Part shown: piece by piece, positions 1-64,000 of the stretch
How positions within the stretch are numbered: position 1 is the stretch's first letter
Layout of the letters: each line of letters starts with the position of its first letter
NCBI GenBank assembly: GCA_963752285.1
Contig: CAVVXN010000002.1
Span: 455,116 to 519,115 of the forward strand
Direction: 5' to 3'
Length of the DNA stretch: 64,000 bases
Origin: an uncultured Planctomycetota bacterium
GTDB lineage: Bacteria; Planctomycetota; PLA2; JAEUHO01
The notes under the pieces: model-generated
What the model was told of the DNA's origin: nothing
Seen by the model: the letters and a program-made list of their open reading frames with translations, nothing else
Databases searched by the model: none
Translations under genes and position numbers: made by a program

Positions 1-506
1 GTAGTGGAAGAGGATCCCGTCCTCGTACAGGGAGACGATCCGTCCCACCTGGTTCGGCGCCTCGTCCGCGCCCTCCTCGGCCCGGAGTCGGAAGATCACG
101 GGGACCTCGCCCTGGAGCGCCTCGTCGGACTCGGTGCCCTCGAGCGCGAGCTGGGCCACGTCGGCGCCCTTCTTGAAGTGGAGGATCGCGTCCTCGACGG
201 TCTCCGCGAGCGGGAGGATCCCCTCGACGCCGTACGTCTTGATCGTCTTCCGCACGAACTTGCTCGGGCGGGCGAGGACGAGGCCGCCGCCCTTCTCCGC
301 CAGGACCTTGCGGAGCCTCAGGATGTAGCCGAACGCCGAGGAGTTGAGGAACGTGAGCAACCGGACGTCGAAGACGAACCGGACGTCGCCGCTCTGGATC
401 CAGCGCTCCATCCGCTCCGTGAAGCCCGGCAGGTTGAACGCCTCGAGCTCCCCCGTGAACTTCAGGATGACGATCTCGTCGTAGCGCTTCTTCTCGAGCT
501 TCATGC
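1..506 (-). CDS. STAS-domain protein (anti-sigma-factor-antagonist-like), possibly with a PilZ-like C-terminal segment; 3' end runs off the window
   Basis: Not in the ORF track because there is no stop inside the window. My minus-strand translation from the ATG at 506 reads MKLEKKRYDEIVILKFTGELEAFNLPGFTERMERWIQSGDVRFVFDVRLLTFLNSSAFGYILRLRKVLAEKGGGLVLARPSKFVRKTIKTYGVEGILPLAETVEDAI. This is a classic STAS/SpoIIAA pattern. The tail VPVIFRLR...GRIVSLYEDGILF looks PilZ-like. The + strand ORF 4..783 is its antisense shadow. Confidence 0.7.
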
Positions 507-616
507 CGCGGCCTCCCCCTCCGGGCCGACCCCGGGGGCCGGCATGGTAGCCCGACCCGCCCGGGGGGACACCCGACCCGACGCCGCGCCGTCCGCGGGG
601 TCCCCGCGGGGCCCCA

Positions 617-1618
617 TCAGAGCTTGGCGACCGACGCCAGGGCCTGCTCGATCACCTGGGCGGTCTGGACGCCCTCGGCCTCGCCCTCGAAGTTCAGCAC
701 GATGCGATGACGGAGCGCGGCGTGCGCGACGTCGCCCAGGTCGTCGCGGGAGACGGCCGCGCGCCCGTCCGCGAGGGCCATGACCTTGCCCGCGAGCGCG
801 AGCGCCTGGGCCGCGCGCGCGCTGGCCCCGTAGCGCACGAAGCGGCGCGCCAGGGGGACCGCGCCCTCCGCGTCAGGCCTCGTGGCGTGCACGAGCCGCG
901 CGATCCAGTGCCGGGCGCGATCGCCGAGAGGCACCTGCCTCGTGAGCGCACGCATCTCGACGACCCGGGGCCCGTTCATGACCGGGGTGACGACCGGCAA
1001 CGCCTCGGCGGTGGTGCGGTCGAGGATCCGTTCGATCTCCTCGACGCTGGGGCTCGCCACGACCGCCTTCAGGAGGAACCGGTCGAGCTGCGCCTCGGGG
1101 AGGGGGTACGTGCCCTCCATCTCGACGGGGTTCTGCGTCGCGAGGAGCACGAAGGGGTCCGGCAGCGGAAACGTCTGGTTGCCGGCCGTGACCTGCCGCT
1201 CCTCCATCGCCTCCAGGAGCGCGCTCTGCGTCTTGGGCGTCGCGCGATTCACCTCGTCCGCGAGGACCACGCTGGCGAAGACGGGCCCCGGCCGGAAGTC
1301 GAACTCGCGCCGGCCCTCCGACTCGTGGACGAGCCACGTGCCGAGGACGTCCGCCGGCATGAGGTCCGGCGTGCACTGGATGCGCCCGAACTCCAGGTCG
1401 AGCGCGCTCGCGAGCGTGCGGACGAGGAGCGTCTTCCCCGTCCCCGGGACACCCTCGAGCAGGAGATGCCCGCCCGCGAACAGGCAGAGCAGGGTGTCGC
1501 GAACCGCCTCCGCGTGGCCCACGATCACGCGTCCGACGGCCTCCTCCAGAGCGTGGAAGTCGCCGGCGTACCGCGCGACCTCGCGTGCCGCGTGCTCGAC
1601 CTCGCTCGACTGCGCCAT
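617..1618 (-). CDS. MoxR-family AAA+ ATPase
   Basis: Track ORF 617..1618. Walker A is GVPGTGKT and Walker B is VVLADEVNR. LLATQNPVEMEGTYPLPEAQLDRF is the MoxR/AAA_3 signature. Confidence 0.9.
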   Translation of the reverse strand: MAQSSEVEHAAREVARYAGDFHALEEAVGRVIVGHAEAVRDTLLCLFAGGHLLLEGVPGTGKTLLVRTLASALDLEFGRIQCTPDLMPADVLGTWLVHESEGRREFDFRPGPVFASVVLADEVNRATPKTQSALLEAMEERQVTAGNQTFPLPDPFVLLATQNPVEMEGTYPLPEAQLDRFLLKAVVASPSVEEIERILDRTTAEALPVVTPVMNGPRVVEMRALTRQVPLGDRARHWIARLVHATRPDAEGAVPLARRFVRYGASARAAQALALAGKVMALADGRAAVSRDDLGDVAHAALRHRIVLNFEGEAEGVQTAQVIEQALASVAKL

Positions 1619-1646
1619 GACGCCTCCCCCGGTCCCGCTGGGGCCG

Positions 1647-3062
1647 TTACCCGACCTCGTCCAGCGCGCGGGCGCGGAACCGGACGCCGAGCACGTCCTC
1701 GGCCAGACGTCGGCACGCCTCCACGTCCACGCCTTCGAGGCCCTCGATCGCCGTCGCGACCACGTCGATGCCGGCGGCCTTCGCGGACCGGATCCACGCG
1801 AGCATCGGGGTGAAGCCGTCGGGCGAGAACGCCGAGGGGCAGTGCCGCTCGAACGTTTCGCGGTCCTGGGCGTTCAGGCTCACGGACGCGACGTCGATCA
1901 GCCCCGCGAGCTCGGGCGCCGTGGGGCGCTTGTGGATCAGGTCGGCGTGCCCGTTCGTGTTGAGGCGCGTGCGGCCCCCGGCCTCCTTCACGCGGCGCGC
2001 GACCTCCTTCACGACCTCGAGCCGGAGCGTCGGCTCGCCGAACCCGCAGAACACGACCTCGGGCGGGCGGGACGGGTCGCCCAGCGCGTCGAGGATCTCG
2101 GCGACGGTCGGGTCCTTCGGGCGTCGGAGGTCGTAGCCCTTCACCTCGTACGCGTCCCAGGTCCGCGGGCAGAAGGTGCACCGCGCGTCGCACGCGTTCG
2201 TCACGTTCACGTACGCGGTGCCGCGGATGAGGTAGACGGGCGGGCCGTCCGTCTCCTCGCCGGGCAGCCGGAAGAGGGACCGCGCGTTCCGGGTCGTGAT
2301 CCGTCGGACGTCCGCCTCCGAGAGTCCCTTCACCGCGGCCAACGTCTTCGCGACCTCCGCCACGAACGACGGCTCGTTGCGGTGCCCGCGATGGGGCACC
2401 GGTGCGAGGAAGGGCGCGTCCGTCTCGACGAGCGCCCGCTCGACGGGGACCGCGGCGGCCGAGGCCCGCACGCCCTCGCCCTTGGGGAACGTGAGGATCC
2501 CGGACCAGGAGACGTAGAAGCCGAGCGCCACGAACCTCGCGGCGAACGCCGGGTCGCCCGTGAAGCAGTGCATCACGCCCCGGACGCCCGGCGTGGACTC
2601 GATGGTGCGCGCCACGTCCTCGTACGCGTCGAGGCGCCCCGGCTGGTCGCGCACGTGGACGATCACCGGCAGGTCGAGGTCCCGCGCGAGGGCGGCCTGC
2701 CGGGCGAAGGCCCGGCCCTGGCGCGCGCGGTCCACACGGTCGCGGTAGTAGTCGAGGCCGGTCTCGCCGACGGCCACGAAGCCGCCCTCGCGGACGAGGG
2801 CCTCCAGCTCGTCGAGGGCCGCGGCGTCGTCCGGGGGCACGTCGTTCGGGTGGATCCCCGCCGTCGGGTAGAGACCCGTCCGCTCGCGGCAGAGCGCGAA
2901 CGCGCGTCGCGCGTCCGAGACCCCCGTGGCCACCACCAGCGCCTGCCGCACGCCCGCGGACGCCATGCGGGACAGCACCGGGTCGAGGTCGTCCTGGAAG
3001 TCGTCCCAGGTCAGGTGGCAGTGCGAGTCCACGAGGTCGGGGAGGGCGCCGTTCTCGGCCAT
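1647..3062 (-). CDS. TatD-family metal-dependent hydrolase fused to a radical SAM domain (471 aa)
   Basis: This is the tail of the 1644-aa track ORF, with an ATG at 3062. The N-terminal half carries TatD motifs: DSHCHL, GETGLDYY, HVRD, HCF, ETDAPF. The C-terminal half carries NACDARCTFCPRTW (CX3CX2C) and FCGFGEPTL, which indicate radical SAM. There is no stop between the halves. Confidence 0.85.
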   Translation of the reverse strand: MAENGALPDLVDSHCHLTWDDFQDDLDPVLSRMASAGVRQALVVATGVSDARRAFALCRERTGLYPTAGIHPNDVPPDDAAALDELEALVREGGFVAVGETGLDYYRDRVDRARQGRAFARQAALARDLDLPVIVHVRDQPGRLDAYEDVARTIESTPGVRGVMHCFTGDPAFAARFVALGFYVSWSGILTFPKGEGVRASAAAVPVERALVETDAPFLAPVPHRGHRNEPSFVAEVAKTLAAVKGLSEADVRRITTRNARSLFRLPGEETDGPPVYLIRGTAYVNVTNACDARCTFCPRTWDAYEVKGYDLRRPKDPTVAEILDALGDPSRPPEVVFCGFGEPTLRLEVVKEVARRVKEAGGRTRLNTNGHADLIHKRPTAPELAGLIDVASVSLNAQDRETFERHCPSAFSPDGFTPMLAWIRSAKAAGIDVVATAIEGLEGVDVEACRRLAEDVLGVRFRARALDEVG

Positions 3063-3177
3063 CGGGCCACGGTACCCCGACGCCGGCGGGGCGAGGACGT
3101 CGGGCGGCGCGTGCCGTAGACTCGGCGTCCGCGCGCCGCCGAGGTGGCCGCTCGCGCGACCGAGGAGCCGGGACGCC

Positions 3178-4431
3178 ATGGGTACGACGAGATGGAAGGG
3201 CGGCCAGGCGGTCCCGTGGATCGCGCTCCTGATCGTCACGGCCTTCGCGATCGTCCTCCTCGCGCGCCGCGAGAGCCCCGCCTCGGCGGCGCGGCCCACG
3301 GCGGACGGCGCGTCGCCGCCGGCGTCGGGCCCCGCCACGACGGCGGCGCCGGCCCCCGCCGCGGCGCCCGCGCCCCGCGACGCGGCCGCGATCGAAAAGG
3401 CCGCCGCCGCGACGGAGATCGAGTACGACCGCGTGCTGCAGGACCTCGCCCAGGAGCGACAGCACGCGGCGGACCTCGCCCAGGAGGCCGCGGCCAGCCG
3501 GGCGCGGGCCGAGAGCGCCGAGGCCCGCCGCGCCGCCGCCGAGGCGCGGCTCACCGCGGTCGACGAGGCGATGGGCGCGGCGGAGGCCGAGGTGAAGGAC
3601 CTGCGCCAGGCCCTCGACGCCATGGGCGGTCGCGTCGAGGGGCTCGAGGCGCGGCGCGAGGCGGCCGAGGACCCCGTGCGGCGCTGGCTCAAGGACGCGG
3701 CCGACCCCGACCCCGACCACCGCCAGCGCGCGAAGCGAGGCGCGGAGCGGGCCGGCGAGAAGGACCTCGCCCACCTGGCCGAGCTCGTGTCGAAGGACCC
3801 CGCGTATGCGGCCCCGGCCGCGACGTTCCTATCGTGGGTCGAGGCGTCCGACGCATCCGACCAGGCGACCGCGGCCGTGCTCGCCGCTGCGGACGCGACC
3901 ACCGACCCGAAGGCGATCGTCGCCGCGCTCGGCGCCACGCCGGTGGCCCGGCCCGCGGCGGTCGCGCCGACGCTCTCGAACGGGGGCCCCGCACTCCGTC
4001 GCGCGGTGCTCGACGCCGTGCTGCAGAACGCCGCGCGCGTTGCCGACGACCAGAAGGCCGCCTTCGCGGCGCCGGTCGAGGGCCTCCTCGCCTCCGGCGA
4101 GCCCGACCTCGTCGCGCGCGCCGCGCGTCTCGTCGGGTACCTCCGTCTGGACGGGCTCGCCCCGAAGCTCGTCCCGCTGCTCGGGTCCGACGACGCCGCG
4201 GTCCGCGCCGGCGCCGCGTACGCGCTGTCGCGCGTGCCGGACCGCGCGTCCGTGGACGCCGAGGTGAAGGCGTCGCTCGCGACGCTCCTGGCGGCCGACT
4301 CCGTCGAGGTGCGCACGGCCGCCGTCCTGCTCGCGGAGGCCGTGCTCGGCGAGCGGGTCGCCTTCGACCCCGCCGCGCCGGCCGACGCCCGCGCTCGGGC
4401 GCTCGACGCGCTCCGGCCGCGCCTCCCGTAG
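3178..4431 (+). CDS. Membrane-anchored coiled-coil / HEAT-repeat protein, function unknown
   Basis: In-frame ATG at 3178 inside ORF 2926..4431. It has an N-terminal TM helix (WIALLIVTAFAIVLLA) and an Ala/Pro linker. An Ala/Glu/Arg-rich coiled-coil-like stretch follows, then HEAT-like repeats (LLGSDDAAVRAGAAYALSRV). Confidence 0.6.
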   Translation: MGTTRWKGGQAVPWIALLIVTAFAIVLLARRESPASAARPTADGASPPASGPATTAAPAPAAAPAPRDAAAIEKAAAATEIEYDRVLQDLAQERQHAADLAQEAAASRARAESAEARRAAAEARLTAVDEAMGAAEAEVKDLRQALDAMGGRVEGLEARREAAEDPVRRWLKDAADPDPDHRQRAKRGAERAGEKDLAHLAELVSKDPAYAAPAATFLSWVEASDASDQATAAVLAAADATTDPKAIVAALGATPVARPAAVAPTLSNGGPALRRAVLDAVLQNAARVADDQKAAFAAPVEGLLASGEPDLVARAARLVGYLRLDGLAPKLVPLLGSDDAAVRAGAAYALSRVPDRASVDAEVKASLATLLAADSVEVRTAAVLLAEAVLGERVAFDPAAPADARARALDALRPRLP

Positions 4432-4459
4432 GGAGCCCGCCGCCGCCCTTGCTCGGCAC

Positions 4460-6568
4460 CTACACGTGGAGCCCGTGCCGGCGCTGGTGGAGCCACCAGC
4501 CCGCGCCGAGCCCCAGGACCGCGAGCTCCGCCGCGTAGAAGATCACCAGGCCGTTCATCACGCCCTGCGTGAACCCGTACGCGTGCAGGCCGATCCCGAG
4601 CAGGTTGATGCCCCACCACGAGAAGGCCACCACCCCGGCCAGCGCGACCGTGGCCATCGCGAACCCGAACGGCTTCAGGATGCCGCCGAGGCGCCCGTGG
4701 ATCATCGCGAGCTGCCACAGCACGATCATCAGCGCGCCGTTCTCCTTGGGGTCCCAGCCCCAGAAGCGGCCCCACGACTCGTTCGCCCAGATGCCGCCGA
4801 GGATCGTCCCCACCGTGGTGAGGATCAGCGCGAACCCGAGCGTGCCGTAGGTCATCCCGTTCACGACGCGGAAGAAGCCCTGGTCCCGCTTCGCCAGCCC
4901 GAACACGCGGCCGAGCACGTATACGTGCGCGAACGCCGCGGCGAGGAGGCTCGCCATGTAGCCGAGCGCGATGCACGTGACGTGCGTGGACAGCCAGAAG
5001 TTCGTGTCGAGGACCGCCACGACCTTCTTCATGTTGTCTTCGCGCGTGATCGACTCGTAGCCGTGCGCCACGAGGAGGCCCAGGAACCCCAGGAGGGGGA
5101 CGAGGGCCAGCGCGATCCGGCGCCTCGTCAGTCCCTCGACGACGAGCCCCGTCAGCGCGGCGGTCGCGGTGACGAACAGGACGGTGTCGTAGAGGTTCGT
5201 CATCGGCGGGTGCTCGCGGATCAGGCAGCGCTCCACGATGCCCCAGATGACGAAGAGCGTCGTCCCGCCCAGGAGCCCGATCAGCGTGGCGTCGTACCAC
5301 GGGATGCGCCGGCGGAAGAACCACGACACCGCGACGAACACGAAGAGCGTGAGGTAGATCCACTGCGAGTTCCCGAACGGGTTCAGCCGGAAGAGCTGGA
5401 CCTCGCGCGGGATGTTCCGGTACTTGCCGATGTCGCGCGCGAGCGCCTCCGCGTCGCGCTCGAGCGTGCGGGCCCGGTCCGTGAACGTCTTCGGGTCGCT
5501 CCGCGCCTCGTACAGGCCCTCGAAGTCCTTCAGCATGTCGAAGTGGCCCGCGACCGGGGGGAGGTCGGGACGTTCGGCCGCCTGGTAGAGGACCTCGTAC
5601 GGCGTGAGCCACGCGTCGGCCTGCATATCGAGATCGCTGCCCGCGTCCTGCGCCGCCTGGATGGCCGCCATCCGCTCCTTCGAGGGCGGGAACACCGCGA
5701 GCGCGCTGGAGCTCCCCTTCGTCTGGAGCATCTGCTCGTACCCGTTCACGGCCGCGTCGAGCTCGGGGTGCTTCGGACCGGCGGCCTGCCGAAGCGCCGT
5801 CCGCAAGGCCTCGGTGATGCGCGGTGCCGCACGGACCAGCTCCGGGAACGAGACCTCGGCCTTCCCGCCGAGCTGCTGGCGGAGGATCGGGAGGTCGGGG
5901 ACGGCCACGGGCGCGCGGGCCCAGCCGATCCACGTCGTGAACTCCTCGAACTCCATCACGGCGTGGTAGAGCGTCACGATGCCGCCCTGCACCGGGTCGC
6001 GCTGCTTCTCCTCGATCTGGCCGTACTGGCGCGCCAGCGCGACCAGCCGGGTCCGACCGGGGGCCAGGAACTCGTACGCGTAGTAGTCGCGCTTCTTCTT
6101 CTCGACGGGCTTGCCGGACTCGTCGGTGAGGTGGCTCGGGTCGAGGCCCAGCGCGGTCAGCACTTCGTCGTTGTCGATCAGGAAGCACTCGTAGCGCCGC
6201 GCGGACTCGGGGAAGAACAGGCAGTCGAGGAGGAACTCGACCGGCCCGATCCGTCGGCCGTCCGGCGTCTTCACCGAACGGTGCTGCGCCATCCGCTCGA
6301 GGGCGTACGTGGCCATCGTGTTGAGCGGCTTGACGCGCCCGCCCTCCTGCACGGGGATCTCCGCGAAGAGGTCCACGACCTCGGCGGGCCACGCCGCGGG
6401 CCACGTGTGCGCCGGGGTCGAGGAGGTCGCGGCCGGGCCCTCGGCGGCGCGGGCCGGCGCGAGGCCCAGCGTCGCCGCCGCGACGCCGGCCGCGAGCAGC
6501 CCGCCCAGCAGGGCGAGCCGTCCGAACGGCACCCGGCGGTTCGGGGCGGAGTGGGTGGTGTCCCTCAT
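4460..6568 (-). CDS. ccsA: System II cytochrome c biogenesis protein CcsA/ResC with a long N-terminal soluble extension
   Basis: In-frame ATG at 6568 of track ORF 4460..7699. It has a signal-like N-terminus and a soluble region of about 380 aa. The polytopic C-terminal half carries the haem-handling WWD box WGRFWGWDPKENG. An ATGA overlap joins it to the upstream gene. Confidence 0.85.
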   Translation of the reverse strand: MRDTTHSAPNRRVPFGRLALLGGLLAAGVAAATLGLAPARAAEGPAATSSTPAHTWPAAWPAEVVDLFAEIPVQEGGRVKPLNTMATYALERMAQHRSVKTPDGRRIGPVEFLLDCLFFPESARRYECFLIDNDEVLTALGLDPSHLTDESGKPVEKKKRDYYAYEFLAPGRTRLVALARQYGQIEEKQRDPVQGGIVTLYHAVMEFEEFTTWIGWARAPVAVPDLPILRQQLGGKAEVSFPELVRAAPRITEALRTALRQAAGPKHPELDAAVNGYEQMLQTKGSSSALAVFPPSKERMAAIQAAQDAGSDLDMQADAWLTPYEVLYQAAERPDLPPVAGHFDMLKDFEGLYEARSDPKTFTDRARTLERDAEALARDIGKYRNIPREVQLFRLNPFGNSQWIYLTLFVFVAVSWFFRRRIPWYDATLIGLLGGTTLFVIWGIVERCLIREHPPMTNLYDTVLFVTATAALTGLVVEGLTRRRIALALVPLLGFLGLLVAHGYESITREDNMKKVVAVLDTNFWLSTHVTCIALGYMASLLAAAFAHVYVLGRVFGLAKRDQGFFRVVNGMTYGTLGFALILTTVGTILGGIWANESWGRFWGWDPKENGALMIVLWQLAMIHGRLGGILKPFGFAMATVALAGVVAFSWWGINLLGIGLHAYGFTQGVMNGLVIFYAAELAVLGLGAGWWLHQRRHGLHV

Positions 6569-7923
6569 GTCGCGCTCCCAAGCTCCACGCGCACGCGATG
6601 GTGCGACTGGCGCTCCAGGTACTTCACGAGCTTCATTACGAAGTGGATCAGCATGCCGATCGCGATGATCACGCAGGAGTAGAGGGGAACCCGATCGGAG
6701 GGGTTCGACACCACGGCGAAGTTCGAGTAGAGCCGCGAGCCGGGCGGGGCGTTCTCGGGCCCCCAGCCCGACTGGTAGAGCGTGTAGCCTTCGCTCCGCA
6801 GCGGCTCGTTCATCGTGATGTGGACCTCGCGCGGCGGGGAGCCGGCCTCGGTCTTCGTCACGAACGAGGAGAACCGCCGGGGGATCATCGTGCCCGGGTG
6901 GTACTCGTGGACGAAGCGGTCGAGGTGGACCTGGAAGGGGAGGGTCCACCGACGCGGCCTCAGCTCGACCGTCCACTCCGCGTCGCCGAGCCGAACGCCG
7001 TAGGGCGCGGCCCTTGCGCTCACGAGCCCGCGGTGGGACGCACCGGTCGTACGCTCGACCAGGGTCACGCGCGCCCCGGGCGCGTTGTACAGGTTCTGGT
7101 CCTCCTCCGCCTTCGTGACCGGGGGACGCGTCTCGAGGGTCCAGCCGTCCACGGCGGAGGGGGCGGACGCGCCGACCCGCTTGACCACCGCGTTCGTCGC
7201 GTAGCCCGAGACCAGCACGTCGAAGGGGAGGTCGGGGTGCGCGAAACGCGCCGTGCCGCCCTCGTTCGTCCACGAGAAGTCCTCGGCCGGGACGACGTAC
7301 TCGCGCGCGGTGTGGTCCGGTCGGATCTCGGTGGTCGCGAGCTCCCAGCTCCGGAAGCTCACGTACTCGTCGGAGGCGTCGCCCTCGTAGAGAACCATCT
7401 GCCCGCTGGTCGAGAACCGGCTCTCGACCCAGGAGCCGACGAGCAGGATCACGATCCCGAGGTGGACGATGAACACGCCGAGCGTCGAGGTGCCCCGCCG
7501 CATGCGGAGCAGGCCGCCGACGATCAGGTTCACGAAGAGGAGCGGGAGGAGGAGCATGGCGCCTGGCAGCGGCAGCGGGATGTCGGCCCCCTGCGCGTAC
7601 CGCACGAACGGGTAGACCGAGGTCGCCAGGAGCACGCCCGCCACGAGGGCGGTCCACGGGGAGAGCGTCCGGCGGGCCCAGTGGAGCAGGACGGTCCACA
7701 CGGCCAACCCGGCCAGCACGACGCCCACCACCAGCGGGAGGAAGCCGGCGCCCCGGTGGATCACGAAGACCGAGCCGAAGTAGTGCGCCTGGACGTCGTA
7801 GATCGTGTGCGTGCCCTGGGCGATGGTGCCGAAGAGCGTCAGCAGGAGCATCAGGACGAAGAGGGCCGCGGCGAGGCGGAACGAGCCGAGGACCGCCACG
7901 AGCCGATCGAGAGGTCGTTGCAT
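6565..7923 (-). CDS. ccsB: System II cytochrome c biogenesis protein CcsB/ResB
   Basis: In-frame ATG at 7923 of track ORF 6565..9060. It has N-terminal TM helices, a large periplasmic loop and a C-terminal TM helix (CVIIAIGMLIHFVMKLV). Its stop overlaps the ccsA start at 6565-6568. Confidence 0.8.
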   Translation of the reverse strand: MQRPLDRLVAVLGSFRLAAALFVLMLLLTLFGTIAQGTHTIYDVQAHYFGSVFVIHRGAGFLPLVVGVVLAGLAVWTVLLHWARRTLSPWTALVAGVLLATSVYPFVRYAQGADIPLPLPGAMLLLPLLFVNLIVGGLLRMRRGTSTLGVFIVHLGIVILLVGSWVESRFSTSGQMVLYEGDASDEYVSFRSWELATTEIRPDHTAREYVVPAEDFSWTNEGGTARFAHPDLPFDVLVSGYATNAVVKRVGASAPSAVDGWTLETRPPVTKAEEDQNLYNAPGARVTLVERTTGASHRGLVSARAAPYGVRLGDAEWTVELRPRRWTLPFQVHLDRFVHEYHPGTMIPRRFSSFVTKTEAGSPPREVHITMNEPLRSEGYTLYQSGWGPENAPPGSRLYSNFAVVSNPSDRVPLYSCVIIAIGMLIHFVMKLVKYLERQSHHRVRVELGSAT

Positions 7924-7949
7924 GGGATTCGGATCTCCGTGGGGTCCGT

Positions 7950-9164
7950 TCACCAGGACAGGGAGCGGCAGAAGGTCTCGAAGTTCGGCTTCTGGCCCTT
8001 CACGACGTCCGCCGGGCCCGTCAGCTTGACGAAGATCGCGCTGTCGGGGCGGAGCAGCACGAACCCGAGCATCTCGGCGGGGTCGATCTTCTCGCCGCCC
8101 TGTCCCATCCCCGGCGTGTAGCTCCCGTCGATCGTGACGAGCACGCCCTCCATCCCGTTCGCGGTGAGGCGCGGCAGCGCCTGGATCTCTGCGCTCGTGA
8201 GGGGGGGCTGTCCCATCTGCCCGCGCCAGCGGTTGAGGTTCATGTCGAGCCCGCCGCCGTCTCCGTTGAGCACGGTGACGTAGCACTCCGTGTCCGAGGT
8301 GTCCTTCGGGACGTAGGTGACCTCGCGCATCGGCTTCGCGGGCTGCGGGAGCCAGGACGGCGGAGCGTCCCAGTGGAGCCCGCTGTCGCCCTCGCCGGCG
8401 GGCGGCATCTCCCCGGTCCCTCCGGGGAGGGCCGGATGACCCGGCGGCAGGTCGCTCGGGGCGCTGGACGCGCTCGCCATCGGTGCCCACGTTATCGAAC
8501 GGGCGAGGGCGTCGAAGTGCGCTCGCTCCTGCGCGATCACGTCCGCGGGCCCGACCATCTTCAGGAAGAGCGCGGCCATCGGCAGCTCGAGGATCAGGCC
8601 CACCATCTTCGCGTGCTCGAGCGGCGCGGAGCCACCCATGCCGGCGTAGGCCCCGTCGAGAACCACCTCCTTCGCCGGCCGGCCGAGGATCTCGCCATCG
8701 GGCAGGTTCTGGACGGCCGCGTCCTCCTCCGGGGGGAGCCCCATCTGCTTTCGCCAGCGGTTCACGTTCTCGACGAGCCCGCCGGCGGCGCCGGGAAGGA
8801 CCACGAGCGAGCACTCGGCGTCGGGCGATCCCGGGACCTTCCAGCTGCCCTTGCGCATCTCCGCCGGCGGCTCCTCCGTCCACCCCTCGGGCGTCGTCCA
8901 GGTCCACTCCCGACCGCCCGGGTCGCCGGCGCTCGCGTGCGGGCCCGCGGTGGCCCGGCCGAAGCGCTGGTCGCTCGACAGGCTGCTGGTGGGGGAGGAC
9001 GAGGCGCTCGACCGCTCCCGGACGTCGTCGATCGTGTACGTCTTCTCCTTCTTGCCGCACGCGCCGAGGAGGGCCGAGAGCCCGAGGAGCACGAGCCCCG
9101 ACAGCGCCAGCCGGGGCCGCGGGGTCGGGAGGGGGCGGCGTCGGGTCCGCGAAGCGTGCTTCAT
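7950..9164 (-). CDS. Lipoprotein made of two homologous ~135-aa domains, unknown function, co-oriented 26 bp upstream of ccsB
   Basis: In-frame ATG at 9164 of ORF 7950..9644, with lipobox LLGAC. Internal duplication is clear: ECSLVVLPGAAGGLVENVNRWRKQMGLPP matches ECYVTVLNGDGGGLDMNLNRWRGQMGQPP. FLKMVGPADVIAQERAHFDALARSITW matches FVKLTGPADVVKGQKPNFETFCRSLSW. Confidence 0.7.
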   Translation of the reverse strand: MKHASRTRRRPLPTPRPRLALSGLVLLGLSALLGACGKKEKTYTIDDVRERSSASSSPTSSLSSDQRFGRATAGPHASAGDPGGREWTWTTPEGWTEEPPAEMRKGSWKVPGSPDAECSLVVLPGAAGGLVENVNRWRKQMGLPPEEDAAVQNLPDGEILGRPAKEVVLDGAYAGMGGSAPLEHAKMVGLILELPMAALFLKMVGPADVIAQERAHFDALARSITWAPMASASSAPSDLPPGHPALPGGTGEMPPAGEGDSGLHWDAPPSWLPQPAKPMREVTYVPKDTSDTECYVTVLNGDGGGLDMNLNRWRGQMGQPPLTSAEIQALPRLTANGMEGVLVTIDGSYTPGMGQGGEKIDPAEMLGFVLLRPDSAIFVKLTGPADVVKGQKPNFETFCRSLSW

Positions 9165-9851
9165 GGCGGTGGCGACTCCGTTCTCCGACCCGCCGGGCGC
9201 CCGCCTCCGCCCGCGGCGCGCGCCGGGTCGGACCGCGCGGCGCGCCAGCCGGGAAGGGGAGGAGCGAGGGGGACGGAAGGCCGAGGATCGATCCGGGTCC
9301 GATGGGGCGGACCGCGCGCCGCGAGCGGCGCCAGGGGCCCGGCCGCGCGCCAGGGGCCGGATCCGGTTCGTGATGGTCCTACGCCCGTCGGAGACGAATC
9401 GCCGTACGATACCTCCGCTTCGGCCCGGGCTCCCCTCGGGAGACGACCGCCCGCCCCGCCTGGGACTGGGCCTTTGAGCCCTCCTCGCGACGCCGCACCA
9501 TCCGCTGCGCGCGGCGCCCGCGATCCGTCCCGGAGGGGGCGACCCGGGTGCCGTCGGGACCCCTCTCTCCACGGCCCCTTCCGGGCCCCACGCCCCGCCA
9601 TTTCGGGGGGGTGTGGCCCTCGGGGTGATCGTCCGATGACGCATTCTGGGTACCTACCGGAGGATCCGGGGCCGCTCCGTGCGGCCCCCGGATTGGGTCG
9701 GCCCTTCCCAAACTGCTGGTGAACAAGGGCTTGGGTAATTCGTCCGCGTGGTGCCACCCGGGGTGCGTCGCTTGCTAGGCCCTGGGGCAGGACCGGCAAA
9801 GATGAGTTCGGGGTCCGGAGGTCCGGGCCCCGGTCAGGAGCGGTACCCGGA

Positions 9852-10283
9852 GTGCTCACCCAGGCGGTCTGCCACGCAGCGAGGGCCCTCTCGTACCTCG
9901 CGTCCCACGGACGCGAGGCGGTCCTCGTCCGTGACCTGGCCGACCGGACGGGCATCCCCGGGCCGTATCTCGCAAAGATCGTGAATCAGCTCTCCCGCAA
10001 GGGCCTGGTGCAGACGCAGCGGGGTGTCGGCGGCGGCGTCGCGCCGCTCCGCGACCCCGCCACGCTGACGCTCTACGACCTCTGCGTCGCGCTCGGCGAT
10101 CCGATCGTCGAGACGCGTTGTCTGCTCGCGAACGCCACGTGCTCCGACGAGAGGGCCTGCCCCGCGCACGGCTTCTTCGTGGGGCACCGCGAGAAGGAGC
10201 TCGAGTTCCTTCGCTCGACGACGCTCGCGCACCTGGCGGCCTTCGAGGCCGACCAGGAGAGGAGGGCGAAACAGACCGCTTGA
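9852..10283 (+). CDS. Rrf2-family (IscR/NsrR-like) transcriptional regulator with a probable Fe-S ligand motif
   Basis: Track ORF with a GTG start. The wHTH is LVRDLADRTGIPGPYLAKIVNQLSRKGLVQTQRGVGGG. A C-x6-C-x5-C-x2-H motif is present (CLLANATCSDERACPAH). Confidence 0.85.
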   Translation: MLTQAVCHAARALSYLASHGREAVLVRDLADRTGIPGPYLAKIVNQLSRKGLVQTQRGVGGGVAPLRDPATLTLYDLCVALGDPIVETRCLLANATCSDERACPAHGFFVGHREKELEFLRSTTLAHLAAFEADQERRAKQTA

Positions 10284-10353
10284 TGGCCGAGAGTCCCCCT
10301 GATGGCAACCCGCAGGACGTCCGGGCTTTGGCCCGGGTCTGGAGAAGCAAATC

Positions 10354-10992
10354 ATGAATCGTCGCTGGCTCGCACCCCTCGCGCTCGGGGCCGCCGTCGT
10401 CGCGGTCTTCGCGCTGGTCGAGAGCGGCCGCTCCGCGGCCGCGGACGAAGGCGCCACGCCCGAGTTCGTCGGACAGACCGCCTGCAAGCAGTGCCACTTC
10501 AAGGAGCACAAGAGCTGGAAGAAGACGGTCCACGCGAAGGCGCTGGACCTCCTGAAGCCCGGCGAGGCGGCCGATGCCAAGAAGAAGGCCAACCTCGACC
10601 CGCAGAAGGACTACAGCAAGGATGCGACCTGCCTCCCGTGCCACACGACCGGCTACGGTCAGCCCGGCGGGTACCCGGAGGTCAAGGACGCCTGGAGCGA
10701 GGACGAGCAGAAGTGCGCGGACGTCAACGAAGGCGTCGGCTGCGAGGCCTGCCACGGCGCGGGCAGCCAGTACATCCCGTTCAAGAAAGACCACGACGGG
10801 GAGTACAAGCGGTCCGAGATCGCGAAGCTCGGCCTCAAGACGCCGGTCACCGCCGCGAACTGCACCGGCTGCCACAAGGCCGAGGGCAACCCGACGGTCG
10901 GGCCCGACTACAAGTTCGACTTCGAGACCATGAAGACGAAGCCGGAAGCCATTCACGAGCACCAGAAGCTCAAGAAGGACCACGAGGGATAG
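10354..10992 (+). CDS. Periplasmic tetrahaem c-type cytochrome (c554-like multihaem family)
   Basis: Track ORF with a signal peptide and 4 CXXCH motifs (CKQCH, CLPCH, CEACH, CTGCH). An RBS-like GGAGAAG lies upstream. Confidence 0.9.
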   Translation: MNRRWLAPLALGAAVVAVFALVESGRSAAADEGATPEFVGQTACKQCHFKEHKSWKKTVHAKALDLLKPGEAADAKKKANLDPQKDYSKDATCLPCHTTGYGQPGGYPEVKDAWSEDEQKCADVNEGVGCEACHGAGSQYIPFKKDHDGEYKRSEIAKLGLKTPVTAANCTGCHKAEGNPTVGPDYKFDFETMKTKPEAIHEHQKLKKDHEG

Positions 10993-10998
10993 CAGAAA

Positions 10999-11024
10999 GG
11001 CCGCGCGCTTCGGGGCGCGCGGCC
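10999..11024 (+). terminator. Perfect 10-bp GC hairpin just after the tetrahaem gene stop (attenuator or stabiliser candidate, no U-tract)
   Basis: GGCCGCGCGC-ttcggg-GCGCGCGGCC begins 7 nt after the TAG at 10990-10992. Confidence 0.35.
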
Positions 11025-11112
11025 CGCTCGACGAACCACGACTGACACCCGCCCGTCGGCCCCGGGCCGCGGGCGGGTCGGCCCCGAGGGTAGGGCAGGG
11101 GGGGACGCCGCC

Positions 11113-12672
11113 GTGTTTCGATCCGTCTTGGTGTCGGGCTGCCTCGTGGCGGCCTGGATCCTGGCTGGGTCCCTGGCCTGGGCCGAGCCGCCTTCGGCGG
11201 GCGCGGCGCCCGCCGCGCCCGTAGCGCCTCCGAGCGCGAGCGGGCAAAACGACGCTCCGCCCCCCGGCGCGGACGCGGCGACCGCCGCCGCCGCCGCCGG
11301 GGTCTCCGACTCTGCCGCGCCGCCTCCGCCTCCGAACCCCGCGGCGAACGCCGAGGCGAGCTACGGGGGGATCACGCCCGGCATGGTGGACCGCGCCGTG
11401 CACGCCGACGCCTTCCGAAGCGAGGCGCCGCTCTGGCAGGGCCAGGCGCGCCTGCGGTACCGGGGTCGCTTCACCTCGGAGGACGACGCCTCCGACCACG
11501 ACCTGTACGCGTACCTCAAGCTGAAGTACCGCGACGAGATGCTCCCGGGCTGGTCGGCCTCCTTCCACGGCCGGGCGACGCTCGACATCGGAAGCTTCGG
11601 GAACCGCGACGGGTTCCATCCCTTCGACTCGATCACCGACACGTACGAGCACCGGCTGAACGGGCGGATCTACCACGCGTACGTGAACTACCGAAGCCCC
11701 CGGAGCCTGGTCGAGGAAGTGCGGCTCGGGCGGCAGTACTCCGACGTCGGCGAGTTCATCCGCTACGACGGCGTCCGCGCGACGAGCCGCCCCCTCGGGT
11801 GCGGTTGGTGGCAGGTGTCGGCGTTCGGCGGGGTCCCCTCGTACCTGTTCGACGACGGGCGCGAGGGCGACTGGACCGTGGGCGGGTCCGTGAAGGGCCG
11901 CCCGTGGCGCGCCACGGGCGTCACGCTGAGCTACACGCATGCTCACGACCAGAACGCCGTCTACGGCCACGTGGACGACAACTTCGTGGACCTGACGGTG
12001 GACCAGCGGATCGGCATGAACACGCTGGTCCGGGGCACGTACCAGCAACTGAACGCCGATCCCCGGGCGCTCCGCCTGATCTTCGACACCTTCTTCCCCG
12101 CGCGGGACGTCACGGTGCGCGGTTCGTTCTACTCGGTGCTCTCCTCCCAGACCGAAGCCGTGTACGACTTCGACTACTACTACGCGGAGGCGCTCTCGCT
12201 CGAGCCGTACTGGCTCGGGACGCTGGCCGTCTCGAAGGGCCTCGGCGACCTCTTCACGGTCGAGGCGGGCGTCAACGAGCGCATGCTCTACGACCAGGCG
12301 GACGAGGGCACCTTCAACCGCGAGTTCACGGAGGTCTACGGGACCGTGGCCTCCTCCGACTGGCTGCTCCGGGACCTCCGCCTCGCGCTGACCGGCGAAT
12401 GGTGGAAGGCGAGCGGCGACCGGATATGGACCGCCACGTTCGACCTCGACTGGCGCCCCTGTCCGGCGTGGCGCCTGAGGCTCGGCACCGACTACGCCGC
12501 GTACCGGTACGACCTCTTCACGAACTCCGAGCGGGTCCACGACCTCGGAGGCTTCGTGAGGGTCACGTGGCGGCCTCGCTCCTGCTGGGAGGTCGATGTC
12601 CGGCTGCGCGTGGACGACGACGACGACGGGACCTGGACGCAGCTCGACGCCGGGCTGACGTTCGATTTCTGA
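11113..12672 (+). CDS. Outer-membrane beta-barrel protein (porin component candidate of a porin-cytochrome complex)
   Basis: Track ORF with a signal peptide (SLAWA/EP) and an Ala/Pro-rich linker of about 90 aa. Amphipathic strands rich in Y/W/R/D follow. The C-terminus DAGLTFDF ends in an aromatic residue, as is typical of BAM substrates. Confidence 0.7.
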   Translation: MFRSVLVSGCLVAAWILAGSLAWAEPPSAGAAPAAPVAPPSASGQNDAPPPGADAATAAAAAGVSDSAAPPPPPNPAANAEASYGGITPGMVDRAVHADAFRSEAPLWQGQARLRYRGRFTSEDDASDHDLYAYLKLKYRDEMLPGWSASFHGRATLDIGSFGNRDGFHPFDSITDTYEHRLNGRIYHAYVNYRSPRSLVEEVRLGRQYSDVGEFIRYDGVRATSRPLGCGWWQVSAFGGVPSYLFDDGREGDWTVGGSVKGRPWRATGVTLSYTHAHDQNAVYGHVDDNFVDLTVDQRIGMNTLVRGTYQQLNADPRALRLIFDTFFPARDVTVRGSFYSVLSSQTEAVYDFDYYYAEALSLEPYWLGTLAVSKGLGDLFTVEAGVNERMLYDQADEGTFNREFTEVYGTVASSDWLLRDLRLALTGEWWKASGDRIWTATFDLDWRPCPAWRLRLGTDYAAYRYDLFTNSERVHDLGGFVRVTWRPRSCWEVDVRLRVDDDDDGTWTQLDAGLTFDF

Positions 12673-12686
12673 GGGGGGGTGGCTCC

Positions 12687-14066
12687 ATGGCCTTCTTGCG
12701 CAATGACGGCCTGTGGCGCTGGGCCATCGTCGCCGTCGCCTTCGGCGTGGTGGGGTGCGCCGTCGCGCTGAACGCCCCGCGCCCCACGATGGTTCCGGCG
12801 AACGTGTACCGCGCGCCTGCGCCCCCGCTCCCCGCCGGTCGGGCCGTTTTGGGCCCCCGCCTTCCGCACGAGAAGCACGCGGACCTCGGCCTGGGCTGTA
12901 CCGACTGCCACGGGGTGGACGAGAAGACCGGCGAGCCCACGTACCCCAAGCCCGAGGTCTGCCTCGACTGCCACCAGGACATTCAGGACGAGGCGAAGAC
13001 GCCCCCCGAGAAGCGCGTCGAGAACCTGTTCTTCGACCCGCAGGGCCTGCCGCGGTGGAAGCGCTCGATCGTGGGCTACCCGGCGGACGTCCGTTTCTCG
13101 CACAAGACCCACGCCACGGCCAACCTCGAGTGCGCCGAGTGCCACGGCAAGATGAAGGGCACGGAGCGGGTCCAGCACAAGGTCCTCCAGAAGAGCCAGT
13201 GCCTGGCCTGCCACCAGGAGCGGGACGTCTCGCTCCAGTGCGCCATCTGCCACCGCGCGACCCGCGCCGACGTGCCCCCGCCGAGCCACCAGCCCCAGAC
13301 CGACTGGGAGGTGCTGCACGGGAAGACGGTTCTCGCGGCCGAGGCCCAGGGGACGAGTTCCTCCTGCCAGTACTGCCACGCCACGTCCTACTGCAACGAG
13401 TGCCACCAGGCCCGCAAGCCGTCGTCCCACGGCTTCGACTGGGAGCGACGTCACGGCCAGCTCGTCTGGCAGGCGGGGAGCCCCGACGCCGCGAGCTGCA
13501 CCTTCTGTCATCGCGACGCCGCGTTCTGTGACGGCTGCCACCAGAACCGGAAGCCCAGCTCCCACGACCACCTCTGGGAGAAGAGACACGGCGTGCTGGC
13601 CCGCGCCGGCGACATGAGCGGCATGGCGCGGTGCACGTTCTGCCACGACAAGCCTTCCTTCTGCGAGGACTGCCACAAGGAGAACCCGCCGCGCGACCAC
13701 ACCGACATCTTCCGGACGCGGACGCACGGCATGATGGCCTCCCTCGACCGCACGCGATGCATGGTCTGCCACCAGACCGACTTCTGCGTGCGCTGCCACG
13801 AGGACACCGCACCGCGCTCCCACCGCGGGCTCTGGGCCCACCTGCGGGACACGCACTGCATGCAGTGCCACTTCCCGATCCAGCAGGAGCCCGAGTGCGC
13901 GGTGTGCCACAAGCAGAACCCCACCCACGACACCGCGCCGGACCAGCCGCCGAGCCACACGCCCGGCCTCAACTGCCGTGCGTGTCACACGCCCGTGGGC
14001 GTGGGGGGGGCGCCGCCGTTGCGGCACGTTGACAACGGGACCCCCTGCCAGTTCTGCCACCACTAA
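12687..14066 (+). CDS. 17-haem c-type cytochrome, probable lipoprotein
   Basis: In-frame ATG at 12687 (RBS GAGGGGGGG) within ORF 11799..14066. The N-terminal helix ends in VVGC, a possible lipobox. I count 17 CXXCH motifs. Several form pairs of CxxCH-x4-5-CxxCH followed by a (K/P/A)P-x-(S/D)H tail (KPSSH, PPRDH, APRSH). Confidence 0.9.
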   Translation: MAFLRNDGLWRWAIVAVAFGVVGCAVALNAPRPTMVPANVYRAPAPPLPAGRAVLGPRLPHEKHADLGLGCTDCHGVDEKTGEPTYPKPEVCLDCHQDIQDEAKTPPEKRVENLFFDPQGLPRWKRSIVGYPADVRFSHKTHATANLECAECHGKMKGTERVQHKVLQKSQCLACHQERDVSLQCAICHRATRADVPPPSHQPQTDWEVLHGKTVLAAEAQGTSSSCQYCHATSYCNECHQARKPSSHGFDWERRHGQLVWQAGSPDAASCTFCHRDAAFCDGCHQNRKPSSHDHLWEKRHGVLARAGDMSGMARCTFCHDKPSFCEDCHKENPPRDHTDIFRTRTHGMMASLDRTRCMVCHQTDFCVRCHEDTAPRSHRGLWAHLRDTHCMQCHFPIQQEPECAVCHKQNPTHDTAPDQPPSHTPGLNCRACHTPVGVGGAPPLRHVDNGTPCQFCHH

Positions 14067-14067
14067 C

Positions 14068-14171
14068 GCCGGCGCGCTGAGGGCCCCGTTCGCGGCCCTT
14101 CCTCCTCCTTGCGTGCATTCGCACGCGGCGTCGTCGTCATGACCACTCCTTGGGGCCCTCAGCGCGCCGGC
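14068..14171. repeat. 104-bp element bounded by a perfect 20-bp inverted repeat with an inner hairpin
   Basis: GCCGGCGCGCTGAGGGCCCC (14068-14087) is the exact reverse complement of 14152-14171. The 64-nt interior contains GCGTGC-attc-GCACGC (14111-14126). The element starts 2 nt after the cytochrome stop codon. Confidence 0.8.
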
Positions 14172-14190
14172 TGCGTGCGGGCGCGGCGCG

Positions 14191-14570
14191 GGGGGCTCGC
14201 GGGCCCGCCTTCGGCGGGGCCGCATCGCGGGCTTGGTGCGGGGGGCTCGCGGGCCCGCCTTCGGCGGGGCCGCATCGCGGGCTTGGTGCGGGGGGCTTGC
14301 GGGCCCGCCTTTGGCGGGGCCGCATCGCGGGCTGTGGTGCGGGGGGCTCGCGGGCCCGCCTTTGGCGGGGCCGCATCGCGGGTGTGGTGCGGGGGGCTCG
14401 CGGGCCCGCCTTCGGCGGGGCCGCATCGCGGGGTGGGGTGGGGGGCTTGCGGGCCCGCCTTGGGCGGGGCCGCATCGCGGGGGTGGTGCGGGGGGATTGC
14501 GGGCCCGCCTTTGGCGGGGCCGCATCGCGGGGGTGGGGTGGGGGGGGCTTGCGGGACCGTTTTGGGCGCT
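14191..14570. repeat. Tandem array of 7 copies plus 1 degenerate copy of a ~50-bp GC-rich hairpin repeat
   Basis: The unit is GGGGGCTCGCGGGCCCGCCTTCGGCGGGGCCGCATCGCGGGCTTGGTGCG. Units start at 14191, 14241, 14291, 14342, 14392, 14441 and 14491, with a degenerate copy at about 14543. Units 1 and 2 are identical. Each contains an 11-bp stem, GCGGGCCCGCC/GGCGGGGCCGC, with one mismatch. Confidence 0.9.
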
Positions 14571-14638
14571 CCGGGAAAGGTTTGGGTGGGGCGTCGCGTT
14601 CGGGATCATGTCGCGAACGTCGTTCGGGAGTCGGTATC

Positions 14639-16711
14639 GTGCGGCTCGCGTGGCTCGCGTGGCTCGGTGGGGTCGTCTTGGCGCTCGGGCTCTCGCTCGG
14701 GGTGGGGGTTCGGGCGGCTCGGGCGGACGACGAGGTCACCGACCAGACGCTCGAGGACCACGAGTGCCTGTCGTGCCACGGGTTTGCGAAGAACGAGGAG
14801 AAGGCGCCCTTCGTGGACGGGCGACTGTTCCTCGTCTCGGTGCACAAGGACGTCGCTTGCACCGACTGCCATGGCGACTACGAGGGCAACCATCCCCAGA
14901 AGATGGCCCCGCCCGAGTCGTGCGCCTCGTGTCACTCCGACGAGTACGACCAGGTCAAGAAGAGCGTCCACGGCGTACGGTTCCCCGGGCCCGAGGCGCC
15001 CGAGACCTCGCCCGCCTGCGGGGCCTGCCACGGGATCCACGACGTCTTCAAGCCCACGGACCGCCGGTCGCACCTGTTCCCGCTCGAGGTCCCGTTCACC
15101 TGCGGGCGCTGCCACGCGAACGAGAAGGACGGCACGCCGACGCCCGCCTCCGAGCGGCCCACGGTCGATCAGCTCCTCTCGACGCTCTACGCCGACGACA
15201 CGCACGGCGCGGCGCTCCTCAAGGCCGGGCTGGTCACGGCGCCGACGTGTGTCACCTGCCACGGCAAGCACGACATCCGGCACCCGGAGGACCCGGCCGC
15301 GTCGGTCAACCGGATGAACGTGTCGAAGACGTGCGGCCAGTGCCACGTCGGGATCTACGAGCACTACGTCGAGAGCATCCACGGCACCACGCCCCGGGGC
15401 CATCCCGAGAACAACGCGAACAAGCGGGAGCCCGCCACCTGCACGGACTGCCACACGCCGCACGGGATCGAGCGTGTGGGGCTCCACTTCAAGCTGAAGA
15501 TCATCCAGACATGCTCGCGCTGCCACGGCGAGCGCGGCCGGACGTACAAGGGCACGTACCACGGTCACATCTCGGAGATCGGGCTGGGCGGCGTCGCGGC
15601 GTGCAGCGACTGCCACACCGCGCACGACATCCTGCCGTCCAGCGACCCGCGTTCCTCCGTGAACCCCGCCCACCGGACCGCGACGTGCGCGAAGTGCCAC
15701 GAGGGCGCGACGCCCCGGTTCGCGAGCTACCTGGTGCACGCGAACCCGGACGACCCGAAGCGCTTCCCCATCCTCTATTACGCGCGCACCATCATGCGCG
15801 ACCTGATCCTGGGCACCTGGGCCCTGTGGGGTCTCCACACGCTCCTCTGGCTGTTCCGCGCGTGGAAGGACCGGAAGAGGATTCGGGCGCACATCGAACC
15901 GGTGAGCGGGCGGTGGTACCGGCGCTGGCCCTGGAGCTACCGCGCGATCCACCTCACGCTGATCTTCTCGTTCCTGCTCCTCGCCATGACCGGCATCCCG
16001 CTCCGCTTCAGCGAGGCGCCCTGGGCGCGGACCGTGTTCGACTTCCTGGGAGGGGCTGCGAACTGCCGGCTTCTCCACCGCATTGGCGCGGCCTTGACCT
16101 TCGCGTACGCCCTGGCCTTCGTCGTGATGATCGCCGTGCGCCTGGCCCGGGGCGAGCGTGGCATCTTCCGCGGGCCCTCGTCCCTCCTCCCGCGCGTGAA
16201 GGACCTCCACGACATCCGGGCGAACCTCAAGTGGTTCGTGAAGGGCGGGCACCCTCCGGCCTTCGACCGCTGGACCTACTACGAGAAGTTCGACTTCCTC
16301 GCCGAGGTCTGGGGGGTGATGTTCATCGGGATCACGGGCCTGGTCATGTGGTTCCCGATCTTCTTCACCGACTTCCTTCCCGGCTGGGGCATCAACCTCG
16401 CCAACATCTTCCACTCGTACGAGGCGCTGCTCGCGACGACGTTCATCTTCACGGTGCACTTCTTCAACGCGAACCTGCGGCCAGGGAAGTTCCCCGTGGA
16501 CCCGATGTTCCTGCACGGCCGCATCTCCGAGGAAGAGCTGCGCCACGAGCGGCCGGCCGAGTACGAGCGCATGCGCGCCGAGGGCCGCCTCGAGAGCGAG
16601 GCCCTGCCGCCGCCCAACGAGCGCGTGACCGAGCGCGCCCACATCATGGGCATCCTGCTCATGTCGATCGGTCTCGTGCTCGTCCTCCTCATGGCCAGCA
16701 CGCTTCTCTGA
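14639..16711 (+). CDS. Fusion of an 11-haem c-type cytochrome domain and a membrane b-type cytochrome domain (CbcL-like quinol oxidoreductase candidate)
   Basis: In-frame GTG at 14639 (GGGAG about 9 nt upstream) within ORF 14150..16711. There are 11 CXXCH motifs in the first ~380 aa. About 5 TM helices with conserved His follow (WGLHTLLW, AIHLTLIF, LLHRIGAAL, FHSYEALL..TVHFF). Confidence 0.85.
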   Translation: MRLAWLAWLGGVVLALGLSLGVGVRAARADDEVTDQTLEDHECLSCHGFAKNEEKAPFVDGRLFLVSVHKDVACTDCHGDYEGNHPQKMAPPESCASCHSDEYDQVKKSVHGVRFPGPEAPETSPACGACHGIHDVFKPTDRRSHLFPLEVPFTCGRCHANEKDGTPTPASERPTVDQLLSTLYADDTHGAALLKAGLVTAPTCVTCHGKHDIRHPEDPAASVNRMNVSKTCGQCHVGIYEHYVESIHGTTPRGHPENNANKREPATCTDCHTPHGIERVGLHFKLKIIQTCSRCHGERGRTYKGTYHGHISEIGLGGVAACSDCHTAHDILPSSDPRSSVNPAHRTATCAKCHEGATPRFASYLVHANPDDPKRFPILYYARTIMRDLILGTWALWGLHTLLWLFRAWKDRKRIRAHIEPVSGRWYRRWPWSYRAIHLTLIFSFLLLAMTGIPLRFSEAPWARTVFDFLGGAANCRLLHRIGAALTFAYALAFVVMIAVRLARGERGIFRGPSSLLPRVKDLHDIRANLKWFVKGGHPPAFDRWTYYEKFDFLAEVWGVMFIGITGLVMWFPIFFTDFLPGWGINLANIFHSYEALLATTFIFTVHFFNANLRPGKFPVDPMFLHGRISEEELRHERPAEYERMRAEGRLESEALPPPNERVTERAHIMGILLMSIGLVLVLLMASTLL

Positions 16712-16878
16712 CCCGTCGCCCGGACCGGGCGCTCGGGACGGGGGACCCGGGCACCGCGGCCCGGCCGGCCTCCGCCCGAGCGCAGGCGCCCGTCCACCGT
16801 GGGGCGTGAACCGCGCGCTCTCGAATCGCCGGGAAGCGCACGTTTGCGGGTCGGCGATCGGCCATTAGGATCCTCCGA

Positions 16879-17904
16879 ATGAAGACCGTGCCCCCGCCCG
16901 CCGGCCCGGCCGACGGTGATGGTCCGCGCCGCTGGGCGGTCGTCGTGGGCACGATCGGGGGCCTCTTCCTCGGCGTCGTGTTCTTCGTCGCCGTCTGGGG
17001 GGTCCCGCCGATCCGCCTCGGCAAGGTGGGCGACCCGGAGGCGTTCGCGCAGGTCCTCCAGCTCGAGCGCCTCGTGGTGGTGCTGAGCCCCTTCGAGGCG
17101 GCGGTGTTCGCGATCGGAGTGGAGGCCGCCGTGGCCTTCTTCCTGCTGCTCGGGATCCGCCGGCTCTGGGTCCTGGTGCCCGTGACGTTGGTGGTGGTCT
17201 TCTTCATGTACCTGAACGGCCGAGCGTATCTCGCGTGGATCCAGGGCGAGAAGCTCCCCGAGATGTCGTGCGGCTGTTTCGGGAACCTCGTAGACCGCTC
17301 GCCCGCGGAGGCGTTCTGGCAGGACGCGGCCCTCCTGCTCCCCGCGCTGCTCATGGCGTACGTGGGCCGTCCCAGAGGGGAGGGCGCCTCCGCGCCTCCC
17401 GTTCGGACGGCGCTGGCGGGCCTCCTCACCATGGGCACCGTGTTCTTCGCGGCGGCCGCGCCCGAGATGAGGCTCGACGACCTTTCGACGCGGCTCCGGC
17501 CCGGAACGGACCTTCGCACCGTCTGCGCCGGCACGGGTCCGGAGCACCTGTGCCTGGCGGGCGAAGCCCTCGCGCCCGGGCTTACGGAGGGCGAACACGT
17601 CGTCGTGCTCGCCGACCTCACCGACCCGGACTTCCAGGCGGAGGTGGCGCACCGGAGCCAGGAGCTCCTCGACTTCGCCGCGCGCGAGGACGCGCCCGAC
17701 ATCCTCGTTCTGTTCAGCGGGCCCAAGGAGCAGGCGACCGCGTTCCAGTTCCAGGCCCTCGCGCCCCCGTTCCAGTACCAGGACGTGCCGGCGGCGCTGC
17801 TGAGACCCCTGCACCGTCGTCTGCCGCGTACGTTCGTGGTTCGAGACGGCGTCGTGCGCGCGACCTACTCTGGACTGCCCCCGATGGCCGATCTGGACCT
17901 GTGA
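16879..17904 (+). CDS. MauE/DoxX-like membrane protein (CGCFG motif) with a C-terminal soluble domain
   Basis: Track ORF with 4-5 TM helices and the MauE-type motif EMSCGCFGNL. The C-terminal ~150 aa may have a thioredoxin-like fold but carry no CXXC. Confidence 0.75.
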   Translation: MKTVPPPAGPADGDGPRRWAVVVGTIGGLFLGVVFFVAVWGVPPIRLGKVGDPEAFAQVLQLERLVVVLSPFEAAVFAIGVEAAVAFFLLLGIRRLWVLVPVTLVVVFFMYLNGRAYLAWIQGEKLPEMSCGCFGNLVDRSPAEAFWQDAALLLPALLMAYVGRPRGEGASAPPVRTALAGLLTMGTVFFAAAAPEMRLDDLSTRLRPGTDLRTVCAGTGPEHLCLAGEALAPGLTEGEHVVVLADLTDPDFQAEVAHRSQELLDFAAREDAPDILVLFSGPKEQATAFQFQALAPPFQYQDVPAALLRPLHRRLPRTFVVRDGVVRATYSGLPPMADLDL

Positions 17905-17927
17905 ACCCGGTCCCCCGAGGCTCCTCC

Positions 17928-18755
17928 ATGCGCCGCATCCACCCCCCGAGCCGCTGGGCGGCGATCCTCGTTCTCGCCACGCTGGCGGGGGTCCCCTCCG
18001 CGCGTGCCGGCGACGACACCGGGGACGCGCATCCGACCCTCCGCGACTTCCAGGCGACGGGGCAGTACGTCCTCTGGGCCAAGGACGAGGCGGTGGACCA
18101 GGCGACGATCTACTACTCGGAGCCCTCGGCGGCGTATTTGATCGTCACGGAGGCCTTCCCCGACGCGGTGCTGATCCTGCCGCGCACCCGTTGTGTCGAG
18201 TCGGTCAAGTCGGACGAGATGATCGAGCGGGACGACGGCGGCATCGACGTGAAGAAGGAGGCGATGCCCTGCGGTCTCGGCCGGTTCCGCCTGGAGGGAG
18301 CCGACGTGGTGTTCGACGTCGGCGACATCCCCGCCCGGCTGAAGCCGAAGCCGCCCCTGCTCGGCGGGCATCGGCGCGACGCGCTCCTCGAGCACTCACC
18401 GGAGTACGCGCGGGGCGCGAAGGCCTACAAGCCCGACATGGACGTCATCGAGCAGATGAAGAAGGCCAACAAGAAGGCCCGCATCCAGATCTTCTTCGGC
18501 TCGTGGTGTTCGTTCTGTGCCCGCTTCGTTCCCCACATCCTGCGCGTGGAGGAGGAGCTCCAGGGCACCGACCTTTCGTTCGAGTACTTCGGCCTGGAGC
18601 CGCCGCCGGCGGCGTGGGTCGGCGAGACGGCGACGAAGATGGGAATCAAGAGACTCCCCACGGGCATCATCTTCGTGGACGACAAGGAGATCGGCCGGAT
18701 CATCGGGACCGAGTGGATCCGCCCCGAGGTCGCGCTGGCGCGCTTCCTCCGCTGA
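17928..18755 (+). CDS. Secreted thioredoxin-family protein (WCSFC active site) with an unknown N-terminal domain
   Basis: In-frame ATG at 17928 of ORF 17235..18755. Signal peptide is AAILVLATLAGVPSARA. The C-terminus reads IQIFFGSWCSFCARFVPHI...LPTGIIFVDDKEIGRIIG. Confidence 0.8.
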   Translation: MRRIHPPSRWAAILVLATLAGVPSARAGDDTGDAHPTLRDFQATGQYVLWAKDEAVDQATIYYSEPSAAYLIVTEAFPDAVLILPRTRCVESVKSDEMIERDDGGIDVKKEAMPCGLGRFRLEGADVVFDVGDIPARLKPKPPLLGGHRRDALLEHSPEYARGAKAYKPDMDVIEQMKKANKKARIQIFFGSWCSFCARFVPHILRVEEELQGTDLSFEYFGLEPPPAAWVGETATKMGIKRLPTGIIFVDDKEIGRIIGTEWIRPEVALARFLR

Positions 18756-18832
18756 CGCGGACCCGCGCCGCGACCCGGGCGTCGCCGCATCCCGGCCCAC
18801 GCCGGATCCGCCCGCGCGGCGCACCTACGAGA

Positions 18833-18863
18833 GCGCCCCGCGCGGCGGGGCCGCGCGGGGCGC
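18833..18863. terminator. Perfect 14-bp GC hairpin between convergent genes (bidirectional terminator candidate)
   Basis: GCGCCCCGCGCGGC-ggg-GCCGCGCGGGGCGC lies between the stops at 18755 (+) and 18883 (-). Confidence 0.45.
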
Positions 18864-18882
18864 GAGGGGGAGACTCCGAACG

Positions 18883-21411
18883 CTAGGGCAGCGCGAAGCT
18901 CGCGCCCGACAGCGCGCCGAGCGTGTGGGTGAACACGTCCGAGACGAAGCCCGGGTTGTGGAAGGACTTGCTGCGGTCCGCCTCGAGCATGGAGAAGTTC
19001 CAGCCCGCCTTCGCGAGCACCACCTCGGGGTTCCCGGCGAAGAGGCCGTTCAGGTAGAGCGAGCCCATCGGGAGATCGAGCGGGTCGAGGATCGTCGTGC
19101 CGCCGTGGAGCTGCACGTGGTAGATCCAGGAGCCGCCGATCTGGATGTTCATGCCCTGCCGCCCGTGCGACTCGGCGAACTCCAACCCCCCGACGACCGA
19201 CGTGGAGTCGATCGTGGCGGCGAGCGGGGTCGCCTCGTCGAGCGTCGAGCCGGTGAGGGCGATGCGGTATCCCGCACCGACCAGCGACTGGATCTCGTCC
19301 GCGAGCTTGGACTCGATGGTGAGCTTCAGGTCCTCGATGCTGGTCTCGAACTGCTTCTCGAGCGTGCCGCCGTCGAAGGCGCCGTGGCAGTTCGAGCAGA
19401 TCGAGACGTCGGCGGTGAAGCCGTGGTTGGCGCCCGCGCCGCTCAGGCTGTAGTCCGCCGGGGGCGGGCTCATCTGGACGTGGCAGGTGACGCAGGTGTC
19501 CTTCAGGAAGCCGTGGGGGCCGCGGCTCGGCGTCGAGACGAAGAACATGTTCTGGCCGAAGAGCACGTCCGTCTGCGGGCCCTGGTGGGGCGCCCGGTCG
19601 GGCGAGTCGAGGCCCGTCACGTCGTTCCTCAGACCGCGCCGGCCGTTGTGGCACTCCATGCACATCGCGCCCTTGCCGACGTTCGTCGCGCTGAACCCCG
19701 ACTCGAGGTTCATCGCGTTGTCCTCGACGCGCATGTGCGCGTCGTTCGCGTCGCCGGAGACCGTTCCGACGTTGTGCGGGTCGTGGCAGACCACGCACGT
19801 GATCGGGTGGACCGTATCGGCCGTCGGCGCGGCATCGACCACCCCGTCCGGCAGCCAGTCGAGGAAGCCCTGTGCGGAGTGGCACTTCGCGCAGCTCTTG
19901 TTGGTGCCCTCAGCGATGGCGACCTCGTAGTTGCCGTGCGCGCTGTTCTCCCACTGCTGGAAGCGGCCGTGCCGCGGCGGTTCGCCGTGGCAGGAGCCGC
20001 ACACGTCCGACGCCATGGAAACGCGGTACACGTCGTTGCCCATGTGGCTGCTGCCCTGGCCGTTCGGGCCGTGGCAGTTCTCACACTGGATGTTGCCCTT
20101 CTGGGCGACCGTGGGCCACGTCGAGAGCACCTTGGCCCAGTTCCCCATGTCCATCGTCATGTGGCCACCGGGGAACATGCCGGCGTAGAAGTCGGCGTAC
20201 TGCGGCGTGTCGTCCAGCCCGTCGTTCGTCGCGTCGAGGTCGAAGCCCACGGTGTGGCACGCGAAGCAGCTGCTGCTGTAGTGGTCGCTCGTGTTCAGGT
20301 TGTCCTTGAAGATCGAGGCGTGCCCGGTCTTGGCCCAGTCCGTGAATTTCTCGGGGAAGATGCCGGAGTGACAGGACATCGTGCAGGACATCGTCGGGTT
20401 GCCGGCGGCGTCCATGCCGTCGATCCCGCCGACCCACTTGCCGGCGTAGACGTCCAGGTTGACCGTCGTGCTCGTCGCGAGGTCCGTCACCGCGAGGGTG
20501 TACTTCCCCGTGACGTCGGGCACGAACCAGGGGTACCGGGTCGTGGCGTCGGAGAGCGTCGCCGTGGAGGTCCCCGGCGCCGCCTGGATCGTCCAGTCGT
20601 ACGACGCCTGGGTCTTCCCGCCGAGCAGGACCGGCACGCCGACCGGCACGTTCTGGAGGCCCGTCGTCCAGGCGACGAAGGGCAGCTTCGCGGCGACCGC
20701 GGCCGTCGCCTTGTACGTGCCGCTCGTCGTCGTCACGGTGCACTGGAGGTCCACCGCCGCGCCGAGGTCGGCGACCTCGGGGTTGAGCGGGACCACCCGC
20801 CAGCGCTCGAGCTGCTCGATGCTGCCCACGAGGGCGGTCTTGTAGGCCGCGATCGCGGCCAGCGTCACGTCCGTCGTCGCCGCGGTCGGCGCCGTGATCG
20901 TCGCCGTGGCGCCCGTGCCCGTCTGCGACCAGGAGTAGCCGCTGACCGTCGATCCGTCGTAGATCGTCGGCGTGGCCGTCAGCGCGAACGACGCCCCGGG
21001 AGCGGGGCCCGTCGGCGCGCCCGTGATCTTCACGGTCACGTGCGCCGTCGGCATGAGGTCGAGGTTGCACGTGGTCGTGCCGGCTGCGAGGACGCTCACG
21101 CTGTCGGCGCCCGCCGTGAACCCGGTCGGCGCGCAGGCGAGTCCGTAGCTGCCCACCGGCAGCGTCGCGGTGTAGTGACCGGTCGCGTCGGTCACGGGGT
21201 TCACACCCGCCACGGCGGGCGTGAGGGTAACGGGCGCCCCTGCGAGGGGAGCGCCGCTCATGGCGTTGGTCACCTGACCGGTCAGCGTGCCGGTGCTCGC
21301 GCCGGGGAGGCCGGGCGCGCCGTTGCTGCCGGAACCGCAGGCGGCCAACGACAGGCAGAGGAAGGTGGCGAGCAGCCACCCGCCTCGATGGAAGCGAGTC
21401 GCAGGCGTCAT
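18883..21411 (-). CDS. 842-aa multihaem lipoprotein cytochrome (8 CXXCH + 1 CX3CH) with N-terminal carboxypeptidase-regulatory/Ig-like domains
   Basis: In-frame ATG at 21411 (RBS AGGAG) of ORF 18883..21588, with lipobox SLAAC. GTLTGQVTNAMSGAPLAGAPVTLTP...TDATGHYTATLPVGSY matches a CarboxypepD_reg-like domain. Haem motifs are CTMSCH, CFACH, CENCH, CGSCH, CAKCH, CVVCH, CMECH, CVTCH and CSNCH. Confidence 0.85.
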   Translation of the reverse strand: MTPATRFHRGGWLLATFLCLSLAACGSGSNGAPGLPGASTGTLTGQVTNAMSGAPLAGAPVTLTPAVAGVNPVTDATGHYTATLPVGSYGLACAPTGFTAGADSVSVLAAGTTTCNLDLMPTAHVTVKITGAPTGPAPGASFALTATPTIYDGSTVSGYSWSQTGTGATATITAPTAATTDVTLAAIAAYKTALVGSIEQLERWRVVPLNPEVADLGAAVDLQCTVTTTSGTYKATAAVAAKLPFVAWTTGLQNVPVGVPVLLGGKTQASYDWTIQAAPGTSTATLSDATTRYPWFVPDVTGKYTLAVTDLATSTTVNLDVYAGKWVGGIDGMDAAGNPTMSCTMSCHSGIFPEKFTDWAKTGHASIFKDNLNTSDHYSSSCFACHTVGFDLDATNDGLDDTPQYADFYAGMFPGGHMTMDMGNWAKVLSTWPTVAQKGNIQCENCHGPNGQGSSHMGNDVYRVSMASDVCGSCHGEPPRHGRFQQWENSAHGNYEVAIAEGTNKSCAKCHSAQGFLDWLPDGVVDAAPTADTVHPITCVVCHDPHNVGTVSGDANDAHMRVEDNAMNLESGFSATNVGKGAMCMECHNGRRGLRNDVTGLDSPDRAPHQGPQTDVLFGQNMFFVSTPSRGPHGFLKDTCVTCHVQMSPPPADYSLSGAGANHGFTADVSICSNCHGAFDGGTLEKQFETSIEDLKLTIESKLADEIQSLVGAGYRIALTGSTLDEATPLAATIDSTSVVGGLEFAESHGRQGMNIQIGGSWIYHVQLHGGTTILDPLDLPMGSLYLNGLFAGNPEVVLAKAGWNFSMLEADRSKSFHNPGFVSDVFTHTLGALSGASFALP

Positions 21412-21695
21412 GCTGATCTCCTGGTACCGATGTGCAGGTCGGGGCGCGGCGGGAACGGGAATTCCGCCCCCGACCCGCGTGATCCGCCGACGGAGCCTGG
21501 CGGCGACGACGTGGCGGCAGAGCGCGTCGAGACTGCGGGCGCGGTCGTCCTGGTGTCTCGGGTGCGGAGCAAGCGCCTTGTCGTTCATCCGACGGGCCTC
21601 GTCTCAGCGAATCGTCCCTCTTGGGGCGGAGTGTATTCGTGCCGTGGCGTCTTCCCAATCTTTGCGACGGTGTTCCGTGCGGAATGCGTTGTTGA

Positions 21696-21744
21696 TTGCA
21701 TAGTATGCAAACGAATCGTGCAGATTGAATGCAACGTTGTTGCA
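21696..21744. promoter_or_regulatory. Two TTGCA/TGCAA palindromes in a locally AT-richer island (operator candidate)
   Basis: TTGCATA-g-TATGCAA is at 21696-21710 and TGCAAC-gtt-GTTGCA is at 21730-21744. Both lie in the 455-bp spacer between the two large cytochrome genes. Confidence 0.3.
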
Positions 21745-21866
21745 GCGAGGACCCCGGCGCCATGCCGCGCGCGCGCCCCGGAAATGCGAGCGGCCCGCGC
21801 GAGCGGAGGCTCGCGCGGGCCGCGAATGGGGGAAGGGCGCCCGGGGGCGCCCTCCGCTGGTCGTCG

Positions 21867-24266
21867 CTACGGACGGGCGACGCTCGGCGTGCCGCCGAGG
21901 TCCACGATCGCGTCGTAGAGCAGCTGACGCATGTACTTCCCGTTGTGGATGAAGCCGCAGGGCTCCTTGATCGAGAAGTGGTAGTTGTAGGCGGCCTCGA
22001 GGAGCTGCGCGTCGAAGTTCGAGAACTTGTTCGCGTTCGTGTCCTCGCCGGCGTCGAGCACGCCGTTCCCGTTCGTGTCGATGAACCAGTAGGGGTAGGC
22101 CGTCTCGCTGTAGACGATGCCCGAGCCGAGGTTGGCCGAGGCGTACGTCTGCATCTGCGCGAGCAGCTCACCCTGCAGGATCACGATCTGGTCGTGGTTG
22201 TTCTTCGGTCCGAACTCGAGGGTCTCGAACGTCGAACCCGAGTGGCACAGCGTGCAGTCCGAGACCTGCGGGAGGAAGTTGTGGTCGGCGTTCGAGCCGC
22301 GGAGGTGGCAGCCGATGCAGGTGTTGAGCCCGGCGCTCACGTGGAGGCCGTTCCAGCTCGTGGGACCCGCATAGGTCTTGCCGGAGTACTGGTACCCGCC
22401 GTTCACGTTCGTCCCGAAGAAGGACGCCGCGGCGGCGAAGTAGTGGATGTTCAGGAAGGAGTAGGGGGGCAAGGTCGTGTCGATCTTGCTCTGGACCGAG
22501 ACGCCCGATTCGCGACCCTGGTGGCACGTCATGCAGATGTTCGACGCGTTGCCCAGAGAGGCCGTGAGGCCCGACGGGAACGTCACCGGCTGGAGGGCCG
22601 GGTTCGCGGCGAGGTCGTCGTACCGGGTGTCGTGGTTCGCGAACAGGTTGTTCGAGTCGTGACACGTGATGCAGTCCGTGGCGCCGAGGATCTTCGACGC
22701 CGCATCGACCGATCCGTCCGCGGCGAAGTCCACGAACCCGGGCGCGCTGTGGCACTTCGCGCAGCTCGTGGGGATCTCCGGCGGGACGCCCGTGTCCCAG
22801 TGGCGGTACGGCGCGTCCGCGTTGTTGCCGTGGCCCGAGAGGTGCCACTGCTGCGACTTCCCCGCCTCGCTGAGCGGGGCCGTGTACCCCGGACGGCCCG
22901 GAGCGGGCGTCATCGGGGTCTCCCCGAGGTCGGCGATCGAGTCGGTCAGGTACTGGCGCGCGTACACGCCGTTGTGGATGAAGCCGCAGGGCTCCTTGAT
23001 CGCGACGTGGTAGTTGTAGGCGGCCTTGAGGAGCGTGGCGTCGAACTGGGTGAACTTGTTCGCGTTCGTGCCCTCGGCCCCGTCCACGACGCCGTTCCCG
23101 TTCGTGTCGATGAACCAGTACGGGTAGGCGTCGGCGCTGTAGGCGATGTGCAACCCCGTGTTCGTGAACGCGTAGGCCTGCATGGCCTGCAGGAGCTGGG
23201 TCTTGTTGGCCTCGATCGCCGTGCGGTTCACGGACGGCGAGCCGCCCAGCGTCTCGAAGGTCGAGCCGCTGTGGCAAGTGGTGCACGCGCTCAGGTCGGG
23301 CTCGAGCGTGTGGTTCCGCTCGTCGCCGCGCATGTGGCAGCCGACACAGGTCTTCTTGTCCGCCGTGTGCGACGGGAACGTGTTCCGGGCGACGTACGTC
23401 TTGCCCGGGTACTGGTAGGCGCCGCGCACCTCGCCGCCGAAGTACGTCGCGGCCGCCGCGAAGTAGTGGATGTTGATGAACGAGTAGGGCCCGGGGCCTC
23501 CGGCGATCGCGTCGTCCACCTGGACGGTCGAGGCGCGGCCCTGGTGGCACTGGGCGCAGAGGTTGCTGTTGTCGAAGAGGGAGACCGTGTCGCCCGACGG
23601 GAAGGTGATCCAGTCGAGGTTCGGGTACATCGCGTGGTCGTCGTACGCGGTGGCCGGGGGACCGCCGAGGGCGCCGGGGTGGCAGCCCGTGCACGCCAGC
23701 CCGAAGGGCAGCGGCTGCGGCAGGTCCGTCAGCCCGGTCTGGTTGTAGTGGTCGAAGCCGGACCCGGAGTGGCACCGCGAGCAGGTGCTGTCCACCTGGC
23801 CGCTCGTGTCCCAGTGCCGCCACGGCTCGTCGCCGACCATGCCGTGTCCGCTCTCGCCCCACTGCTGGGAGATCAAGCCCCCGCCCACCGTGTAGCCGGC
23901 GGTCTGGACGGCCGAGGCGTTGCCGCTGGCGTCCACGGCGAAGTACTTGATGACCGTGTTGTTCGGCGCCGAGATCGCCGCCGAGTAGACGGCGCTCGTG
24001 TCGTCGGGCACCGAGAGGTCGGTCGTGTAGTAGATCGTGGGGTTCGCGTCACGCGCGTCGGAGGCGTGCAGCGTCACGTTCTGTGTCGAGCTGTACCAGC
24101 CCGGAGCGGGACTGGCCGAGACGGTCGGCGCCGTGGTGTCCGGCCCCGGGGGCGTGGGCGGATTGCTGCTTCCGCCGCCACCGCCGCAGCCGGCGACACC
24201 CAATGCGAGGCCGAGCACGAGGGCGGTCAGCACCTGCCCCCCATGCGACCTGGTTGCCTTGGTCAT
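21867..24266 (-). CDS. ~800-aa decahaem lipoprotein cytochrome: an N-terminal chitobiase-C-like/Ig domain plus two tandem pentahaem modules
   Basis: In-frame ATG at 24266 (alternative 24278) of ORF 21867..24467, with lipobox GVAGC. The 10 CXXCH motifs are CSRCH, CTGCH, CAQCH, CVGCH and CTTCH, then CAKCH, CITCH, CMTCH, CIGCH and CTLCH. The two modules are clearly homologous: YSFINIHYFAAAATYFG matches YSFLNIHYFAAAASFFG. YPYWFIDTNGNGVVD...KEPCGFIHNG matches YPYWFIDTNGNGVLD...KEPCGFIHNG. Confidence 0.85.
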   Translation of the reverse strand: MTKATRSHGGQVLTALVLGLALGVAGCGGGGGSSNPPTPPGPDTTAPTVSASPAPGWYSSTQNVTLHASDARDANPTIYYTTDLSVPDDTSAVYSAAISAPNNTVIKYFAVDASGNASAVQTAGYTVGGGLISQQWGESGHGMVGDEPWRHWDTSGQVDSTCSRCHSGSGFDHYNQTGLTDLPQPLPFGLACTGCHPGALGGPPATAYDDHAMYPNLDWITFPSGDTVSLFDNSNLCAQCHQGRASTVQVDDAIAGGPGPYSFINIHYFAAAATYFGGEVRGAYQYPGKTYVARNTFPSHTADKKTCVGCHMRGDERNHTLEPDLSACTTCHSGSTFETLGGSPSVNRTAIEANKTQLLQAMQAYAFTNTGLHIAYSADAYPYWFIDTNGNGVVDGAEGTNANKFTQFDATLLKAAYNYHVAIKEPCGFIHNGVYARQYLTDSIADLGETPMTPAPGRPGYTAPLSEAGKSQQWHLSGHGNNADAPYRHWDTGVPPEIPTSCAKCHSAPGFVDFAADGSVDAASKILGATDCITCHDSNNLFANHDTRYDDLAANPALQPVTFPSGLTASLGNASNICMTCHQGRESGVSVQSKIDTTLPPYSFLNIHYFAAAASFFGTNVNGGYQYSGKTYAGPTSWNGLHVSAGLNTCIGCHLRGSNADHNFLPQVSDCTLCHSGSTFETLEFGPKNNHDQIVILQGELLAQMQTYASANLGSGIVYSETAYPYWFIDTNGNGVLDAGEDTNANKFSNFDAQLLEAAYNYHFSIKEPCGFIHNGKYMRQLLYDAIVDLGGTPSVARP

Positions 24267-24606
24267 GCTTCTCTCCATGGTCGCGGCGCGCCGGACTCTT
24301 CCGGCGCGGTCGCGCATCGGGTCTGCCTGGCCGCGCTTGGCCACCGCGAACGGAGGGCTCCCACCGTGGGCCTCCTGGGATTCGTGGGGAGCGGACGCGC
24401 GGGTCATTGCACCTACCCTTGCGTCACGATGGTACGCGGTTGCATCCCGAACGGCCCCGGAAAACACCGGGACTTCCGGACGGAATCACCGCTTCTTCAT
24501 CATGTCCGGCCTCGACTCTCGCATTCGAACACTGAGAGTCAGTCTCAATCTGCGCGGAAGATAGAGGACCGTTTCAGTACGGTTCCGCCGTGGGCCCCCG
24601 GACGCC

Positions 24607-27186
24607 TCAGGGCGCGTGGTACGCGTGGCTCTCGCGGTAGAGCGCGAGGCGCTGTTGCAGCCCCTGGACGAGCGGGCTCGTGCTGCCGTCGATGAGACGA
24701 AGCCCTTGTTCGGCCGCGTGCGCGGCGTCTTCGTAGCGGCCGCTCTCGGCCAGCGCGGCGGCGAGGGCGTCGAACGGTTCGGGACGAGCGCCCTTGCTGA
24801 CCTCCACGGCGTGCTGCGCCAGCGCGACGGCGCGCGCGCCGTCGCGGATGTTCGCGTCGGGCGAGGTGGAGAGCAGCCACGCCAGCATCGAGAGGGCCCG
24901 CACGTCGTCTGGAGCGCCCGCGACGAGGCTCTGGAGCTGGGTCTTCACGTCCTCGGCGCGCTGGAGGCGGCTGTAGACGGTCACGAGCCCCCATCGGGAG
25001 AGCGGGTCGTCGGGCTTCGCCGCGAGCGCCTTGTGGTAGTAGGCCGCCGACTCCTCGAGGCGCCCGACCTGTTCGAGGGCTTGGCCGGCGTTCTGCATGG
25101 CCCCCACGAGGCTCGGGTCGAGGCGCAGGGCCGCGAAGAGGTGGGGGATCGCGTCCTTCGGCCGCTGGAGCGCCATGTAGGCCGTCCCGAGGTTGTTCTC
25201 GGCGAACACGTTCTTCGGATCGAGCTCGAGCGTGCGGCGGTAGTTCTGGATCGCTTCGTCCCAGCGACCGACGTGGCTCAGCGCCTCGCCGAGGTTCAGG
25301 TACGCCTTCGTGAAGTCGGGCTCGATCGCGATCGCCTTCTCGAGGAGCGGGATCTCGTCGGCGTACTTCCCCTCGCGCTTCAGGTCCGTCGCCTCCCAGA
25401 AGTACCGCTGGTGCTCGACCGCGGGCACCTCGATGTGCTGCAACGCGTCGTACGGGGCGTTCATGAACTCGGGGATGTTCACGGCGCGGTTGGCCGCCGT
25501 CGAGCCCGGGACGAGGATCGCCGGGGTGTCGTTCCCGTCCGCGTCCACGTGCGTCAGGAACATCTGCGTGTACGGCGTGTTGACCTTCGACGAGAACACG
25601 AGCCAGCGCGAGTTGGGCGACCACGAGTGCCACGAGTTCATGCTGTTCGTGTTGCACCGCATCTCGCGGACCTCGCCGCCCTCGAAGGGCACGATGCACA
25701 GCCGGCCGTCCGGACGCATCAGCTGCCCGTTCTGGCACCTCGTGAAGACGATCCACCTCCCGTCCGGCGAGACCTTCGGGAACGTGTTGCTCCAGCCGTT
25801 CGCGCTGGCGCCGCGGATCGGTTCGGCGTCGCCGGCCGGCTGTCCGCCCCGGAACGGGACCCGGTACAGGTCGTACTGGATCTTGGGCTCGTTGGGGTCG
25901 TTCGGGTGGGTGGCCAGCGGGAGGCCCGAGGCGTAGGGGTCGAACGCCCGGGCGCGGGCGAACACGATCCACTTGCCGTCGGGGCTCCAGACGCCGTCCG
26001 TGTGGACGTACTCGGGGTCGTCGGCCCCGGGCACCGCCTTCATCTCGCCGTTCGAGCGGTCGTAGTACGCGAGGATCCCCCGCGTGGGATAGAAGACCTG
26101 CAGGTAGCGGTAGTCGAGGAAGTTCGAGACGTAGAGCGCCTCGTTCAACGTCGTGATCACGTACCGGCCGTCCGGGGACACGCGGGACAGGAACCCGATC
26201 GTCTTGTGGCCCTTCGGCTTGTTCGCGTACGAGTTCCACGTGATGACGTCGTCGATGTCGATCCGCATCTGGGGCGACACGGCCTTGATGGCGTAGGTGC
26301 CCTTGTCGCCCTGGGGACCGTCCACGTCCATGCCGAACGTCTTTCCGTCGCGTGAGAACGAGTGGCAGTTTCCGCACGACGGCATGTGCGTCAGGACGAG
26401 CCGCGTCTCGGGCCGCGTGATGTCGCGCAGTCGCCACGCGATCCTCGGGATCGCGTTCTGGCCGAGGGGCTGGATCTGCCCGCGCTCGCCCTTGCCCGGC
26501 ATGAGCGGGACGTCGCGGTAGAAGATGGGTGCGCCGACCGGGTCGGTCGAGGTCTGGATCCCGACCGCGCCGCGCGACAGGGGCTGGTCGGGCGCGTCGG
26601 ACCGGTAGCCCACCCAGCGCACCTGGGCCGGCGCCGACGTGCTGCGCCGCTGGATCTCGTCCCACACGGCGCGCGCCGGCGTCCACGAACGGGCGGACGC
26701 CTGGTACGGAGTCGGCTGGTAGACCTCGTTCGTGTCGCCGAGCGCTTCCGGGTCCACCTCGCCTTGCGGGGGCGGGGCCCCGGGGACCACCGCGTGGATC
26801 GGCCGCGCTCCCGGATCCTCGAAGCGGATCTCGACGAGCCAGGTGTCCGCCTGGGTCTCGTCGTGCCAGAGGAAGGTAGGCGGCACCATCCCCGGAGGGA
26901 ACACCGAGCCGTCCCGGGGATCGTCTACCACCACGCTCGCCTCGCCCCCGGCCGGGGTCCCGAGCGCCTCGGCCTCGGCCCGCACCATCGCCGTCGCCGC
27001 GCCGTCGTCCGCGAGCACGCCGCCCGCGTCCCACAGCGGGTCGTGAGAGGCGGCCTCGACCCCGCCCATCGCCCTGCCCTCGGCGCCCGCGGGGGCGGTC
27101 GCCTCCCCCCGCCCGCAGGCGACCAGCAGCCAGGAGGCCGCCGCGGCCAGGAACAGACGGCGGAGGCGAGGCGGGGAATCGGTCAT
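24607..27186 (-). CDS. Lipoprotein with one CXXCH, a TolB/PD40-like beta-propeller and C-terminal TPR repeats
   Basis: In-frame ATG at 27186 of ORF 24607..28632, with lipobox LLVAC and the haem motif CGNCH. PD40-like repeats are SPDGRYV, SPDGKWIVF, SPDGRWIVF and SPNSRWLVF. TPR-like repeats include AYLNLGEAL...AIQNYRRTLELDP. Confidence 0.8.
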   Translation of the reverse strand: MTDSPPRLRRLFLAAAASWLLVACGRGEATAPAGAEGRAMGGVEAASHDPLWDAGGVLADDGAATAMVRAEAEALGTPAGGEASVVVDDPRDGSVFPPGMVPPTFLWHDETQADTWLVEIRFEDPGARPIHAVVPGAPPPQGEVDPEALGDTNEVYQPTPYQASARSWTPARAVWDEIQRRSTSAPAQVRWVGYRSDAPDQPLSRGAVGIQTSTDPVGAPIFYRDVPLMPGKGERGQIQPLGQNAIPRIAWRLRDITRPETRLVLTHMPSCGNCHSFSRDGKTFGMDVDGPQGDKGTYAIKAVSPQMRIDIDDVITWNSYANKPKGHKTIGFLSRVSPDGRYVITTLNEALYVSNFLDYRYLQVFYPTRGILAYYDRSNGEMKAVPGADDPEYVHTDGVWSPDGKWIVFARARAFDPYASGLPLATHPNDPNEPKIQYDLYRVPFRGGQPAGDAEPIRGASANGWSNTFPKVSPDGRWIVFTRCQNGQLMRPDGRLCIVPFEGGEVREMRCNTNSMNSWHSWSPNSRWLVFSSKVNTPYTQMFLTHVDADGNDTPAILVPGSTAANRAVNIPEFMNAPYDALQHIEVPAVEHQRYFWEATDLKREGKYADEIPLLEKAIAIEPDFTKAYLNLGEALSHVGRWDEAIQNYRRTLELDPKNVFAENNLGTAYMALQRPKDAIPHLFAALRLDPSLVGAMQNAGQALEQVGRLEESAAYYHKALAAKPDDPLSRWGLVTVYSRLQRAEDVKTQLQSLVAGAPDDVRALSMLAWLLSTSPDANIRDGARAVALAQHAVEVSKGARPEPFDALAAALAESGRYEDAAHAAEQGLRLIDGSTSPLVQGLQQRLALYRESHAYHAP

Positions 27187-27272
27187 CGGGTGGCTCCGGA
27201 TCCGCTCCGACTGTACGAGGAAGCGGGGCGCCGGGGGTCGGCGGCGGGGACCGGTCCTGAACGGCCGGGTCG

Positions 27273-28049
27273 TCAGTCGAAGACTGCGGCGATGTCCTCG
27301 GTGGACGCGCCCTCGGTGGTCCGCCGGAGGTCGTGGTACGCCACCGCGGCGGTCGTGCCCTGCCAGATCGCGAACACGGCGGAGAGTGCGATCTGTAGGA
27401 GCTGGAGGCGACGGAGCTGGGCGAACGTCTGGTGCGACATCGAGGTCTGCAGCAGGTAGGCCCCCAGCCACGACGACCCGCCGACCACGAGCAGGATCGC
27501 GAAGACGCGGAGCCGGTTCCCCTGCGTCAGCAGGTCGCTCCGGGCGATGGCCCGGAGCGGGCCCCTCCCCTCGACCACCGCGGCCGGCACCGCGACGTAG
27601 AAGCGGCAGGCGAGGTACGCGATGGCCGCGACACACAGGTAGTAGAGGCCGCGCGACCCGCTGAGCACCGCGGGGAGCGCGAGGAACAGGTAGATCAGCA
27701 TGAGGAACAGCGCGACACCGAGCACGGGGAGGAGGCGACGGATCCCCATGCCCACGGTTCGGAAGGCGGACGCCGGGTCGCCTCGAAGCTGACGGAACAC
27801 GCCGAACGCCACGCACGCCTGGACGAGGAGGGGAAGGAGGTACTCGAGCATCCCCCCGAGACCGAGCAGGAACAGCAGGCTCCCACGTCCCCGCGACCCA
27901 TCCCAGTGCTCGATGCGATCGAGGAGCCAGACCCGGTACAGGGCGAGCGGCGCGTAGACCACCGCGGCCAGCACGAGGAACGCCGGCGCGTTTCGGACGG
28001 TCGCCAGGACCCCCTGCCCCAACGCGCGGCCCGGGGAGACGCGACCCAC
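27273..28049 (-). CDS. Polytopic membrane protein, unknown function (start uncertain; maximal ORF reaches 28322)
   Basis: Track ORF 27273..28322 has 6-7 TM helices. The first ~90 codons of the maximal ORF are Arg/Pro-rich. That start would leave only 8 bp to the divergent gene at 28331, so I prefer the GTG at 28049. Confidence 0.6.
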   Translation of the reverse strand: MGRVSPGRALGQGVLATVRNAPAFLVLAAVVYAPLALYRVWLLDRIEHWDGSRGRGSLLFLLGLGGMLEYLLPLLVQACVAFGVFRQLRGDPASAFRTVGMGIRRLLPVLGVALFLMLIYLFLALPAVLSGSRGLYYLCVAAIAYLACRFYVAVPAAVVEGRGPLRAIARSDLLTQGNRLRVFAILLVVGGSSWLGAYLLQTSMSHQTFAQLRRLQLLQIALSAVFAIWQGTTAAVAYHDLRRTTEGASTEDIAAVFD

Positions 28050-28330
28050 GCCGCGGCGGCCTTGGTGCCGCCGAGAGACCGGTGCGCGGACGGGTCCCGG
28101 TCGCTTCGGCGTGGCGGATCCCGTCGGCCGTTCGGTGTCGTCCACGGCGCTCCCCTGCCCAGGCCCCTCGGAGGGACGAGCGAAGATACGCCCGCGCCGC
28201 TTCGAGGGCACGCGTGGCCTCTTTGGACCGCGCGGCACGCGCCCACGGACCCACCTCGGGGACCCCGCGCCCCCCGGGCGCCCGCGCCTCGGGGTTGACG
28301 GGGTCCCGGCCCTCGCCTTCACTTGGCGCC

Positions 28331-29764
28331 ATGGCGTCCGGGGCGCGGGTGGTCCGAGTATTCGTCTCCTCCACCTCGGAGGACCTGAAGGACCACCGGG
28401 CGGTGGCCCGGAACGTCATCATGGACCTCGGCTGGCAGCCGAAGATGATGGAGCACTTCGGCTCGAGCCCCCACGCGACGGTGGTCGCGTGCCGGGAGGA
28501 GCTCGGACGCTGCGACCTGATGCTCCTGGTGGTCGCCTGGCGCCGGGGGTGGGTGCCGACCCCGCAGCAGGGCGGCGACGGGACCGAGTCGATCACCGCG
28601 ATGGAGCTCCGGCACGCCCGGGAGCGCGGCATCCCCGTTCTGCCGCTCTTCGCCAGCGAGACCTGGCCCGGGAACCTCTGGGAGGACGACGCGGACGCGC
28701 GCGTCTGGATGAAGTCGTTCCGTCAGAACCTGAACCAGCCGGCCGTGTTCTTCGACTACGAGCCGCTGACCGCCCAGGAGACGGAACGGCTGCCGGCCTT
28801 CCGGGCGAAGGTGAAGGAGGCGCTCCTCGCCGAGAAGGAGCGGCTGCTCGCCCGGGTGGGCGGCGGGCAGGGTGCGCCCGAGCTCGACTACTTCGAGAGC
28901 GCGCGGGACGGCCTCTGCGACGGCACGGACGTCCCCTTCGTGGGGCCCGGGGTCTATGGGGACGGGCCGCTCGGGCGCGAGGCCCTGATGGACGCGCTCG
29001 CCGGAGAGGACGTCGGGGAGGAGGTCCAGTCGATCGCCACGGCGGCCGAGTACCGCGAGCGGTACCTGGGGTCGCGAGAGCACCTCCTCCGCCACCTGGC
29101 GCGCCTCCTCTCGGAGCAGACCGCTCGCACCGAGCCGCTGCCGATCCACGACCTGCTCGTCGGCCTGGAGCGTCTGCCGCTCGTCGTCTCGACGTGCTCG
29201 GACGAGGTGCTCGAGAACCGTCTCCGCGAGGCCGGGCGGCCGTTCGTGCTCGTGAGCCACGTGGTGCGCTCGTACAGCGGCGAGCACGACGGCAAGGTCG
29301 TGGTCGTCCCGCCGGAGGGCGAGCCACGGTTCTTGCCGGCCGACGAGCTCACGCTCGACGAGGCGTGCACGGTGGTCTACAAGCCCGTCGGCTCGCCGTA
29401 TCTGAACGACCGCCTCGACGAGGACGGCGAGATCGACACGGTGATGATCACGGAGACCGACCACGTCGCGTTCCTGCAGCGGCTCGACAACGAACGCACG
29501 GGGGTCCCGAAGCGATTCGCCATCAAGTTCGCGCGGCGGCCCCTCCTCTTCCTGGGCTACGCGCTCGACGTCTGGCAATACCGCCTCATGATGCACGTCT
29601 TCCAGTCCGCACACCGGCAGGCGCGCCGGTCCACGACGATCGCCGTCCGGCGTCCCGGCTCCGTGATCGAGCAGCTCGCGTGGAAGCGCCTGAACGCGGA
29701 CCTGGTGCCGATGGACCCGAACGAGTTCGCCCGCGCCGTCCTCGGCGGCGCGGCGGCCCGATGA
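28331..29764 (+). CDS. DUF4062-like N-terminal domain fused to a SIR2_2-like domain (477 aa)
   Basis: In-frame ATG at 28331 of ORF 28082..29764. VRVFVSSTSEDLKDHRAVARNVIMDLGW...CDLMLLVVAWRRGW matches the DUF4062 pattern. FVGPGV, VVSTCSDEVLENRL, VYKPVGS, MITETDHVAFL and LLFLGYALDVW match the SIR2_2 pattern. Confidence 0.75.
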   Translation: MASGARVVRVFVSSTSEDLKDHRAVARNVIMDLGWQPKMMEHFGSSPHATVVACREELGRCDLMLLVVAWRRGWVPTPQQGGDGTESITAMELRHARERGIPVLPLFASETWPGNLWEDDADARVWMKSFRQNLNQPAVFFDYEPLTAQETERLPAFRAKVKEALLAEKERLLARVGGGQGAPELDYFESARDGLCDGTDVPFVGPGVYGDGPLGREALMDALAGEDVGEEVQSIATAAEYRERYLGSREHLLRHLARLLSEQTARTEPLPIHDLLVGLERLPLVVSTCSDEVLENRLREAGRPFVLVSHVVRSYSGEHDGKVVVVPPEGEPRFLPADELTLDEACTVVYKPVGSPYLNDRLDEDGEIDTVMITETDHVAFLQRLDNERTGVPKRFAIKFARRPLLFLGYALDVWQYRLMMHVFQSAHRQARRSTTIAVRRPGSVIEQLAWKRLNADLVPMDPNEFARAVLGGAAAR

Positions 29765-32700
29765 CCGACGACGCGATGCGAGCGTCCGACGGCCCCGTGG
29801 ACCGCGCGTCCGCGAGCCGCGGTGTCGAGGAGGGTGACGACGGCCGGGCCCCCAGGATCGCGCCGCGCGAGGCGCAACCGTACGTGGGCCTCCGTCCGTT
29901 CGAGCGGGAGGAGAGCCACCTCTTCTTCGGCCGCGAGCGGGACGCCCAGATCCTCGAGGACAAGATCCTCTCCGCGCGTCTCACCGTGCTCTACGCGCAG
30001 TCCGGCCTCGGGAAGTCGTCCCTGCTCCGCGCGCTCGTGGTGCCGCGGCTCGAGGAGAACGAAGCCCTCGTCGTCGAGTTCGACGCGTGGGCGCAGTCGG
30101 ATCCGCTCGCGGCGTTGAAGGAGACGCTCGCCGGCGAGGCGGAGGGCCTCGGCGTCCCCGACGCCGGCCTCGGCGCGCCGACGCTGCTCGAGCTCGCGCG
30201 ATTGATCCAGACCGCCACCGACCGGAGCCTCGTCCTCGTCCTCGACCAGTTCGAGGAGCTCCTCGTCCACCACGGTCGCTCGATCGAGCCGCTGCGCCGC
30301 GAGCTGGCCGCGCTCGTGAGCTCGCGGGCGGTGGACGTCCACGTCCTGCTCTCGCTGCGGGAGGAGTTCCTCGGCGCGCTCCAGCCGTTCCGCCAGGCGA
30401 TGCTCGGCCTCTTCCAGTCCACGTACCGGCTGGAGGGCCTCGCCCCGGACGGGCTCCGCGACGCGATCGTCGAGCCGGCCCGGCTCTCGGGCGGCGCGTG
30501 CGACCCCGGGCTCGTCGAGGCGCTCGCGAAGGACCTCCGTTCCGAGGCGCAGGACGAGACCGGCGGCGAGCCGACGGGCGCGTCCGTCGAGCTCCCGATG
30601 CTGCAGCTCGTGTGCGCCGAGCTCTGGCAGGCCGCGACCTCGGTCGGGAGCCGCCACCTGACCGAGGACCTGTACCGCGCGCGCGGCGGCGCCGAGCGGA
30701 TCCTCGCCGACTACGTGCGGAGCGTGATGCCGCGTCGCGCTTCGCAGCGCCGCGTCGTGGCCCGGCTCCTGCGGCTCCTCGCGCCGCCGAGCGGCCTCAA
30801 GATGGCGTACACCGAGGAAGACCTCGCCTCGACCACGGGCATCGGCCTCTCGCGCGTCCGCGAGGTGCTCGACCGTCTGGCGGCCGCGCGCATCCTGCGG
30901 ACGCGGGAGGACCGCGCGGGCGTCCGATACGAGCTCCAACACGACGCGTTCATCGGCGTGGTCGGGCCCTGGCGCGACGACGTCCTCCGGCGCGCGCACC
31001 GGCGAAGGGTCGCGACGTGGATCCTCGCCACGGCCGCGATCGTCGCTGCGGGGACTTGGGGCTTCTGGACCTTTCGTCTGGGGCAGGAGCAGAAGGAGAA
31101 CCGGCTCCTCCTCGACCGCCAGCGCGCGACGGCGGAGCGGGAGCAGGCGCGCGCGGAGCAGGCCGCCGTGGACCGCTGGCTCGCGGGCGACGCCCTCGAC
31201 GAGCTCGCGCGCGGCGACGACGCGGCGAGCGAGGGAAAGCGCGGGAGCCGGCTCGACATGCTCGCCGGCTACCTCCTCTGGCCGCGCGAGGGCTCGGCGC
31301 GGATCGACGACCTCGCCGCGGTGCTCCAGCGGCACGAGGACCTGATTCCCGAGCGCTACGGCGTCGCGACGGCGGGCATCGACGAGCTCGACCTCCCGCC
31401 CCGCGAGTGGCCCCTCTCGCTCGCGGTCGCGCCCGACCGGAAGGTGGACGCTCCGCTCTTCGGGCTCGAGTGGCGTCGGCTCGCGCGGCTCGTCAACCAG
31501 CAGCGGGGCGTCCCCACGCCGCTCCGGATCCGCGTCGTTCACGACGCGGACCTGTCCGGCGAGGACGTCCGCCTGGAGGCGGCGGGCGCCGACCCCGTGA
31601 CCTTCGCGGTCGCTCGCCAGGAGGGACGCGCGCTCCTCGACGTGCCCGAGGGCGGGCTCGGCGAGCCCGCGCGGGGGTTCTACGAGCGATTCGGCGCCGG
31701 GTGGCCGACGCTCTCGACGAGCTCCACCTCGCGCATCGTCCCGCGGTGGACCCTCCCCGTGTGGCACGTCACCGGCTACGCCGTCGAGAGCGGGAGCGCG
31801 ATCACCGCCTACCGCGTGCTCAAGGAGGCCCTCGACCGCGCGGATCCGCTGCTCTCGCCGGCGGCGGTCGAGCACCTCCTCCGGCGCGCGGCCGCCGTCG
31901 CGCCGCGCACGGTGGCCGAGGTCCGCGCGGCGCGCGGCGATCGTCTCCCGCGCGACCTGGCGACGTGGGTGCGCCGCGGCCACGCGCTCGATCGCCCGGC
32001 CGAGCTCTTCGACGTGCTCGCCGACCGCGTGGCCGGCTCGTCCGAGGAGATCGCCGACGCGTGGGCGGAGGACGGCGTCCTCGACACGGCGAGCGGCGCG
32101 CCCGATCTCCACGGGCCGTGGCGCGGACCGCCGCCCGCCGACCTCGGCGAGGAACCGCCGGCGTACCGCGACACGAGCGCTTGGCTGCCCGTCGTCGGTC
32201 AACCGGTGCGCGTCGAGGCGGGCCCGGACCTCGAACCGTCGTGGTTCGACGACGATCGGCTGCGACCGGATCTCGTGGAGGCCATCGAGGCCGCGCGAGA
32301 CGAGTCGCACCGTCGCTACGGCATCGAGCTGCCGGGGATCCGGTTCCGCTCCGAGGACGCGCCGGGCCACGTGGGCGCGGGGTCGTTCCGCGTCGAGGTG
32401 TTCGACGAGGACGCGACGAGCCCCGAGGCCCCGGCCGTGACGCCGGAGGCCGGCGCCGCGCTCGCCCGGCTCGGGCGCGCGCTCGACGTGCGAGCCGCGT
32501 GCTGGCGCGTGCACTGGCTGACGGCGGAGGTCGTCCACGACCTCGAGGCCGAGACGCACCCGGCCGTGGCGAAGTGGCTCGACGCGCGCTACGCGCTGAC
32601 CGACCTGAAGGTGCTGCTCCGCGGCGTGCTCTCCCCCGACCCCCGGGAGGTCGCCGCGCTCCGCGCGGCCGAGGCGGGCGACGGACGGCTCCCCGACCCG

Positions 32701-34497
32701 GTGGACCCCGGGTCCACGGTCCGCTACGCGCCGTGGCTCCTCGACGCGCTCGTCTTCTACACGGTGGCCGAGAAGCCGCTCGACGGCGAGGCGCTGGTGC
32801 GGGACCTGCGGCACCTCGCGCGCCTGCGCGTCGCCGGCGAGCGTTCCGCCGCCGAGGCGGTCTCGGTCCCGCCCTCCGTGCCGCCCGAGGTCCGCGCGGG
32901 GGTGGACGCGCTGCTCCGGGGCCGGCCCGAGGACGCGGCCGCGAGGTTCCTGTCGGCGCTCCAGGCCGATCGGGCGGTCGCCATGCGCGCGTTCGCGACG
33001 GCCTGGGTGGACCGTCTCGGCTCCGTGTGGCTCGACGACGAGACGCGCAGCCTGACCAGCCTGGACCTCGCGCGGCTCGATCGGCGGGCGCGCCTCGACC
33101 TGGAGGACCTGCTCCGCCGGCCCGACGTCCAGGCGTCGCGGCTCCTCCGTACGCGGCTCGGCATCCTGCTGCTCGCCGCGAGCGCGGACGACGCCGAGCC
33201 GGAGAAGGCGACGCTCCCGTCGCTGCTCGCCGCGTCGGACCTCGCGGACGAGCTCCCGGCCTCCGAGGCGGCGTGGCTCGGCCAGCGGGGCCTCCACGCG
33301 TACGATCCCGCGGAGCCGGACGCCGCCGCGCTCGAGCAGGCGGCGCGTCTGCTCGTCTCGGCGGCCCGGCGTCTCGACGACGACGGCGCGTACCGCATCG
33401 TGACCGACCTCCTGGATGTGTGGCGAGGGCCGAAGGGCGGCCGGTGGTGCCGACGGCTGCTCGAGCGTCTCGCGCAGGCGAAGCCCGACAGCGTGAAGCC
33501 GAGCCTCCCGCTGGAGCTCGCCTTCCACCTCGCGTACCTGCAGTCCCCGGACGACCTGCACGAGGCGCGCGCGCTGCTCGAGACCGAGAGGAAGAAGCTC
33601 GACGCGCCCGTCTTCACCGACGACGACCGCGCGTACCGGCGCGCCGTGCTGGCGTTCGTGGACGCGAAGAGCCTCACGAACCTCGCCGCCGCCGGCGAGG
33701 ACCGGCGCTGGCCCGAGGCCGAGGCGGCGTGGCGGTCGCTCCTCGACGTGAACCAGGGGAGCTTCGCGGAGGAGGCGCACGGCGAGCTCGCCGAGGCGCT
33801 CATCTCGCTCGACCGGGTCGACGACGCCCGGAAGGTGCTCGACGAGGGGCAGGCCCGGTGGCCGAAGAACACGCGCTTCGAGATCCTGCGGCTCCTGGCC
33901 GCTCTCCGCGTGGGAGACACGAACGCCGTCGCGGCCGTCTCGCTCCAGGCGGTCGCGCGGCTGGGCCCGGAGGTGGACGACGCCTGGTACGTCGCGGCCC
34001 TGGGCCAGGTGCTCACCGGTCGGGGACCGGGCGACGGCGCGGTCCGCACGTACTACGAGAAGAAGCACTGGGCGGAAACGTTCGTCTCTCTCCTCGCCCG
34101 GGCGATGCGGAGGGAGCCCCTCGCCGCGGAGGCCGACGCCCGGCTCCGCGCGCGATGGAACGATCTGGAGGCCGAACGCGCGGGATGGCCCGAGCGTCTC
34201 GCGCAGGGCGACCCGAACGTCTGGTCGGATCTCCTGCTCGGCTTCGCGCTGGGGGAGGTGCCGCGCGAGGACGTCTTCCCAGCGCTGGCCGACGACGAGT
34301 CCTTCCGGGCGTCCCCGTACGTCCACCTCGGGGCCGTCCGGCGGGCGTTTTTGTGCGAGGCGCACTTCGCCGACGCGCTCGCGCTCCTGGCGAAGGGCGA
34401 CGCCGCCGCGGCGAAGCAGGCCCTGGAACGGGTGGTCCAGAGCGGGCAGCGGACGTACCTCGACTACACGATCGCGAAGTACCTGCTCTCCCGGTGA
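29761..34497 (+). CDS. 1578-aa STAND-class P-loop NTPase with a wHTH-like segment, one TM helix and a large unassigned/TPR-like C-terminal region
   Basis: ATG at 29761 overlaps the upstream stop (ATGA). PYVGLRPFEREESHLFFGRERD precedes Walker A GQSGLGKSS and Walker B LVLVLDQFEELL. The TM helix is WILATAAIVAAGTWGFWTF. The C-terminal region of ~1100 aa is helical-repeat-rich. Confidence 0.8.
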   Translation: MTDDAMRASDGPVDRASASRGVEEGDDGRAPRIAPREAQPYVGLRPFEREESHLFFGRERDAQILEDKILSARLTVLYAQSGLGKSSLLRALVVPRLEENEALVVEFDAWAQSDPLAALKETLAGEAEGLGVPDAGLGAPTLLELARLIQTATDRSLVLVLDQFEELLVHHGRSIEPLRRELAALVSSRAVDVHVLLSLREEFLGALQPFRQAMLGLFQSTYRLEGLAPDGLRDAIVEPARLSGGACDPGLVEALAKDLRSEAQDETGGEPTGASVELPMLQLVCAELWQAATSVGSRHLTEDLYRARGGAERILADYVRSVMPRRASQRRVVARLLRLLAPPSGLKMAYTEEDLASTTGIGLSRVREVLDRLAAARILRTREDRAGVRYELQHDAFIGVVGPWRDDVLRRAHRRRVATWILATAAIVAAGTWGFWTFRLGQEQKENRLLLDRQRATAEREQARAEQAAVDRWLAGDALDELARGDDAASEGKRGSRLDMLAGYLLWPREGSARIDDLAAVLQRHEDLIPERYGVATAGIDELDLPPREWPLSLAVAPDRKVDAPLFGLEWRRLARLVNQQRGVPTPLRIRVVHDADLSGEDVRLEAAGADPVTFAVARQEGRALLDVPEGGLGEPARGFYERFGAGWPTLSTSSTSRIVPRWTLPVWHVTGYAVESGSAITAYRVLKEALDRADPLLSPAAVEHLLRRAAAVAPRTVAEVRAARGDRLPRDLATWVRRGHALDRPAELFDVLADRVAGSSEEIADAWAEDGVLDTASGAPDLHGPWRGPPPADLGEEPPAYRDTSAWLPVVGQPVRVEAGPDLEPSWFDDDRLRPDLVEAIEAARDESHRRYGIELPGIRFRSEDAPGHVGAGSFRVEVFDEDATSPEAPAVTPEAGAALARLGRALDVRAACWRVHWLTAEVVHDLEAETHPAVAKWLDARYALTDLKVLLRGVLSPDPREVAALRAAEAGDGRLPDPVDPGSTVRYAPWLLDALVFYTVAEKPLDGEALVRDLRHLARLRVAGERSAAEAVSVPPSVPPEVRAGVDALLRGRPEDAAARFLSALQADRAVAMRAFATAWVDRLGSVWLDDETRSLTSLDLARLDRRARLDLEDLLRRPDVQASRLLRTRLGILLLAASADDAEPEKATLPSLLAASDLADELPASEAAWLGQRGLHAYDPAEPDAAALEQAARLLVSAARRLDDDGAYRIVTDLLDVWRGPKGGRWCRRLLERLAQAKPDSVKPSLPLELAFHLAYLQSPDDLHEARALLETERKKLDAPVFTDDDRAYRRAVLAFVDAKSLTNLAAAGEDRRWPEAEAAWRSLLDVNQGSFAEEAHGELAEALISLDRVDDARKVLDEGQARWPKNTRFEILRLLAALRVGDTNAVAAVSLQAVARLGPEVDDAWYVAALGQVLTGRGPGDGAVRTYYEKKHWAETFVSLLARAMRREPLAAEADARLRARWNDLEAERAGWPERLAQGDPNVWSDLLLGFALGEVPREDVFPALADDESFRASPYVHLGAVRRAFLCEAHFADALALLAKGDAAAAKQALERVVQSGQRTYLDYTIAKYLLSR

Positions 34498-34516
34498 GGC
34501 GGCGGCGCGGGGCGGG

Positions 34517-36865
34517 TCACGCGTCCGCAACGGCCGCGAAGACGAAGACCTCGACCGGCGTGCCCTCCTTCGCGCCGACCACGATCAGGTCCACGTCCAT
34601 CGCGGACTCGACCGAGAACGAGAACGCGGGGAAGTGGTCTCCGCTGCTGTCCTCGCCGACGACGCTCCCGTCGCCGGCGTTCACGGCCTTCATGTCGATT
34701 GGCTCGAACCCAGGCGCCACCGCGACCGCGAGATAGGGCCCGTCGTGGGGGAGGGACGCCCGCTCGCGGGCGACGCCCTTCTCGTCGAGCTGGAAGCTCC
34801 CCGAAGCGACGGCCTTCGCCGACCACGACCCGCCCTTCGCGCGGGCGATGTTCTGGAGCCAGTGGTCGAGGAGCCGCCCTCGGATCCGGGCGGGCGTCAT
34901 CGCGCTCAGCGCGGCGCGGTAGAGCTGCCCTCGGATGCGCGTCGCGCCGCCTTCGACCTCGAGCTTGACCTGGAGGTCGCCGGCCGTGTCGGTCTCGAGG
35001 CTCGCCACGCCGAGCCACGGCGCGAGCCGCGTCGGCGCCACGGGCACGGGGTTCCCCGAGGCGGGCGCGAATTGGATGTCCATCCCGATCTCGCGCCGGC
35101 GGTCCGCGTCCACGATGGCGAGGTACCGGCCCGGGCTGTCGAGCCGGAGCACGAGTGGGGCGTCCGGCGCCTGCTTGCCCGGAGGCACGGGCGCCTCGAG
35201 CTCGCTCTGCTTCGCCCACGCGACCGTCTGCGTCATGTTCGAGCCGCTCTCGATCTCGTGGACCGCCTTCGCGAGGACCTGTTCCACGTCGAGGTCGCGT
35301 TGGAGGAGGTGGCCCGAGGCGTAGAGCGTCTGGATGCGCGACTCCCACGCGGTCTCGCGCCCCGCCTGCTTCGCGTCGGCCGTGTCCTTCAGCAGCTCGT
35401 TCACGAGATCCGCACGCTGGCCGTAGTTCACGCCGACCCCGGTCGAGATGCGGGGGCCGCCGCCGATCTGCAACACGTTGCCTGCGCTGAGGACCGCGAT
35501 CACCCGGCCCTGCGCGTCGATCATCGGGCTCCCGCTCGCGCCGCCGGCGGCCGGGCAGCTGTGCTGGATCAGGAGGTTGTCCGCGCGCGCCTCCGCCGAC
35601 TCGCCGTGCGCGCCGAAGTAGTCGGTCATGGCCGTGACCGAGCCGATCTGCGTCTGCGCGGTCGGCTGGTGGAGCGGCGTCCCCCCGAACGCCACGCCCT
35701 CCATCGGGTATCCGATGTAGCCCACGGCGTCGCCCGCGTCGAGCCGGCAAAGCGCCACGTCGGACTCGATCGGGAGGGGCGGCGCGAGGCCCTCGAAGGG
35801 GGCCTTCAGGTGGAGCAGCCCGACGTCGCACGCGCCGCCGGGGAACCGGATCGTGTTCGCGTTCTTGGCGTCCGTTCCCTCCACGGGCACGTAGCCCTCC
35901 CACACGTGCTCGAACGCCGCGTAGCCGGGGTGGACGATCACGGAGTCCACCACGTACGTCCGCGGCGTCTCCGCGTTCGAGCGCACGAGCATGCGCACGC
36001 CGGGTGCGAGCTGGCCGAAGACCTCGGCGACGTGGGCGTTCGTCGCCAGGGTCCCGTCCGAGACCACCCAGGCGGTCCCCAGGCCGTTCTCGAATCCCTC
36101 GGCGTTCTCCAGCAGGACGAGGTAGACGGACGGCCGCGCCTTTCGCAGCGCCTCCTCGATGCGGTCCTTGTTCGCGGCGAGCTCCTCCTCGACCGCGTGG
36201 AACTTCTGCGTCATCGACCCGACCGTCTCGGTCAGGTTCCCGAGGTCGCCGCCGACCGCGCTCAGGTCGTTTTGGACGTGCGTGATCTCGTCGTGCATGG
36301 AGCCGAGCGAGCTCCGGACGTCGGCGATCGCGTGGCCTTCCTCGGCGAGACGACGCGTGACCGCGTCCTCGGCCGTGTCGATCCGCTCCGACTGCCGGAG
36401 GAGCGCGCGGAGGCCCACGGCCGCCGCCCCGAGGACGACCACGAGCACCCCGAAGAGGAGCCAGCGGGTGCGGCCGGTCGCGGCGACGGCCTGGTGGAGG
36501 ACCGTGGCCTGTCCCGCGCGGTGGCCCTGCCGGATCGTGGGCGACAGGTCCTCGCGCTCCACGCGTCGGACCACCACGCGCGGCCCGTCCGGCCCGAGCC
36601 GGAGCTCGCACTGCTCCGGTAGCTCCTGGTCGTCGTACGCCGGCTTCCCGTCCACGAGGACCAGGTTGTCGCCGTTGAGCACGACGCGGTAGCGGCCGAG
36701 CACGCGCCGCAACGCCACGTGCTCGCGACCCACCACCGTCTGGTCGCCGGGAAACACGACCTGACAGCGATCCGGGTCGCGGCCGAAGACGATCTCCTCC
36801 TGGTCGTCGCCGAACGACCGGCTCGCCTCCGCGCTGTCGTCCCGAACGCGCACCACGAGCCCCAT
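34517..36865 (-). CDS. FHA domain - TM - coiled coil - trypsin-like serine protease - unknown C-terminal domain (782 aa)
   Basis: Track ORF. The FHA domain reads EIVFGRDPDRCQVVFPGDQTVVGREHVALRRVLGRYRVVLNGDNLVLVDG. The TM helix is WLLFGVLVVVLGAAAVGL. Protease triad contexts are ATNAHVA, DVGLLHL and GGASGSPMID. Confidence 0.85.
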   Translation of the reverse strand: MGLVVRVRDDSAEASRSFGDDQEEIVFGRDPDRCQVVFPGDQTVVGREHVALRRVLGRYRVVLNGDNLVLVDGKPAYDDQELPEQCELRLGPDGPRVVVRRVEREDLSPTIRQGHRAGQATVLHQAVAATGRTRWLLFGVLVVVLGAAAVGLRALLRQSERIDTAEDAVTRRLAEEGHAIADVRSSLGSMHDEITHVQNDLSAVGGDLGNLTETVGSMTQKFHAVEEELAANKDRIEEALRKARPSVYLVLLENAEGFENGLGTAWVVSDGTLATNAHVAEVFGQLAPGVRMLVRSNAETPRTYVVDSVIVHPGYAAFEHVWEGYVPVEGTDAKNANTIRFPGGACDVGLLHLKAPFEGLAPPLPIESDVALCRLDAGDAVGYIGYPMEGVAFGGTPLHQPTAQTQIGSVTAMTDYFGAHGESAEARADNLLIQHSCPAAGGASGSPMIDAQGRVIAVLSAGNVLQIGGGPRISTGVGVNYGQRADLVNELLKDTADAKQAGRETAWESRIQTLYASGHLLQRDLDVEQVLAKAVHEIESGSNMTQTVAWAKQSELEAPVPPGKQAPDAPLVLRLDSPGRYLAIVDADRRREIGMDIQFAPASGNPVPVAPTRLAPWLGVASLETDTAGDLQVKLEVEGGATRIRGQLYRAALSAMTPARIRGRLLDHWLQNIARAKGGSWSAKAVASGSFQLDEKGVARERASLPHDGPYLAVAVAPGFEPIDMKAVNAGDGSVVGEDSSGDHFPAFSFSVESAMDVDLIVVGAKEGTPVEVFVFAAVADA

Positions 36866-36951
36866 GTCGCACCCTCCCGGCCTCGGCCGGCCACGCTACC
36901 AGGGTCGGACCGGGCCGGGCGCCGGCCGGCGCCTGCGCGCGTCCGCCCGGG

Positions 36952-38190
36952 TCACCCCGCGTCCAGCCACGCGTCGATGCGCTCGGTCCGCCCCGCGGCG
37001 GCGAGGATCCGGTCGGCCTGCGCCCGGGTGCCCGAGATGTCGTCCTTCCGCGCGGCGTACGTCCGAAACGCGCGCTGGTAGTGCCGGGCCGCCGCCGCCG
37101 GCTCGCCCGCGAGGAGCAGCGCCTCGGCGCGCATCACCTGCGTGTAGTAGGGGAGGCGCGACGTGTCCACGCCGCCGCGCTCCAGGGTCGCCTCCCGCGC
37201 ATCGAGCAGCGCGCGGACCTCGCCGGCCAGCGCCTCCGCGGCGTCCGTCCGGCCGAGCAGGAGCGCCGTCGTCGCGGCGTTGATCCCGAGGTACGCGTTC
37301 TCCCGGCCCGAGCCGCGCCAGGCGTCCCGGTAGATCCGGTGCGCGCGCTCGAGCGCCGGCGTCCCATCCTCGGCCAGGCCCACGCGCTTCAACGCCCCGG
37401 CGAGGATCCCCGCCGTCTCGTCGTCCGTCGGCTGGCGCCGGCGGAGGGGCTCGAGCCGTCGGATCGCCTCGGCGGGGTCTCCGCGACGGCTCGCGAGGAA
37501 CGCGGCGAGCTGGACGAGGCGCACGTCGGAGGGCGCGTCGGCGAGGCCGCGCGCGAGGAGGGCGTCCGCGTCCTCGAGAGCGCCGCGGCGGATCTCGAGC
37601 TCCGCGCCGAGCGCGAGGAGCGCGGCGCCGCCGGGGTGCGCCGCGCGGCCGGGCGCCGAGAGCGCCGCCCGTGCCGGGGCCGGGAGCGGACGGCCCTCGC
37701 GCGCGAGGTCGCGCAGGGCGTCGAGGAGCGACCCCGTGCCGCCGGGCGTCCGCGGGGGCCACGGTCCGCCGTCCATGGTGAGCGAGGCGAGCGCGGGCCC
37801 CCCGGCGCGCCGCCGGAAGAACCAGTCGAGCCACGCGCCGAGGAGGTGCCCGACGATTTCCGCGTCCTCGGGCTCCGGCGCGTACCCCACGTGCCGGACG
37901 GCGTTCCCGAGGCGCCGCACGGTGTGGCCCACGGTCACGTCGAGCTCGTCGAGGAGGCCCATGTCCTCGAGGTTCACCAACGTGCCGTAGCAGCTGGTCC
38001 CCGGCTCGATCCCGAGGGCGGCGACGGCGGCGCTCGCGAGCGCCTCGACGACGCGGGCCGCGTAGAGCACCGCCGCCTCGGGTGCGTCCACGCCGCGCAC
38101 GGCCTCCAGCCGCTCGAGGTCCCGCGCGAGCCGAAACGGTCCCGACGCGAACGCGAGGACCTCGGGGCGGAGCCGTCCGACCTCGCTCAC
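36952..38190 (-). CDS. DUF4145-like N-terminal domain plus TPR-like helical repeat protein
   Basis: GTG at 38190 overlaps the kinase stop (GTGA) within ORF 36952..38424. AAVLYAARVVEALAS...GHTVRRLGNAVRHVGY...DAEIVGHLLGAWLDWFF matches the DUF4145 pattern. The C-terminal half is TPR-like. Confidence 0.65.
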   Translation of the reverse strand: MSEVGRLRPEVLAFASGPFRLARDLERLEAVRGVDAPEAAVLYAARVVEALASAAVAALGIEPGTSCYGTLVNLEDMGLLDELDVTVGHTVRRLGNAVRHVGYAPEPEDAEIVGHLLGAWLDWFFRRRAGGPALASLTMDGGPWPPRTPGGTGSLLDALRDLAREGRPLPAPARAALSAPGRAAHPGGAALLALGAELEIRRGALEDADALLARGLADAPSDVRLVQLAAFLASRRGDPAEAIRRLEPLRRRQPTDDETAGILAGALKRVGLAEDGTPALERAHRIYRDAWRGSGRENAYLGINAATTALLLGRTDAAEALAGEVRALLDAREATLERGGVDTSRLPYYTQVMRAEALLLAGEPAAAARHYQRAFRTYAARKDDISGTRAQADRILAAAGRTERIDAWLDAG

Positions 38191-40220
38191 GACGCGTCCG
38201 CCCCCAGGTCGGCGAGGATCGCGTCGAGGCGCCTCGCGACCTCGTGCGCCGACGGCCGGCGGCGCGGCGACTTCGCGAGCATCTCGTCGAGCAGACGGAC
38301 GAGGCCGTCGGGCAGCCCGCGCCGGAGCTCCCGAACGGGCATGGGCGTCGTCTCCCGGATCGCGCGGGCCGCGGCCTCGACGTCGTGCGACGGCAGGTGG
38401 AGGGGGAGGAGGCCGGTCAGCCACTCGTAGAGGACCACGCCGAGCGCGTACACGTCCGCGCGCGCGCCGACGCCCTTGCCCGCCGCCTGCTCCGGCGCCA
38501 TCGTGGCCAGCGTTCCGACGACCGCCTGGCGGTCGAACGCGTTCGGGTCACGGGGCAGGTACGCGACGCCCATGTCGATCAAGACGGGACGGCCCGCCGG
38601 CGTGACGATCACGTTGGCCGGCTTCACGTCGCGATGCACGACCCCGGCGTCGTGGAGGGCCTGGAGCGCGTCCGCGACGTCGCGCACCGTCTCGATCACG
38701 AGCCCGAGGGGCGCGCTCGCGTCGGTGGGCATCGCCGACCGGAGCGAGCGTCCCGGAACGTAGTCCTCGACGATGTACGTCCGGCCGCCCCGGTCCGTGC
38801 CGATGGCGCGCACGCGCGCGACGCCCGGATGCCGCACCCGCGAGGCCGCCTCGAGCTCCACGCGGATCGAGCGGAGTCGCGCGCGCCGCTCCTCCGGGTC
38901 GTAGAGGTCCTCGAGGCGGAGGACCTTCAGGGCCACCTCCTCGCCGCGCCGGACGTCGAGGGCGAGGTGCACCTCGCCGAAGCTCCCCTCGCCGAGCTTC
39001 GAGAGCAGCGTGTACGCCTGGTCCGGCCCGGGAACGGGGCGAGCCAGGTCGAGGCGCCCCTCCTCGACCTCGGCGCCCGGAGGGAGGTCGAGACCCTCCA
39101 TCGCCTCGCGAATCGGGGCCAGGTGCCGGTGGAGCCCCGCCTCGCGCGCCAACGCGAGCGCGCGGGCGAGGCTCGCGTGCGCGTCCCCTCTCCGCCCGCG
39201 CCGCACGAGCTCGGTGGCGAGGTCCAGGAGGACGGGCACCTCGGCGTCGGGGGTCGAGAGCCGCTCGAGCGCGCGCGCGGACCGGATCAGGGCGTCGGCG
39301 GCCGAGGCGTCGCCCTTCGCGGCGAGAACGAGCCCCTCCGCGTGCGTCAGGAGCGCGCGTGCGAAAGGGTCGTCGCGGCCTTCGAGGAGGCGTCGCCCCT
39401 CGGCCACGGCCGCCTCGGCCCGGGCGCGACGGTCGGGATCGTCGCGCGCGCCCTCCCCGGAGAGGAGCGCGAGCGCCGTGTCCTTCGCGGCGAACGCGAG
39501 GACGTCGTCGAACCCGCCCGCCGTGGCCACCACCCGGCACGCCTCGAGCGACTCGATCGCCTGGTCGGCGGCGCCGAGGGCCATGTGCGCGCGCGCGATG
39601 TCGTTTTGCATCCGGGCCTCGCCACGCCGGTCGCCGAGCGCGCGCGACATCTCGAGGTCGAGCCGGAAGCAGTGGAGCGCTTCGCGGGCCCGACCCGCGC
39701 TGAGGAGCAGCCGGCCCAGGTTCCCGAGCGTGATGGCCACGCCGGCGCGGTCGTCCGAGATCGACTTCTGCGCGATCGCCAGCGCGTAGTAGCCCGACGC
39801 CGGCTCGAGCTGGCCGTCGAATGCGTACGCCATGCCGAGCGAGTCGTAGACCTCCGCCTCGCGCCGCGACTCGCCGTGGGCCTCGTACACCTCGAGCGCG
39901 CGGAGGAGGCTCTGTACGGCCGGGCCGGTCCGCGCCGCGCGCGCGAGGACGACGCCCCTCACGTGCTCGGCGCGCGCCTCGATCTCGCTTCCGCGCGGCA
40001 CGCGGCCGAGGACCGCCTCGAGCGCGTCGAGGACGGCCCCGTGCGGCCGGCCGGCGCGCGCGTCGAGGAGGAGGAGCTCGATCTCGACCGCGTCGGGACG
40101 CGCGCCCCGGACCGCCTCGAAGGCCTCCCGCGCCGCGCGGTCCTCGCCCCGTTCGGCGAGCGCCACCGCGCGCGCGAAGCCCGCGTGCGCGGACGGGGCT
40201 GCGGGCGCGGTGTCCTCCAC
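38187..40220 (-). CDS. TPR-repeat / Hanks-type Ser/Thr protein kinase
   Basis: Track ORF with a GTG start. The N-terminal ~390 aa are TPR-like. Kinase motifs are GEGSFGEV, VALK, HRDVKPANV, DMG (a DFG variant) and TLATMAPE. Confidence 0.85.
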   Translation of the reverse strand: MEDTAPAAPSAHAGFARAVALAERGEDRAAREAFEAVRGARPDAVEIELLLLDARAGRPHGAVLDALEAVLGRVPRGSEIEARAEHVRGVVLARAARTGPAVQSLLRALEVYEAHGESRREAEVYDSLGMAYAFDGQLEPASGYYALAIAQKSISDDRAGVAITLGNLGRLLLSAGRAREALHCFRLDLEMSRALGDRRGEARMQNDIARAHMALGAADQAIESLEACRVVATAGGFDDVLAFAAKDTALALLSGEGARDDPDRRARAEAAVAEGRRLLEGRDDPFARALLTHAEGLVLAAKGDASAADALIRSARALERLSTPDAEVPVLLDLATELVRRGRRGDAHASLARALALAREAGLHRHLAPIREAMEGLDLPPGAEVEEGRLDLARPVPGPDQAYTLLSKLGEGSFGEVHLALDVRRGEEVALKVLRLEDLYDPEERRARLRSIRVELEAASRVRHPGVARVRAIGTDRGGRTYIVEDYVPGRSLRSAMPTDASAPLGLVIETVRDVADALQALHDAGVVHRDVKPANVIVTPAGRPVLIDMGVAYLPRDPNAFDRQAVVGTLATMAPEQAAGKGVGARADVYALGVVLYEWLTGLLPLHLPSHDVEAAARAIRETTPMPVRELRRGLPDGLVRLLDEMLAKSPRRRPSAHEVARRLDAILADLGADAS

Positions 40221-40323
40221 GGCGGTCCTCCCTCGGGGACCGCGGATTGTATCGGCCGTGCTCCCGCGCCGGCCTGCGGGAGCCTCGTCCGTGCCCGCTC
40301 GGCGGTCGCGCCCTGTCGCGCCC

Positions 40324-41469
40324 TCAGCGCGAGCGCGTCGAGACCGGCGAGAAGCCTCCGCCCTGGTGTCCGGGGCCGAGGTCGATGCCGAAGATCACGT
40401 ACATCTCGAGGTCGGGGGCGTCGCCCGTCAGCCCGAAGAGCGGGACGACGTCGAGGTGCGTGTTCCGCCAGGGCCGCCACTGGAGGCTCGGCCCGAGCAG
40501 CACCTCCTGTGCCGGGTCGCTGCGCGCGCCCTCGACGGTCGCGCGCTCGTACTGGAGCTCGACACCGAGCGAGAGCTTCTGGTCGAGGATCGCGCGGCCC
40601 GCGGCCACGCTCACGCCCATCTCCTCCGCGAGCTCCCCGCTCGTCTCGCGCTCGAAGAAGAGGTTCGCGCCGAGGTGCCAGTAGCAGCCCACGTCTTGTG
40701 CGAGGAGGAGCTTCGCCTCCCAGGCGTCGGGTGCGTCGTGCGTGTTGAACTTCCACTCGCCGTAGAGGGTGGGGTTGAGGGGGAGGCGCCCCCACGCGGC
40801 CAGCGCCCACCGGACCTCGACCTGCGTTCCCTCGTAGATCGTCGGCCCACCGGGACCGTGCGCGACGTTGCCGTAGAGGTCGAGCTGCAACCGATAGGGG
40901 AGACCGATGCCGACCTCCTCCTGGAACAGGTGGTCGGGCTTCTCGCCCTTGCTCATCTTCCCCTTCCACCACGTCTCGAGCTCGACCTGCCCCGGCGCGA
41001 GGACGTAGGACCGCGTCGTCGCGAAGCGCCGCTGGGTCGTCCACTCGGGCTGCAGGTTCGGGCCGACGCGATCGGCCTCGGAGAACGCCGTCCTCCGGGA
41101 GCGGTACACGCCGCCCGGACCCGGCACGCCGGCGTAGCCCGTGCCGTTCGGGGGACGCACCACCACCTCGGGCAGGCGGCGCACGTCCGCGCCACCGGCG
41201 GGCCCGGCCGGCGGCGTCCCGCCCGCGGGGTCGTCCACGAGGACGAACCGGGTCGCGGCGGCGACGGCCGAGCGGGCGAGACGGGGCGGGCCGCCGGCGT
41301 CGGGGGCCGGGGCCGCGGCCCCCCACGGCGGTGCCCCGGGCTGCGACGCCGCGGGCTGCGGCGCGGGGGCCGCGGCACGCTCCCCGGCGTGCAGGACCGG
41401 CGAGGAGAGCGCGAGCGTCAGGACGACGGCGGCGACGGGGACGGTGAGGCGGATCGTACGGGTTCGCAT
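40324..41469 (-). CDS. Secreted protein with a beta-barrel-like C-terminal half (OM protein candidate)
   Basis: In-frame ATG at 41469 (RBS GGAGGA) of ORF 40324..41664. Signal peptide is VAAVVLTLALSSPVLHA, followed by an Ala/Pro-rich linker. Alternating strands follow (YRLQLDLYGNV, QVEVRWALA, WEAKLLLAQDV, LSLGVELQYE). Confidence 0.6.
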   Translation of the reverse strand: MRTRTIRLTVPVAAVVLTLALSSPVLHAGERAAAPAPQPAASQPGAPPWGAAAPAPDAGGPPRLARSAVAAATRFVLVDDPAGGTPPAGPAGGADVRRLPEVVVRPPNGTGYAGVPGPGGVYRSRRTAFSEADRVGPNLQPEWTTQRRFATTRSYVLAPGQVELETWWKGKMSKGEKPDHLFQEEVGIGLPYRLQLDLYGNVAHGPGGPTIYEGTQVEVRWALAAWGRLPLNPTLYGEWKFNTHDAPDAWEAKLLLAQDVGCYWHLGANLFFERETSGELAEEMGVSVAAGRAILDQKLSLGVELQYERATVEGARSDPAQEVLLGPSLQWRPWRNTHLDVVPLFGLTGDAPDLEMYVIFGIDLGPGHQGGGFSPVSTRSR

Positions 41470-41745
41470 GACGAGGCGTCCTCCCGGGAGGGCCCGATCG
41501 GGGGTGGGAAGTCCGCCCACCCGGCACGCCGACCTGCCTCCCCGGCGGGGGAACGGACGGACCCCCGCTCGGGTTCGGGCCGACGCCGAGACCGGAAGGG
41601 TTCCCGAGGCCGCGACCTTCCCCGGACCCCGCCGGCTCGTCCGGAGGGAGAATGCACGGCCCACGGCGGGAGGGGCCTCACCCCCCAGGGACCCGTGGCG
41701 AGGAGTTGTTCACCATGCACCGGTTCCGTATGCACCCTGTTCCGT

Positions 41746-42327
41746 ATGCGCCTTGTCCGTCTGGCCTCGATCGCCTCCGTGTTGCCGTTCCTGGTCGTGT
41801 GCCTCGGCGCCGCGCGCGCCGAGGACGAGATGATCGACAACCCCGAGTACACGCAGTGGTCCCAGTTCAAGGTCGGCGCCTTCGCGACCATGAAGACGGA
41901 GACGTCGATGGGCGAGCAGTCCACGACCATGACCACCAAGACGAAGCTGGTGGAGTTGGCGGACGACCACGCCGTCCTCGAAACGACCACGACCATGACG
42001 ATGATGGGTCAGGAGATCAAGCAGCCGGCCCAGAAGCGCCAGGTCCCGGCCAAGATCGCGAAGATGGACCCGCCCGAGGTCGAGGGCCAGGACGACATGC
42101 CCAAGCCGACCATGAAGGAGGGGACCGAGACGGTCACCGTGAAGGGCAAGTCGATCGCCTGCAAGACCGTCGAGTCCACGTTCGAGTACTCGGGCATGAA
42201 GACCTGGTCGAAGTCCTGGAGCAGCGACAAGGTGCCCGGCAGCATCGTGAAGATGGAGTCCAAGAGCGAGAGCTCGATGGGCGCCACCACCGTGAAGTCC
42301 ACGCTCGAGGACTTCGCCACGGAGTAG
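41746..42327 (+). CDS. Small secreted Met/Thr/Lys-rich protein, unknown function
   Basis: In-frame ATG at 41746 of ORF 40210..42327. Signal peptide is ASVLPFLVVCLGAARA. The composition is atypical for this genome (TTTTMTMMGQ, KSESSMGATTVKS). Confidence 0.6.
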   Translation: MRLVRLASIASVLPFLVVCLGAARAEDEMIDNPEYTQWSQFKVGAFATMKTETSMGEQSTTMTTKTKLVELADDHAVLETTTTMTMMGQEIKQPAQKRQVPAKIAKMDPPEVEGQDDMPKPTMKEGTETVTVKGKSIACKTVESTFEYSGMKTWSKSWSSDKVPGSIVKMESKSESSMGATTVKSTLEDFATE

Positions 42328-42349
42328 CGGCGCAGGGCCGCGCCCGCCG

Positions 42350-42574
42350 CTACGGTCGTCGAGGCGGAACGAGGTCCACCGCGGTCGAAGCGGCCGCGGT
42401 GCCGACCGCCCGGTACGCGGCGCCCAGCCGTGCCGCGAGCGAGGGCGCCGAGACGCGGAACGTCCGCTCGGGGTCCATCAACCACGTCACGCCGTTCTCG
42501 TCCACGAACGACAGGCACTCCTGGGCGAGCGAGGCGAGCCTCTGGAGCGTGAGGGGCGAGGTCTCCACGCTCAC
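42350..42574 (-). CDS. Hypothetical 74-aa protein
   Basis: GTG at 42574 overlaps the stop of the upstream micro-ORF, and GGAGG lies immediately upstream. Translation reads VSVETSPLTLQRLASLAQECLSFVDENGVTWLMDPERTF. It has no recognisable motifs. Confidence 0.35.
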   Translation of the reverse strand: MSVETSPLTLQRLASLAQECLSFVDENGVTWLMDPERTFRVSAPSLAARLGAAYRAVGTAAASTAVDLVPPRRP

Positions 42575-42780
42575 CTCCCCCCCTCGTCGGGGTGCTCCGC
42601 CAGGCGCCAGTGCGTCGCGCGGTCGCAGCGCGGGCACGTGGGCAGGCGGTCCCCGGGAAGGAAGGCCTCCAGCTCCTTCGGGTGGCACCCGGCGCGGTAG
42701 ATGCCGGCGCGGGCGCATCGGGAGCCGGTGGCTGTGGACGGCGGGGTGTCCGTCGCGGGCAGCGCGCGGTCCTGGGACAT
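42571..42780 (-). CDS. 69-aa Cys-pair (zinc-ribbon-like) protein
   Basis: ATG at 42780 with a strong RBS (GAGGAGGGGG). Translation reads MSQDRALP...SRCARAGIYRAGCHPKELEAFLPGDRLPTCPRCDRATHW, giving a CX9C...CX2C pattern. Confidence 0.5.
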   Translation of the reverse strand: MSQDRALPATDTPPSTATGSRCARAGIYRAGCHPKELEAFLPGDRLPTCPRCDRATHWRLAEHPDEGGR

Positions 42781-42888
42781 GGAGCCCCCTCCTCGCCCTT
42801 CGGGGCCCTCCACGCCGTGCACATATCGGCAACCCGTCCGGGCCATCTGAAGGGCCCGTTGGGACGCCCCGACCGACGGGGCCCGCGC

Positions 42889-44316
42889 TCAGCGCCGGAA
42901 GTCCTCCTTGCGGAGGCCGTGGTGGCGCATCTTGTCGTAGAGGGAGCGGGCCGAGATCCCAGCCTTGGCCGCGGTCGCGCCCACCCGGCCGTGCGTGGAG
43001 CGGAGCTGGGCCGTCAGGTAGGCGCGCTCGAACCGCTCGATCAGCTCGCGCCGCGCGTCGGCGAGAGGCCGGTCCTGCATCGCCGTGTCGAGAAAGGTCC
43101 GCGTGATCACGTCGGGACCCTCGGGCCCTTCCGGCGATCCCCCCCCGAGAGATGGCGGCAGGTCCGCGACGGTGATCTCGTCGCCGCGGGCGACGAGCAT
43201 CGCGCGCTCGATCGTGTTGATGACCTCGCGCACGTTGCCCGGCCACGCGTGACCGAGCATGGCGTCGAGCGCGGCCGGGTGGATGCCGCCGACGTCCTGC
43301 CGCCCCATGCGCTCCCGGTAGAGACGCAGGAGGCTCCCCAGCAGCACGGGGAGGTCCTCGCGCCGGTCCCGGAGCGGCGGGATGGTCAGCGGCACGACGT
43401 TCAGGCGGTAGAAGAGGTCGCGGCGGAAGCGACCGCTCTCGACGTCCGCCGAGAGGTCCCGGTTCGTCGCGGCGACGACGCGCACGTCCACCGGACGCGG
43501 CGTCTCGGCGCCGAGCGGGCGGATCTCGTGCCGTTGCAGGACGGTCAGCAGCTTCACCTGCAACGAGCTGGGCATCTCGCCGACCTCGTCGAGGAAGATC
43601 GTCCCGCCGCTTGCGACCTCGAACAGCCCGCGCCGCGCCGCCGCGGCGCCCGTGAACGCCCCGCGCTCGTGGCCGAAGAGCTCGCTCTCGAGCAGGGTCT
43701 CGGGCAGCGCGCCGCAGTTGACCGTCACGAAACGGTGCTCGCGTCGCGCCCCCTCGGCGTGGATCGCGCGCGCGAGGTGCTCCTTCCCGACGCCCGTCTC
43801 GCCCTGGATGAGCAGCGTGGTGTCCACGTCGAGCAGACGACGGACGAACTCTACGAACGTTCGCATCCGGCGGTTGTGCGAGGCAAAGTCGGCGAGGCTC
43901 GGCGTCGGGCCCTCGGGCCCCACGTCCGGTGCGGGCGGGCGCTGCGCGCCCTCCTCGAGCGCGAGCAGCGTGTCGCGAAGCTCCGCGTCGCCCGTGCCGG
44001 TCGAGAGGACGTCGGTCGCCCCCGCGGCGATCCACCGCGTCTGGTCGGCGCTGGACGGGTCGTCGGCGAGCACGAGCACACGCGGGGCCCGCTCGACCAG
44101 CGCGTGGTCCAGGCGCCCGAACCCGTCGCCCACGCCCGCCTGCACGACCAGGAGGTCCACGTCGCCGAGCGAGCCGGACGGCGCGAGACCGCGCGCCGGG
44201 TCGAGAACCTCCACGCGTCGGAACGTCCGACCGAGGATCTGCAGGAGGCGATGGCGGAGCGGACCGTCCGGAACGGCCACGGCCACCGCGCCCTTGGCGG
44301 TTACGTGGAGTGCCAT
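42889..44316 (-). CDS. Sigma-54-dependent transcriptional activator (NtrC family) with a degenerate receiver domain
   Basis: Track ORF. AAA+ motifs are GETGVGKE, ESELFGHERGAFTGA and IFLDEVGEM. The C-terminal Fis-type HTH is ATAAKAGISARSLYDKM. The receiver-like N-terminus lacks the phospho-acceptor Asp (LLVVQ in place of LLxxD). Confidence 0.9.
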   Translation of the reverse strand: MALHVTAKGAVAVAVPDGPLRHRLLQILGRTFRRVEVLDPARGLAPSGSLGDVDLLVVQAGVGDGFGRLDHALVERAPRVLVLADDPSSADQTRWIAAGATDVLSTGTGDAELRDTLLALEEGAQRPPAPDVGPEGPTPSLADFASHNRRMRTFVEFVRRLLDVDTTLLIQGETGVGKEHLARAIHAEGARREHRFVTVNCGALPETLLESELFGHERGAFTGAAAARRGLFEVASGGTIFLDEVGEMPSSLQVKLLTVLQRHEIRPLGAETPRPVDVRVVAATNRDLSADVESGRFRRDLFYRLNVVPLTIPPLRDRREDLPVLLGSLLRLYRERMGRQDVGGIHPAALDAMLGHAWPGNVREVINTIERAMLVARGDEITVADLPPSLGGGSPEGPEGPDVITRTFLDTAMQDRPLADARRELIERFERAYLTAQLRSTHGRVGATAAKAGISARSLYDKMRHHGLRKEDFRR

Positions 44317-44367
44317 GCGCTTCCTTTCCCGACGTGTCGGGCGAGGCCGTCAGCACGACGAGCGAGG

Positions 44368-44712
44368 CTAGCACCGTCCGGGGGGCGACTCGCGAGGGCT
44401 TACGTCGTGGTCCACGTCCTTCACCGCGCTCTCCACGAGCTCGGCCGTGTTCGTGAGAGCGAGCCAGGCGCGGTCCACGGCGTCGCGCGCCTCCGCGACG
44501 CGCTCGACGGGCGCGCGACGCAGACCTTCGGCCTTCACGCGAAGCGTTGCGAGCTGATGCGAGAGCGCCTCCACGTGCTCCGAGAGCCCCTGCGTCCGTG
44601 CGGCGAGGTCACGGCGTGCGCGCGTGAGCAGACCATCGACTCGCGCCTCCGCCGCGCGGAGGCGCTGGTCCGCGTCACGAAGCGCTTCGAAACGGTCGGG
44701 CGTCGCCTTCAC
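44368..44712 (-). CDS. Hypothetical helical/coiled-coil protein (114 aa)
   Basis: Track ORF with a GTG start. The sequence is Ala/Arg/Glu/Leu-rich and helical. It lies 51 bp upstream of the sigma-54 activator on the same strand. Confidence 0.4.
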   Translation of the reverse strand: MKATPDRFEALRDADQRLRAAEARVDGLLTRARRDLAARTQGLSEHVEALSHQLATLRVKAEGLRRAPVERVAEARDAVDRAWLALTNTAELVESAVKDVDHDVSPRESPPGRC

Positions 44713-44887
44713 CGGGACCTCCGGGCCGAACGCCGGTTCGTACGCAAGCCCCGGGCCGGGGACGCCCCACGCCGCCCCGGCCTCGATCGGCGGCTTCGCC
44801 GGCCGGTGCCCACGCTCGCCTTCGGCGACGACGCCTCCGATGGGCGAGGCGCGGAGCTGCCGATCCCGGGTGGGCAGGGACCTCCGT

Positions 44888-45529
44888 TCAGTCCCGGGAC
44901 CGCTGTCCGTCGAGGTGCTGCGTGTCGTTCCAGTGGACGAGCTGCGGCCGGCCTCGCCGGAAGTCGATCATCGAGAGCCCGCAATTCGCCCGCATCGACA
45001 GCCGGTCCAGGTGTTCCGGCGCCAGCCGGATCAGGTGCGCGATCAGGGTCTTCGCCGCCCCCCCGTGCGTCACGACCAGCACCTGCTCTCCCGCGTGATC
45101 CGCCCGCAGCCGGTCGAACCCCGCCCGGAGTCGCGCCTCGAACTCGGGATACGGCTCGGCCCCATCGACGAGCGGACCCGACGCCCGCGCCGCCGCCGAA
45201 ACGAGCTCGCCGTACTGGCGCTCGCAGGTGGCCTGGTCCGTGCCCTCGATCACACCCAATCCGATCTCGCGCCACGCGGGCGACACGACGGGCGACAACC
45301 CGATCACGGACGCGACCGCCTCGGCCGTGGATGTGGCACGCACGAGGTCGCTCGCATGAATCGTGTCGATCGGGACCGTCGAGAGCCGCCGCGCGAGGCG
45401 CGCCGCCTGGGCGCGCCCCCGCTCGTTCAGAGGGACGTCCGCCTGCCCCTGGACCCGCCCGAGCGCGTTCCACTCCGTCTCGCCGTGACGGGCGATCCAG
45501 AGACACGCGAGCTCGGTCGTCGAAGCCAT
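44888..45529 (-). CDS. Histidine phosphatase family protein (phosphoglycerate-mutase-like)
   Basis: Track ORF. RHGETEWN is the catalytic motif, with a downstream VVTHGG. Confidence 0.85.
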   Translation of the reverse strand: MASTTELACLWIARHGETEWNALGRVQGQADVPLNERGRAQAARLARRLSTVPIDTIHASDLVRATSTAEAVASVIGLSPVVSPAWREIGLGVIEGTDQATCERQYGELVSAAARASGPLVDGAEPYPEFEARLRAGFDRLRADHAGEQVLVVTHGGAAKTLIAHLIRLAPEHLDRLSMRANCGLSMIDFRRGRPQLVHWNDTQHLDGQRSRD

Positions 45530-45606
45530 CGGACCATCCTGCCCGACCGCGCGGGGTCGGAGCCGAGGCCCCGGGCAGGGTCACGGCGGCGCGCGCGGCC
45601 GCCGCG

Positions 45607-46857
45607 TCATGGCGGCGCGCGCGGCCGCCCGGCCTGCCCGTGGCGCTCCCGCCCTGCGGCGGGCGTACCACGCTCCCGCCCTGCAGCGGGCTCGCCACGC
45701 GCCCGCCCTGCGGCGGGCTCTCGGCGCTCCCGCCCTGCGGCGGGTTCGCGCCGCCGCCGCCGCGGCGTCTTCCCGACCGCGCGGAGCAGCCACGCCGGCC
45801 GCTCGGGCGGCTCGCGATCCTCGGGGAGGGGCTTGGGCGCGAGGAACGCGCCCGTCGCCGCGATCACGAACAGAGGTCGCCCGTCCGTGGACCAGCACCG
45901 AAGCGCGATCATCCCCAGGTCGTAGTTCTTGTGGTGGACCACGCAGCCGTCGAAGAGGTCCTTCGCCTCCCGACCGCTCCCGTCCGCGTGCGGCCTCACG
46001 TGGCACAGCTCCGCCGCTACGCGCGTGCAGAGCCCGACCTCGCACAGGCCTCCCGAACGCCGACGGATCGCCCGGACCACCTCCGCCGGGACCTCCCGGT
46101 CCCCGGGGCGCTCTTCGGTCGGCGGAAGACGCCGCGGCCTGGGCTCCTTCCGCGTCGGGTCCCACCGTGCCCGGTACGCGTACGCGAGCACCGCCAGGAG
46201 CTGGCCGTTGTCGATCGCGCACTCGGCCTTCTTCTTCGCGATCCTGCGGCACGCCCGCAGGTCGTCCGCGGCGTCGGGTCCCACGTGCGCGACGAAGGTC
46301 GTGACGTCGGACTCCGGCGCGACGTGACGTCGCGCGGCCAGGCGGCGTCCCACGCGACGGCGGAGCGCGCCGACGCGCAAGGACCTGGCGAGGTCGAGCC
46401 AGTCGTCGCCCGCCTCGAGGTAGCGCTCCGGGTCTACGAAGACGTCGCCGAGCAGGATGGCCGCCGCGAAGGAGATCCCGCCCGCGCGGACCTCCTCCTC
46501 CAGGCCGGGCAGGCGCTCCAGGGCGTAGCCGAGCATCAGGAGCTGACGCCCCCGCGCGCCGTCGAACCCGTAGCGCTCGGAGAGCTCCCAGGTCGAGGCG
46601 GCGCTCTCCCACACGCAGGAGCCCTGCTCGTGGAGGCGGACCATCAGCTTCGCGTAGGCGATCTCGGCGTCGCCGAGCGCGCGGCTCCGGGCCCGCAGGA
46701 GCGCGATCCCCTCGGGGTCCTTCTCTCCGCGGAGGGTGCGCCGGTCGATGCGCCGCTCGGAGATCCCGCCCTCGGAGACTCCGCGCTCGGAGGGGCGGCC
46801 CTCGGAGGGGCGGCGCTCGGGGTCGCTTCGTTCGTGGAGTTCGCGTTCCGACAGCAC
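45607..46857 (-). CDS. HNH endonuclease-domain protein (DUF222-like N-terminal region); both ends repetitive, boundaries uncertain
   Basis: Track ORF. The HNH core is LCEVGLCTRVAAELCHVRPHADGSGREAKDLFDGCVVHHKN. The C-terminus has 4 EPAAGRER repeats. The N-terminus has SE(G/R)-type repeats. Confidence 0.65.
   Translation of the reverse strand: MLSERELHERSDPERRPSEGRPSERGVSEGGISERRIDRRTLRGEKDPEGIALLRARSRALGDAEIAYAKLMVRLHEQGSCVWESAASTWELSERYGFDGARGRQLLMLGYALERLPGLEEEVRAGGISFAAAILLGDVFVDPERYLEAGDDWLDLARSLRVGALRRRVGRRLAARRHVAPESDVTTFVAHVGPDAADDLRACRRIAKKKAECAIDNGQLLAVLAYAYRARWDPTRKEPRPRRLPPTEERPGDREVPAEVVRAIRRRSGGLCEVGLCTRVAAELCHVRPHADGSGREAKDLFDGCVVHHKNYDLGMIALRCWSTDGRPLFVIAATGAFLAPKPLPEDREPPERPAWLLRAVGKTPRRRRREPAAGRERREPAAGRARGEPAAGRERGTPAAGRERHGQAGRPRAPP
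45644..45751. repeat. Four tandem 27-bp repeats, each containing a CCCGCC-ctgc-GGCGGG hairpin
   Basis: Units start at 45644, 45671, 45698 and 45725 (GCTCCCGCCCTGCGGCGGG...). The period is 27 bp, in frame with the 3' end of the HNH ORF. Confidence 0.8.
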
Positions 46858-46905
46858 GAACGAAACGGTAACGCATGGGGGGGACAGTCCCGGAGAGCCC
46901 GGAAA

Positions 46906-48105
46906 TCAGGCGTCCGACGCCCCGGAGGCCGCCTCCGCGGAGGGCCGCCCGCGGTTTCGGGCGGGCTCTCGGGCGACGGTCCGGCCGGGTCGCGCGGCCC
47001 GGGCGAGGGCCACCTGGACGGCGAGGAGCGCCAGGAGGGACGCGGCGGCCGCGATCCACCTGCCGTACGCGGTGCCGATGCCGAGGGTCTCTGTGACGGT
47101 GCCGGCGGCGGGACGCCCGATGGCGTCCGCCAGGAGCGGCGCGACCGTCAGCGCGCTCGCCGTCGCGAGGAAGAGGCGGGCCGCGCGGAGCGCCCCCGCC
47201 GCGGCCGCGCCCGAGATCGGAGCCATCCAGCGCGGCACGGTGGACCACGCGCACACGAGGCCGAGCGCGAGGGCCACCACGACGGCGCGCCCGTCGCCGA
47301 GATAGCCCTGGACCGTGCCGTCTTCCGGTCGCAGTCGGAGGAGGGCCTGCAGGCTCGACCCCGAACCCGAGGACCCGGGAGCCGAGCCGACACCGAGCTT
47401 CCACCACGGGAGATACGTGGCCGCGAGTGCGAGCGTGGAGAGCACGACTCCGACGCGGGCCCACGCCCGGTGTCCGAGTGGCACGGTCCTAAAAGCGTCG
47501 TCGGGGCGGTCGCCCGGCTCCTCGCTCGCTACGTCCGTCGCGTCGGTTGCGAGCCTCGTCCCGAGGGTCGCACGAAGCACGAGCACCGCCGCGAACGAGG
47601 CTCCGAGCGACGCGCCCACGAAGGCCCAGAGCCCGTACGCGGGCCCGTAGCCCCGGCGCTCGAACCCCATCTGGAGCGCCTGCGTCCCGGCGAGGAGCGC
47701 CCCGGTGAAGAACGACATGGAGGCGAGCGCAGGGGGGCTGGCGCTCCACGCTCCGAGGCCAGAGCTCCTCTTGCGAGACGCGAGGAGGCCGAGTCCGAGC
47801 ACGGCGAACCCGAGCGGCAGGAGCCCACCGGCATAGACGCCGGACGTGCCCGACCCGCAGCCCGCCAGCAGCGCGGAAACGACGTGCGCGCGGGCGGACG
47901 CGTCCCCGATCTGGGGCCGAAGCCACGGGAGCAAGCAGGCCACGAGCGCGGCCAGCGCGAGCACGACCCCGAGGAGACGCCAGCCGCCATCCGAGGAGCC
48001 AGGTCGAGGCGAAGACCGAGCGCGACCCACGGGCCCCCCCTCCACGAACGCCGTGAGGATACCGGGATCGACTCGCGCGAGTGCAGTCCCTAGATGGGAT
48101 GACAC
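46906..48105 (-). CDS. Polytopic membrane protein, unknown function
   Basis: Track ORF with a GTG start and about 8 hydrophobic helices. It has no recognisable motifs. Confidence 0.6.
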   Translation of the reverse strand: MSSHLGTALARVDPGILTAFVEGGPVGRARSSPRPGSSDGGWRLLGVVLALAALVACLLPWLRPQIGDASARAHVVSALLAGCGSGTSGVYAGGLLPLGFAVLGLGLLASRKRSSGLGAWSASPPALASMSFFTGALLAGTQALQMGFERRGYGPAYGLWAFVGASLGASFAAVLVLRATLGTRLATDATDVASEEPGDRPDDAFRTVPLGHRAWARVGVVLSTLALAATYLPWWKLGVGSAPGSSGSGSSLQALLRLRPEDGTVQGYLGDGRAVVVALALGLVCAWSTVPRWMAPISGAAAAGALRAARLFLATASALTVAPLLADAIGRPAAGTVTETLGIGTAYGRWIAAAASLLALLAVQVALARAARPGRTVAREPARNRGRPSAEAASGASDA

Positions 48106-48454
48106 CTGAACCTCCGTAAATCACGCGGCCCTGCCCACGCCCGGACCCCGATGACTGCGTTGCTCGTCGTCGGCGACCCCCAAGTCGCAACCGTGGACGG
48201 GAGGTCGCCTCCTCCTCTCGACTCGTCCTTGGGGCCCAGGCGCACGCAGTCGATCCCGTGGGCGGAGGCGTGACCTTCTCGCGATCCCAGCTCGGGCTCG
48301 CTTCGACACGCTCGTCGAACACGCCGCGCGCTCCACGGGTCGTCCCATCCCGCGGCACGAACCGTCCGCCCAAACGTCGCGCGTGCGCCCCGATTCGCCC
48401 GTGGCCCTCCGCGAGGCCTACCCTCCGACACGAGGCCGTGAGGAAGGAACCGCC

Positions 48455-48859
48455 GTGGGGACGGTCGAGACCCTCGTTCGCATCGTGGTGTCGGGCGTCC
48501 TCTCCGGGGCCGCCTACCTGGCTTTCCTCGGGTACCGCACCGACTACGTCGGCCACTTCCTCGCCGGGATGGGGGGGACGCTGTTCCTCCTGTCCTTCGC
48601 GCTCGGGCGCGAGGGTCGGACGCTCCGCTGGGAGCCGGTGGTCCTCGCACTCCTCGCGATCCTCCTCGGCGCCGGGACCGAGGCCACGGTGTTTTGCATC
48701 GCGATCTTCGATCCCGTGGACTTCCTGAACCAGAGCCTCGGCGCCGGCATCGCCGCGGCGTGCGTCCTCGGCAGCCGCGCCTCCACCCGCACCGCGACGG
48801 CTACGTTCCTCCTCTCGTTCGTGTTCCTCGTCGTGGGAGCGCTCTATGCGTTCGCCTAG
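48455..48859 (+). CDS. Small membrane protein (about 4 TM helices), unknown function
   Basis: In-frame GTG at 48455 (RBS AGGAAGGA) of ORF 48383..48859. Hydrophobic helices are present throughout. Confidence 0.5.
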   Translation: MGTVETLVRIVVSGVLSGAAYLAFLGYRTDYVGHFLAGMGGTLFLLSFALGREGRTLRWEPVVLALLAILLGAGTEATVFCIAIFDPVDFLNQSLGAGIAAACVLGSRASTRTATATFLLSFVFLVVGALYAFA

Positions 48860-49259
48860 GCCCTGGCTCTTCCTGCTCGTCGTCGTGCTCGCCGCCGGCG
48901 ACGCCTGGGTCGCGTTTCGTCGTTCGGGCATCCCGGTCGCCCTCGACGGCCGCGTGGAGCGGATCGACCTGCGCCGCGAGAAGCACCCCGGTCTCGACGA
49001 CGTGTACCTCGTCACGATCGGCCCGCGCGAGGTCCACCTCGACGACGCCGTCGCGAGGCAGCTCGCGGTGGGGGAGCACGCGCACAAGGACGCGTGGTCC
49101 ACCCGACTCGAGACCTCGCACGGTCCGATCGCGCTCGCACCCTCGAAGGACACGGGCGGCATGGCCCGCGCGATGCCGCTCCTCGTGATCCTCGCGCTCG
49201 GGCTCCTCCTCCCACGCCGAGGCACGTCCCCGGCCAAGACCCCTCGGCCCCTGACGTGA
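48846..49259 (+). CDS. Small bitopic protein with N- and C-terminal TM helices, unknown function
   Basis: Track ORF. Its ATG at 48846 overlaps the end of the previous gene by 14 nt. Confidence 0.45.
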   Translation: MRSPRPWLFLLVVVLAAGDAWVAFRRSGIPVALDGRVERIDLRREKHPGLDDVYLVTIGPREVHLDDAVARQLAVGEHAHKDAWSTRLETSHGPIALAPSKDTGGMARAMPLLVILALGLLLPRRGTSPAKTPRPLT

Positions 49260-49346
49260 AGGTGTCGCCTCGGCGCGCGCGTCTTTTGGCGCGATCTTCA
49301 CCTCGTCTCGGCACGACGTTCCCCGGGGTCGGCGATTCCTGGGGGC

Positions 49347-49814
49347 ATGGGCGATCGCGTGGCGAAGAGCTTCCTCGTGGGTCTCGTCGCGACCGCAGCG
49401 GACGTCGGCGGCCTGGCGCTCCTCATCACGGGTTGCGGCGTCTCGCCGGCCCTCGCGAACGGTCCGGCGCTGCTCCTCGGGGTCGCGATCCAGTTCCTGG
49501 GAAACAAGTACTTCGCGTTCGGTGACCGCTCGCGCGGCGTGATGCGACAGGGGGCGCTCTTCTCGCTCGTCGAGTGCGGGACGTTCGCGCTGAACGCCGG
49601 GGTCTTCCACGTGCTCGCCGTCGTCGGTCCGCTGCCGTACTACCTCGCCCGGCCGGTCGGCACGCTGCTCGTGTACCTCGCGTTCAGCTATCCCCTCTGG
49701 ACGCGGATCTTCGGACCGACGGACCGGCGTCGCCGCGCGCGGTCCACACCCCCGGCCCCCACGCCGGCCTTCGGGCCGAGCGAGCCGCCGCTCCTCGATC
49801 CCGGTCGCCGCTGA
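49347..49814 (+). CDS. GtrA-like family membrane protein
   Basis: Track ORF with 4 TM helices. The motif AIQFLGNKYFAFGD is typical of the GtrA family. Confidence 0.75.
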   Translation: MGDRVAKSFLVGLVATAADVGGLALLITGCGVSPALANGPALLLGVAIQFLGNKYFAFGDRSRGVMRQGALFSLVECGTFALNAGVFHVLAVVGPLPYYLARPVGTLLVYLAFSYPLWTRIFGPTDRRRRARSTPPAPTPAFGPSEPPLLDPGRR

Positions 49815-49848
49815 GGCCCCCGCCGCGCCCGCGTGTTCGCCCCCACGC

Positions 49849-52800
49849 TTGAACCGGAATCGGGCGCGGCGGACATTGCCTCGTGGAGGCGCGTTGCGAC
49901 CGCACCCGGCCGTCGATCCCGAGATCCTGCTGGCCCACGCCGCGGCGCTGAGGCGTCTCGCCCGCGCGCTCGTCCACGACGGGATCGAGGCGGAGGACGT
50001 CGCGCAGGAGACGCTCGTCCGGGCGCTCGAGCGGGGACCGCGCGCGGGCTGGGACCTCTGGGCGTGGCTCTCGGGCGTCGCGCGAAACGTCGCGCGGACC
50101 GGAGCACGGGCGCGCGCGCGCCGGCTCCGGCGCGAGGCGGGGGCCGCGCGTCTCGAGGAGACCCCTTCGACGCTCGACGTGGTCGCGAGTCTCGCCGAGC
50201 GCCGCGCGCTCGTCACGGCCGTACGCGCCCTCCCCGAGCCGTACCGGACCGTGGTGACGCTCCGCTGGCTCGAGGGCATGTCGCCGCGCGCGGTCGCGCA
50301 CCGGCTCGGCGTTCCCGTCGAGACGGTCCGGACGCGGGCGAGGCGCGCGCTCCCCATGCTGCGGGCGCTCTTGACGCGGCGCCACGACGGCAACGAGCGG
50401 CGGGCGATCCTCGCGCTCCTGCCCCTCGCGGGCGGCGGGCCGACCCCGCTCACGGCGCTGGGAGGCGCGGCCATGGCGACGAAGACCTACGTGACCGCCG
50501 CGGCGGCGGTCTGTCTCCTCCTCGTGGGGCTCGCCGCGTGGCTCGCCCTCGGCCGCGGTGGCGTCGGCGACGCGGCGCCTCGGCCCGGAAGGCCGGCGCT
50601 CGGTCCGAGCGCGCCGCCGCGCCTCGTCGGTACGGAGACGGAGCCCGACACGCGACCGTCGCCGGCCGTGACGTGGCACGTGGACGCCGGCGTGAAGGGA
50701 CGCGTGGTGGGGCCGGGGGACGCCCCCGTCCCCGGCGCGAGCGTCGTGTTCGTGGCGCCGGACCTCTACGTCTCGGCCGACCCGGAGCCCGCCGCACGAA
50801 CCGCTGCCGACGGGACGTTTCGCTTCGAGGTGCCCGCGGCGCTCCGGTCGGGCGTGCGGCTGTTCGTGCACGCGCCGGGGTACCGCACGGCGAGCCGCCT
50901 CGCGAGGGCCGACCCAAGCGAGGAGACCGTGCTCCGCCTCGTGCCCGTACCGAGCGTGCGGCTCCGCGTCCTCGACTCGGACACGGACGCGCCGATCCGA
51001 GGCGCGGTCGTCGAGACGTGGACGCTCGAGCTCGGAGGCGAGAGCGCGGAACGCGCGACGACGGATGCGGAGGGCGTCGCCATCCTCTCCGATCCGGGGC
51101 CGGCCTCGGGCGACGTCCTGTTCGGGCCGTTCGTGCACGTGGCCCATCCCGGGTACGAGCCCGCGCGCGTCGAGCTCTGGCAGGGCGACCGTCCCCGCGC
51201 AGCGGGCGGGAAGCCCACGGAGGTGTATCTGCGTCCCGGGAGCCCGAGCCGGATCCTCGTGCTGGAGGCGGACGGCTCGACGCCGGCGGCCGGCGTGCGC
51301 GTCCGCGGCTGGTCCGGCGGCGGCCTCCCGGTCGGGGCGGGCGCGGACGTGGTGATCCCCCAGGCCAGCGTCACGTCGATCGGCGAGGGGGTCACCTCGG
51401 CCGACGGCAGCGTGCGGTTGGGCGCACCCGCGCGAGACGAGCAGCTCTTCCTCCTCGCGGACCGGCCGGGTCATCTCGCCGTGCGCTGCCTCGAGAACGG
51501 CGGCGAGGATGCCGCGAGCCCGTGGCGGCTCGTGCTCTCTCCCGCCGGGTCCGTCTCCGGCCGCGTCGTGGACGCCTCCGATCGCCCCATCCCCGGCGCG
51601 CACGTCGAGACGGACTGGCGCGCCTGGTTCCCTACCCGAGCCGATCGCGCCGCGGGCGACGGTTTCCCGAGGGCGTACCCCCCTCCCGCGCTCTACGAAC
51701 GCGTGGCCGTCACGTCCGGGCCCGATGGCCGCTTCACCGTGCCGTGGGTGGTGTGTCCTGGCGGTCGGACCCGGGTCTGGGCGTACGCCGCGGGCCGGGA
51801 GACCGCGAGCGAGGACGTCCTCGCTCCGGCCGAGGGCGCGCCCCGCGACGAGGTCGTGCTTCGCCTTCCCCTGCGGGAGGACGCGTGGACGGTGCGCGTC
51901 CACGACGCGTCGGGCCACCCGATCGAACGGGCGCTCGTGGGACAACCTCGAACGTATCCGATGACGCGGACCGACCGGCTGGGCGTGGCCCGCCTCGTAC
52001 CCGTCGCCGCGCCGGGAGAGCCGGCGTTCGTCTTCGCCTCGGCGCCCGGCTTCGCGTCGGTCCGGGTCGAGGTCGATCCGGCGTCACCGGACCGCGCCCT
52101 CGACCTCGCGCTGGGACCCGCGCGGTCCCTCGAGGTCCGGACGATCGACGAGACGAACGGTCCCGTGCCCGCGTCGGTCGAGGTGTACGCCGGCGACCTC
52201 CCTCCCTCGGTCGAGCTCCCACTCTCGACGGCGCTCGACGTGCGGCGCCTCGCCGAGGGCATCACCGACACGGGCGGGGTGGTGCGGTTCGACGACCTGC
52301 CCCCGGGGGACCTCGTCGTGTGGGCGGGGCGACCGGGCGCGGGCCGCGGGGGCGTGCGGACCTCGGTCGGGCACGAGCCGGGCGTCGAGCTCCGCCTTCC
52401 CGGTCGCCACGACGATCCCGCGGCCGGCTCCGTCGTCGAGGGCCACGTGGTGGACGTCGAGGGGCGCGCCGTCCTCCGGTACCGGGCCACGATCGAGTCG
52501 GACTCGGTGGCGCAGGGCGCCGCGCTCGAGGGCCGCCGGTTCCGGTTCGAGGGTCTCCCGCCGGGAGCCTACGACCTCCTGGTCACCCCGCGGGGGGACT
52601 GGAAGCGGGTCATCGTGCCCGTCGTCGTGCGCCGGGGCGAGGACGTCCACGACCTCACGGTGCGCGTGGGGGAGGGCGCGAGCGTTCTCGGGGTCGTCGC
52701 GGCGCCCGCGAACACGAGCGTCGCGCGCCTGCGCGTCCTGGCGATGGCCGTCGGTACGCGTCGCGCATGGGGAACCAGCGCCGACGTGGGCAAGGACGGT

Positions 52801-53250
52801 CGTTTCGTGCTCGAGGGCCTGAACGCGGGACGCTACGCCCTCCGTCTCAGCGCCGAGGGCGGCGCTCACGACTCTCCGCTCCAGCTGGTGGACGCGGTCG
52901 TGGACCTCGCGCCGGGCGAACGCCTCGAGCGGACGTTTCGTGCCGTCGGGGCGGTGCGCCTGTGGCTGCGCGGCGACGATCCCTCGCTCGCGGACCGCCC
53001 CCCGCCCGTCCTCACGGTCGCCACGCAGTCGGTGGACAACGTCTCTTCCTGGGTCGTGATCGAGCTCCAGGACGAGGCCGGCGCCCGCCAGAGCGCGGGA
53101 GGCCTCTACCGGGAACGGACGCGCACTCCGTTCCTGCTCGTGCCGGGTCGATACCATCTGCGGGTCAGCCATCACCGCCTGGGTCGGTACGAAGCCGACC
53201 TCGACGTACGGGGCGACGACGACGTGGACGTGCTCGTTCACCTCGAGTAG
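49849..53250 (+). CDS. ECF-type sigma-70 factor fused in one ORF to a TM helix and an extracytoplasmic region of at least 8 carboxypeptidase-regulatory-like repeats
   Basis: Track ORF. The start is uncertain: TTG at 49849, or TTG at 49894 behind a GGAGG. Sigma region 2 is EDVAQETLVRALER. Region 4 is LPEPYRTVVTLRWLEGMSPRAVAHRLGVPVETVRTRARRAL. No stop occurs before the TM helix (AAAAVCLLLVGLAAWLAL). Repeats follow, such as VKGRVVGPGDAPVPGASVVF...AADGTFRFE. Confidence 0.75.
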   Translation: MNRNRARRTLPRGGALRPHPAVDPEILLAHAAALRRLARALVHDGIEAEDVAQETLVRALERGPRAGWDLWAWLSGVARNVARTGARARARRLRREAGAARLEETPSTLDVVASLAERRALVTAVRALPEPYRTVVTLRWLEGMSPRAVAHRLGVPVETVRTRARRALPMLRALLTRRHDGNERRAILALLPLAGGGPTPLTALGGAAMATKTYVTAAAAVCLLLVGLAAWLALGRGGVGDAAPRPGRPALGPSAPPRLVGTETEPDTRPSPAVTWHVDAGVKGRVVGPGDAPVPGASVVFVAPDLYVSADPEPAARTAADGTFRFEVPAALRSGVRLFVHAPGYRTASRLARADPSEETVLRLVPVPSVRLRVLDSDTDAPIRGAVVETWTLELGGESAERATTDAEGVAILSDPGPASGDVLFGPFVHVAHPGYEPARVELWQGDRPRAAGGKPTEVYLRPGSPSRILVLEADGSTPAAGVRVRGWSGGGLPVGAGADVVIPQASVTSIGEGVTSADGSVRLGAPARDEQLFLLADRPGHLAVRCLENGGEDAASPWRLVLSPAGSVSGRVVDASDRPIPGAHVETDWRAWFPTRADRAAGDGFPRAYPPPALYERVAVTSGPDGRFTVPWVVCPGGRTRVWAYAAGRETASEDVLAPAEGAPRDEVVLRLPLREDAWTVRVHDASGHPIERALVGQPRTYPMTRTDRLGVARLVPVAAPGEPAFVFASAPGFASVRVEVDPASPDRALDLALGPARSLEVRTIDETNGPVPASVEVYAGDLPPSVELPLSTALDVRRLAEGITDTGGVVRFDDLPPGDLVVWAGRPGAGRGGVRTSVGHEPGVELRLPGRHDDPAAGSVVEGHVVDVEGRAVLRYRATIESDSVAQGAALEGRRFRFEGLPPGAYDLLVTPRGDWKRVIVPVVVRRGEDVHDLTVRVGEGASVLGVVAAPANTSVARLRVLAMAVGTRRAWGTSADVGKDGRFVLEGLNAGRYALRLSAEGGAHDSPLQLVDAVVDLAPGERLERTFRAVGAVRLWLRGDDPSLADRPPPVLTVATQSVDNVSSWVVIELQDEAGARQSAGGLYRERTRTPFLLVPGRYHLRVSHHRLGRYEADLDVRGDDDVDVLVHLE

Positions 53251-53359
53251 CCCACCCTGCGGCGGACGAGCGGCACCCCGGATCCGCCGAAACGAAGAGC
53301 GTCCGCTCCCGGAGACCGTCGCATCGCGTCCGAGAGCGACGTCCGCACGCCCGGAGGGA

Positions 53360-53433
53360 TGGAGGCGCCGTCCGGAATCGAACCGGAGTGCGCGGATTTG
53401 CAATCCGCTGCCTAACCACTCGGCCACGGCGCC
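53360..53433 (-). tRNA. tRNA-Cys (anticodon GCA), CCA encoded
   Basis: The reverse complement reads GGCGCCGUGGCCGAGUGGUUAGGCAGCGGAUUGCAAAUCCGCGCACUCCGGUUCGAUUCCGGACGGCGCCUCCA. The acceptor stem is 7 bp. The anticodon arm is GCGGA/UUGCAAA/UCCGC. The T arm is UCCGG/UUCGAUU/CCGGA, and the discriminator is U73. Confidence 0.9.
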
Positions 53434-54080
53434 CGGGTCCGGGCTGGGGAGTTGAAACCGGGTTCGCCGGATTGGCAAGCCCGGTCCGAGGTCGGAGGTC
53501 CGCCCGCGGCTACGGGCTGCGGGCCGGCGGTGGTGCGTCCCGGGCGCCGGCCGCCGGGGGCGGGAGTCCGGGCGGAGCCCGTCGCGGCGTTGCGTCGCGG
53601 CGCTGCGGAGCCGAGGGTCCCCCGGAGCCGACGGCGTCCCGGAGTCGCGGGCGGCGCGGCGCCGGGGCCGGGACAACCGGCGGGCGCGGTCCCCGCGGGC
53701 GTGGGGCCGGCCTGGGTCACGGCGGCCCGGCGTACCGAGCGTCGGTCCCTGCGCGTCGGGCCCCCGCCTTGGCGAGGGCGCGCCGGCGCGCCTGTTTATT
53801 CGTTCGTGTGCGAATCGATTCACTTCGTGTGCGATACCCATCGCAGGATCGCACGCGCGGTACACACCTCGGCAACCCGGTAACCATCCCCCGCTTGGCG
53901 GCGGTTGCGTCGAAGTTCCAAGACGCCCGGCGCGCGATCGCATTTCGTGCGGTCCCCGACGGGGCGAGAAGAGAATTACGCGGTAGCTACCTCGAGCGCG
54001 CCGCGCGGTGCGACGTTTGCCTACAAGAGTCGGGCGGGTACCCGAAACGCAACCGCGGGCTCGCTCCAAGGAGAGGCGTC

Positions 54081-57000
54081 ATGTCACGCTCCCGTGTCGT
54101 GGGGATCTCCCTCACCCTTCTTGCCTCGGTCGTCCTCGCGTCTTGCGGTGGCAGCGGCCAGGGCCTCCGGATGCCGAGCGACTCGGTCCGGTTCCTGAGC
54201 ACGTCGCTTCCGGCGATGACGTCGGGCGTGCCCTACGACTACCAGATCCCGCTCACCGGCGGTTGCGGCGGCCCCTACGTGATGAAGACGATCTCGGGCG
54301 GGCTGCCCGCTGGGCTCGTGTTCGACCCCCAGAACCACGCGATCCGGGGTACGCCGCTCGTAGACGGGGTGTTCTCCTTCGAGATCCAGATCCAGGACAC
54401 CGGTTGCAACCCATTCTCGGCCGCGGCGGCCAAGTTCAGCGCGAACGTCACGGTCGGAGCCGTCACCGTCGTGGACGTCCTGCAGGACGGGAACCCGAGC
54501 CTCTCTGCGCCCGGAACGGCACCCGAGTTCCCCGACCTGCCCGCGCTCCCGAACACGGTCTACAACGAGTTCACCTCGCTGCACTTCCTCTGCGCCGGCG
54601 GGCAGGGGCCCTACACGATGAAGATCGCCGACGACCCTGCGAACCCCGACGATGGCGCACTTCCCCTGGGCGTGAGCGTCGCGCCGAAGTCCACCGATCT
54701 CGTGGGGTCTCCGGCGGAGGTGGGCCCGAACGAAGGACCGTTCTGCCTGACGTTCGACGTCCAGGACTCCCTGGGCAACACCTCTCGCTTCACCTGCTGC
54801 TGGCGGGTGGACACGCCGCCGATCCTGGTGGCCGTCACGAGCCTCGCGAACGGCGCCTGCGGCCAGGTCTACAGCGAGCAGCTCTCGGTCAGCGGCGGCG
54901 TCCCGCCCTTCTCCCACGAGCTCGTGGAGAAGGGGCTTCCCCTCGACTACACGATCGACCGCGGACCGAACCCGTCCAATCCCTCGGCCGACGTGATCTT
55001 CGAGCCCGGGGCGGAGCCTACGGTCAACCCGCCGGAGGCGCTGAACCGCATCGACTCGTGGGTCTACCCCGCGCCCGCCGCGCTGGGCCCCAACTATGCG
55101 GCCTCGAATCCGGGCGCTCCGCCCGAGGGCGTCTACATCGTCGAGGACACGGGCTCCCTCCGCGGCATCCCGCGTCGCCGCGGCGCCTTCCTGATCCACT
55201 ACCACGTCAAGAGCGCGCTGGTCCCCCTGAGCTTCGGACAGCACGCCTGGCGCTCGTTCAACGTCACCTTCTCCCCGGCCCCGGCTCCCGCGCAGAACCC
55301 CGCCTACACGGTGGAGGGCTCGTTCTCCTCCATCCCGCCCTACGCCCGCGTCCCCGAGATGCAGCAGGGGCAGGTCTACAACCCCGACGCCGGACCGCTC
55401 GGGCTCCAGCTCCTCGCCACGGGTGGCGTGCCCCAGGACGGCTACTCGGACCATCCGCACAAGAGCCAGATCGACAGCGACCCGGTCGTCGGCGAGACCG
55501 CCGGCGCCTACCTCTGGTCGATCGACTGGGACCCCGACGGCCTCGGAAGCAGCCAACCGCTGCACGTGGAGTTCCTCCCGTCGGGCGTCCTCCGGCCGGT
55601 CACCGGCGAGGAGGCGAACCTGGTCCCGCAGGCTCCCGCGGCCATCGCCGTCACCGCGCAGGACTTCGCCCTTCCACAGTCTCTCGCCGGCACGCAGACG
55701 CAGAAGGTGCGCCTCGGCATCGGGCCGGACCGGATCATCGTGACCCAGTCCACGACCTCCTACACGAGCGACTACTACACCATGGCGTTGAACGACCCCG
55801 TCATGACGGTGCGCATGATGCTGCCGTACACGTCGGGCGCTCAGCTCCGGAACCTGAACGACTCCGATCTCGTAGGCAACGGCACCGACCGCATCCCGCT
55901 GCCGACGGAGATCGGTTCGAGCACCTCGATCTCCACGCTGCTCACGAACATCGACATCGTGCGTGTGTCGGTCAACCCGACGGGTTGGTGGGACGACACC
56001 AACGCCCTGAACCCGCGAGGCGCGCGCCCGTGGCAGCACGGTGACCGCAACGAGTACTACCCGTACTACGGCATCGGCTACAACGGCAACACGTACGACA
56101 TCTACGGCTACAACTCGGACCAGGTCCAGCCGTCCGCCACGGCGGTTCGGCTGCCGGCCTGCACGTCTTCGGCGGTCACGGCCGACCTCCAGACCGGCGT
56201 GTACACGGACGGCGGCAAGCTCTACGTCTTCGACGCCGCCTCCTACTTCGGGATCTTCATCATCCGCAAGGACGGTCGCATCTACGTCCCGGCCGCGTTC
56301 TCGAAGTCCGGGACGTGGAGCTCCTTCGGCGACAACTGGATGGAGTCCTACTCGACCAGCACCTCGCAGCTGAGCCTCGTGAAGATCCCGCAGATGACCG
56401 TGAGCCCGGACGGCCGCTTCGCGGCGTTCAAGCTGCGGCGTTCGCTCAACCAGTGGGAGAACGCGAGCTCGTCGGGCATCCTGCTCATCTCCCTGACGGG
56501 GGAGCGGGTCGGTGGCTGGGGTGACGACGTCCACCACGTCATCTCGACGGGCTCGGACGGGAGCTGGTCCCAGGGCGAGATCGTCTTCGCCTCGAGCCTC
56601 ACCCTGACCGGCCAGTACCTGTACTACCTGGTCGGCAGCGGAAGCACCGACTACATGCACTTCCGCGACCACTACATCTATCGCGCCGACATCACGTCGG
56701 GCGCCTCGGCGGGCGCGCTGCTCCACCCGGGCTTCTCCTCGGCCTGGCCGAACAGCCCGGGCAGTCCGATGCAGACGCCCTTCCAGTGCTTCTCGCGATC
56801 GTTCGGGTCGTCGAGCGGCCCGGACATGGTGATGATCTCGACGTACGGCTACAACGGGTTCGAGGCGTCGCTCGCCCCGCACCCGTTCCGGGTGAGCTCC
56901 GACGGCCGCGCGTGCGCGATCCTCGCGAGCCCGACGCCCGCCGGGGTCGGCGGCTCGGACGTCCTCCTCCACAACGTGTGGGTGGACTACGACGGCAACC

Positions 57001-58508
57001 TCTCCCAGGTGAGCACGAAGGCGCGTCACTCGCACGGCGGCGGCCGCGGCACGGCGCTCACGACCGGTCCCGTGTACTACCCGGTGACCGGGCTGTGGGG
57101 CCGCTACAACGGACCGACCACCGCCTTCGAGATCTCGGACGACGGCCTGAAGGTCGCCGTGGTGGTGAGCCGCGCGGACTACGTCTACGCGGCCTACTCG
57201 TACTACGACTACAACTACGACTGGCAGTACCGCGAGGACGTCGTCGCGTTCACGAGCTCGGGGGCGACCCCGTGGCAGGGCTCGACCGAGCTCCAAGTCA
57301 CGGGCAACGAGTCCGGCGGCACGCCGGTGTTCTCGAACTCCCTCCTCTGGCGCTTCGGAGCGCTGACGTTCACGCGCGCCGGGGACGGCCTCGTGTTCTG
57401 GGGCGGCTATTCGTGCTACAGCCCCAGCTGGTTCGACGCGGACTACTCCTACATGGCCTCGGGCTCCAAGAGCTTCATCGGGAGCCTGTACTCGTACTCG
57501 TTCAGCGACAACGGCGTCCGCAGCATCCTTTCGAGCTCCGACGGCGGGTGCAACCTGACCGTGGGCAGCACGCAGACCTCGATCTCGTTCTCGACGAGCC
57601 AGGGCCAGACCGACGGCGGCGTCATCCGTCCGTGGGGCGGCTTCCTCTCGAAGAACGGGAACTTCTTCTACATCGTGAACCACGAGGCCCTGAGCACGTC
57701 CGACTACACGAACGCCCGCCTGGTCGGAGTGAACGTCCGGAGTCTCGACTCGTCGAGCTCCATCAACAGCCACCTCGACGGACGCGCCTTCGCCGTCGGC
57801 GGCATGGGCAGCTCGGTCGGCTACCACGGCTTCTACCCGTTCCTCGACTACACCAGCTTCTTCGGCATGGGCAGCGAGTACTACTACTACCACTATCACC
57901 AGTACTACAACCACTACATGGGCGCGAAGCAGGTGGCTTCCACGGACAACGGCTGGGTGTTCTTCTTCAGCGACTACCAGCCCTACTCCAGCAACGCCAG
58001 CGGCTGGCTCTACGACTCGGGCGGTTCGATCCGGAACACGGGGTACTCGTACGGGTACGAGGGCCACGTGTTCGTCTTCGACCCGAACGTGGGCGGGAGC
58101 GTGCAGAGGGTCACGGGCAGCGAGTTCGGCGCCGACACGGGCTACAACTATCGCTTCCCCGGTTTCCTCGAGGTGTCGGACGACGGCAGCGGCTGCGCGG
58201 TCGTCTACGGCACGAATTACCCCGCGCTGCAGTACGAGCAGCTGATCGCGTACAGCCGGATCCGGCTGAACCCGACGACCGGCGCGCTCCTGGCAGGCAA
58301 GCAGTACCGCTCGCTCGAGCCCTCCATCACGCGCGTGAGCTCGTGCATCTCGTTCGACTCCGTCACCGAGAAGCTGCTGTACGCGGCCGGCAGCGGCAAC
58401 GAGAACAGCAAGACGATCAAGGCGGGCACGCTGGCCACCGGTTCGACCACGACCGCCTACTCCGGCTTCGGCACCAAGAGCTTCAACATCCTGCACGCCG
58501 GCCGCTGA
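54081..58508 (+). CDS. 1475-aa lipoprotein: N-terminal putative-Ig (He_PIG-like) repeats plus a large Tyr/Ser/Gly-rich region with PD40-like blades
   Basis: In-frame ATG at 54081 (RBS AAGGAGAGG) of the 2891-aa track ORF, with lipobox VLASC. LPAGLVFDPQNHAIRGTP is an Ig-type repeat. (V/I)S(P/S/D)DG motifs recur (VSPDGRFAAF, VSSDGRACAI, ISDDGLKVAV, VSDDGSGCAV). A low-complexity stretch reads SEYYYYHYHQYYNHY. Confidence 0.85.
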   Translation: MSRSRVVGISLTLLASVVLASCGGSGQGLRMPSDSVRFLSTSLPAMTSGVPYDYQIPLTGGCGGPYVMKTISGGLPAGLVFDPQNHAIRGTPLVDGVFSFEIQIQDTGCNPFSAAAAKFSANVTVGAVTVVDVLQDGNPSLSAPGTAPEFPDLPALPNTVYNEFTSLHFLCAGGQGPYTMKIADDPANPDDGALPLGVSVAPKSTDLVGSPAEVGPNEGPFCLTFDVQDSLGNTSRFTCCWRVDTPPILVAVTSLANGACGQVYSEQLSVSGGVPPFSHELVEKGLPLDYTIDRGPNPSNPSADVIFEPGAEPTVNPPEALNRIDSWVYPAPAALGPNYAASNPGAPPEGVYIVEDTGSLRGIPRRRGAFLIHYHVKSALVPLSFGQHAWRSFNVTFSPAPAPAQNPAYTVEGSFSSIPPYARVPEMQQGQVYNPDAGPLGLQLLATGGVPQDGYSDHPHKSQIDSDPVVGETAGAYLWSIDWDPDGLGSSQPLHVEFLPSGVLRPVTGEEANLVPQAPAAIAVTAQDFALPQSLAGTQTQKVRLGIGPDRIIVTQSTTSYTSDYYTMALNDPVMTVRMMLPYTSGAQLRNLNDSDLVGNGTDRIPLPTEIGSSTSISTLLTNIDIVRVSVNPTGWWDDTNALNPRGARPWQHGDRNEYYPYYGIGYNGNTYDIYGYNSDQVQPSATAVRLPACTSSAVTADLQTGVYTDGGKLYVFDAASYFGIFIIRKDGRIYVPAAFSKSGTWSSFGDNWMESYSTSTSQLSLVKIPQMTVSPDGRFAAFKLRRSLNQWENASSSGILLISLTGERVGGWGDDVHHVISTGSDGSWSQGEIVFASSLTLTGQYLYYLVGSGSTDYMHFRDHYIYRADITSGASAGALLHPGFSSAWPNSPGSPMQTPFQCFSRSFGSSSGPDMVMISTYGYNGFEASLAPHPFRVSSDGRACAILASPTPAGVGGSDVLLHNVWVDYDGNLSQVSTKARHSHGGGRGTALTTGPVYYPVTGLWGRYNGPTTAFEISDDGLKVAVVVSRADYVYAAYSYYDYNYDWQYREDVVAFTSSGATPWQGSTELQVTGNESGGTPVFSNSLLWRFGALTFTRAGDGLVFWGGYSCYSPSWFDADYSYMASGSKSFIGSLYSYSFSDNGVRSILSSSDGGCNLTVGSTQTSISFSTSQGQTDGGVIRPWGGFLSKNGNFFYIVNHEALSTSDYTNARLVGVNVRSLDSSSSINSHLDGRAFAVGGMGSSVGYHGFYPFLDYTSFFGMGSEYYYYHYHQYYNHYMGAKQVASTDNGWVFFFSDYQPYSSNASGWLYDSGGSIRNTGYSYGYEGHVFVFDPNVGGSVQRVTGSEFGADTGYNYRFPGFLEVSDDGSGCAVVYGTNYPALQYEQLIAYSRIRLNPTTGALLAGKQYRSLEPSITRVSSCISFDSVTEKLLYAAGSGNENSKTIKAGTLATGSTTTAYSGFGTKSFNILHAGR

Positions 58509-58537
58509 CGGCGGCCGAGACGTTTCGATCGCACGCC

Positions 58538-58569
58538 CCGGCCCCCGCGGCACCGCCCGCGGGGGCCGG
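58538..58569 (+). terminator. Perfect 13-bp GC hairpin 30 nt after the lipoprotein stop (terminator candidate)
   Basis: CCGGCCCCCGCGG-caccgc-CCGCGGGGGCCGG is followed by gcttcgtct. Confidence 0.5.
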
Positions 58570-58685
58570 GCTTCGTCTCGGGGGGACCGGAGGCGCGCGG
58601 GTCGTCAGCCGGAGTCCTCGCCGCCGCCCGATCGACCGGAGCCGGAGCGCGCGGAGCGTCACGGCGTTCGTCGTCGCGCTCGGGG

Positions 58686-59507
58686 CTACGGGACGTTCAC
58701 GCGGGCGTTCTCGACGTTCGCGCCGAGGCGGCCGCCGGGGACGAGGAGCGGGACGACACGGCCCTCGCGTACCACCTCCACGGCGACCTGGTCGGTGGGG
58801 GCGGTGCGGTCCCGGGCCGCCAGGAGCTCGGAGAGGTCGTGGACCCGGACCGCGTCGTAGCGGACGATCACGTCGCCCACGCGAAGCCCCGCCTCCCTCG
58901 CCCGGCTGGTGTCGGCGAGGCCCGTGACGCGGATCCCGTCGGCGCGCGCGAGGTCCACGGTGCGCTCCACGTGGCGGACTTCGGTCGTGATCTCGACGTC
59001 GATGGTCGCCGCCACGTGGTGGGGGGCGCTGAGGGGTTCGATCGCCGCGACGGTGTCCCGCTGGTCCGCGCAAAACCCCACCGCGAATCGCACGTCGGGA
59101 ATGGGCTCCTCCGTCCGCGCGTCGAGCACCCGGACCTCGAAGCTCGCGGTTCCCGGCACGCGCACGGATCCCACGTCGGTCGTCCGGCCGGGCTCGACCC
59201 GGTATCCCAGGTCGCTCTCGTACGGGTTCGCGCCCCCGCCTTCGAAGAGCGCGGGCCGCCCCTCGATCCACCCGCCGTGCTCGTTCGGCCGAGCGTTCAA
59301 AGCCTCGGCGTCGGACGCGGCGCTCGGAGCCCGCGCGTTCGGCTCGACCCCGCGGAGCGCCGCCGCGCCCGGCGCCGCTTCGGCGCTCGCGGGCGAGGGC
59401 CGCGCGAGGTCCCTCGCGTCGCGCGGCTCGTTCCCCGATCTCCGCACGAGGAACCAGCCGAGCGCGACGAGCACGTCGAGCAGGATCGCGACGACGATCG
59501 GCCTCAT
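58686..59507 (-). CDS. Membrane-anchored protein with a C-terminal PDZ domain
   Basis: In-frame ATG at 59507 of the 1396-aa track ORF. The N-terminal TM helix is IVVAILLDVLVALGWFLV. The PDZ-like segment is GIRVTGLADTSRAREAGLRVGDVIVRYDAVRVHDLSELL. Confidence 0.7.
   Translation of the reverse strand: MRPIVVAILLDVLVALGWFLVRRSGNEPRDARDLARPSPASAEAAPGAAALRGVEPNARAPSAASDAEALNARPNEHGGWIEGRPALFEGGGANPYESDLGYRVEPGRTTDVGSVRVPGTASFEVRVLDARTEEPIPDVRFAVGFCADQRDTVAAIEPLSAPHHVAATIDVEITTEVRHVERTVDLARADGIRVTGLADTSRAREAGLRVGDVIVRYDAVRVHDLSELLAARDRTAPTDQVAVEVVREGRVVPLLVPGGRLGANVENARVNVP

Positions 59508-64000: not shown

Follow-up and report, generated by a model that had tools for sequence, protein, structure and literature searches.

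A likely porin-cytochrome type electron conduit encoded at one locus of an uncultured Planctomycetota bacterium

Introduction

In the MtrCAB, MtoAB and PioAB systems of Shewanella, Sideroxydans and Rhodopseudomonas a large beta-barrel, of 26 strands in MtrB, sheathes a multihaem wire that is a soluble decahaem cytochrome. The corresponding genes are clustered with genes for an inner-membrane cytochrome of the MtoC/MtrH type and for a small carrier in the periplasm, and loci that join mtoC/mtrH with mtrAB/mtoAB are already known; the CbcL/MtrH/MtoC family itself carries 3-23 haems and occurs in 15 phyla, Planctomycetes among them (PMC6295460). In the OmbB-OmaB-OmcB and Ext clusters of Geobacter sulfurreducens the porin gene comes first and the cytochromes follow, giving a trans-outer-membrane conduit of three components: the porin, a periplasmic 8-haem cytochrome and a 12-haem lipoprotein (PMC4245776). 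Two-gene pcc clusters are found in Ca. Kuenenia stuttgartiensis (kuste4024/4025) and Anaeromyxobacter, where the porin adjoins a single large cytochrome of 338-344 aa with 12-14 haems, and a further gene for an outer-membrane cytochrome is lacking; the one cytochrome present is called periplasmic and has been suggested to cross the outer membrane unaided (PMC4245776). A Brocadia orthologue was reported to be expressed in electrode-dependent anammox (10.1101/855817), and FeGenie is reported to give a porin-cytochrome match in one MAG from a Planctomycetota/KSB1 set, the figure legend listing an 'iron-dependent transcriptional regulator' as well (PMC10732223).

Here we describe a locus in a 64,000-nucleotide stretch of DNA (the window) from an uncultured member of the Planctomycetota, the phylum of Ca. 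Kuenenia stuttgartiensis. An earlier note had read it as a quinol-to-outer-membrane conduit analogous to porin-cytochrome complexes with CbcL-type quinol oxidases, assembled from a non-canonical part list. We find that it is most likely a variant, recognisable but not described before, of the porin-cytochrome systems of metal-respiring bacteria. The analogy stands as regards domains, predicted locations, synteny and an invariant barrel-cytochrome pair, but the roles and the part list need revision. 'Non-canonical' was an overstatement, and novelty is below what was claimed: 3-23-haem fusions, two-gene pcc clusters and single-locus Mto/Mtr systems (mtoC/mtrH with mtrAB/mtoAB) have all been described.

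Organisation of the locus

The genes and non-coding elements of the locus are as follows.

9624..9643 (no strand assigned): ~18-bp element RTGATS-N3-CS-N-RTGAC in the divergent promoter region
9852..10283, + strand: Rrf2-family transcriptional regulator, 143 aa, with a putative Fe-S motif
10354..10992, + strand: secreted c554-family cytochrome, 212 aa, tetrahaem (4 CxxCH)
11113..12672, + strand: predicted outer-membrane beta-barrel, 519 aa, C-terminal beta-signal DAGLTFDF
12687..14066, + strand: 17-haem probable lipoprotein cytochrome, 459 aa, 17 CxxCH, lipobox VVGC
14177..14559 (no strand assigned): 50-bp tandem repeat, 7.6 copies with a GC hairpin in each, within a 572-nt gap
14639..16711, + strand: 11-haem c / dihaem b fusion, 690 aa, CbcL/MtoC/MtrH architecture

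All five open reading frames lie on the + strand, and their co-orientation and coordinates agree with the earlier note. Its description of them as closely spaced applies to the gaps of 70, 120 and 14 nt but not to the last, of 572 nt. The haem counts that it gave (4, 17 and 11) match the CxxCH counts exactly, and in the families of the 17-haem protein and the 11-haem fusion the conservation of these motifs across homologues (120 in the case of the fusion) is 96-100%, so that chance motifs are excluded.

A conserved barrel-cytochrome core

The barrel protein consists of a signal peptide (...AWA/EP), a Pro/Ala-rich linker of ~80 residues and a barrel of ~24 strands. AlphaFold2 places 24 strands over residues 108-518 (strand pLDDT mostly 85-94; overall pLDDT 71), with a disordered N-terminus of 104 residues and no predicted plug domain. 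The C-terminal beta-signal is canonical and shared by the family: the last residue is phenylalanine in 146 of the 156 members, position -3 is occupied by W and position -6 by G. This agrees with the earlier description of the protein as an outer-membrane barrel ending in DAGLTFDF. Published Pcc porins are predicted to have 18-22 strands (PMC4245776), compared with ~24 here. No Pfam or NCBIfam model, MtrB_PioB included, matches the window barrel. A profile search nevertheless reveals a large, unannotated family of 801 representative clusters at 50% identity, mostly from uncultured Planctomycetota with some from Nitrospirota, whose named members are all MAG-derived 'hypothetical proteins'. Members match Porin_4, OMP_b-brl and MtrB_PioB weakly, the last of these faintly in 6 of 74 members (best 1.2e-3). 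The PDB holds no sequence relative of the barrel, and Foldseek returns only generic barrels of 18-24 strands (TM 0.35-0.44), with MtrB absent from the best 50 structural matches.

The 17-haem protein, whose true start is at 12687 (MAFLRND...), has a lipobox, a Pro-rich tether, a pentahaem head (residues ~55-227) and then 5-6 dihaem repeats. The lipobox is kept in Planctomycetota homologues and its cysteine in at least 90% of 43 homologues, in agreement with its earlier designation as a probable lipoprotein. The head, with its five CxxCH motifs, resembles ActA, the pentahaem subunit of Alternative Complex III, in four solved complexes (6lod_A at 8e-18, 8k9e_A at 1e-17, and 6f0k_A and 6btm_A, the range being E=8e-18 to 6e-14), and the fold matches too (Foldseek, 6lod_A at 1.7e-4). 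Unlike Alternative Complex III, the window has no ActB-F genes; the protein carries twelve haems more than ActA, and its N-terminus bears the conserved lipobox whereas ActA in the known structures is held by a retained membrane helix. There are 21 non-motif histidines for the 17 haems, 15 of them conserved, a tally consistent with mostly bis-His wire haems. Modelling of the C-terminal half, which we propose threads the barrel, is of low confidence (pLDDT ~45), and no catalytic domain was found with Pfam or NCBIfam.

A homologue of the multihaem gene directly follows the barrel gene in all of the 22 related loci inspected (21/21 genome loci and the locus L025), and one database entry reads through both genes as a single product. 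The one-to-one pairing persists across 26-57% identity. The barrel and the multihaem cytochrome are thus the core module. Distant Planctomycetota loci, where the barrel accompanies a ~340-aa protein with 12-13 haems, have exactly the two-gene format of Ca. Kuenenia and Anaeromyxobacter, and the two-component format is also that of MtoAB and PioAB. In contrast to the published two-gene clusters, the window encodes a larger cytochrome, of 459 aa with 17 haems, that is probably a lipoprotein, and its locus further includes an Rrf2 regulator, a CbcL-like fusion and a c554-type cytochrome. It shares with Geobacter the porin-first gene order, a lipoprotein multihaem cytochrome and, as we propose, the conduit role, but has a single barrel-paired cytochrome in place of two; scores against the Geobacter NCBIfam models are 25-36 bits for the GSU2203 family (cut-off 325) and 11.8 for ExtKL (cut-off 250). 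Likewise the DmsE/MtrA model gives 41 bits against a cut-off of 192, and the wire would be a 17-haem lipoprotein and not a soluble decahaem protein.

These comparisons bear on the division of roles, for which the earlier note had made the 17-haem protein a surface cytochrome. The porin-cytochrome conduit remains the favoured reading, with the 17-haem protein more likely a barrel-inserted wire, an analogue of MtrA or OmaB, than only a surface cytochrome, because its pairing with the barrel is kept in 22/22 loci, whereas many loci lack the c554 gene or carry it in another position, and because the four haems of the tetrahaem protein are too few to span a membrane.

Proposed periplasmic transfer and quinol oxidation

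The tetrahaem protein belongs to the Cytochrome_C554 family (PF13435, E=7e-21, 75.4 bits against a cut-off of 20.8) and has a Sec-type signal peptide without a lipobox. Residues 37-211, nearly its whole length, match the tetrahaem cytochrome c554 (CycA) of N. europaea (PDB 1bvb, E=7.6e-24), with which it shares a fold family. It is no orthologue of CycA, however (NF043010, 117 bits against 400); the locus has no hydroxylamine oxidoreductase, and the protein accompanies a porin-cytochrome module instead. We propose that it is a periplasmic shuttle. Its homologues adjoin the barrel in L001-L010 and lie elsewhere in the locus in L011, L013, L018 and L025.

The core pair is adjoined by differing quinol-oxidising modules: a CbcL-like one in the window and L003-L008, an additional NrfC/NrfD-like pair in L001/L004, and Rieske/cytochrome b in L025. 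In the window this module is the 11-haem fusion, which starts at GTG 14639 and not at the open reading frame start of 14150, its 690 aa being those of the database's own gene call (P0157). The cytochrome b part matches PF01292 (37.3 bits against 30.1) and FdnI (1kqf_C, E=0.006); six hydrophobic segments follow the haem domain, and histidines 400, 438, 480, 592 and 607, invariant in 120 homologues, fall in membrane segments. All this agrees with its identification as an inner-membrane 11-haem-c/cytochrome-b fusion, and we propose that it is a quinol:cytochrome oxidoreductase. By published description, CbcL (GSU0274), MtoC and MtrH share its N-terminal periplasmic multihaem c domain, its C-terminal HydC/FdnI-like cytochrome b and its approximately six membrane segments with conserved histidine ligands (PMC6295460), but CbcL has 9 haems and the fifth invariant membrane histidine of the window fusion, H400, has no assigned role. 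Among the 1551 homologues, which are spread over many phyla, 120 were compared for haem number: 19-haem forms are the commonest (80/120) and 11-haem forms a minority (17/120). The repeats upstream (TRF score 592, 92% matches) contain 7 hairpin cores that occur nowhere else in the window, have no Rfam match and fold with an MFE of -110.6 kcal/mol (z=-2.7). Set off by these 572 nt, the fusion may be a separate transcription unit.

Flanking genes

4460-6568, - strand: CcsA/CcsB-like protein, divergent operon 4460..9164
6565-7923, - strand: ResB-like protein, same operon
7950-9164, - strand: internally duplicated lipoprotein with no known function, same operon
16879-17904, + strand: MauE-like membrane protein (PF07291, E=2.8e-10)
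17928-18755, + strand: thioredoxin-like protein (weak thioredoxin matches)
18883..24266, - strand: two genes for large multihaem lipoprotein cytochromes, of 842 aa with 8 haems and 799 aa with 10 haems

The divergent operon matches PF01578 (1e-19), PF05140 (9e-21) and TIGR03144 (1e-31), and all three of its genes are syntenic in L001/L004, L003, L005 and L007. The MauE-like and thioredoxin-like proteins are probable thiol-redox helpers in cytochrome c maturation; their genes are kept downstream in L005, L006 and, as a fusion, in L001/L004, and L003 has the MauE-like gene on a contig that ends before the position of any thioredoxin gene. Together with ResB/CcsA they probably mature the 32 c-haem sites of the locus. 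The two large cytochromes have PKD, CarboxypepD_reg or CHB_HEX_C/Fn3_assoc domains, lipoboxes LAAC and VAGC, and among them an MtrC/MtrF domain match (2e-11). They are possible extracellular partners, with no homologues within 10 kb in the other loci save a weak one in L011.

Proposed electron path and alternatives

We consider it reasonably likely that the locus encodes a trans-envelope electron conduit of the porin-cytochrome type. The inner-membrane fusion would exchange electrons with the quinone pool through its FdnI-like b-haem domain and hand them along 11 bis-His c-haems to the periplasm, across which the soluble c554-type protein would ferry them. The 17-haem lipoprotein, held at the outer membrane by its lipid anchor and Pro-rich linker, would take them up at its ActA-like head, and its dihaem-repeat tail would thread the insulating barrel to the cell surface. 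There they could pass to metal oxides, to humic material or to further cytochromes at the surface, for which the two large neighbouring ones are candidates. Outward flow, in respiration, is our default reading. Gene content, haem motifs, folds, synteny and the pairing of barrel and cytochrome are observed here; the subcellular locations, the complex, the path and its physiological role are inferred.

The same parts could run inward, as in MtoAB-MtoC-MtoD or PioAB, from extracellular Fe(II), Mn(II), reduced humics, minerals or partner cells to the quinone pool or a periplasmic acceptor, a reading that we regard as rather unlikely. The tetrahaem protein is homologous to the c554 of nitrifiers, a donor-side carrier. 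Proteins of the CbcL/MtoC/MtrH family are known from Fe(III)-reducing as well as Fe(II)-oxidising organisms, and direction has no sequence marker (PMC6295460); porin-cytochrome pairs that lack an outer cytochrome are the usual form in the oxidising Mto and Pio systems (PMC4245776); and a capacity for Fe and Mn oxidation has been predicted for Planctomycetota MAGs (PMC10732223). However, the window shows no linked gene for Cyc2, a terminal oxidase or a nitrate reductase, and the neighbouring surface-type lipoprotein cytochromes resemble terminal reductases. The haems of the locus appear to be bis-His, which implies low potential; this fits both directions and lends no specific support to high-potential uptake.

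A function without any membrane-crossing cytochrome seems to us still less probable: the barrel would be an ordinary diffusion or uptake channel, and the 17-haem protein a periplasm-facing reductase or electron store for soluble substrates. The best structural matches of the barrel are substrate or export channels (AlgE, OccK/OprD-type porins, chitoporin), several family members match Porin_4 weakly, lipoproteins face the periplasm by default with surface exposure the exception, and in Alternative Complex III the counterpart of the ActA-like head lies in the periplasm. On the other hand, the TM-scores to 18-strand channels are low, a plugless barrel of ~24 strands would be an unusually wide open pore, and the 17-haem protein has no catalytic domain. 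Strict pairing at such divergence, as in known porin-cytochrome complexes (PMC4245776), is unexpected for a generic porin and favours the conduit. Finally, it is very improbable that the genes are chance neighbours or an assembly artefact: the contig is metagenome-assembled and the repeat-filled gap could mark a junction, but GC content is uniform across the region, and a different true arrangement is unlikely because the same gene order, flanking maturation genes included, was assembled independently several times, in MAGs of separate studies with proteins 45-66% identical.

Regulation

The first gene encodes an Rrf2 protein (PF02082, E=1.2e-24; TIGR00738, 86.6 bits against 73.3) that scores 51.6 bits with the IscR equivalog model, whose cut-off is 207.6. 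The Cys3-His motif noted earlier is present as C90-x6-C97-x5-C103-x2-H106, its spacing one residue different from that of E. coli IscR, and is kept in four orthologues (loci L003, L004 and L005). This Fe-S-type regulator probably controls expression of the locus. The ~18-bp element recurs in the orthologous intergenic regions of the same three loci, which are otherwise unconserved, and is a candidate operator or promoter.

Organisation of the locus

An earlier note on this DNA described five genes with haem counts of 4, 17 and 11, and its account is borne out by open reading frames on the forward strand and by an exact count of CxxCH motifs (4 in the tetrahaem protein, 17 in the lipoprotein and 11 in the fusion). 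The genes are:

9852-10283, forward strand: Rrf2 regulator
10354-10992, forward strand: tetrahaem cytochrome
11113-12672, forward strand: barrel protein of 519 amino acids, without family assignment
12687-14066, forward strand: 17-haem cytochrome, with its real start at 12687
14639-16711, forward strand: multihaem/cytochrome b fusion, with its real start at a GTG at 14639

The description of the genes as closely spaced holds for the first four, which are separated by 70, 120 and 14 nt, but not for the fusion gene, because a 572-nt gap that contains a repeat precedes it. The repeat is a 50-bp tandem array at 14177-14559 (7.6 copies, 92% identity) between the 17-haem and fusion genes. Within the window, where G+C is approximately 72% throughout, it is confined to that interval, and each unit carries a GC hairpin, GGGCCCGCC-TTCG-GCGGGGCC. 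At this position relatives have extra NrfCD-like genes or a long gap. No Rfam family was found in the locus, the tandem repeat included, and a scan of the locus for sigma-70 promoters and terminators gave nothing informative. Long upstream extensions of two open reading frames (the fusion from 14150 and the 17-haem gene from 11799) were rejected as non-coding read-through in view of the lengths of homologues, the signal peptides and the tandem repeat.

The barrel protein

The barrel protein starts with a signal peptide that, as read from the sequence, ends AWA/EP, and continues with about 80 disordered residues rich in Pro and Ala. An AlphaFold2 model with seven homologues as input has 24 beta-strands between residues 108 and 518, the strands being of high confidence. 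The C-terminus, DAGLTFDF, fits the usual BamA beta-signal; the terminal Phe is found in 146 of 156 family members, mostly with Trp at -3 and Gly at -6. Foldseek returned 323 outer-membrane barrel matches to the model at E<=1e-3, generic in kind (AlgE, FimD/PapC and OprD-type, TM 0.35-0.44), and MtrB was not among the best 50 of these 323. With its signal peptide, its modelled all-beta fold and its aromatic C-terminal beta-signal, the protein has the predicted features of outer-membrane beta-barrels in general.

The comparison with Shewanella MtrCAB that had been drawn does not extend to family membership: the barrel of the window has no match in NCBIfam or Pfam (MtrB_PioB, PF11854, included, at E<=0.1) and is not placed in the Mtr group. 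Nothing was found in PDB sequence searches with three barrel profiles of increasing depth, or by plasmid tblastn with the barrel. Weak Pfam matches among 74 family members were to Porin_4 (8 members), OMP_b-brl (7) and MtrB_PioB (6, all sub-threshold, the best at 1.2e-3). Homologues numbered seven in a word-indexed search and 801 in a profile search against 1.84 billion representatives, with 407 of the latter at E<=1e-30; in cluster look-ups every named family member was a 'hypothetical protein' from a Planctomycetota MAG. Judged from these searches, the family appears to be large, to lack an existing model and to be specific to the system in which the barrel gene is directly followed by a multihaem cytochrome gene (the core pair). 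We know of no Pfam, NCBIfam or FeGenie-type model for it.

Residues 25-105 of the barrel protein (window 11185-11425) form a low-complexity N-terminal extension, rich in Pro, Ala or Gln, that also occurs in other members of the family. It may be a periplasmic spacer or tether, and its length varies (the family runs from about 440 to 620 amino acids), an example being the PPQGQPP repeats in P0143, a database protein from the representative search. P0143 has 976 amino acids and reads through a barrel and a 13-haem lipoprotein cytochrome as one product; this is probably an assembly frameshift because the lipoprotein signal peptide remains inside the product.

The three cytochromes

The lipobox of the 17-haem protein is VVGC, and its Cys is kept by at least 90% of the 43 homologues compared, as well as in the Planctomycetota loci; a Pro-rich tether comes next. 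The stretch from about residue 55 to 227 contains five haem motifs and matches by sequence the ActA pentahaem protein of four solved Alternative Complex III structures (8e-18 to 6e-14), and in Foldseek the fold of this ActA-like head matches two of the complexes (6lod_A and 8k9e_A); the model of the 17-haem protein is confident for the N-terminal half only. The resemblance to Alternative Complex III is restricted to this domain, the ActB-F genes being absent from the window locus. Beyond the head, the pattern CxxCH-x4-8-CxxCH-x4-5-P-x2-H...H-G recurs five to six times. Because 15 non-motif His residues are conserved, the sequence is consistent with haems that are mostly bis-His. MtrA (PDB 6r2q_A) matches the protein at E=3.4e-4, and the match to the MtrA/DmsE family TIGR03508 is partial, with 41.4 bits against a cut-off of 192.2.

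The tetrahaem protein has a Sec signal peptide and four CxxCH motifs, scores 75.4 bits against PF13435 (gathering cut-off 20.8) and matches 1bvb over nearly its full length at E=7.6e-24. The protein therefore belongs to the cytochrome c554 family proper. Its score with the nitrifier CycA equivalog NF043010 was 117.1 bits against a cut-off of 400, and it is not an orthologue of nitrifier c554. In the ten closest loci the barrel gene is immediately preceded by the c554 gene, which has other positions in four more loci and is missing from many.

The fusion protein begins with a signal or anchor segment followed by 11 c-haem motifs, 96-100% conserved in 120 homologues, and has 11 conserved distal His residues. 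It contains six hydrophobic segments, in which His 400, 438, 480, 592 and 607 are invariant across the 120 homologues. It scores 37.3 bits with Ni_hydr_CYTB (PF01292; cut-off 30.1) and matches TIGR01583 and FdnI (1kqf_C, E=0.006) weakly. The predicted architecture, N-terminal multihaem c joined to a HydC/FdnI-type cytochrome b of about six transmembrane segments with His ligands, is that of CbcL/MtoC/MtrH, a family whose published definition covers 3-23 haems, about six membrane segments and 15 phyla including Planctomycetes (PMC6295460). The homologues listed are annotated only generically ('cytochrome c3 family', 'cytochrome b subunit of formate dehydrogenase' and the like); the commonest form in the retrieved set has 19 c-haems and comes from many phyla, the 11 of the window being the conserved core. 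The family has five invariant membrane His residues, His400 included, where two b haems need only four.

Conservation of the locus

A scan of one genome per species gave 21 loci, to which one more (L025) was added separately. By title, 15 of the 21 are from Planctomycetota (or a class or order of it), four from Nitrospirota and two are unclassified; the closest syntenic relatives of the window are Planctomycetota MAGs at 57-65% identity, on which basis the window would belong to that phylum as well. The cytochrome beside the barrel has seven haems and no lipobox in Nitrospirota, is a lipoprotein of about 340 amino acids with 12-13 haems in most Planctomycetota, and has 15, 17 or 19 haems in the near relatives of the window. 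A name search with homologues of the 340-residue type gave Planctomycetota MAGs, with no Kuenenia or Brocadia among them.

An 11-haem/cytochrome b gene is found near the core pair in ten loci (L001-L008, L011 and L013). NrfC/NrfD-like genes occur in L001/L004 only among the loci compared: there, the position of the window's repeat array is occupied by genes for a small cytochrome, a 4Fe-4S protein of NrfC type and a protein like NrfD. When compared with the ActA-like head and with solved structures, the small cytochrome of the L001 insert proved unrelated to all of them. In L025 the place of the fusion is taken by Rieske and cytochrome b genes. The presence of three different quinol-oxidising modules beside the same core in different lineages argues that the core serves to link the quinone pool to the outer membrane. 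The gene order of L025, which is from a further Planctomycetota MAG, at 6508-15800 (barrel and 13-haem core, then a 961-amino-acid multihaem protein, a c554 homologue, and the Rieske and cytochrome b genes) suggests that the same outer-membrane module would there be coupled to a bc-type complex.

The nearest relatives keep the whole island, with an unknown lipoprotein, ResB and CcsA on the opposite strand, followed by Rrf2, c554, barrel, cytochrome, fusion, MauE and thioredoxin, and the locus appears to have built-in genes for cytochrome maturation. The lipoprotein (404 amino acids, window 7950-9164, reverse strand) has no Pfam or NCBIfam match and a clear internal duplication, with two copies of W..P..W...MR...EC..VL.G..GGL..N.NRWR.QMG.PP... 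in its sequence. It adjoins ResB/CcsA in every one of the related loci L001, L003, L005 and L007 and may assist cytochrome c maturation in a role not recognised so far.

The regulator

In the NCBIfam/Pfam scan the regulator matched the Rrf2 superfamily model only. The IscR-like Cys3-His motif that had been noted is present (C90-x6-C97-x5-C103-x2-H106) and kept in orthologues, but the IscR label does not carry over to the equivalog models (51.6 bits for TIGR02010, cut-off 207.6; 37.8 for NF008110, cut-off 275), and scores with the NsrR and RirA equivalogs are likewise far below their cut-offs. In E. coli IscR the first Cys spacing is one residue shorter than the C-x6-C found here. The protein is a generic Rrf2 regulator, predicted to be of the Fe-S type, with putative cluster ligands. 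An element of about 18 bp, RTGATS-N3-CS-N-RTGAC, lies at 9624-9643, ahead of the Rrf2 gene in the intergenic region between divergent genes. L003, L004 and L005 share it in their orthologous regions, where the rest of the sequence is not conserved, and it is a candidate operator or promoter.

A probable electron conduit across the envelope

The earlier note had proposed a quinol-to-outer-membrane conduit with the 17-haem protein as its surface cytochrome. The trans-envelope reading is kept, and the sequences make a conduit of this kind the probable function of the locus, but the part played by the 17-haem protein is reassigned: because the four haems of the c554-type protein are too few to span the membrane, the 17-haem lipoprotein would be the wire that crosses it, while c554 would shuttle and the fusion would supply the quinone link. 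This functional reading is a reasonable proposal. Outward electron flow is more likely than inward; members of the CbcL/MtoC/MtrH family work in reducers and in oxidisers alike (PMC6295460), and a conduit that works inward is an unlikely alternative with some standing. A porin that merely accompanies a periplasmic reductase, with no conduit, is more doubtful again: the invariant unit across the loci is one large plug-less barrel with one long multihaem protein, which would be the signature of a porin-cytochrome conduit whose cytochrome fills and crosses the barrel, by analogy with MtrAB, MtoAB and PioAB and with what has been proposed for the two-gene pcc (PMC4245776). The multihaem homologue lies directly 3' of the barrel gene in 21 of 21 loci and in L025, and an accidental neighbourhood is highly improbable.

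Relation to described systems

The locus is not categorically new, being a variant of the porin-cytochrome kind. As described in print, the two-gene pcc of Kuenenia (kuste4024/4025) and Anaeromyxobacter resembles the core pair in format, with a porin beside a single cytochrome of 12-14 haems and about 340 amino acids and without an outer-membrane cytochrome gene (PMC4245776). The distant loci of our family match that format (12-13 haems, 340-350 amino acids), whereas the version in the window is enlarged (17 haems, 459 amino acids). Expression of the Brocadia orthologue of the Kuenenia pair has been reported for electrode-dependent anammox (10.1101/855817). Several descriptions exist of divergent porin-multihaem clusters from uncultured Verrucomicrobiota and Acidobacteriota (PMC5615132; 10.64898/2026.05.27.727921), and a study of lake Planctomycetota mentions CbcL hits as well as 'novel' multihaem clusters (10.1101/2022.03.26.485925). 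For a single MAG from a Planctomycetota/KSB1 set, a published figure shows a FeGenie porin-cytochrome hit with a multihaem-4Fe4S-NrfD cluster after it, an arrangement that resembles L001/L004, and its legend names an 'iron-dependent transcriptional regulator' as one of the neighbouring genes (PMC10732223).

The Geobacter Pcc (OmbB-OmaB-OmcB) has three components, a porin, a periplasmic cytochrome of about eight haems and an outer-membrane lipoprotein cytochrome, and this set is not found here; instead, one cytochrome is invariably paired with the barrel, and the second adjacent cytochrome is a four-haem c554-type protein that is often absent. We tentatively suggest, as a possibility rather than an expectation, that the core pair represents a third lineage of trans-outer-membrane conduits, evolved independently of Mtr and of the Geobacter Pcc. 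Within non-anammox Planctomycetota such a lineage would be both ancestral and widespread, and Nitrospirota would have an offshoot of it; it would use a single lipid-anchored wire made of an ActA-like pentahaem head and tandem dihaem repeats, and would be interchangeable with CbcL-like, NrfCD-like or Rieske/cytochrome b quinol modules. The points worth recording are the large barrel family for which no model exists, the proposed lipid-anchored wire with its ActA-like head and dihaem repeats, the c554-type carrier, the putative Fe-S-type Rrf2 regulator, the built-in maturation genes and the host group.

Soils, peat and sediments are rich in non-anammox Planctomycetota, which are mostly seen as aerobic or fermentative degraders of polysaccharides; the host group is not usually counted as electroactive. 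Were the core pair a third lineage, abundant soil and sediment planctomycetes would be electroactive. A conserved and self-contained quinone-to-surface gene set would give them a respiratory route to iron/manganese oxides or humic matter, or a route for electron uptake, with consequences for carbon turnover and for the suppression of methane in anoxic soils. The barrel and its lipoprotein wire would also offer a compact two-protein conduit for structural study and synthetic bioelectronics, and the barrel family a marker for surveys of electroactive potential.

Neighbouring genes

Two large lipoprotein multihaem cytochromes are encoded on the reverse strand at 18883-21411 (8 haems) and 21867-24266 (10 haems). 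They have cell-surface-type domains, PKD and CarboxypepD_reg in one and CHB_HEX_C and Fn3_assoc in the other, and show no conservation near the barrel in other loci. The 8-haem protein matches MtrC/MtrF domain II/IV at 2e-11 and the 10-haem protein appears to be internally duplicated. An 859-amino-acid protein at 24607-27186 (reverse strand) has WD40/PD40 and TPR repeats and a single CxxCH, with a homologue at the same relative position in L005. At 28334-34497 (forward strand) a DUF4062 and SIR2_2 protein is followed, or overlapped, by a very large open reading frame, and this region may be an anti-phage defence system.

Follow-up and report, generated by a model that had tools for sequence, protein, structure and literature searches.

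A structured multi-copy repeat at gene ends of an uncultured planctomycete, probably a family-specific mobile element

Introduction

The stretch of DNA analyzed here (the window) comprises 64,000 nt, C2:455116-519115 of the 4.64-Mb assembly of an uncultured Planctomycetota bacterium with 73% G+C. Two multi-haem cytochrome genes in it are separated by a spacer of about 570 nt that consists of repeats, and this spacer opens with a long perfect inverted repeat. The locus raises the question whether the inverted repeat is a device of the cytochrome operon, a functional RNA of wider use or a piece of mobile DNA.

Structure of the inverted repeat

A repeat search and a reading of the sequence agree with the original prediction on the geometry of the repeat. 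The two 20-nt arms (P1 in Table 1) are 100% complementary and 64 nt apart, the repeat begins two bases after the TAA stop codon of the upstream cytochrome gene, and the predicted inner hairpin GCGTGC-ATTC-GCACGC (P3) is present. The original prediction saw no obvious target-site duplication here, and re-inspection of this copy likewise shows none. Using a per-base match probability of about 0.30 at 73% G+C and spacers of at most 100 nt, our own estimate is about 3e-4 perfect 20-bp inverted repeats per 64-kb window, so the observed repeat is far beyond chance expectation. RNA folding, which had been proposed as a check, showed the 104-nt unit to be far more stable than shuffled sequences on both strands, at -68.5 kcal/mol for the plus strand (z = -8.0; equalled by 0 of 200 shuffles) and -76.2 kcal/mol for the minus strand (z = -9.9).

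We refer to this rod-like imperfect hairpin as the head. Two C·A mismatches in its P2 helix on the plus strand correspond to G·U wobbles on the minus strand. The left-hand conserved strand, rich in pyrimidines, resembles an anti-Shine-Dalgarno (anti-SD) sequence and matches the anti-SD core CCUCCUU. Across genera P3 covaries as GCGTGC, GCGTAC or GCGTGG, with a loop of variable length. Two findings go beyond the earlier description: this head is one of 26 copies in the genome, and it is physically joined to an array of 7.6 hairpin units of 50 nt which begins 6 nt after it.

Table 1. Features of the cytochrome locus, in coordinates of the window
Feature	Position	Strand	Remarks	Basis
Upstream multi-haem cytochrome c gene	11799..14066	+	TAA stop 14064-14066; ORF start unrefined	
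Head (repeat unit)	14068..14171	+	Rod-like imperfect hairpin, one of 26 genomic copies	blastn and covariance-model census, alignment, consensus fold, cross-genus covariation
P1 5' arm, GCCGGCGCGCTGAGGGCCCC	14068..14087	+	Includes TGA 14078-14080	
P2 5' strand, GCGGCC	14092..14097	+	Partner 14141-14146 (GACCAC)	
Conserved pyrimidine strand, CUUCCUCCUCCUU	14098..14110	+	Opposite strand AAGGAGGAGGAAG; near-invariant columns	
Every-third-position pairs	14099-14139, 14102-14136, 14105-14133, 14108-14130			
P3 apical hairpin, GCGTGC-ATTC-GCACGC	14111..14126	+		
Conserved strand, GGCGUCGUCGUCAUG	14127..14141	+	Partner of 14098-14110 in every-third-position helix	
P1 3' arm, GGGGCCCTCAGCGCGCCGGC	14152..14171	+	19 of 19 P1 pairs with compensatory changes across genera	
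Linker with motif GCGTGCGGGCG	14172..14198	+	After head in most copies	
Tandem array, 7.6 x 50-nt units	14177..14559	+	G-run spacer and hairpin GCGGGCCCGCC-TTYG-GGCGGGGCCGC	TRF
Downstream multi-haem cytochrome gene	14639..16711	+	Probable start GTG 14639, preceded by GGGAG; CxxCH frame from about 14762	

Copies, distribution and covariation

A blastn search with the 104-nt unit returned 27 matches in the genome, and a covariance model built from these matches (R1) put the number of true copies at 26. The copies show 76-100% identity (five of them at least 97%), and the heads are 104-112 nt long and non-coding. With a cross-genus model (R2), 24 of the 29 genomes from the same Planctomycetota family proved to contain the element, at 1 to at least 89 copies each, and all 11 genomes from the sister family lacked it. 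The search for further copies that the original prediction had suggested was thus positive both within the genome and across the family. The Rfam scan that it had also suggested produced no relevant RNA family: only a tRNA passed the gathering score in the whole window, and the sole match with E below 10 in a permissive scan of 13900-14700 was a chance 15-bit match to PK-BYV. The element had no match in a plasmid collection.

An alignment of the genomic copies has an almost invariant interior, CCCTTCCTCCTCCTT-GCGTGC-ATTC-GCACGC-GGCGTCGTCGTCATGGCCACTCC. Subfamilies differ in the middle of the outer stem, each time with a matching opposite arm (...GAGGGCCCCG/GGGGCCCTC, ...GAGAGGCCAG/TGGCCTCTC and ...GAGGGCCGAG/TCGGCCCTC). 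The RNAalifold consensus consists of P1 (about 20 bp), a short P2 and the P3 hairpin, and 17 of its 32 pairs are doubly changed within this one genome. Covariation was assessed further with a set of 53 distinct sequences representing at least 14 genera. In this set 89.4% of cells are paired, compared with 75.0% in column shuffles (0 of 500 shuffles were as high), and 29 of the 32 pairs have changes on both sides. When the partners were slid by one to three columns, pairing was only 32-50%. The core is almost invariant across these genera, and the outer ends differ between them. The covariance model lets annotators mask such repeats.

An every-third-position helix

The strands flanking P3 read CUUC-N-UC-N-UCCU and CGUC-N-UC-N-UCAU, and their N positions covary as antiparallel Watson-Crick partners. 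Column 49 pairs with column 92 as C-G in 39 sequences and as G-C in 12; the corresponding numbers for columns 52 and 89 are 41 and 11. The swaps arise separately in different lineages. Three positions beyond the swap columns, on either side, are invariant C-G and U-A pairs. The positions between the pairs of this helix are U·C and C·U mismatches on the plus strand, and on the minus strand tandem G·A/A·G mismatches flanked by C-G. The energy model yields the pattern '(..(..(..(' unprompted and makes the minus strand 3-8 kcal/mol more stable in three genera. Counts of G·U and A·C in P1-P3 (34 vs 42) are uninformative on which strand is selected. Backed by independent C-G to G-C swaps, pairing at every third position represents an unusual and testable structural motif.

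The minus strand also reads AAGGAG-N5-ATG ACG ACG ACG, which was examined for coding potential. The ATG is replaced by CCTG in 7 of the 26 copies. Since the P3 loop varies in length between genera and thereby shifts the frame, this is not a gene start, and no conserved reading frame was found in the head.

The cytochrome locus

The translation of the upstream gene contains many CxxCH motifs and ends in ...TPCQFCHH*. First among the options of the original prediction was an RNA processing or stability element between the two cytochrome cistrons; the corresponding reading is an intrinsic terminator or RNase III processing site that is specific to this operon. The position of the element between two co-oriented cytochrome genes fits this idea, as does a perfect 20-bp duplex, which is long enough for RNase III. 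However, 25 more copies lie behind unrelated genes, among them those for ribosomal protein S9 (rpsI), glutamate dehydrogenase, a class II aminoacyl-tRNA synthetase, acyl-CoA dehydrogenase, arginine decarboxylase, a T2SS F protein and a menaquinone-synthesis protein. Relatives also have the orthologous operon without the element. In the sister species of the same genus (G001), the second cytochrome gene begins 340 nt after the first with neither head nor array between them, and both are likewise missing from the orthologous intergenic region of G009, which belongs to another genus. A terminator scan of 13800-14800 found no intrinsic terminator, P1 being followed by CUGCGUGCGGG and no U-tract, and a scan of the locus for sigma-70 promoters found none. 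An operon-specific terminator or processing device is contradicted by the 25 other copies and the empty orthologous site, and we regard it as extremely improbable. The spacer of about 570 nt between the multi-haem genes is most likely an insertion and not an ancestral regulatory region.

Position at gene ends and stop codons

At 21 of 24 loci, the stop codon of a co-oriented gene falls between 31 nt before the head and 13 nt inside it, and the upstream ORFs at these loci are clearly coding (GC3 of 0.78-0.98). All 24 young copies are co-oriented with the gene that they follow. Two degenerate copies, both without arrays, adjoin convergent genes, and the head at C1:411521 abuts a gene start. Eight genes terminate at the TGA within the P1 5' arm of their own head, each at a copy other than that in the window, and element sequence has replaced the last codons and the stop codon of these genes. 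The protein ends at C1:752109 (...LPPPPPR*) and C5:1771537 (...PFPFRPGR*) are encoded by the C-rich 5' flank together with the arm of the head, and element sequence has therefore become C-terminal coding sequence there.

The stop codons adjoining heads are TAG in eight cases, TAA in three and TGA in three, compared with 24% TAG, 0.7% TAA and 75% TGA in the genome (p = 4e-5). CTAA, CTAG, ATAG or GTAG occurs 1-31 nt 5' of P1 in 12-13 copies, and the density of CTAG in the genome is just 0.14 per kb. TAA is the stop codon of 11 of 1472 confidently called genes (about 0.7%); three of these 11 precede a head, all three in the context CTAAC.

Two other explanations of these positions were considered and rejected. 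A replication-strand bias finds no correspondence in GC skew, which is uncorrelated with head orientation and too weak to define replichores. A SECIS element or other recoding signal after UGA is at odds with relatives that carry CTGG for CTGA and with adjacent stop codons that are mostly TAG or TAA.

Target sites and the element of the sister species

In the sister species G001, the head lies inside a 236-nt unit that has terminal inverted repeats and is flanked on both sides by a duplicated (C/G)TAG. The consensus is CTAG-TGTGCCGTGCC...(head)...CAGGACA-CTAG, or with longer ends CTAG-TGTGCCGTGCCGGACGTTCC...(head)...GCGACNCAGGACA-CTAG. Similarity among 20 copies starts and stops exactly at the flanking tetranucleotides. 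The outer ends, TGTGCCGTG... and ...CAGGACA, form the short inverted repeats TGTGCCG / TGTCCTG, and the presence of GTAG on both sides of two copies indicates a 4-bp duplication. In 12 of the 20 copies a co-oriented gene uses the left TAG as its stop codon, in four a convergent gene uses the right CTAG, and in two both hold; about a quarter of the copies are opposite in orientation to the gene whose stop codon they occupy. Other genera present a similar picture with different outer sequences. Judged by its sequence, the 236-nt unit is a MITE of the classical type with TAG stop codons as its landing sites. Some derivatives in G001 have the palindrome collapsed to CGGCGCGCCG with the outer parts intact.

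The copies in the genome of the window lack these outer inverted repeats. Here the P1 arms (CGGCGCGCTG.../...CAGCGCGCCG) terminate the head and constitute its terminal inverted repeats, and the linker after the head is similar to the sequence that opens the right-hand portion of the element in the sister species. No clear target duplication was found in this genome: there is no TAR within 110 nt after the array of the window copy, and a TAR lies 27-76 nt past the array in just 5 of 11 composites. The simplest reading is a target of the TAG/YTAR type, for which stop codons are the main source in a genome of this kind. The element would land on gene ends because TAG, and especially CTAG, is rare at 73% G+C except as a stop codon. 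What looks like stop-codon "recognition" by a mobile element could thus be explained by a TAG/CTAG target that is nearly confined to gene ends.

Tandem hairpin arrays and the composite element

Tandem hairpin repeats follow 24 of the 26 heads, and two degenerate heads have none. The units are mostly 46-60 nt long and consist of a G-run spacer and a GC hairpin with a TTYG loop. The stems differ in sequence between arrays and keep their complementarity. According to TRF and a hairpin scan, a head stands at the 5' end of every array of the head-linked type. The loci C2:348380 and C5:2072345 are collinear throughout head, linker and array while their flanks are unrelated, and the composite has therefore been copied as a unit; no direct repeat is visible at the ends of these two composites. 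A common 3' "tail" module after the arrays was also considered and was found at two loci only.

Two loci have unusual arrangements. At C5:1771537-1772005, three tandem heads are spaced at 183 nt, each followed by the same 79-nt spacer with a GCGCGC hairpin in place of an array, and the first of them provides the TGA of the upstream gene. At C1:410950-411624, two facing heads with arrays and a shared "tail" between them make up a super-palindrome of about 670 bp that reaches from a gene end to a gene start.

Mobility of the element

Orthologous sites differ in occupancy. The cytochrome site is empty in the two relatives described above. The site after rpsI carries a head in 2 of 25 genomes, namely this genome and G019 of a different genus, and is free of it in G001 and 22 others; insertions therefore recur at like sites and are not inherited. 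The original prediction had listed an RNA processing or stability element, a protein-binding cruciform and a miniature inverted-repeat element, and the last of these options gains support because the element is multi-copy, orthologous sites are empty and the sister species' version has terminal inverted repeats with a (C/G)TAG duplication. We consider it probable, although far from certain, that the inverted repeat is P1 of one copy of a new, family-specific, non-autonomous mobile repeat similar to MITE, BOX and ERIC elements, which inserts at TA-containing stop codons and is carried in 3' UTRs. In its mode of action, a rod-shaped head of about 110 nt (P1, P2, the mismatch-rich helix and P3) would travel together with the linker and an array of 50-60-nt GC hairpins. 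It would be moved in trans by a DDE-type transposase with a target choice like that of IS5 or IS630, and once inserted it would be co-transcribed as part of the 3' UTR of the upstream gene. Such mobile repeats may explain the content of many long, repeat-rich 3' intergenic regions in this uncultured, GC-rich planctomycete family.

Neither this genome nor G001 yielded a transposase-bearing parent; both are incomplete MAGs (89% and 80% complete). Pairs of P1-like 12-mers 0.5-6 kb apart were examined as the ends of an autonomous parent, and they do not extend as inverted repeats. Left ends in G001 that lack a head were examined as possible transposase carriers and are instead truncated or head-deleted copies. 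A metagenome scan for an empty site in close strains returned only a relative of 65% identity. Contigs from DNA metagenomes are short, end within the repeat and reveal no polymorphism.

Another possibility is a REP/REPIN-type element moved as single-stranded DNA by an HUH enzyme (RAYT or IS200/IS605-like), with the better-folding strand and its tandem G·A zipper as the substrate. The long imperfect hairpin with compensated stems has a REPIN-like shape, the minus strand folds better by the 3-8 kcal/mol given above, no clear target duplication is seen in this genome, and the genome does encode one Y1_Tnp protein. This sole gene, at C1:103535-103858, belongs to a 373-aa ORF that is IS200/RAYT-like with a long C-terminal extension. 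Its flanks, however, contain neither head nor hairpin sequence. The copies also lack the GTAG or CGTC tag, no tetra- or pentanucleotide is fixed on their 5' side, and their arrays run head-to-tail, whereas REP dimers are arranged head-to-head (PMC3733652). Moreover, HUH elements are not known to make terminal inverted repeats with a 4-bp duplication such as those in the sister species. Movement by an HUH enzyme therefore seems very unlikely to us.

Possible roles at the RNA level

One observation stands against the mobile-repeat reading in its plainest form: the interior is the most conserved part and the termini vary between genera, which is the reverse of what transposase recognition alone would produce. 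A palindromic CTAG target also fails to explain the co-orientation of the 24 young copies, which implies that RNA-level selection or function is at work. This co-orientation, the conservation of the interior throughout the family and the preserved mismatch pattern of the central helix are all left unexplained by simple "selfish DNA". An effect on the structure, stability or processing of the 3' UTR is possible, and it is favoured by the strict co-orientation with the upstream gene. Within the mobile-repeat reading, the stable rod and the hairpins would most likely act as a passive 3'-end structure (an exonuclease barrier, a processing site or a transcriptional insulator) and not as a regulator specific to the cytochromes.

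The core of about 110 nt could alternatively be a functional RNA, either domesticated or hitch-hiking. As a stop-proximal module of 3' UTRs, it would have its P1 melted by terminating ribosomes, and the exposed CCUCCUCCU and GUCGUCGUC might pair with purine-rich Shine-Dalgarno sites or with the G-run spacers of the array; or it could, after processing, yield an anti-SD small RNA that acts in trans, comparable to CcsR/"cuckoo". Besides the near-invariant core with its differing outer ends, this explanation would account for an orientation that in this genome follows the upstream gene and not GC skew, for a stop codon within the ribosome footprint of P1 in most copies and for the match of the left strand to the anti-SD core. 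A fold of the whole UTR pairs the left strand with the G-rich spacers, and CcsR/cuckoo RNAs, which are derived from 3' UTRs and carry CCUCCUCCC motifs, offer a precedent (PMC8034643, PMC4615179). On the other hand, positions differ between species, copy numbers range from 0 to at least 89 among genomes of one family, and the sister species has about a quarter of its copies in the orientation opposite to the gene at whose stop codon they lie. The G·U and A·C counts reveal no strand preference, the energy model prefers the strand opposite to the one required, and Rfam holds no match. On this evidence we consider a functional RNA unlikely as the primary explanation.

More speculatively, the invariant core may constitute a novel nucleic-acid module whose structure is defined by the every-third C-G helix, with a GA zipper on one strand and pyrimidine mismatches displaying CCUCCUCCU on the other. 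Unwinding of the outer stem by a terminating ribosome could then link translation termination to what becomes of the mRNA 3' end or to downstream expression, and the mobile chassis and the hairpin arrays would be mere vehicles. We think this proposal quite unlikely.

Comparison with known repeats

The mobile-repeat reading, the best supported of those considered, makes this a new family whose closest architectural counterparts are the modular BOX elements and the ERIC and Correia elements. BOX elements of Streptococcus pneumoniae, built as boxA-(boxB)n-boxC, are modular, non-autonomous and intergenic and have no transposase of their own. The element described here shares with them a structured unit combined with a variable number of tandem sub-units of about 45-50 nt and the prediction of stable hairpins in the transcript. 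Unlike BOX, to which no sequence relation is known, it has its tandem units 3' of a single head and not between two end modules, it keeps a strict position at stop codons, and conservation of its core extends throughout a bacterial family. ERIC/IRU and Correia (NEMIS) elements are, like this one, imperfect palindromes of about 100-150 bp in transcribed intergenic regions at positions that differ between species. They duplicate TA-containing targets, as does the sister species' version, and may affect the stability or processing of mRNA. In contrast to them, the copies in this genome have no terminal repeats except P1 and no clear target duplication, and conservation is in the interior and not at the termini; the every-third-position helix and the attached tandem hairpin arrays are further differences.

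IS5 duplicates YTAR, and IS630 inserts into CTAG. Insertion sequences of the IS5 group and the IS630 family, together with their MITEs, resemble the sister species' copies in being bounded by (C/G)TAG and having short terminal inverted repeats, and the tetranucleotides just 5' of 12-13 copies in this genome conform to the same pattern. The assignment to IS5 or IS630 is made by target pattern only, because no transposase gene with matching ends was found. REP, BIME and REPIN sequences are similar as short, GC-rich extragenic palindromes that lie downstream of genes, occur in clusters, have compensated stems and have been proposed to stabilize mRNA 3' ends. They differ in their GTAG/CGTC tag, in the absence of head-to-tail arrays and in their association with RAYT. 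CcsR/"cuckoo" RNAs (alpha-r14) have in common with the head an anti-SD-like pyrimidine motif, an origin as structured RNA from the 3' region of genes and multiple copies. Their CCUCCUCCC motif is in hairpin loops, whereas the element described here has a single such motif, placed in a partly paired strand of its interior, and its dispersed copies follow about 25 unrelated genes, with no Rfam match. Integron attC sites (RYYYAAC...GTTRRRY, with cassettes and an integrase) were rejected as a model: the ends are CGGCGCGC/GCGCGCCG, and the copies are dispersed behind housekeeping genes.

Other hairpin-forming repeats occur in the same genome. At C5:851006-851978 there is an array of another hairpin type, with periods of 41 nt and 95 nt and CTCCCCGC-TGC-GCGGGGA hairpins, which has no adjoining head. 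A 27-nt tandem repeat of 4.4 copies at positions 45644-45761 of the window contains a small hairpin, CGCCCTGCGGCGGGC, and may belong to the GC-hairpin repertoire of this genome.

Follow-up and report, generated by a model that had tools for sequence, protein, structure and literature searches.

Genomic context of the repeat array

The stretch of DNA considered here (64,000 nucleotides from an uncultured bacterium that is probably a planctomycete, referred to as the window; GC content 66-77%) carries on its + strand two cytochrome genes of the same orientation, separated by a spacer that houses a tandem array of hairpin-forming repeats. The upstream gene (12687-14066) codes for a multihaem c-type cytochrome of 459 aa that has 17 CXXCH motifs and in which Cytochrome_C7, c3, and MtrC-like domains were recognized with Pfam; its GC content at the three codon positions amounts to 0.66/0.51/0.95, its TAA stop codon occupies 14064-14066, and its product aligns along its length with the 458-aa product of a syntenic locus in a relative (L014). 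The downstream gene (14639-16711) codes for a CbcL-like protein of 690 aa, in which a signal peptide and 11 CXXCH motifs are combined with a cytochrome b561-type membrane domain at the C-terminus (Pfam domains including PF01292). Its start codon, GTG at 14639, agrees with the NCBI/ENA record, with an independent Logan contig, and with the N-terminus of the L014 orthologue; a Shine-Dalgarno-like GGGAG (14626-14630, + strand) can be read from the sequence 8 nt before the GTG. Because the CbcL-like gene begins at 14639, the spacer has a length of 572 bp. Further upstream of the pair lie an Rrf2-type regulator, another cytochrome-like gene, whose counterpart at L014 carries a Cytochrome_C554 domain, and genes for cytochrome c assembly. 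The placement of the array between two co-oriented cytochrome genes in the preliminary description was borne out, and the gene order is kept at L014.

Read from the upstream stop codon, the spacer consists of one base, a 104-nt stem-loop, five bases, the array itself (383 bp), and a 79-nt leader with the ribosome-binding site, which puts the array 111 nt past the upstream stop codon and 79 nt ahead of the downstream start. The 104-nt stem-loop (14068-14171, + strand), set 1 nt past the stop codon and separated from the array by 5 nt, is built from a perfect 20-bp inverted repeat (arms 14068-14087 and 14152-14171, 100% complementary) around a 64-nt loop, with a predicted RNA folding energy of -69.9 kcal/mol (z = -6.4). 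An assignment of this inverted repeat as a MITE was rejected, as there is no second copy in the 64-kb window and no target-site duplication is visible at its ends. Consensus scans for promoters and terminators returned neither a sigma-70-like promoter nor a U-tract terminator in the spacer, and zero terminators in the region 13500-15200. The array hairpins were also considered as intrinsic (Rho-independent) terminators and discarded as such, since they lack a U-tract and each of them is followed by ATCGCGGG. A search of 13500-15200 against Rfam 15 produced only sub-threshold chance matches, none of them inside the array; across the whole window, tRNA was the only Rfam match.

Architecture of the array

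Tandem Repeats Finder delineated the array at 14177-14559 (+ strand) with a period of 50, 7.6 copies, 92% matches, and a score of ~600, which is four times that of any other tandem array in the 64-kb window. Seven full units of 49-51 nt (14177-14526, + strand) were recognized by this program, by a repeat search, and by a unit HMM (E = 8e-13 to 4e-10); they are followed by a decayed eighth unit (14527-14575, + strand), which gave a weak HMM match (E = 0.24) and was placed by pairwise alignment to unit 7. The repeat search returned eight in-register copies with spacings of 50, 50, 51, 50, 50, 49, and 50. The seven full units and the decayed one in the spacer before the CbcL-like gene had been counted correctly at the outset, as had the complete identity of units 1 and 2 (50-mers 14190-14239 and 14240-14289); the bounds first given, 14191-14570, were revised to 14177-14559, or to 14575 at the end of the decayed unit.

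Each full unit opens with a G-rich linker of 22 nt, continues with a hairpin of 25 nt, and closes with the trinucleotide ATC. A pattern search found the hairpin core, GCGGGCCCGCC-TTN-GGCGGGGCCGC, seven times, on the + strand only, where dinucleotide-preserving shuffles expect 0.00 occurrences. Hairpin 1, GCGGGCCCGCC-TTC-GGCGGGGCCGC, is located at 14199-14223, and hairpins 2-7 at 14249-14273, 14299-14323, 14350-14374, 14400-14424, 14449-14473, and 14499-14523, the seven core starts being spaced by 50, 50, 51, 50, 49, and 50 nt. The pattern search detected no further copy of the core outside the array in the 64-kb window, even with up to 3 mismatches, and the unit HMM, run with nhmmer against the window and the loci of the relatives, retrieved only the array itself and hairpin-only chance matches.

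The sequence between the hairpins is almost as uniform as the hairpins themselves: the six internal linkers (24-26 nt) are near-identical and differ in 7 alignment columns only. The junction GGGGTGGGGTGGGGGG occurs only at 14430, before hairpin 6, and, in a longer form, at 14529 in the decayed unit; the remaining six linkers read GCGGGCTTGGTGCGGGGGG / ATCGCGGGCTTGGTGCGGGGGGCTC or near variants thereof. In the decayed unit the linker is retained and lengthened to G5-T-G4-T-G8, and the hairpin is degraded to GCGGGACCG-TTTT-GGGCGCTCCGGG. The composition of the array is highly skewed, with 206 G, 114 C, 54 T, and 9 A in 383 nt of the sense strand and a GC skew of +0.29.

Hairpin fold and growth of the array

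The hairpin folds as ((((.((((((...)))))).)))) with -21.7 kcal/mol on the + strand and -18.9 kcal/mol on the - strand. Its stem comprises 4 bp, a G·G mismatch at position 5 present in every unit, and 6 bp, capped by a UUY loop; what had been taken for an 11-bp stem is one of 10 Watson-Crick pairs with a conserved central G·G mismatch. The spacer as a whole is more structured than its shuffles, with z = -3.6 on the + strand and z = -5.1 on the - strand.

Sequence variation within the window array is distributed unevenly. Variable columns were found at none of the 22 stem positions, at one of the three loop positions, and at 7 of the 29 linker alignment columns, and under random placement such an avoidance of the stem has a probability of about 0.01. 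The edit-distance matrix shows that the distance between units grows with their separation along the array, neighbours being most alike. As neighbouring units are most alike and two of them are identical, the array has grown by local tandem duplication, a route, through slippage or unequal recombination, that is documented in part by the units themselves, and a recent tandem expansion, as surmised earlier from the identical neighbours, is in line with the edit-distance gradient. The invariance of the stem and the gradient of similarity are compatible with selection on the stem, and also with copies that are young and linkers whose G-runs are prone to slippage.

A second array of the same hairpin

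Gene callers sometimes call open reading frames through arrays of this type, and for this reason a protein collection was searched with the translation of the array on both strands. One match was obtained, P0121, a spurious 294-aa ORF on another NCBI/ENA contig of 508,178 bp, which cycles through three hairpin-encoded peptides common to the window array, SRARLRRGR, LAGPPLAGP, and RGPAFGGAAS. In a degenerate back-translation of the P0121 protein, nine hairpins recur every 49 nt exactly, and each of them could match the window hairpin at 22 to 25 of its 25 core positions. For the linker ends (ATCGCG... and ...GGGGGGCTC), agreement is possible at 13-15 of 15 positions, as compared with a background of 8.0; the middles of the linkers differ. 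In one unit, pair 6 is altered on both sides (C-G to G-C/A), which may be counted as weak evidence of covariation, and another unit changes one stem partner only, uncompensated; in the remaining units one partner is hidden in a wobble position. Because P0121 reads through an array of the same hairpin, the window hairpin belongs to a small family and is not a one-off. Further arrays were detected neither in a profile search of 1.84 billion representatives nor with P0121 as the query, which returned only P0121 itself.

Distribution among relatives and in sequence collections

Among 5.8 billion sequences the closest homologue of the CbcL-like protein has 65% protein identity, and the named homologues come from Planctomycetota MAGs. 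The locus of the closest homologue, L014, is syntenic with the window; the similarity at the DNA level stops at the stop codon of the upstream gene (14064) and resumes at 14723, 85 nt into the CbcL-like gene. Its spacer measures 335 bp, bears no significant similarity to the window spacer or to the unit (local alignment, p = 0.24-0.36), and is no more structured than its own shuffles (z = -0.25). No tandem repeats were found at the orthologous loci L014, L016, and L017. The idea that a series of hairpins is a conserved feature of this intercistronic site was dropped, as the L014 spacer is unrelated and unstructured; being absent from the nearest relative, the array is not a conserved requirement of the operon. 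At L017, three extra genes for a small cytochrome, a 4Fe-4S protein, and NrfD occupy the position of the array, genes that are missing there in the window.

The hairpin pattern, with a free loop, matched 12 times in 185,579 GTDB species genomes and 14 times in the JGI metagenomes, collections that do not include the source genome; in both cases all matches were single, came from unrelated phyla, and had flanks that are not unit-like. The same pattern had 0 matches in viral contigs, and the whole spacer found no match among plasmids by blastn. On the 3' side of the array, an independent Logan short-read assembly covers 14593-21791 at 100% identity and ends 34 nt short of the array, a break of the sort to which repeats or G-rich sequence commonly lead. 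On the 5' side, the product of the upstream gene, with three alternative starts tried, has no database record. Regarding anatomy and origin, we consider it very probable that the element is a lineage-restricted, non-coding minisatellite of seven full and one decayed 50-nt units that has grown in tandem.

Relation to known repeat families

Early on, a resemblance of the array to REP/BIME-type elements was suggested. REP palindromes are GC-rich and imperfect and span 20-40 bp (PMC3733652), and the 25-nt core, with ten pairs, one mismatch, and -21.7 kcal/mol, falls within this description. The REP clusters and BIMEs of gamma-proteobacteria, such as those at E. coli malE-malF and REP325, have further traits in common with the array: imperfect, GC-rich palindromes (20-50 nt) whose stem mismatch is conserved, an extragenic location, in many cases flanked by genes that are transcribed together, clusters of as many as 12 units, and the possibility of tandem reiteration, REP clusters being at times units reiterated in tandem together with flanking DNA (PMC3733652). 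For REP clusters and BIMEs, protection of mRNA and attenuation of read-through have been demonstrated; for the array, such a role would follow by analogy. The resemblance holds for the non-coding, stem-loop-forming, REP-like character of the units; of the remaining hallmarks, none was seen in the window. The tetranucleotides GTAG, CTAC, CGTC, and GACG are all absent from 14177-14559, and the GTAG/CGTC tag of REPs is consequently missing. REPs are dispersed at high copy number through extragenic regions of the genome; the hairpin has one locus in the 64-kb window, with no single copies elsewhere in it, and one more array as deduced from P0121 on another contig; these two arrays are the only ones detectable in public data. 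No Y1_Tnp-type domain, as expected for a RAYT (Y1/HUH) transposase, was found among the 26 window ORFs scanned with Pfam. As to BIMEs, the seven cores are of one type, lie head-to-tail in a single orientation on the + strand, and are joined by one type of linker, 25 nt long, G-rich, and part of the unit, in place of alternating Y and Z motifs. In addition, the G-rich sense strand makes a dependence on Rho doubtful.

In size and position the array comes close to the MIRU-VNTR loci of Mycobacterium tuberculosis, direct tandem repeats of 40-100 bp in operon-internal spacers of a high-GC genome, which contain GC-rich inverted repeats and may be absent from the homologous site in a relative (PMC3184786); with 50 nt and 7.6 copies in the spacer of an operon, the array fits this range. 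MIRU-VNTR loci are transcribed within polycistronic mRNA (PMC3184786). MIRUs, however, carry small ORFs that overlap, at their ends, the stop and start codons of the genes on either side, whereas the array has no unit ORF of this kind, lies 111 nt and 79 nt away from these codons, and displays a flat codon-position GC content; there is no sequence relation, and MIRUs are dispersed to about 40 loci.

Protective intercistronic stem-loops, as in the men and pap operons of E. coli and in programmed differential decay, are likewise stable hairpins just past a stop codon or before a downstream cistron, where they define stable segments of mRNA (PMC5927463). They are usually single, unique, and conserved; the hairpin of the array, in contrast, is amplified seven-fold, young, and absent in the nearest relative. 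With CRISPR loci the array shares regularly spaced, partly palindromic direct repeats of ~25 nt, but its 25-nt intervals are near-identical, with point changes only, it lies inside an operon, and no cas domains were found among the ORFs scanned; the initial exclusion of CRISPR for want of unique spacers can be upheld. The array has its nearest counterparts in REP clusters and BIMEs as regards construction and probable action, and in MIRU-VNTR as regards size, direct-repeat form, and operon position. Each of these classes has defining tests that the array fails, and it is filed not as REP, BIME, MIRU, or CRISPR, but as a lineage-private intergenic stem-loop tandem repeat, the broad kind of which is known.

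A possible role at the RNA level

From gene order and orientation only, we infer that the array is transcribed along with the cytochrome operon. In this case the array and the 104-nt stem-loop would form a row of very stable mRNA stem-loops between two cistrons, which may halt 3'->5' exonucleases, cause pausing or attenuation of RNA polymerase, or do both. This would protect the upstream cytochrome transcript and uncouple the expression of the CbcL-like gene from it, and the copy number would set the size of the effect. There is ample precedent, and intercistronic REP clusters of E. coli, among them those at malE-malF and REP325, behave in this way. Intercistronic 3' structures block PNPase and RNase II and stabilize the upstream cistron (PMC5927463), and REP325, with 12 hairpins between yjdM and yjdN, attenuates read-through, stabilizes the upstream mRNA, and gives rise to a ladder of hairpin-ended transcripts (bioRxiv 10.64898/2026.03.23.713779). 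The retention of the same hairpin in the P0121 array, despite different linker middles, speaks in favour of such a barrier. The mechanism of REP325, which is partly Rho-dependent, may not transfer to the array: Rho usually loads on RNA rich in C and poor in G, whereas the sense strand here is rich in G (skew +0.29). Rho is therefore unlikely to load on the sense transcript, which leaves the hairpins themselves as the source of any attenuation. By analogy with these systems, the specific assignment as an intercistronic mRNA barrier or attenuator is put forward as a tentative proposal that is on balance somewhat doubtful. The best explanation overall, a young, non-coding hairpin minisatellite that acts as an intercistronic RNA barrier, we hold with a confidence just short of even.

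If this role is correct, the array would set the ratio of the periplasmic 17-haem cytochrome to the membrane-bound, CbcL-like quinol-oxidizing module of a putative extracellular-electron-transfer operon, and slippage could shift that ratio fast, leaving promoters and coding sequence untouched. Clusters of REP-like hairpins between cistrons would also become known from a lineage, and in a sequence type, without the usual hallmarks of REPs. Conceptually, this is an expected kind of element, and the gain is incremental. A more far-reaching version can be envisaged, in which an untagged, RAYT-independent family of stem-loop repeats in a planctomycete-like lineage forms head-to-tail arrays in multihaem cytochrome operons and serves as a copy-number-tunable attenuator, its units switching between the hairpin and a G-quadruplex- or R-loop-prone form; this would amount to an independent invention of BIME-like regulation with a different mechanism of amplification, and we regard it as improbable.

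Competing explanations

Since the nearest relative has no counterpart, the reading of the array as a neutral or selfish minisatellite stays very much alive. According to this explanation, a slippage-prone hairpin has multiplied in a spacer that can be dispensed with and plays no part in expression; the spacer would perhaps be a scar where relatives carry three more genes. It would account for the closest syntenic locus having no array and a non-homologous spacer, for identical neighbouring units, which signal very recent growth, for the three genes at the position of the array in L017, and for the finding of no further arrays among the 185,579 species genomes or in the JGI metagenomes. It is less easily reconciled with a variation that spares 22 stem positions (P about 0.01), and with a second array that has kept the hairpin and the linker ends while its linker middles and period are different. 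One would furthermore expect, from what has been reported on intercistronic structures (PMC5927463), that a row of hairpins of ~-22 kcal/mol is unlikely to be without any effect on the mRNA. A neutral origin without function is a serious contender, albeit an unlikely one.

The hairpin could also belong to a mobile, REP-like family and act at the level of DNA, where a transposase or a DNA-binding protein would recognize it in the way gyrase, IHF, or HU bind BIMEs, the array being a by-product of amplification. The occurrence of at least two arrays on different contigs, the conserved stem mismatch, as in REPs, and the long inverted repeat that adjoins both arrays are in keeping with this. Several observations speak against it: the GTAG or CGTC tag is missing, the 64-kb window holds no single copies or dimers, no Y1-transposase domain turned up among the 26 window ORFs scanned with Pfam, and exhaustive translated searches gave only one other array. 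We attach a low probability to this possibility.

A switch based on G-quadruplexes or R-loops, in which the G-rich sense (non-template) strand would fold, as DNA or RNA, and block transcription or translation according to copy number, appears slighter still. With the canonical G-quadruplex defined by four tracts of 3 or more G and loops 1-7 nt long, two motifs were identified, both on the + strand. The first, GGGGTGGGGTGGGGGGCTTGCGGG (14430-14453), was found by regular expression in the linker before hairpin 6, has a G4Hunter score of 2.52, and is the site of a quadruplex when ViennaRNA is run with quadruplexes. The second, GGGGGTGGGGTGGGGGGGGCTTGCGGG (14529-14555), lies in the linker of the decayed unit and has the highest G4Hunter score in the window; the maximum of 2.8, at 14516-14559, is the top of the 64 kb. 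The high scores, the two motifs, the GC skew of +0.29, and the quadruplexes that ViennaRNA places in or around the two G-richest linkers all lend this switch some credit. The canonical motif is nevertheless restricted to 2 of the 8 linkers, so that the original proposal of quadruplex-forming G-run junctions applies to two junctions only. In the other six, a quadruplex would need loops of 8-12 nt and G-tracts lying in the stem; the hairpin stem of a typical unit ties up two of its four G-tracts, and the hairpin is the predicted winner. For this reason the quadruplex idea is limited to the 3' end of the array. The G-richest linkers are, moreover, the 3'-most and most diverged ones, and look like a drift of G-runs by slippage rather than a conserved core.

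That the array is an artefact of long-read metagenome assembly is very unlikely. The contig names of related records do suggest long-read assemblies, the lengths of the G-homopolymers and the 49- and 51-nt spacings of two units could reflect read errors, and the independent short-read contig stops 34 nt before the array without crossing it. Yet the differences between units are ordered and related to neighbourhood, the independent assembly matches the flank 14593-21791 at 100% identity, and a second array of the same family is present on another contig. Single long reads easily span an array of 383 bp.

The last explanation, a coding sequence that either extends the CbcL-like protein at its N-terminus or specifies a repeat protein of its own, can practically be dismissed, even though an ORF (14150-16711) is open through the array in frame with the CbcL-like gene and a gene caller did place P0121 through the sister array. 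With a period of 50 nt, each unit is read in a different frame, and the GC content at codon positions 1, 2, and 3 is flat in the array, at 0.83-0.84 in every frame, as opposed to 0.63/0.47/0.95 in the CbcL-like gene. All six frames are open across the array, which is expected by chance from the composition with P = 0.63-0.73 per frame; because composition alone predicts open frames, the read-through ORFs carry no weight. The signal peptide and the N-terminus of the orthologue both begin at 14639, and P0121 has no homologue among the 1.84 billion representatives. The cycling of the period through three frames, from which the array was judged non-coding in the beginning, is thereby complemented by its codon-position GC content and its composition. 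Irrespective of function, arrays of this type break short-read assemblies and seed spurious gene calls such as P0121, which is of relevance to the annotation of high-GC MAGs.

Surroundings of the repeat array

The array of 50-bp hairpin units (14177-14559) is preceded by a long inverted repeat at 14068-14171, which begins one base past the stop codon of the upstream cytochrome gene and consists of perfect 20-bp arms enclosing a 64-nt loop. As RNA this segment folds with -69.9 kcal/mol (z = -6.4), and the length of its stem would suit RNase III. The loop contains a CCTTCCTCCTCCTT run, which resembles an anti-Shine-Dalgarno sequence, as well as a small hairpin. No further copy of the inverted repeat was found within the 64-kb window.

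P0121, a 294-aa spurious ORF product from an NCBI/ENA contig of 508,178 bp, reads through a sister array in which the same hairpin recurs about nine times with a period of 49 nt. Back-translation of the tail of P0121 gives another long inverted repeat (at most 29 nt compatible, arms ≈ 190 nt apart), so that the sister array, too, adjoins such a repeat. Both inverted repeats are long, but their sequences differ.

At the other end of the spacer, the leader of the CbcL-like gene carries two copies of CGTTCGGGA (14597-14605 and 14621-14629), the second of which overlaps the ribosome-binding site GGGAG (GGGA, 14626-14629). Immediately 5' of this site, CGTTCG (14597-14602) and CGAACG (14614-14619) can pair to form a small stem-loop.

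In the relative L017, the interval separating the genes for the multihaem cytochrome and the CbcL-like protein (L017 7194-9922) is occupied by three genes, which encode a small cytochrome, a 4Fe-4S protein and NrfD. These genes are absent at that position from the window and from its closest syntenic relative, L014, where spacers of 572 bp (14067-14638) and 335 bp (L014 9666-10000), respectively, take their place; the two spacers are non-homologous to each other. The window spacer may be the scar of a deletion.

Other features of the window

The 27-bp and 15-bp tandem repeats detected by TRF at 45644-45761 and 46750-46820 are coding and bear no relation to the 50-bp array. Both lie within a 416-aa ORF without Pfam match (45607-46857, minus strand), whose C-terminus reads REPAAGRER four times and which has PSEGR-like repeats near its N-terminus.

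The tRNA-Cys gene (53360-53433, minus strand) adjoins a stretch of lower GC content (0.66-0.69 at 54-58 kb versus 0.72-0.77 around it) with a 1489-aa ORF, again lacking a Pfam match (54084-58553, minus strand); this stretch may be an island integrated at the tRNA gene. Elsewhere, a 2128-aa ORF with an nSTAND1 NTPase domain (28111-34497) neighbours ORFs for a trypsin-like peptidase (34517-36865) and a TPR Ser/Thr kinase (38187-40220), both on the minus strand.

Follow-up and report, generated by a model that had tools for sequence, protein, structure and literature searches.

The locus and its gene neighbourhood

The window, i.e. the whole 64,000-nucleotide stretch of DNA that was analysed, comes from an uncultured Planctomycetota bacterium and carries a gene for a 690-aa protein in which an eleven-haem c-type cytochrome is fused to a dihaem b-type cytochrome. 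The gene lies in a cluster that contains about five of the approximately 14 multihaem genes of the genome. The features are listed below with their positions in the window; L083 and L085 are loci of relatives and L004 is a Planctomycetaceae locus.

4460..7699, minus strand: cytochrome c assembly reading frame (CcsA-like, System II; PF01578, E 2.6e-19), divergent from the cluster as in relatives
9852..10283, plus strand: Rrf2-family transcriptional regulator, first gene of the cluster (PF02082, E 1.2e-24), syntenic in L083 and L085
10354..10992, plus strand: tetrahaem c554-like cytochrome with signal peptide, 212 aa, 4 CXXCH motifs (PF13435, E 7e-21), candidate periplasmic carrier
11113..12672, plus strand: 519-aa outer-membrane beta-barrel of about 24 strands, porin-like conduit part (AlphaFold2 model, Foldseek)
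12687..14066, plus strand: 459-aa lipoprotein with 17 CXXCH motifs and lipobox VVGC, candidate outer-face or in-barrel cytochrome, homologues syntenic in L083, L085 and L004
14177..14559, no strand: array of a 50-bp hairpin repeat, 7.6 copies, within the 572-bp gap 5' of the CbcL-like gene
14639..16711, plus strand: gene of the 690-aa eleven-haem c/dihaem b fusion protein, CbcL/MtrH/MtoC family, eleven-haem subclass
14639..14725, plus strand: signal peptide, residues 1-29, ending in ARA before DDE (read from the sequence; N-terminal helix at residues 2-28 in the AlphaFold2 model)
14726..15766, plus strand: periplasmic multihaem c domain, residues 30-376 (Pfam matches PF09699, PF14522 and PF14537)
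15767..16708, plus strand: six-helix membrane domain, residues 377-690 (PF01292, profile against 1KQF_C, Foldseek, histidine invariance)
16879..17904, plus strand: MauE-family membrane protein, 341 aa, directly downstream (PF07291, E 2.8e-10), syntenic in relatives
18883..21588, minus strand: large multihaem cytochrome with 8 CXXCH motifs and CarboxypepD_reg/PKD-like N-terminal domains, convergent with the cluster
21867..24467, minus strand: large decahaem cytochrome with a chitobiase-C-like domain, homologue also in the L004 operon

The reading frame of the fusion gene starts with a GTG codon at 14639, with a GGGAG box 8 nt upstream of it, and has a GC3 of 0.91. A scan of positions 9600-18900 for promoters and terminators gave nothing above the shuffled expectation, and a search of sequencing runs gave partial matches, all of them to DNA from wetland or soil metagenomes and none to RNA.

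The 519-aa protein has no Pfam match. Its AlphaFold2 model contains 24 strands at residues 110-518, following a Pro/Ala-rich N-terminal linker, and the chain ends with a Phe. Foldseek with this model gave 303 matches at E<=0.001, the 50 best of which were all outer-membrane barrels. Only seven homologues of the barrel protein were found. Its gene adjoins those of the tetrahaem cytochrome, which has a signal peptide, and of the 17-haem cytochrome, which has a lipobox, and this is the gene arrangement of a porin-cytochrome conduit such as MtrCAB or the Geobacter OmaB/OmbB/OmcB type. The porin-cytochrome setting that the first-pass annotation had claimed for the fusion gene is thus borne out by a predicted 24-strand barrel flanked by these two cytochromes in a conserved cluster. 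In the Pfam search the cytochromes of the cluster matched generic multihaem families only.

The order of regulator, c554-like cytochrome, barrel, multihaem lipoprotein, CbcL-like gene and MauE is kept in the relatives L083 and L085 at 60-65% identity, with ResB/CcsA in the same position at both loci; at L085 an NrfBCD-like module is inserted beside the CbcL-like gene. In the more distant locus L004 (about 42% identity) the homologue of the fusion gene is on the same strand as, and directly 5' of, the genes for the barrel, the homologue of the multihaem lipoprotein and the two large cytochromes, so that the homologue of the cytochrome at 18883..21588 is co-directional with the CbcL-like gene there.

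The fusion gene is separated from the upstream cytochrome genes by the 572-bp gap with the hairpin array, and this was counted against a link to the conduit. The hairpin is a REP-like element that occurs genome-wide and is not specific to the locus, with 48 core matches on five contigs, grouped into about nine arrays of 2-8 copies besides single copies.

A multihaem c domain fused to an FdnI-type b domain

Exactly 11 CXXCH motifs, the number given in the first-pass annotation, were found in the 690-aa protein, at residues 43, 74, 95, 127, 155, 204, 232, 268, 292, 322 and 350 (starting at nt 14765, 14858, 14921, 15017, 15101, 15248, 15332, 15440, 15512, 15602 and 15686, respectively). They account for 22 of the 23 cysteines and are laid out as haem 1 followed by five doubled-CXXCH units. 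Eleven histidines outside the motifs (H69, H85, H111, H134, H189, H211, H248, H275, H308, H329 and H367) are kept among 47 eleven-haem relatives. One conserved distal histidine for each of the eleven haems agrees with the situation in CbcL, all nine c haems of which have been measured as bis-His (PMC9129911).

CXXCK or other unusual haem motifs were absent from the 690-aa protein. A catalytic role in nitrite or hydroxylamine reduction was considered and rejected, given the lack of such a motif and the conserved distal histidine for every haem.

The C-terminal part of the protein matches the PF01292 (Ni_hydr_CYTB) profile at residues 429-608 with 37.3 bits (cut-off 30.1) and hence passes the profile check proposed in the first-pass annotation. 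That annotation had described about five transmembrane helices with conserved histidines. The histidines were confirmed, but the AlphaFold2 model of the protein (pLDDT 84.2) has six helices, at residues 377-419, 432-456, 472-503, 547-571, 582-612 and 661-689. The domain can be described as an FdnI-like four-helix dihaem b core (TM1-TM4) with a linker helix (TM0) in front and a C-terminal helix (TM5) behind. When searched against the PDB with phmmer the b domain alone gave no match, and FdnI was reached only with a profile built from eight b domains; this profile matched 1KQF_C with E 8.6e-5 and aligned FdnI H18, H57, H155 and H169 with H438, H480, H592 and H607, respectively. The four FdnI residues are the b-haem ligands in the 1KQF structure. 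In a Foldseek search with the AlphaFold2 model the sole significant fold match in the PDB was again 1KQF_C (E 2.6e-4, TMt 0.79).

The candidate b-haem ligands H438 (nt 15950), H480 (nt 16076), H592 (nt 16412) and H607 (nt 16457) are invariant in 25 diverse members of the family as well as in the 47 eleven-haem members, and the same holds for H400 (nt 15836) in TM0. The 690-aa protein itself has all five membrane histidines along with the 11 CXXCH motifs and the 11 distal histidines. Profile and fold match, PF01292 and the conserved histidines together uphold the earlier reading of a multihaem c domain fused to an FdnI/HydC-type dihaem b domain, and misplaced histidine pairs, named beforehand as a result that would speak against it, were not found; the pairs align with the FdnI ligands and are invariant.

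FdnI (the gamma subunit of Escherichia coli formate dehydrogenase-N, 1KQF chain C) and HyaC (hydrogenase-1, 4GD3) have the four-helix dihaem b core in common and share with the present protein the histidine placement: TM1 and TM2 each bear a single histidine and TM4 bears a pair. FdnI works as a separate subunit and is supplied with electrons by an Fe-S subunit, whereas the core described here is joined to a multihaem c domain, with the extra helix TM0 and its invariant H400 as the fusion link, and has an extra helix at the C-terminus. The 4.64-Mb genome has no further gene for a strong FdnI-type b cytochrome.

Relationship to CbcL, MtoC/MtrH and eleven-haem homologues

CbcL (GSU0274) of Geobacter sulfurreducens resembles the protein in its signal peptide, its periplasmic bis-His multihaem c domain and its membrane part of six helices with a dihaem b core like that of FdnI/HydC. 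The comparison was made with Desulfobacterota proteins other than GSU0274, recognised as CbcL-type by published motif positions. These nine-haem proteins aligned end to end with 33-39% identity (37-44% in the membrane domain) and conserve all five membrane histidines, and the CbcL-like reading of the first-pass annotation therefore stands. With nine haems instead of eleven, CbcL has one doubled-CXXCH unit fewer. A single mapping of the two absent haems was attempted and rejected, as three alignments placed them at haems 7+9, at 4+5 and, with hmmalign, at 1+2 or a mix; the missing unit varies with the alignment because the c domain is internally repetitive. Robust collinearity is confined to haems 10-11 and the membrane domain, which are spanned by one HMM domain of about 500 bits. 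With eleven motifs and a position outside the nine-haem Desulfuromonadia clade, the protein is not CbcL sensu stricto. In CbcL (GSU0274) the regulatory residues V205 and F525 govern the potential-dependent shut-off. CbcL is not known to be encoded beside a porin-cytochrome cluster. The only adjacency reported for it, in some species, is to other cytochrome genes (PMC6295460).

The same fusion architecture is found in MtoC/MtrH from Betaproteobacteria that oxidise Fe(II) or reduce Fe(III) (Dechloromonas aromatica Daro_1404, Gallionella Galf_2006 and Rhodoferax Rfer_4073). Their genes lie inside mtoAB/mtrAB conduit clusters, comparable to the position of the present gene next to those of a barrel and of multihaem cytochromes. 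Proteins of the MtoC/MtrH type in Burkholderiales genomes have 31-36% identity to the protein and are collinear with it over a stretch that starts ahead of haem 6 and continues to the C-terminus. They differ in having nine (or eight) haems and in lacking the unit that matches haems 4-5. The conduits differ as well, being MtrAB-type for MtoC/MtrH, whereas the barrel described here has no Pfam match and seven detectable homologues.

Homologues of CbcL/MtrH/MtoC with 3-23 haem motifs have been described from 15 phyla, about a dozen of them with 11 haems (Zhong & Shi 2018, PMC6295460). All features of this family are present in the 690-aa protein: an N-terminal Sec signal followed by a periplasmic multi-CXXCH domain, a membrane domain of the Ni_hydr_CYTB/FdnI type with six transmembrane helices, histidine ligands for two b haems, and full-length homology. 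Eleven-haem members listed by Zhong & Shi 2018 include Opitutus terrae Oter_2603, Lacunisphaera limnophila Verru16b_03342 and Planctomycetes bacterium ADurb.Bin126 BWX88_04189. Like the present protein these have six transmembrane segments and about 650-760 aa, and the motifs of Oter_2603 (56, 93, 114, 144, 172, 216, 244, 274, 299, 333 and 361) show the same spacing pattern. Eleven-haem relatives from Verrucomicrobiota, Acidobacteriota, Planctomycetota and other groups aligned over the full length with about 40% identity. The literature searched yielded only Zhong & Shi 2018 on eleven-haem homologues from Planctomycetota, Verrucomicrobiota or Geothrix, and no experimental work on any of the eleven-haem proteins.

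In a scan of genome contigs, from which the best 80 loci (one per species, none from Geobacter) were taken, 36 loci had 11 haems and 32 had 19, which makes 11 haems the commonest class among these nearest species-level relatives. The tree, which did not include MtoC/MtrH-type proteins, placed the protein in a clade with 100% support, separate from a nine-haem CbcL clade with 98% SH-aLRT support, and the latter was nested among eleven-haem groups. The sub-clade of the protein consists of metagenomic proteins at 50-65% identity with a Planctomycetaceae protein as sister; it is separate from the listed eleven-haem members, well supported, and has its own conserved neighbourhood with the rare barrel family.

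The first-pass annotation had regarded the eleven haems as a noteworthy variant of the nine in CbcL. This view could not be maintained: eleven-haem members had been tabulated by Zhong & Shi 2018, they are the commonest in near relatives and the nine-haem clade is nested within them. Since eleven-haem members are already catalogued and widespread, the extra haems are ordinary. The 690-aa protein is an ordinary member of the very widespread eleven-haem subclass of CbcL/MtrH/MtoC. Judged from the tree, eleven haems looks like the widespread state and the nine-haem CbcL of Desulfuromonadia like a form derived from it.

Discussion

We propose, with a probability of roughly 0.7, that the protein is an inner-membrane menaquinol:cytochrome c oxidoreductase, in the common eleven-haem form of the family, that feeds an outer-membrane conduit; the quinol substrate, the partners, the direction and the acceptor are what we infer for it. 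CbcL, for comparison, is a menaquinol oxidase needed for acceptors at or below -0.10 V that shows a potential-dependent shut-off (PMC5322298; bioRxiv 10.1101/2022.08.31.506072). By this proposal the FdnI-like core would bind two b haems, one by H438/H607 near the cytoplasmic face and one by H480/H592 near the periplasmic face, and a (mena)quinol site may be present at the cytoplasmic-side haem by analogy with FdnI. Electrons would cross the membrane to the periplasmic chain of eleven c haems with bis-His ligation and might then pass to the tetrahaem cytochrome, the 24-strand barrel with the 17-haem lipoprotein and, at the end, the large surface cytochromes. The expected outcome would be a soil or wetland planctomycete capable of extracellular electron transfer.

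The direction of this flow could be the opposite one. In that case the protein would reduce quinone, with electrons that an extracellular donor, for example Fe(II), delivers to the quinone pool by way of the conduit, as has been proposed for MtoC. Fe(III) reducers and Fe(II) oxidisers alike have members of the family (PMC6295460), so the direction of electron flow is not readable from sequence. In the Fe(II) oxidisers the genes are clustered with mtoAB, and Zhong & Shi 2018 found nothing in the sequences by which quinol oxidation and quinone reduction could be told apart. The collinearity of the Burkholderiales MtoC/MtrH-type proteins with ours also speaks for this direction, but their identity to it is low, and the cluster contains no MtoA/MtoB (MtrAB-type) homologues and no Pfam match for its barrel. 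The tree, in which MtoC/MtrH-type proteins were not represented, does not group the protein with the nine-haem CbcL clade. In addition, the large surface cytochromes, some of whose domains are carbohydrate-binding-like or PKD-like, are similar to the reductases that face outward in metal reducers. These points do not decide the direction of electron flow, and we regard reverse operation as unlikely.

From the synteny, it is plausible that the protein serves this conduit as a dedicated quinol dehydrogenase, as the first-pass annotation had suggested. We give only a slim chance to the protein being a general, CymA-like quinol dehydrogenase that serves several periplasmic reductases, its neighbourhood then being a mere cytochrome "island" by the maturation genes. 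Such a role would fit with the 572-bp gap and hairpin array upstream, the adjacent cytochrome c assembly genes and the NrfBCD-like module at L085. It would also fit with the distribution of the barrel family, present in only 4 of 83 loci across the wider family, which indicates that the conduit link is a feature of a single clade. A second quinol module in the genome, consisting of a cytochrome b/b6, a 10-haem protein and a NapC/NirT-type protein, was likewise counted against a conduit-linked function. Against general use stand the gene order from regulator to MauE, kept at 60-65% identity, and the occurrence of the same parts as a single run of co-directional genes in L004 (about 42% identity); gene order retained across such distance argues for a functional unit. 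It is extremely improbable that the gene is a decayed or non-functional copy, for which nothing was found and which is contradicted by the intact frame with its high GC3, the conservation of all haem motifs, distal histidines and membrane histidines, and the confident AlphaFold2 model.

A wider version of our proposal is tentative, and we hold it to be rather doubtful: eleven haems would be the ancestral and most widespread state of the family, the nine-haem CbcL a reduced form and the 15-, 19- and 23-haem proteins forms with doubled-CXXCH units added, and the protein would be the inner-membrane entry of a self-contained, undescribed conduit.

The difference between eleven and nine haems is already in the literature and opens no long-standing question. 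It may be of use to those who model CbcL that CbcL would then be an unusual shortened form and that the haem number steps by doubled-CXXCH units. Relatives are at present labelled "cytochrome c3 family protein" or "formate dehydrogenase cytochrome b subunit"; an apt annotation would be CbcL/MtrH/MtoC-family multihaem c/dihaem b quinol:cytochrome oxidoreductase. The gene and its neighbours can serve mainly as a marker, in that they point to extracellular electron transfer by an uncultured bacterium of soils or wetlands, which has a high GC content and few multihaem cytochromes (about 14). If the wider proposal is true, soil and wetland Planctomycetota would be capable of extracellular electron transfer by way of a conduit with a rare barrel family and a 17-haem lipoprotein.

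Architecture of the fusion protein

The G+C content of the window is about 72%, and the open reading frame on the plus strand at 14639-16711 (GC3 0.91) starts with GTG at 14639, with a GGGAG box 8 nt upstream, and stops with TGA at 16709-16711, encoding a protein of 690 aa. A hydrophobic signal sequence, ending with ARA before DDE, is followed by exactly 11 CXXCH motifs (residues 43, 74, 95, 127, 155, 204, 232, 268, 292, 322 and 350), which include 22 of the 23 cysteines of the protein. In Pfam the N-terminal half was matched by Cytochrome_C7, Cytochrom_c3_2 and Paired_CXXCH_1, and residues 429-608 were matched by PF01292 (Ni_hydr_CYTB) at 37.3 bits, above the gathering score of 30.1. The motif count and the profile score thus confirmed the first-pass annotation, in which eleven CXXCH motifs were described as fused to a b-type domain. 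Searches against NCBIfam gave only sub-threshold matches, to DmsE-type decahaem proteins and formate dehydrogenase gamma subunits.

The membrane domain

An AlphaFold2 model calculated from an alignment of 25 family members (mean pLDDT 84.2, pTM 0.70) contained six long helices, 377-419 (the linker helix TM0), 432-456, 472-503, 547-571, 582-612 and 661-689 (TM1 to TM5). The multi-helix membrane domain proposed earlier was therefore recovered, with six helices instead of about five, and six is also the number predicted for CbcL (PMC6295460; PMC9129911). The only solved structure that matched the model significantly was FdnI (1KQF_C; E 2.6e-4, TM-score 0.79 normalised to FdnI), and the next match, hydrogenase-1 cytochrome b, had non-significant E-values. 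FdnI is the cytochrome b subunit of E. coli formate dehydrogenase-N, and when a profile of eight b domains was compared with it (E 8.6e-5), FdnI H18, H57, H155 and H169, which we take to coordinate the two b haems in 1KQF, aligned with H438, H480, H592 and H607. These four residues were invariant both in the 25-member alignment, which covers the 11-, 15-, 19- and 23-haem classes, and in 47 eleven-haem members. In the model H438 on TM1 and H607 on TM4 lie towards the cytoplasm, and H480 on TM2 and H592 on TM4 towards the periplasm, predicted positions that fit the FdnI arrangement. Given the b-type profile match and the correctly placed His pairs, the assignment to the dihaem b type with conserved histidines stands.

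A fifth invariant membrane histidine, H400 (nt 15836-15838), is located in TM0, a helix without equivalent in FdnI, and is present in all classes including the CbcL-type proteins.

The c domain compared with CbcL and MtoC/MtrH

Eleven histidines outside the motifs (H69, H85, H111, H134, H189, H211, H248, H275, H308, H329 and H367) were conserved in 47/47 eleven-haem relatives, H85 being counted with a tolerance of two alignment columns. From the sequence, this provides one candidate distal ligand for each of the 11 c haems, in agreement with CbcL, whose nine periplasmic haems were all found to be low-spin with bis-His ligation (PMC9129911). Internal repeats divide the domain into haem 1 followed by five doubled-CXXCH units (haems 2-3, 4-5, 6-7, 8-9 and 10-11); within each unit the motifs are separated by 21-28 residues.

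Geobacter CbcL (GSU0274) was described as a 619-aa protein with motifs at 34, 57, 82, 105, 129, 158, 186, 229 and 257 and six TM segments (Zhong & Shi 2018). The CbcL-type proteins used for comparison were not GSU0274 itself; they were Desulfobacterota proteins recognised by this published pattern, eight being taken from the many ORFs of about 615-645 aa found by a family-profile search of 301 Desulfobacterota genomes. All eight contained nine motifs (e.g. 35, 58, 83, 106, 130, 159, 187, 230 and 258), spaced as published for the Desulfuromonadia CbcL clade. They aligned with the window protein end to end at 33-39% identity overall (26-32% in the c domain and 37-44% in the membrane domain), all five membrane histidines were kept, and an HMM of the eleven-haem class gave one domain of about 500 bits in them, which began shortly before haem 10 and extended to the C-terminus. 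The designation CbcL-like was thus borne out for homology and architecture. The difference between nine and eleven haems equals one doubled-CXXCH unit; because the domain is repetitive, three alignment methods gave three different answers as to which unit is absent from CbcL, and any single assignment was rejected.

Proteins of the MtoC/MtrH type, taken from Burkholderiales-order genomes and agreeing with the published motif pattern, had 8-9 motifs; they are collinear with the window protein from a point ahead of its haem 6, and its haem 4-5 region is missing from them.

Eleven haems in the family

Homologues of CbcL/MtrH/MtoC with 3 to 23 CX2CH motifs were previously reported from 15 phyla, and Table S2 of that study lists about a dozen eleven-haem members, among them Opitutus terrae Oter_2603, Lacunisphaera limnophila, a Planctomycetes bin, Dadabacteria and Lentisphaerae (Zhong & Shi 2018), with the same motif spacing as the protein studied here. 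More than 1,100 relatives were found in a large protein collection, and among the best 120 of these 23 had 11 haems and 84 had 19. When each species was represented by a single genome, relatives were found in at least 586 species; of the best 80 loci 36 had 11 haems, 32 had 19 and the others had 9, 10, 13, 14, 18, 21 or 23. The novelty that the earlier annotation implied for the eleven-haem count was consequently not upheld, this count being already catalogued and common among relatives.

In an unrooted tree built on the shared C-terminal 400 residues, the protein was placed inside an eleven-haem clade (100% SH-aLRT) within which a 15-haem pair is nested; the sister of this clade is a Planctomycetaceae protein. 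The CbcL proteins with nine haems grouped together in a single clade (98%), placed amid further eleven-haem groups. The picture, as far as an unrooted tree can show, is that eleven haems are a common state in the family and the nine of Geobacter the exception, and the protein is a further member of a known, already catalogued subclass. The c domain of the family gains and loses haems by doubled-CXXCH units.

Across the proteins and loci compared, most members had 11, 15, 19 or 23 haems and fewer had 9, 13 or 21; the 19-haem proteins share the layout of the 11-haem ones, extended by eight haems at the N-terminus. In several Desulfobacterota genomes (e.g. G022:C159:98-1860 and G154:C23:178254-180046) the c and b domains are the products of two neighbouring genes, and the family thus has split as well as fused forms.

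Gene neighbourhood and genome

The following genes surround the fusion gene.

4460-7699, minus strand: CcsA-type cytochrome c assembly ORF, 1079 aa, divergent from the cytochrome cluster
9852-10283, plus strand: Rrf2-family regulator, upstream
10354-10992, plus strand: tetrahaem c554-like cytochrome with signal peptide, upstream
11113-12672, plus strand: predicted outer-membrane barrel, 519 aa, C-terminal Phe, upstream
12687-14066, plus strand: lipoprotein, 459 aa, 17 CXXCH, lipobox VVGC, upstream
16879-17904: MauE-family membrane protein, downstream
18883-21588, minus strand: large multihaem cytochrome with surface-type N-terminal domains, convergent on the cluster
21867-24467, minus strand: large multihaem cytochrome with surface-type N-terminal domains, convergent on the cluster

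The 519-aa protein had no Pfam matches. Its model showed about 24 antiparallel strands in residues 110-518 (strand pLDDT mostly >85) behind a disordered Pro/Ala-rich linker of about 100 residues, and of its 303 structure matches at E<=0.001 the best 50 were all to outer-membrane barrels (such as AlgE, FimD and TonB-dependent transporters). A search of 5.8 billion proteins yielded only seven homologues, adjoining multihaem cytochrome genes wherever the context was known, and the barrel family was present in only 4/83 family loci.

Two relatives, the nearest ones on long contigs (65% and 60% identity), share the gene order Rrf2 regulator, c554-like cytochrome, barrel, multihaem lipoprotein, CbcL-like gene and MauE. 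At a Planctomycetaceae locus of about 42% identity (L004 1737-11938), homologues of six window genes form a single co-directional string in the order c554-like cytochrome, CbcL-like gene, barrel, multihaem lipoprotein and both large cytochromes. The shared order and this string support the reading of the conserved cluster as a putative functional unit, a reading limited by the low frequency of the barrel among family loci and by a repeat-bearing gap of 572 bp before the fusion gene.

The 17-motif lipoprotein has about one haem per 27 residues, with many back-to-back motif pairs 9-13 residues apart. The CcsA domain lies at the C-terminal end of the 1079-aa ORF, which may be two genes or one fusion and is placed divergently like ResB and CcsA in relatives. 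In the 60% relative (L085), an additional NrfBCD-like module (7194-9922), made up of an NrfB-like cytochrome, a 4Fe-4S protein and an NrfD-type membrane subunit, lies between the lipoprotein and CbcL-like genes, and a second, shorter multihaem c/PF01292 fusion (497 aa) lies downstream.

The 572-bp gap upstream of the fusion gene contains 7.6 tandem copies of a 50-bp unit (14177-14559), and in each unit a GC-rich hairpin carries the loop TTCG or TTTG. With 48 occurrences of its core across the genome, as single copies and in about nine arrays of 2-8 copies, the repeat is a lineage-wide REP-like element.

The assembly (4.64 Mb, 73% G+C, 5 contigs, estimated 89% complete) has only about 14 genes with at least three CXXCH motifs, five of them in this cluster, and the fusion protein is its only strong PF01292 protein. 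The closest named proteins are from Planctomycetota, and partial matches came from wetland and soil metagenomes. A second quinol-type module (G000:C5:1604187-1608436; L097 888-5137) combines a cytochrome b/b6 (PF00033) with two multihaem proteins, one of 509 aa with 10 CXXCH and one of the NapC/NirT type (483 aa, 5 CXXCH).

Proposed electron path

Homology to FdnI and CbcL predicts a membrane core with two b haems, stacked from one side of the membrane to the other, and a binding site for (mena)quinol close to the haem on the cytoplasmic side. Electrons would pass to the periplasmic side and into the eleven-haem chain, and from there through the tetrahaem neighbour to the barrel/17-haem module and the surface cytochromes; every step beyond the architecture of the protein is one that we infer. 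Judged from sequence, the flow may instead run in reverse, as electron uptake of the kind proposed for MtoC. For CbcL it has been noted that, with this topology, the protons of quinol oxidation are released to the cytoplasm and the step therefore conserves no energy (10.1101/2022.08.31.506072). Quinol oxidation of this kind would suit low-potential acceptors.
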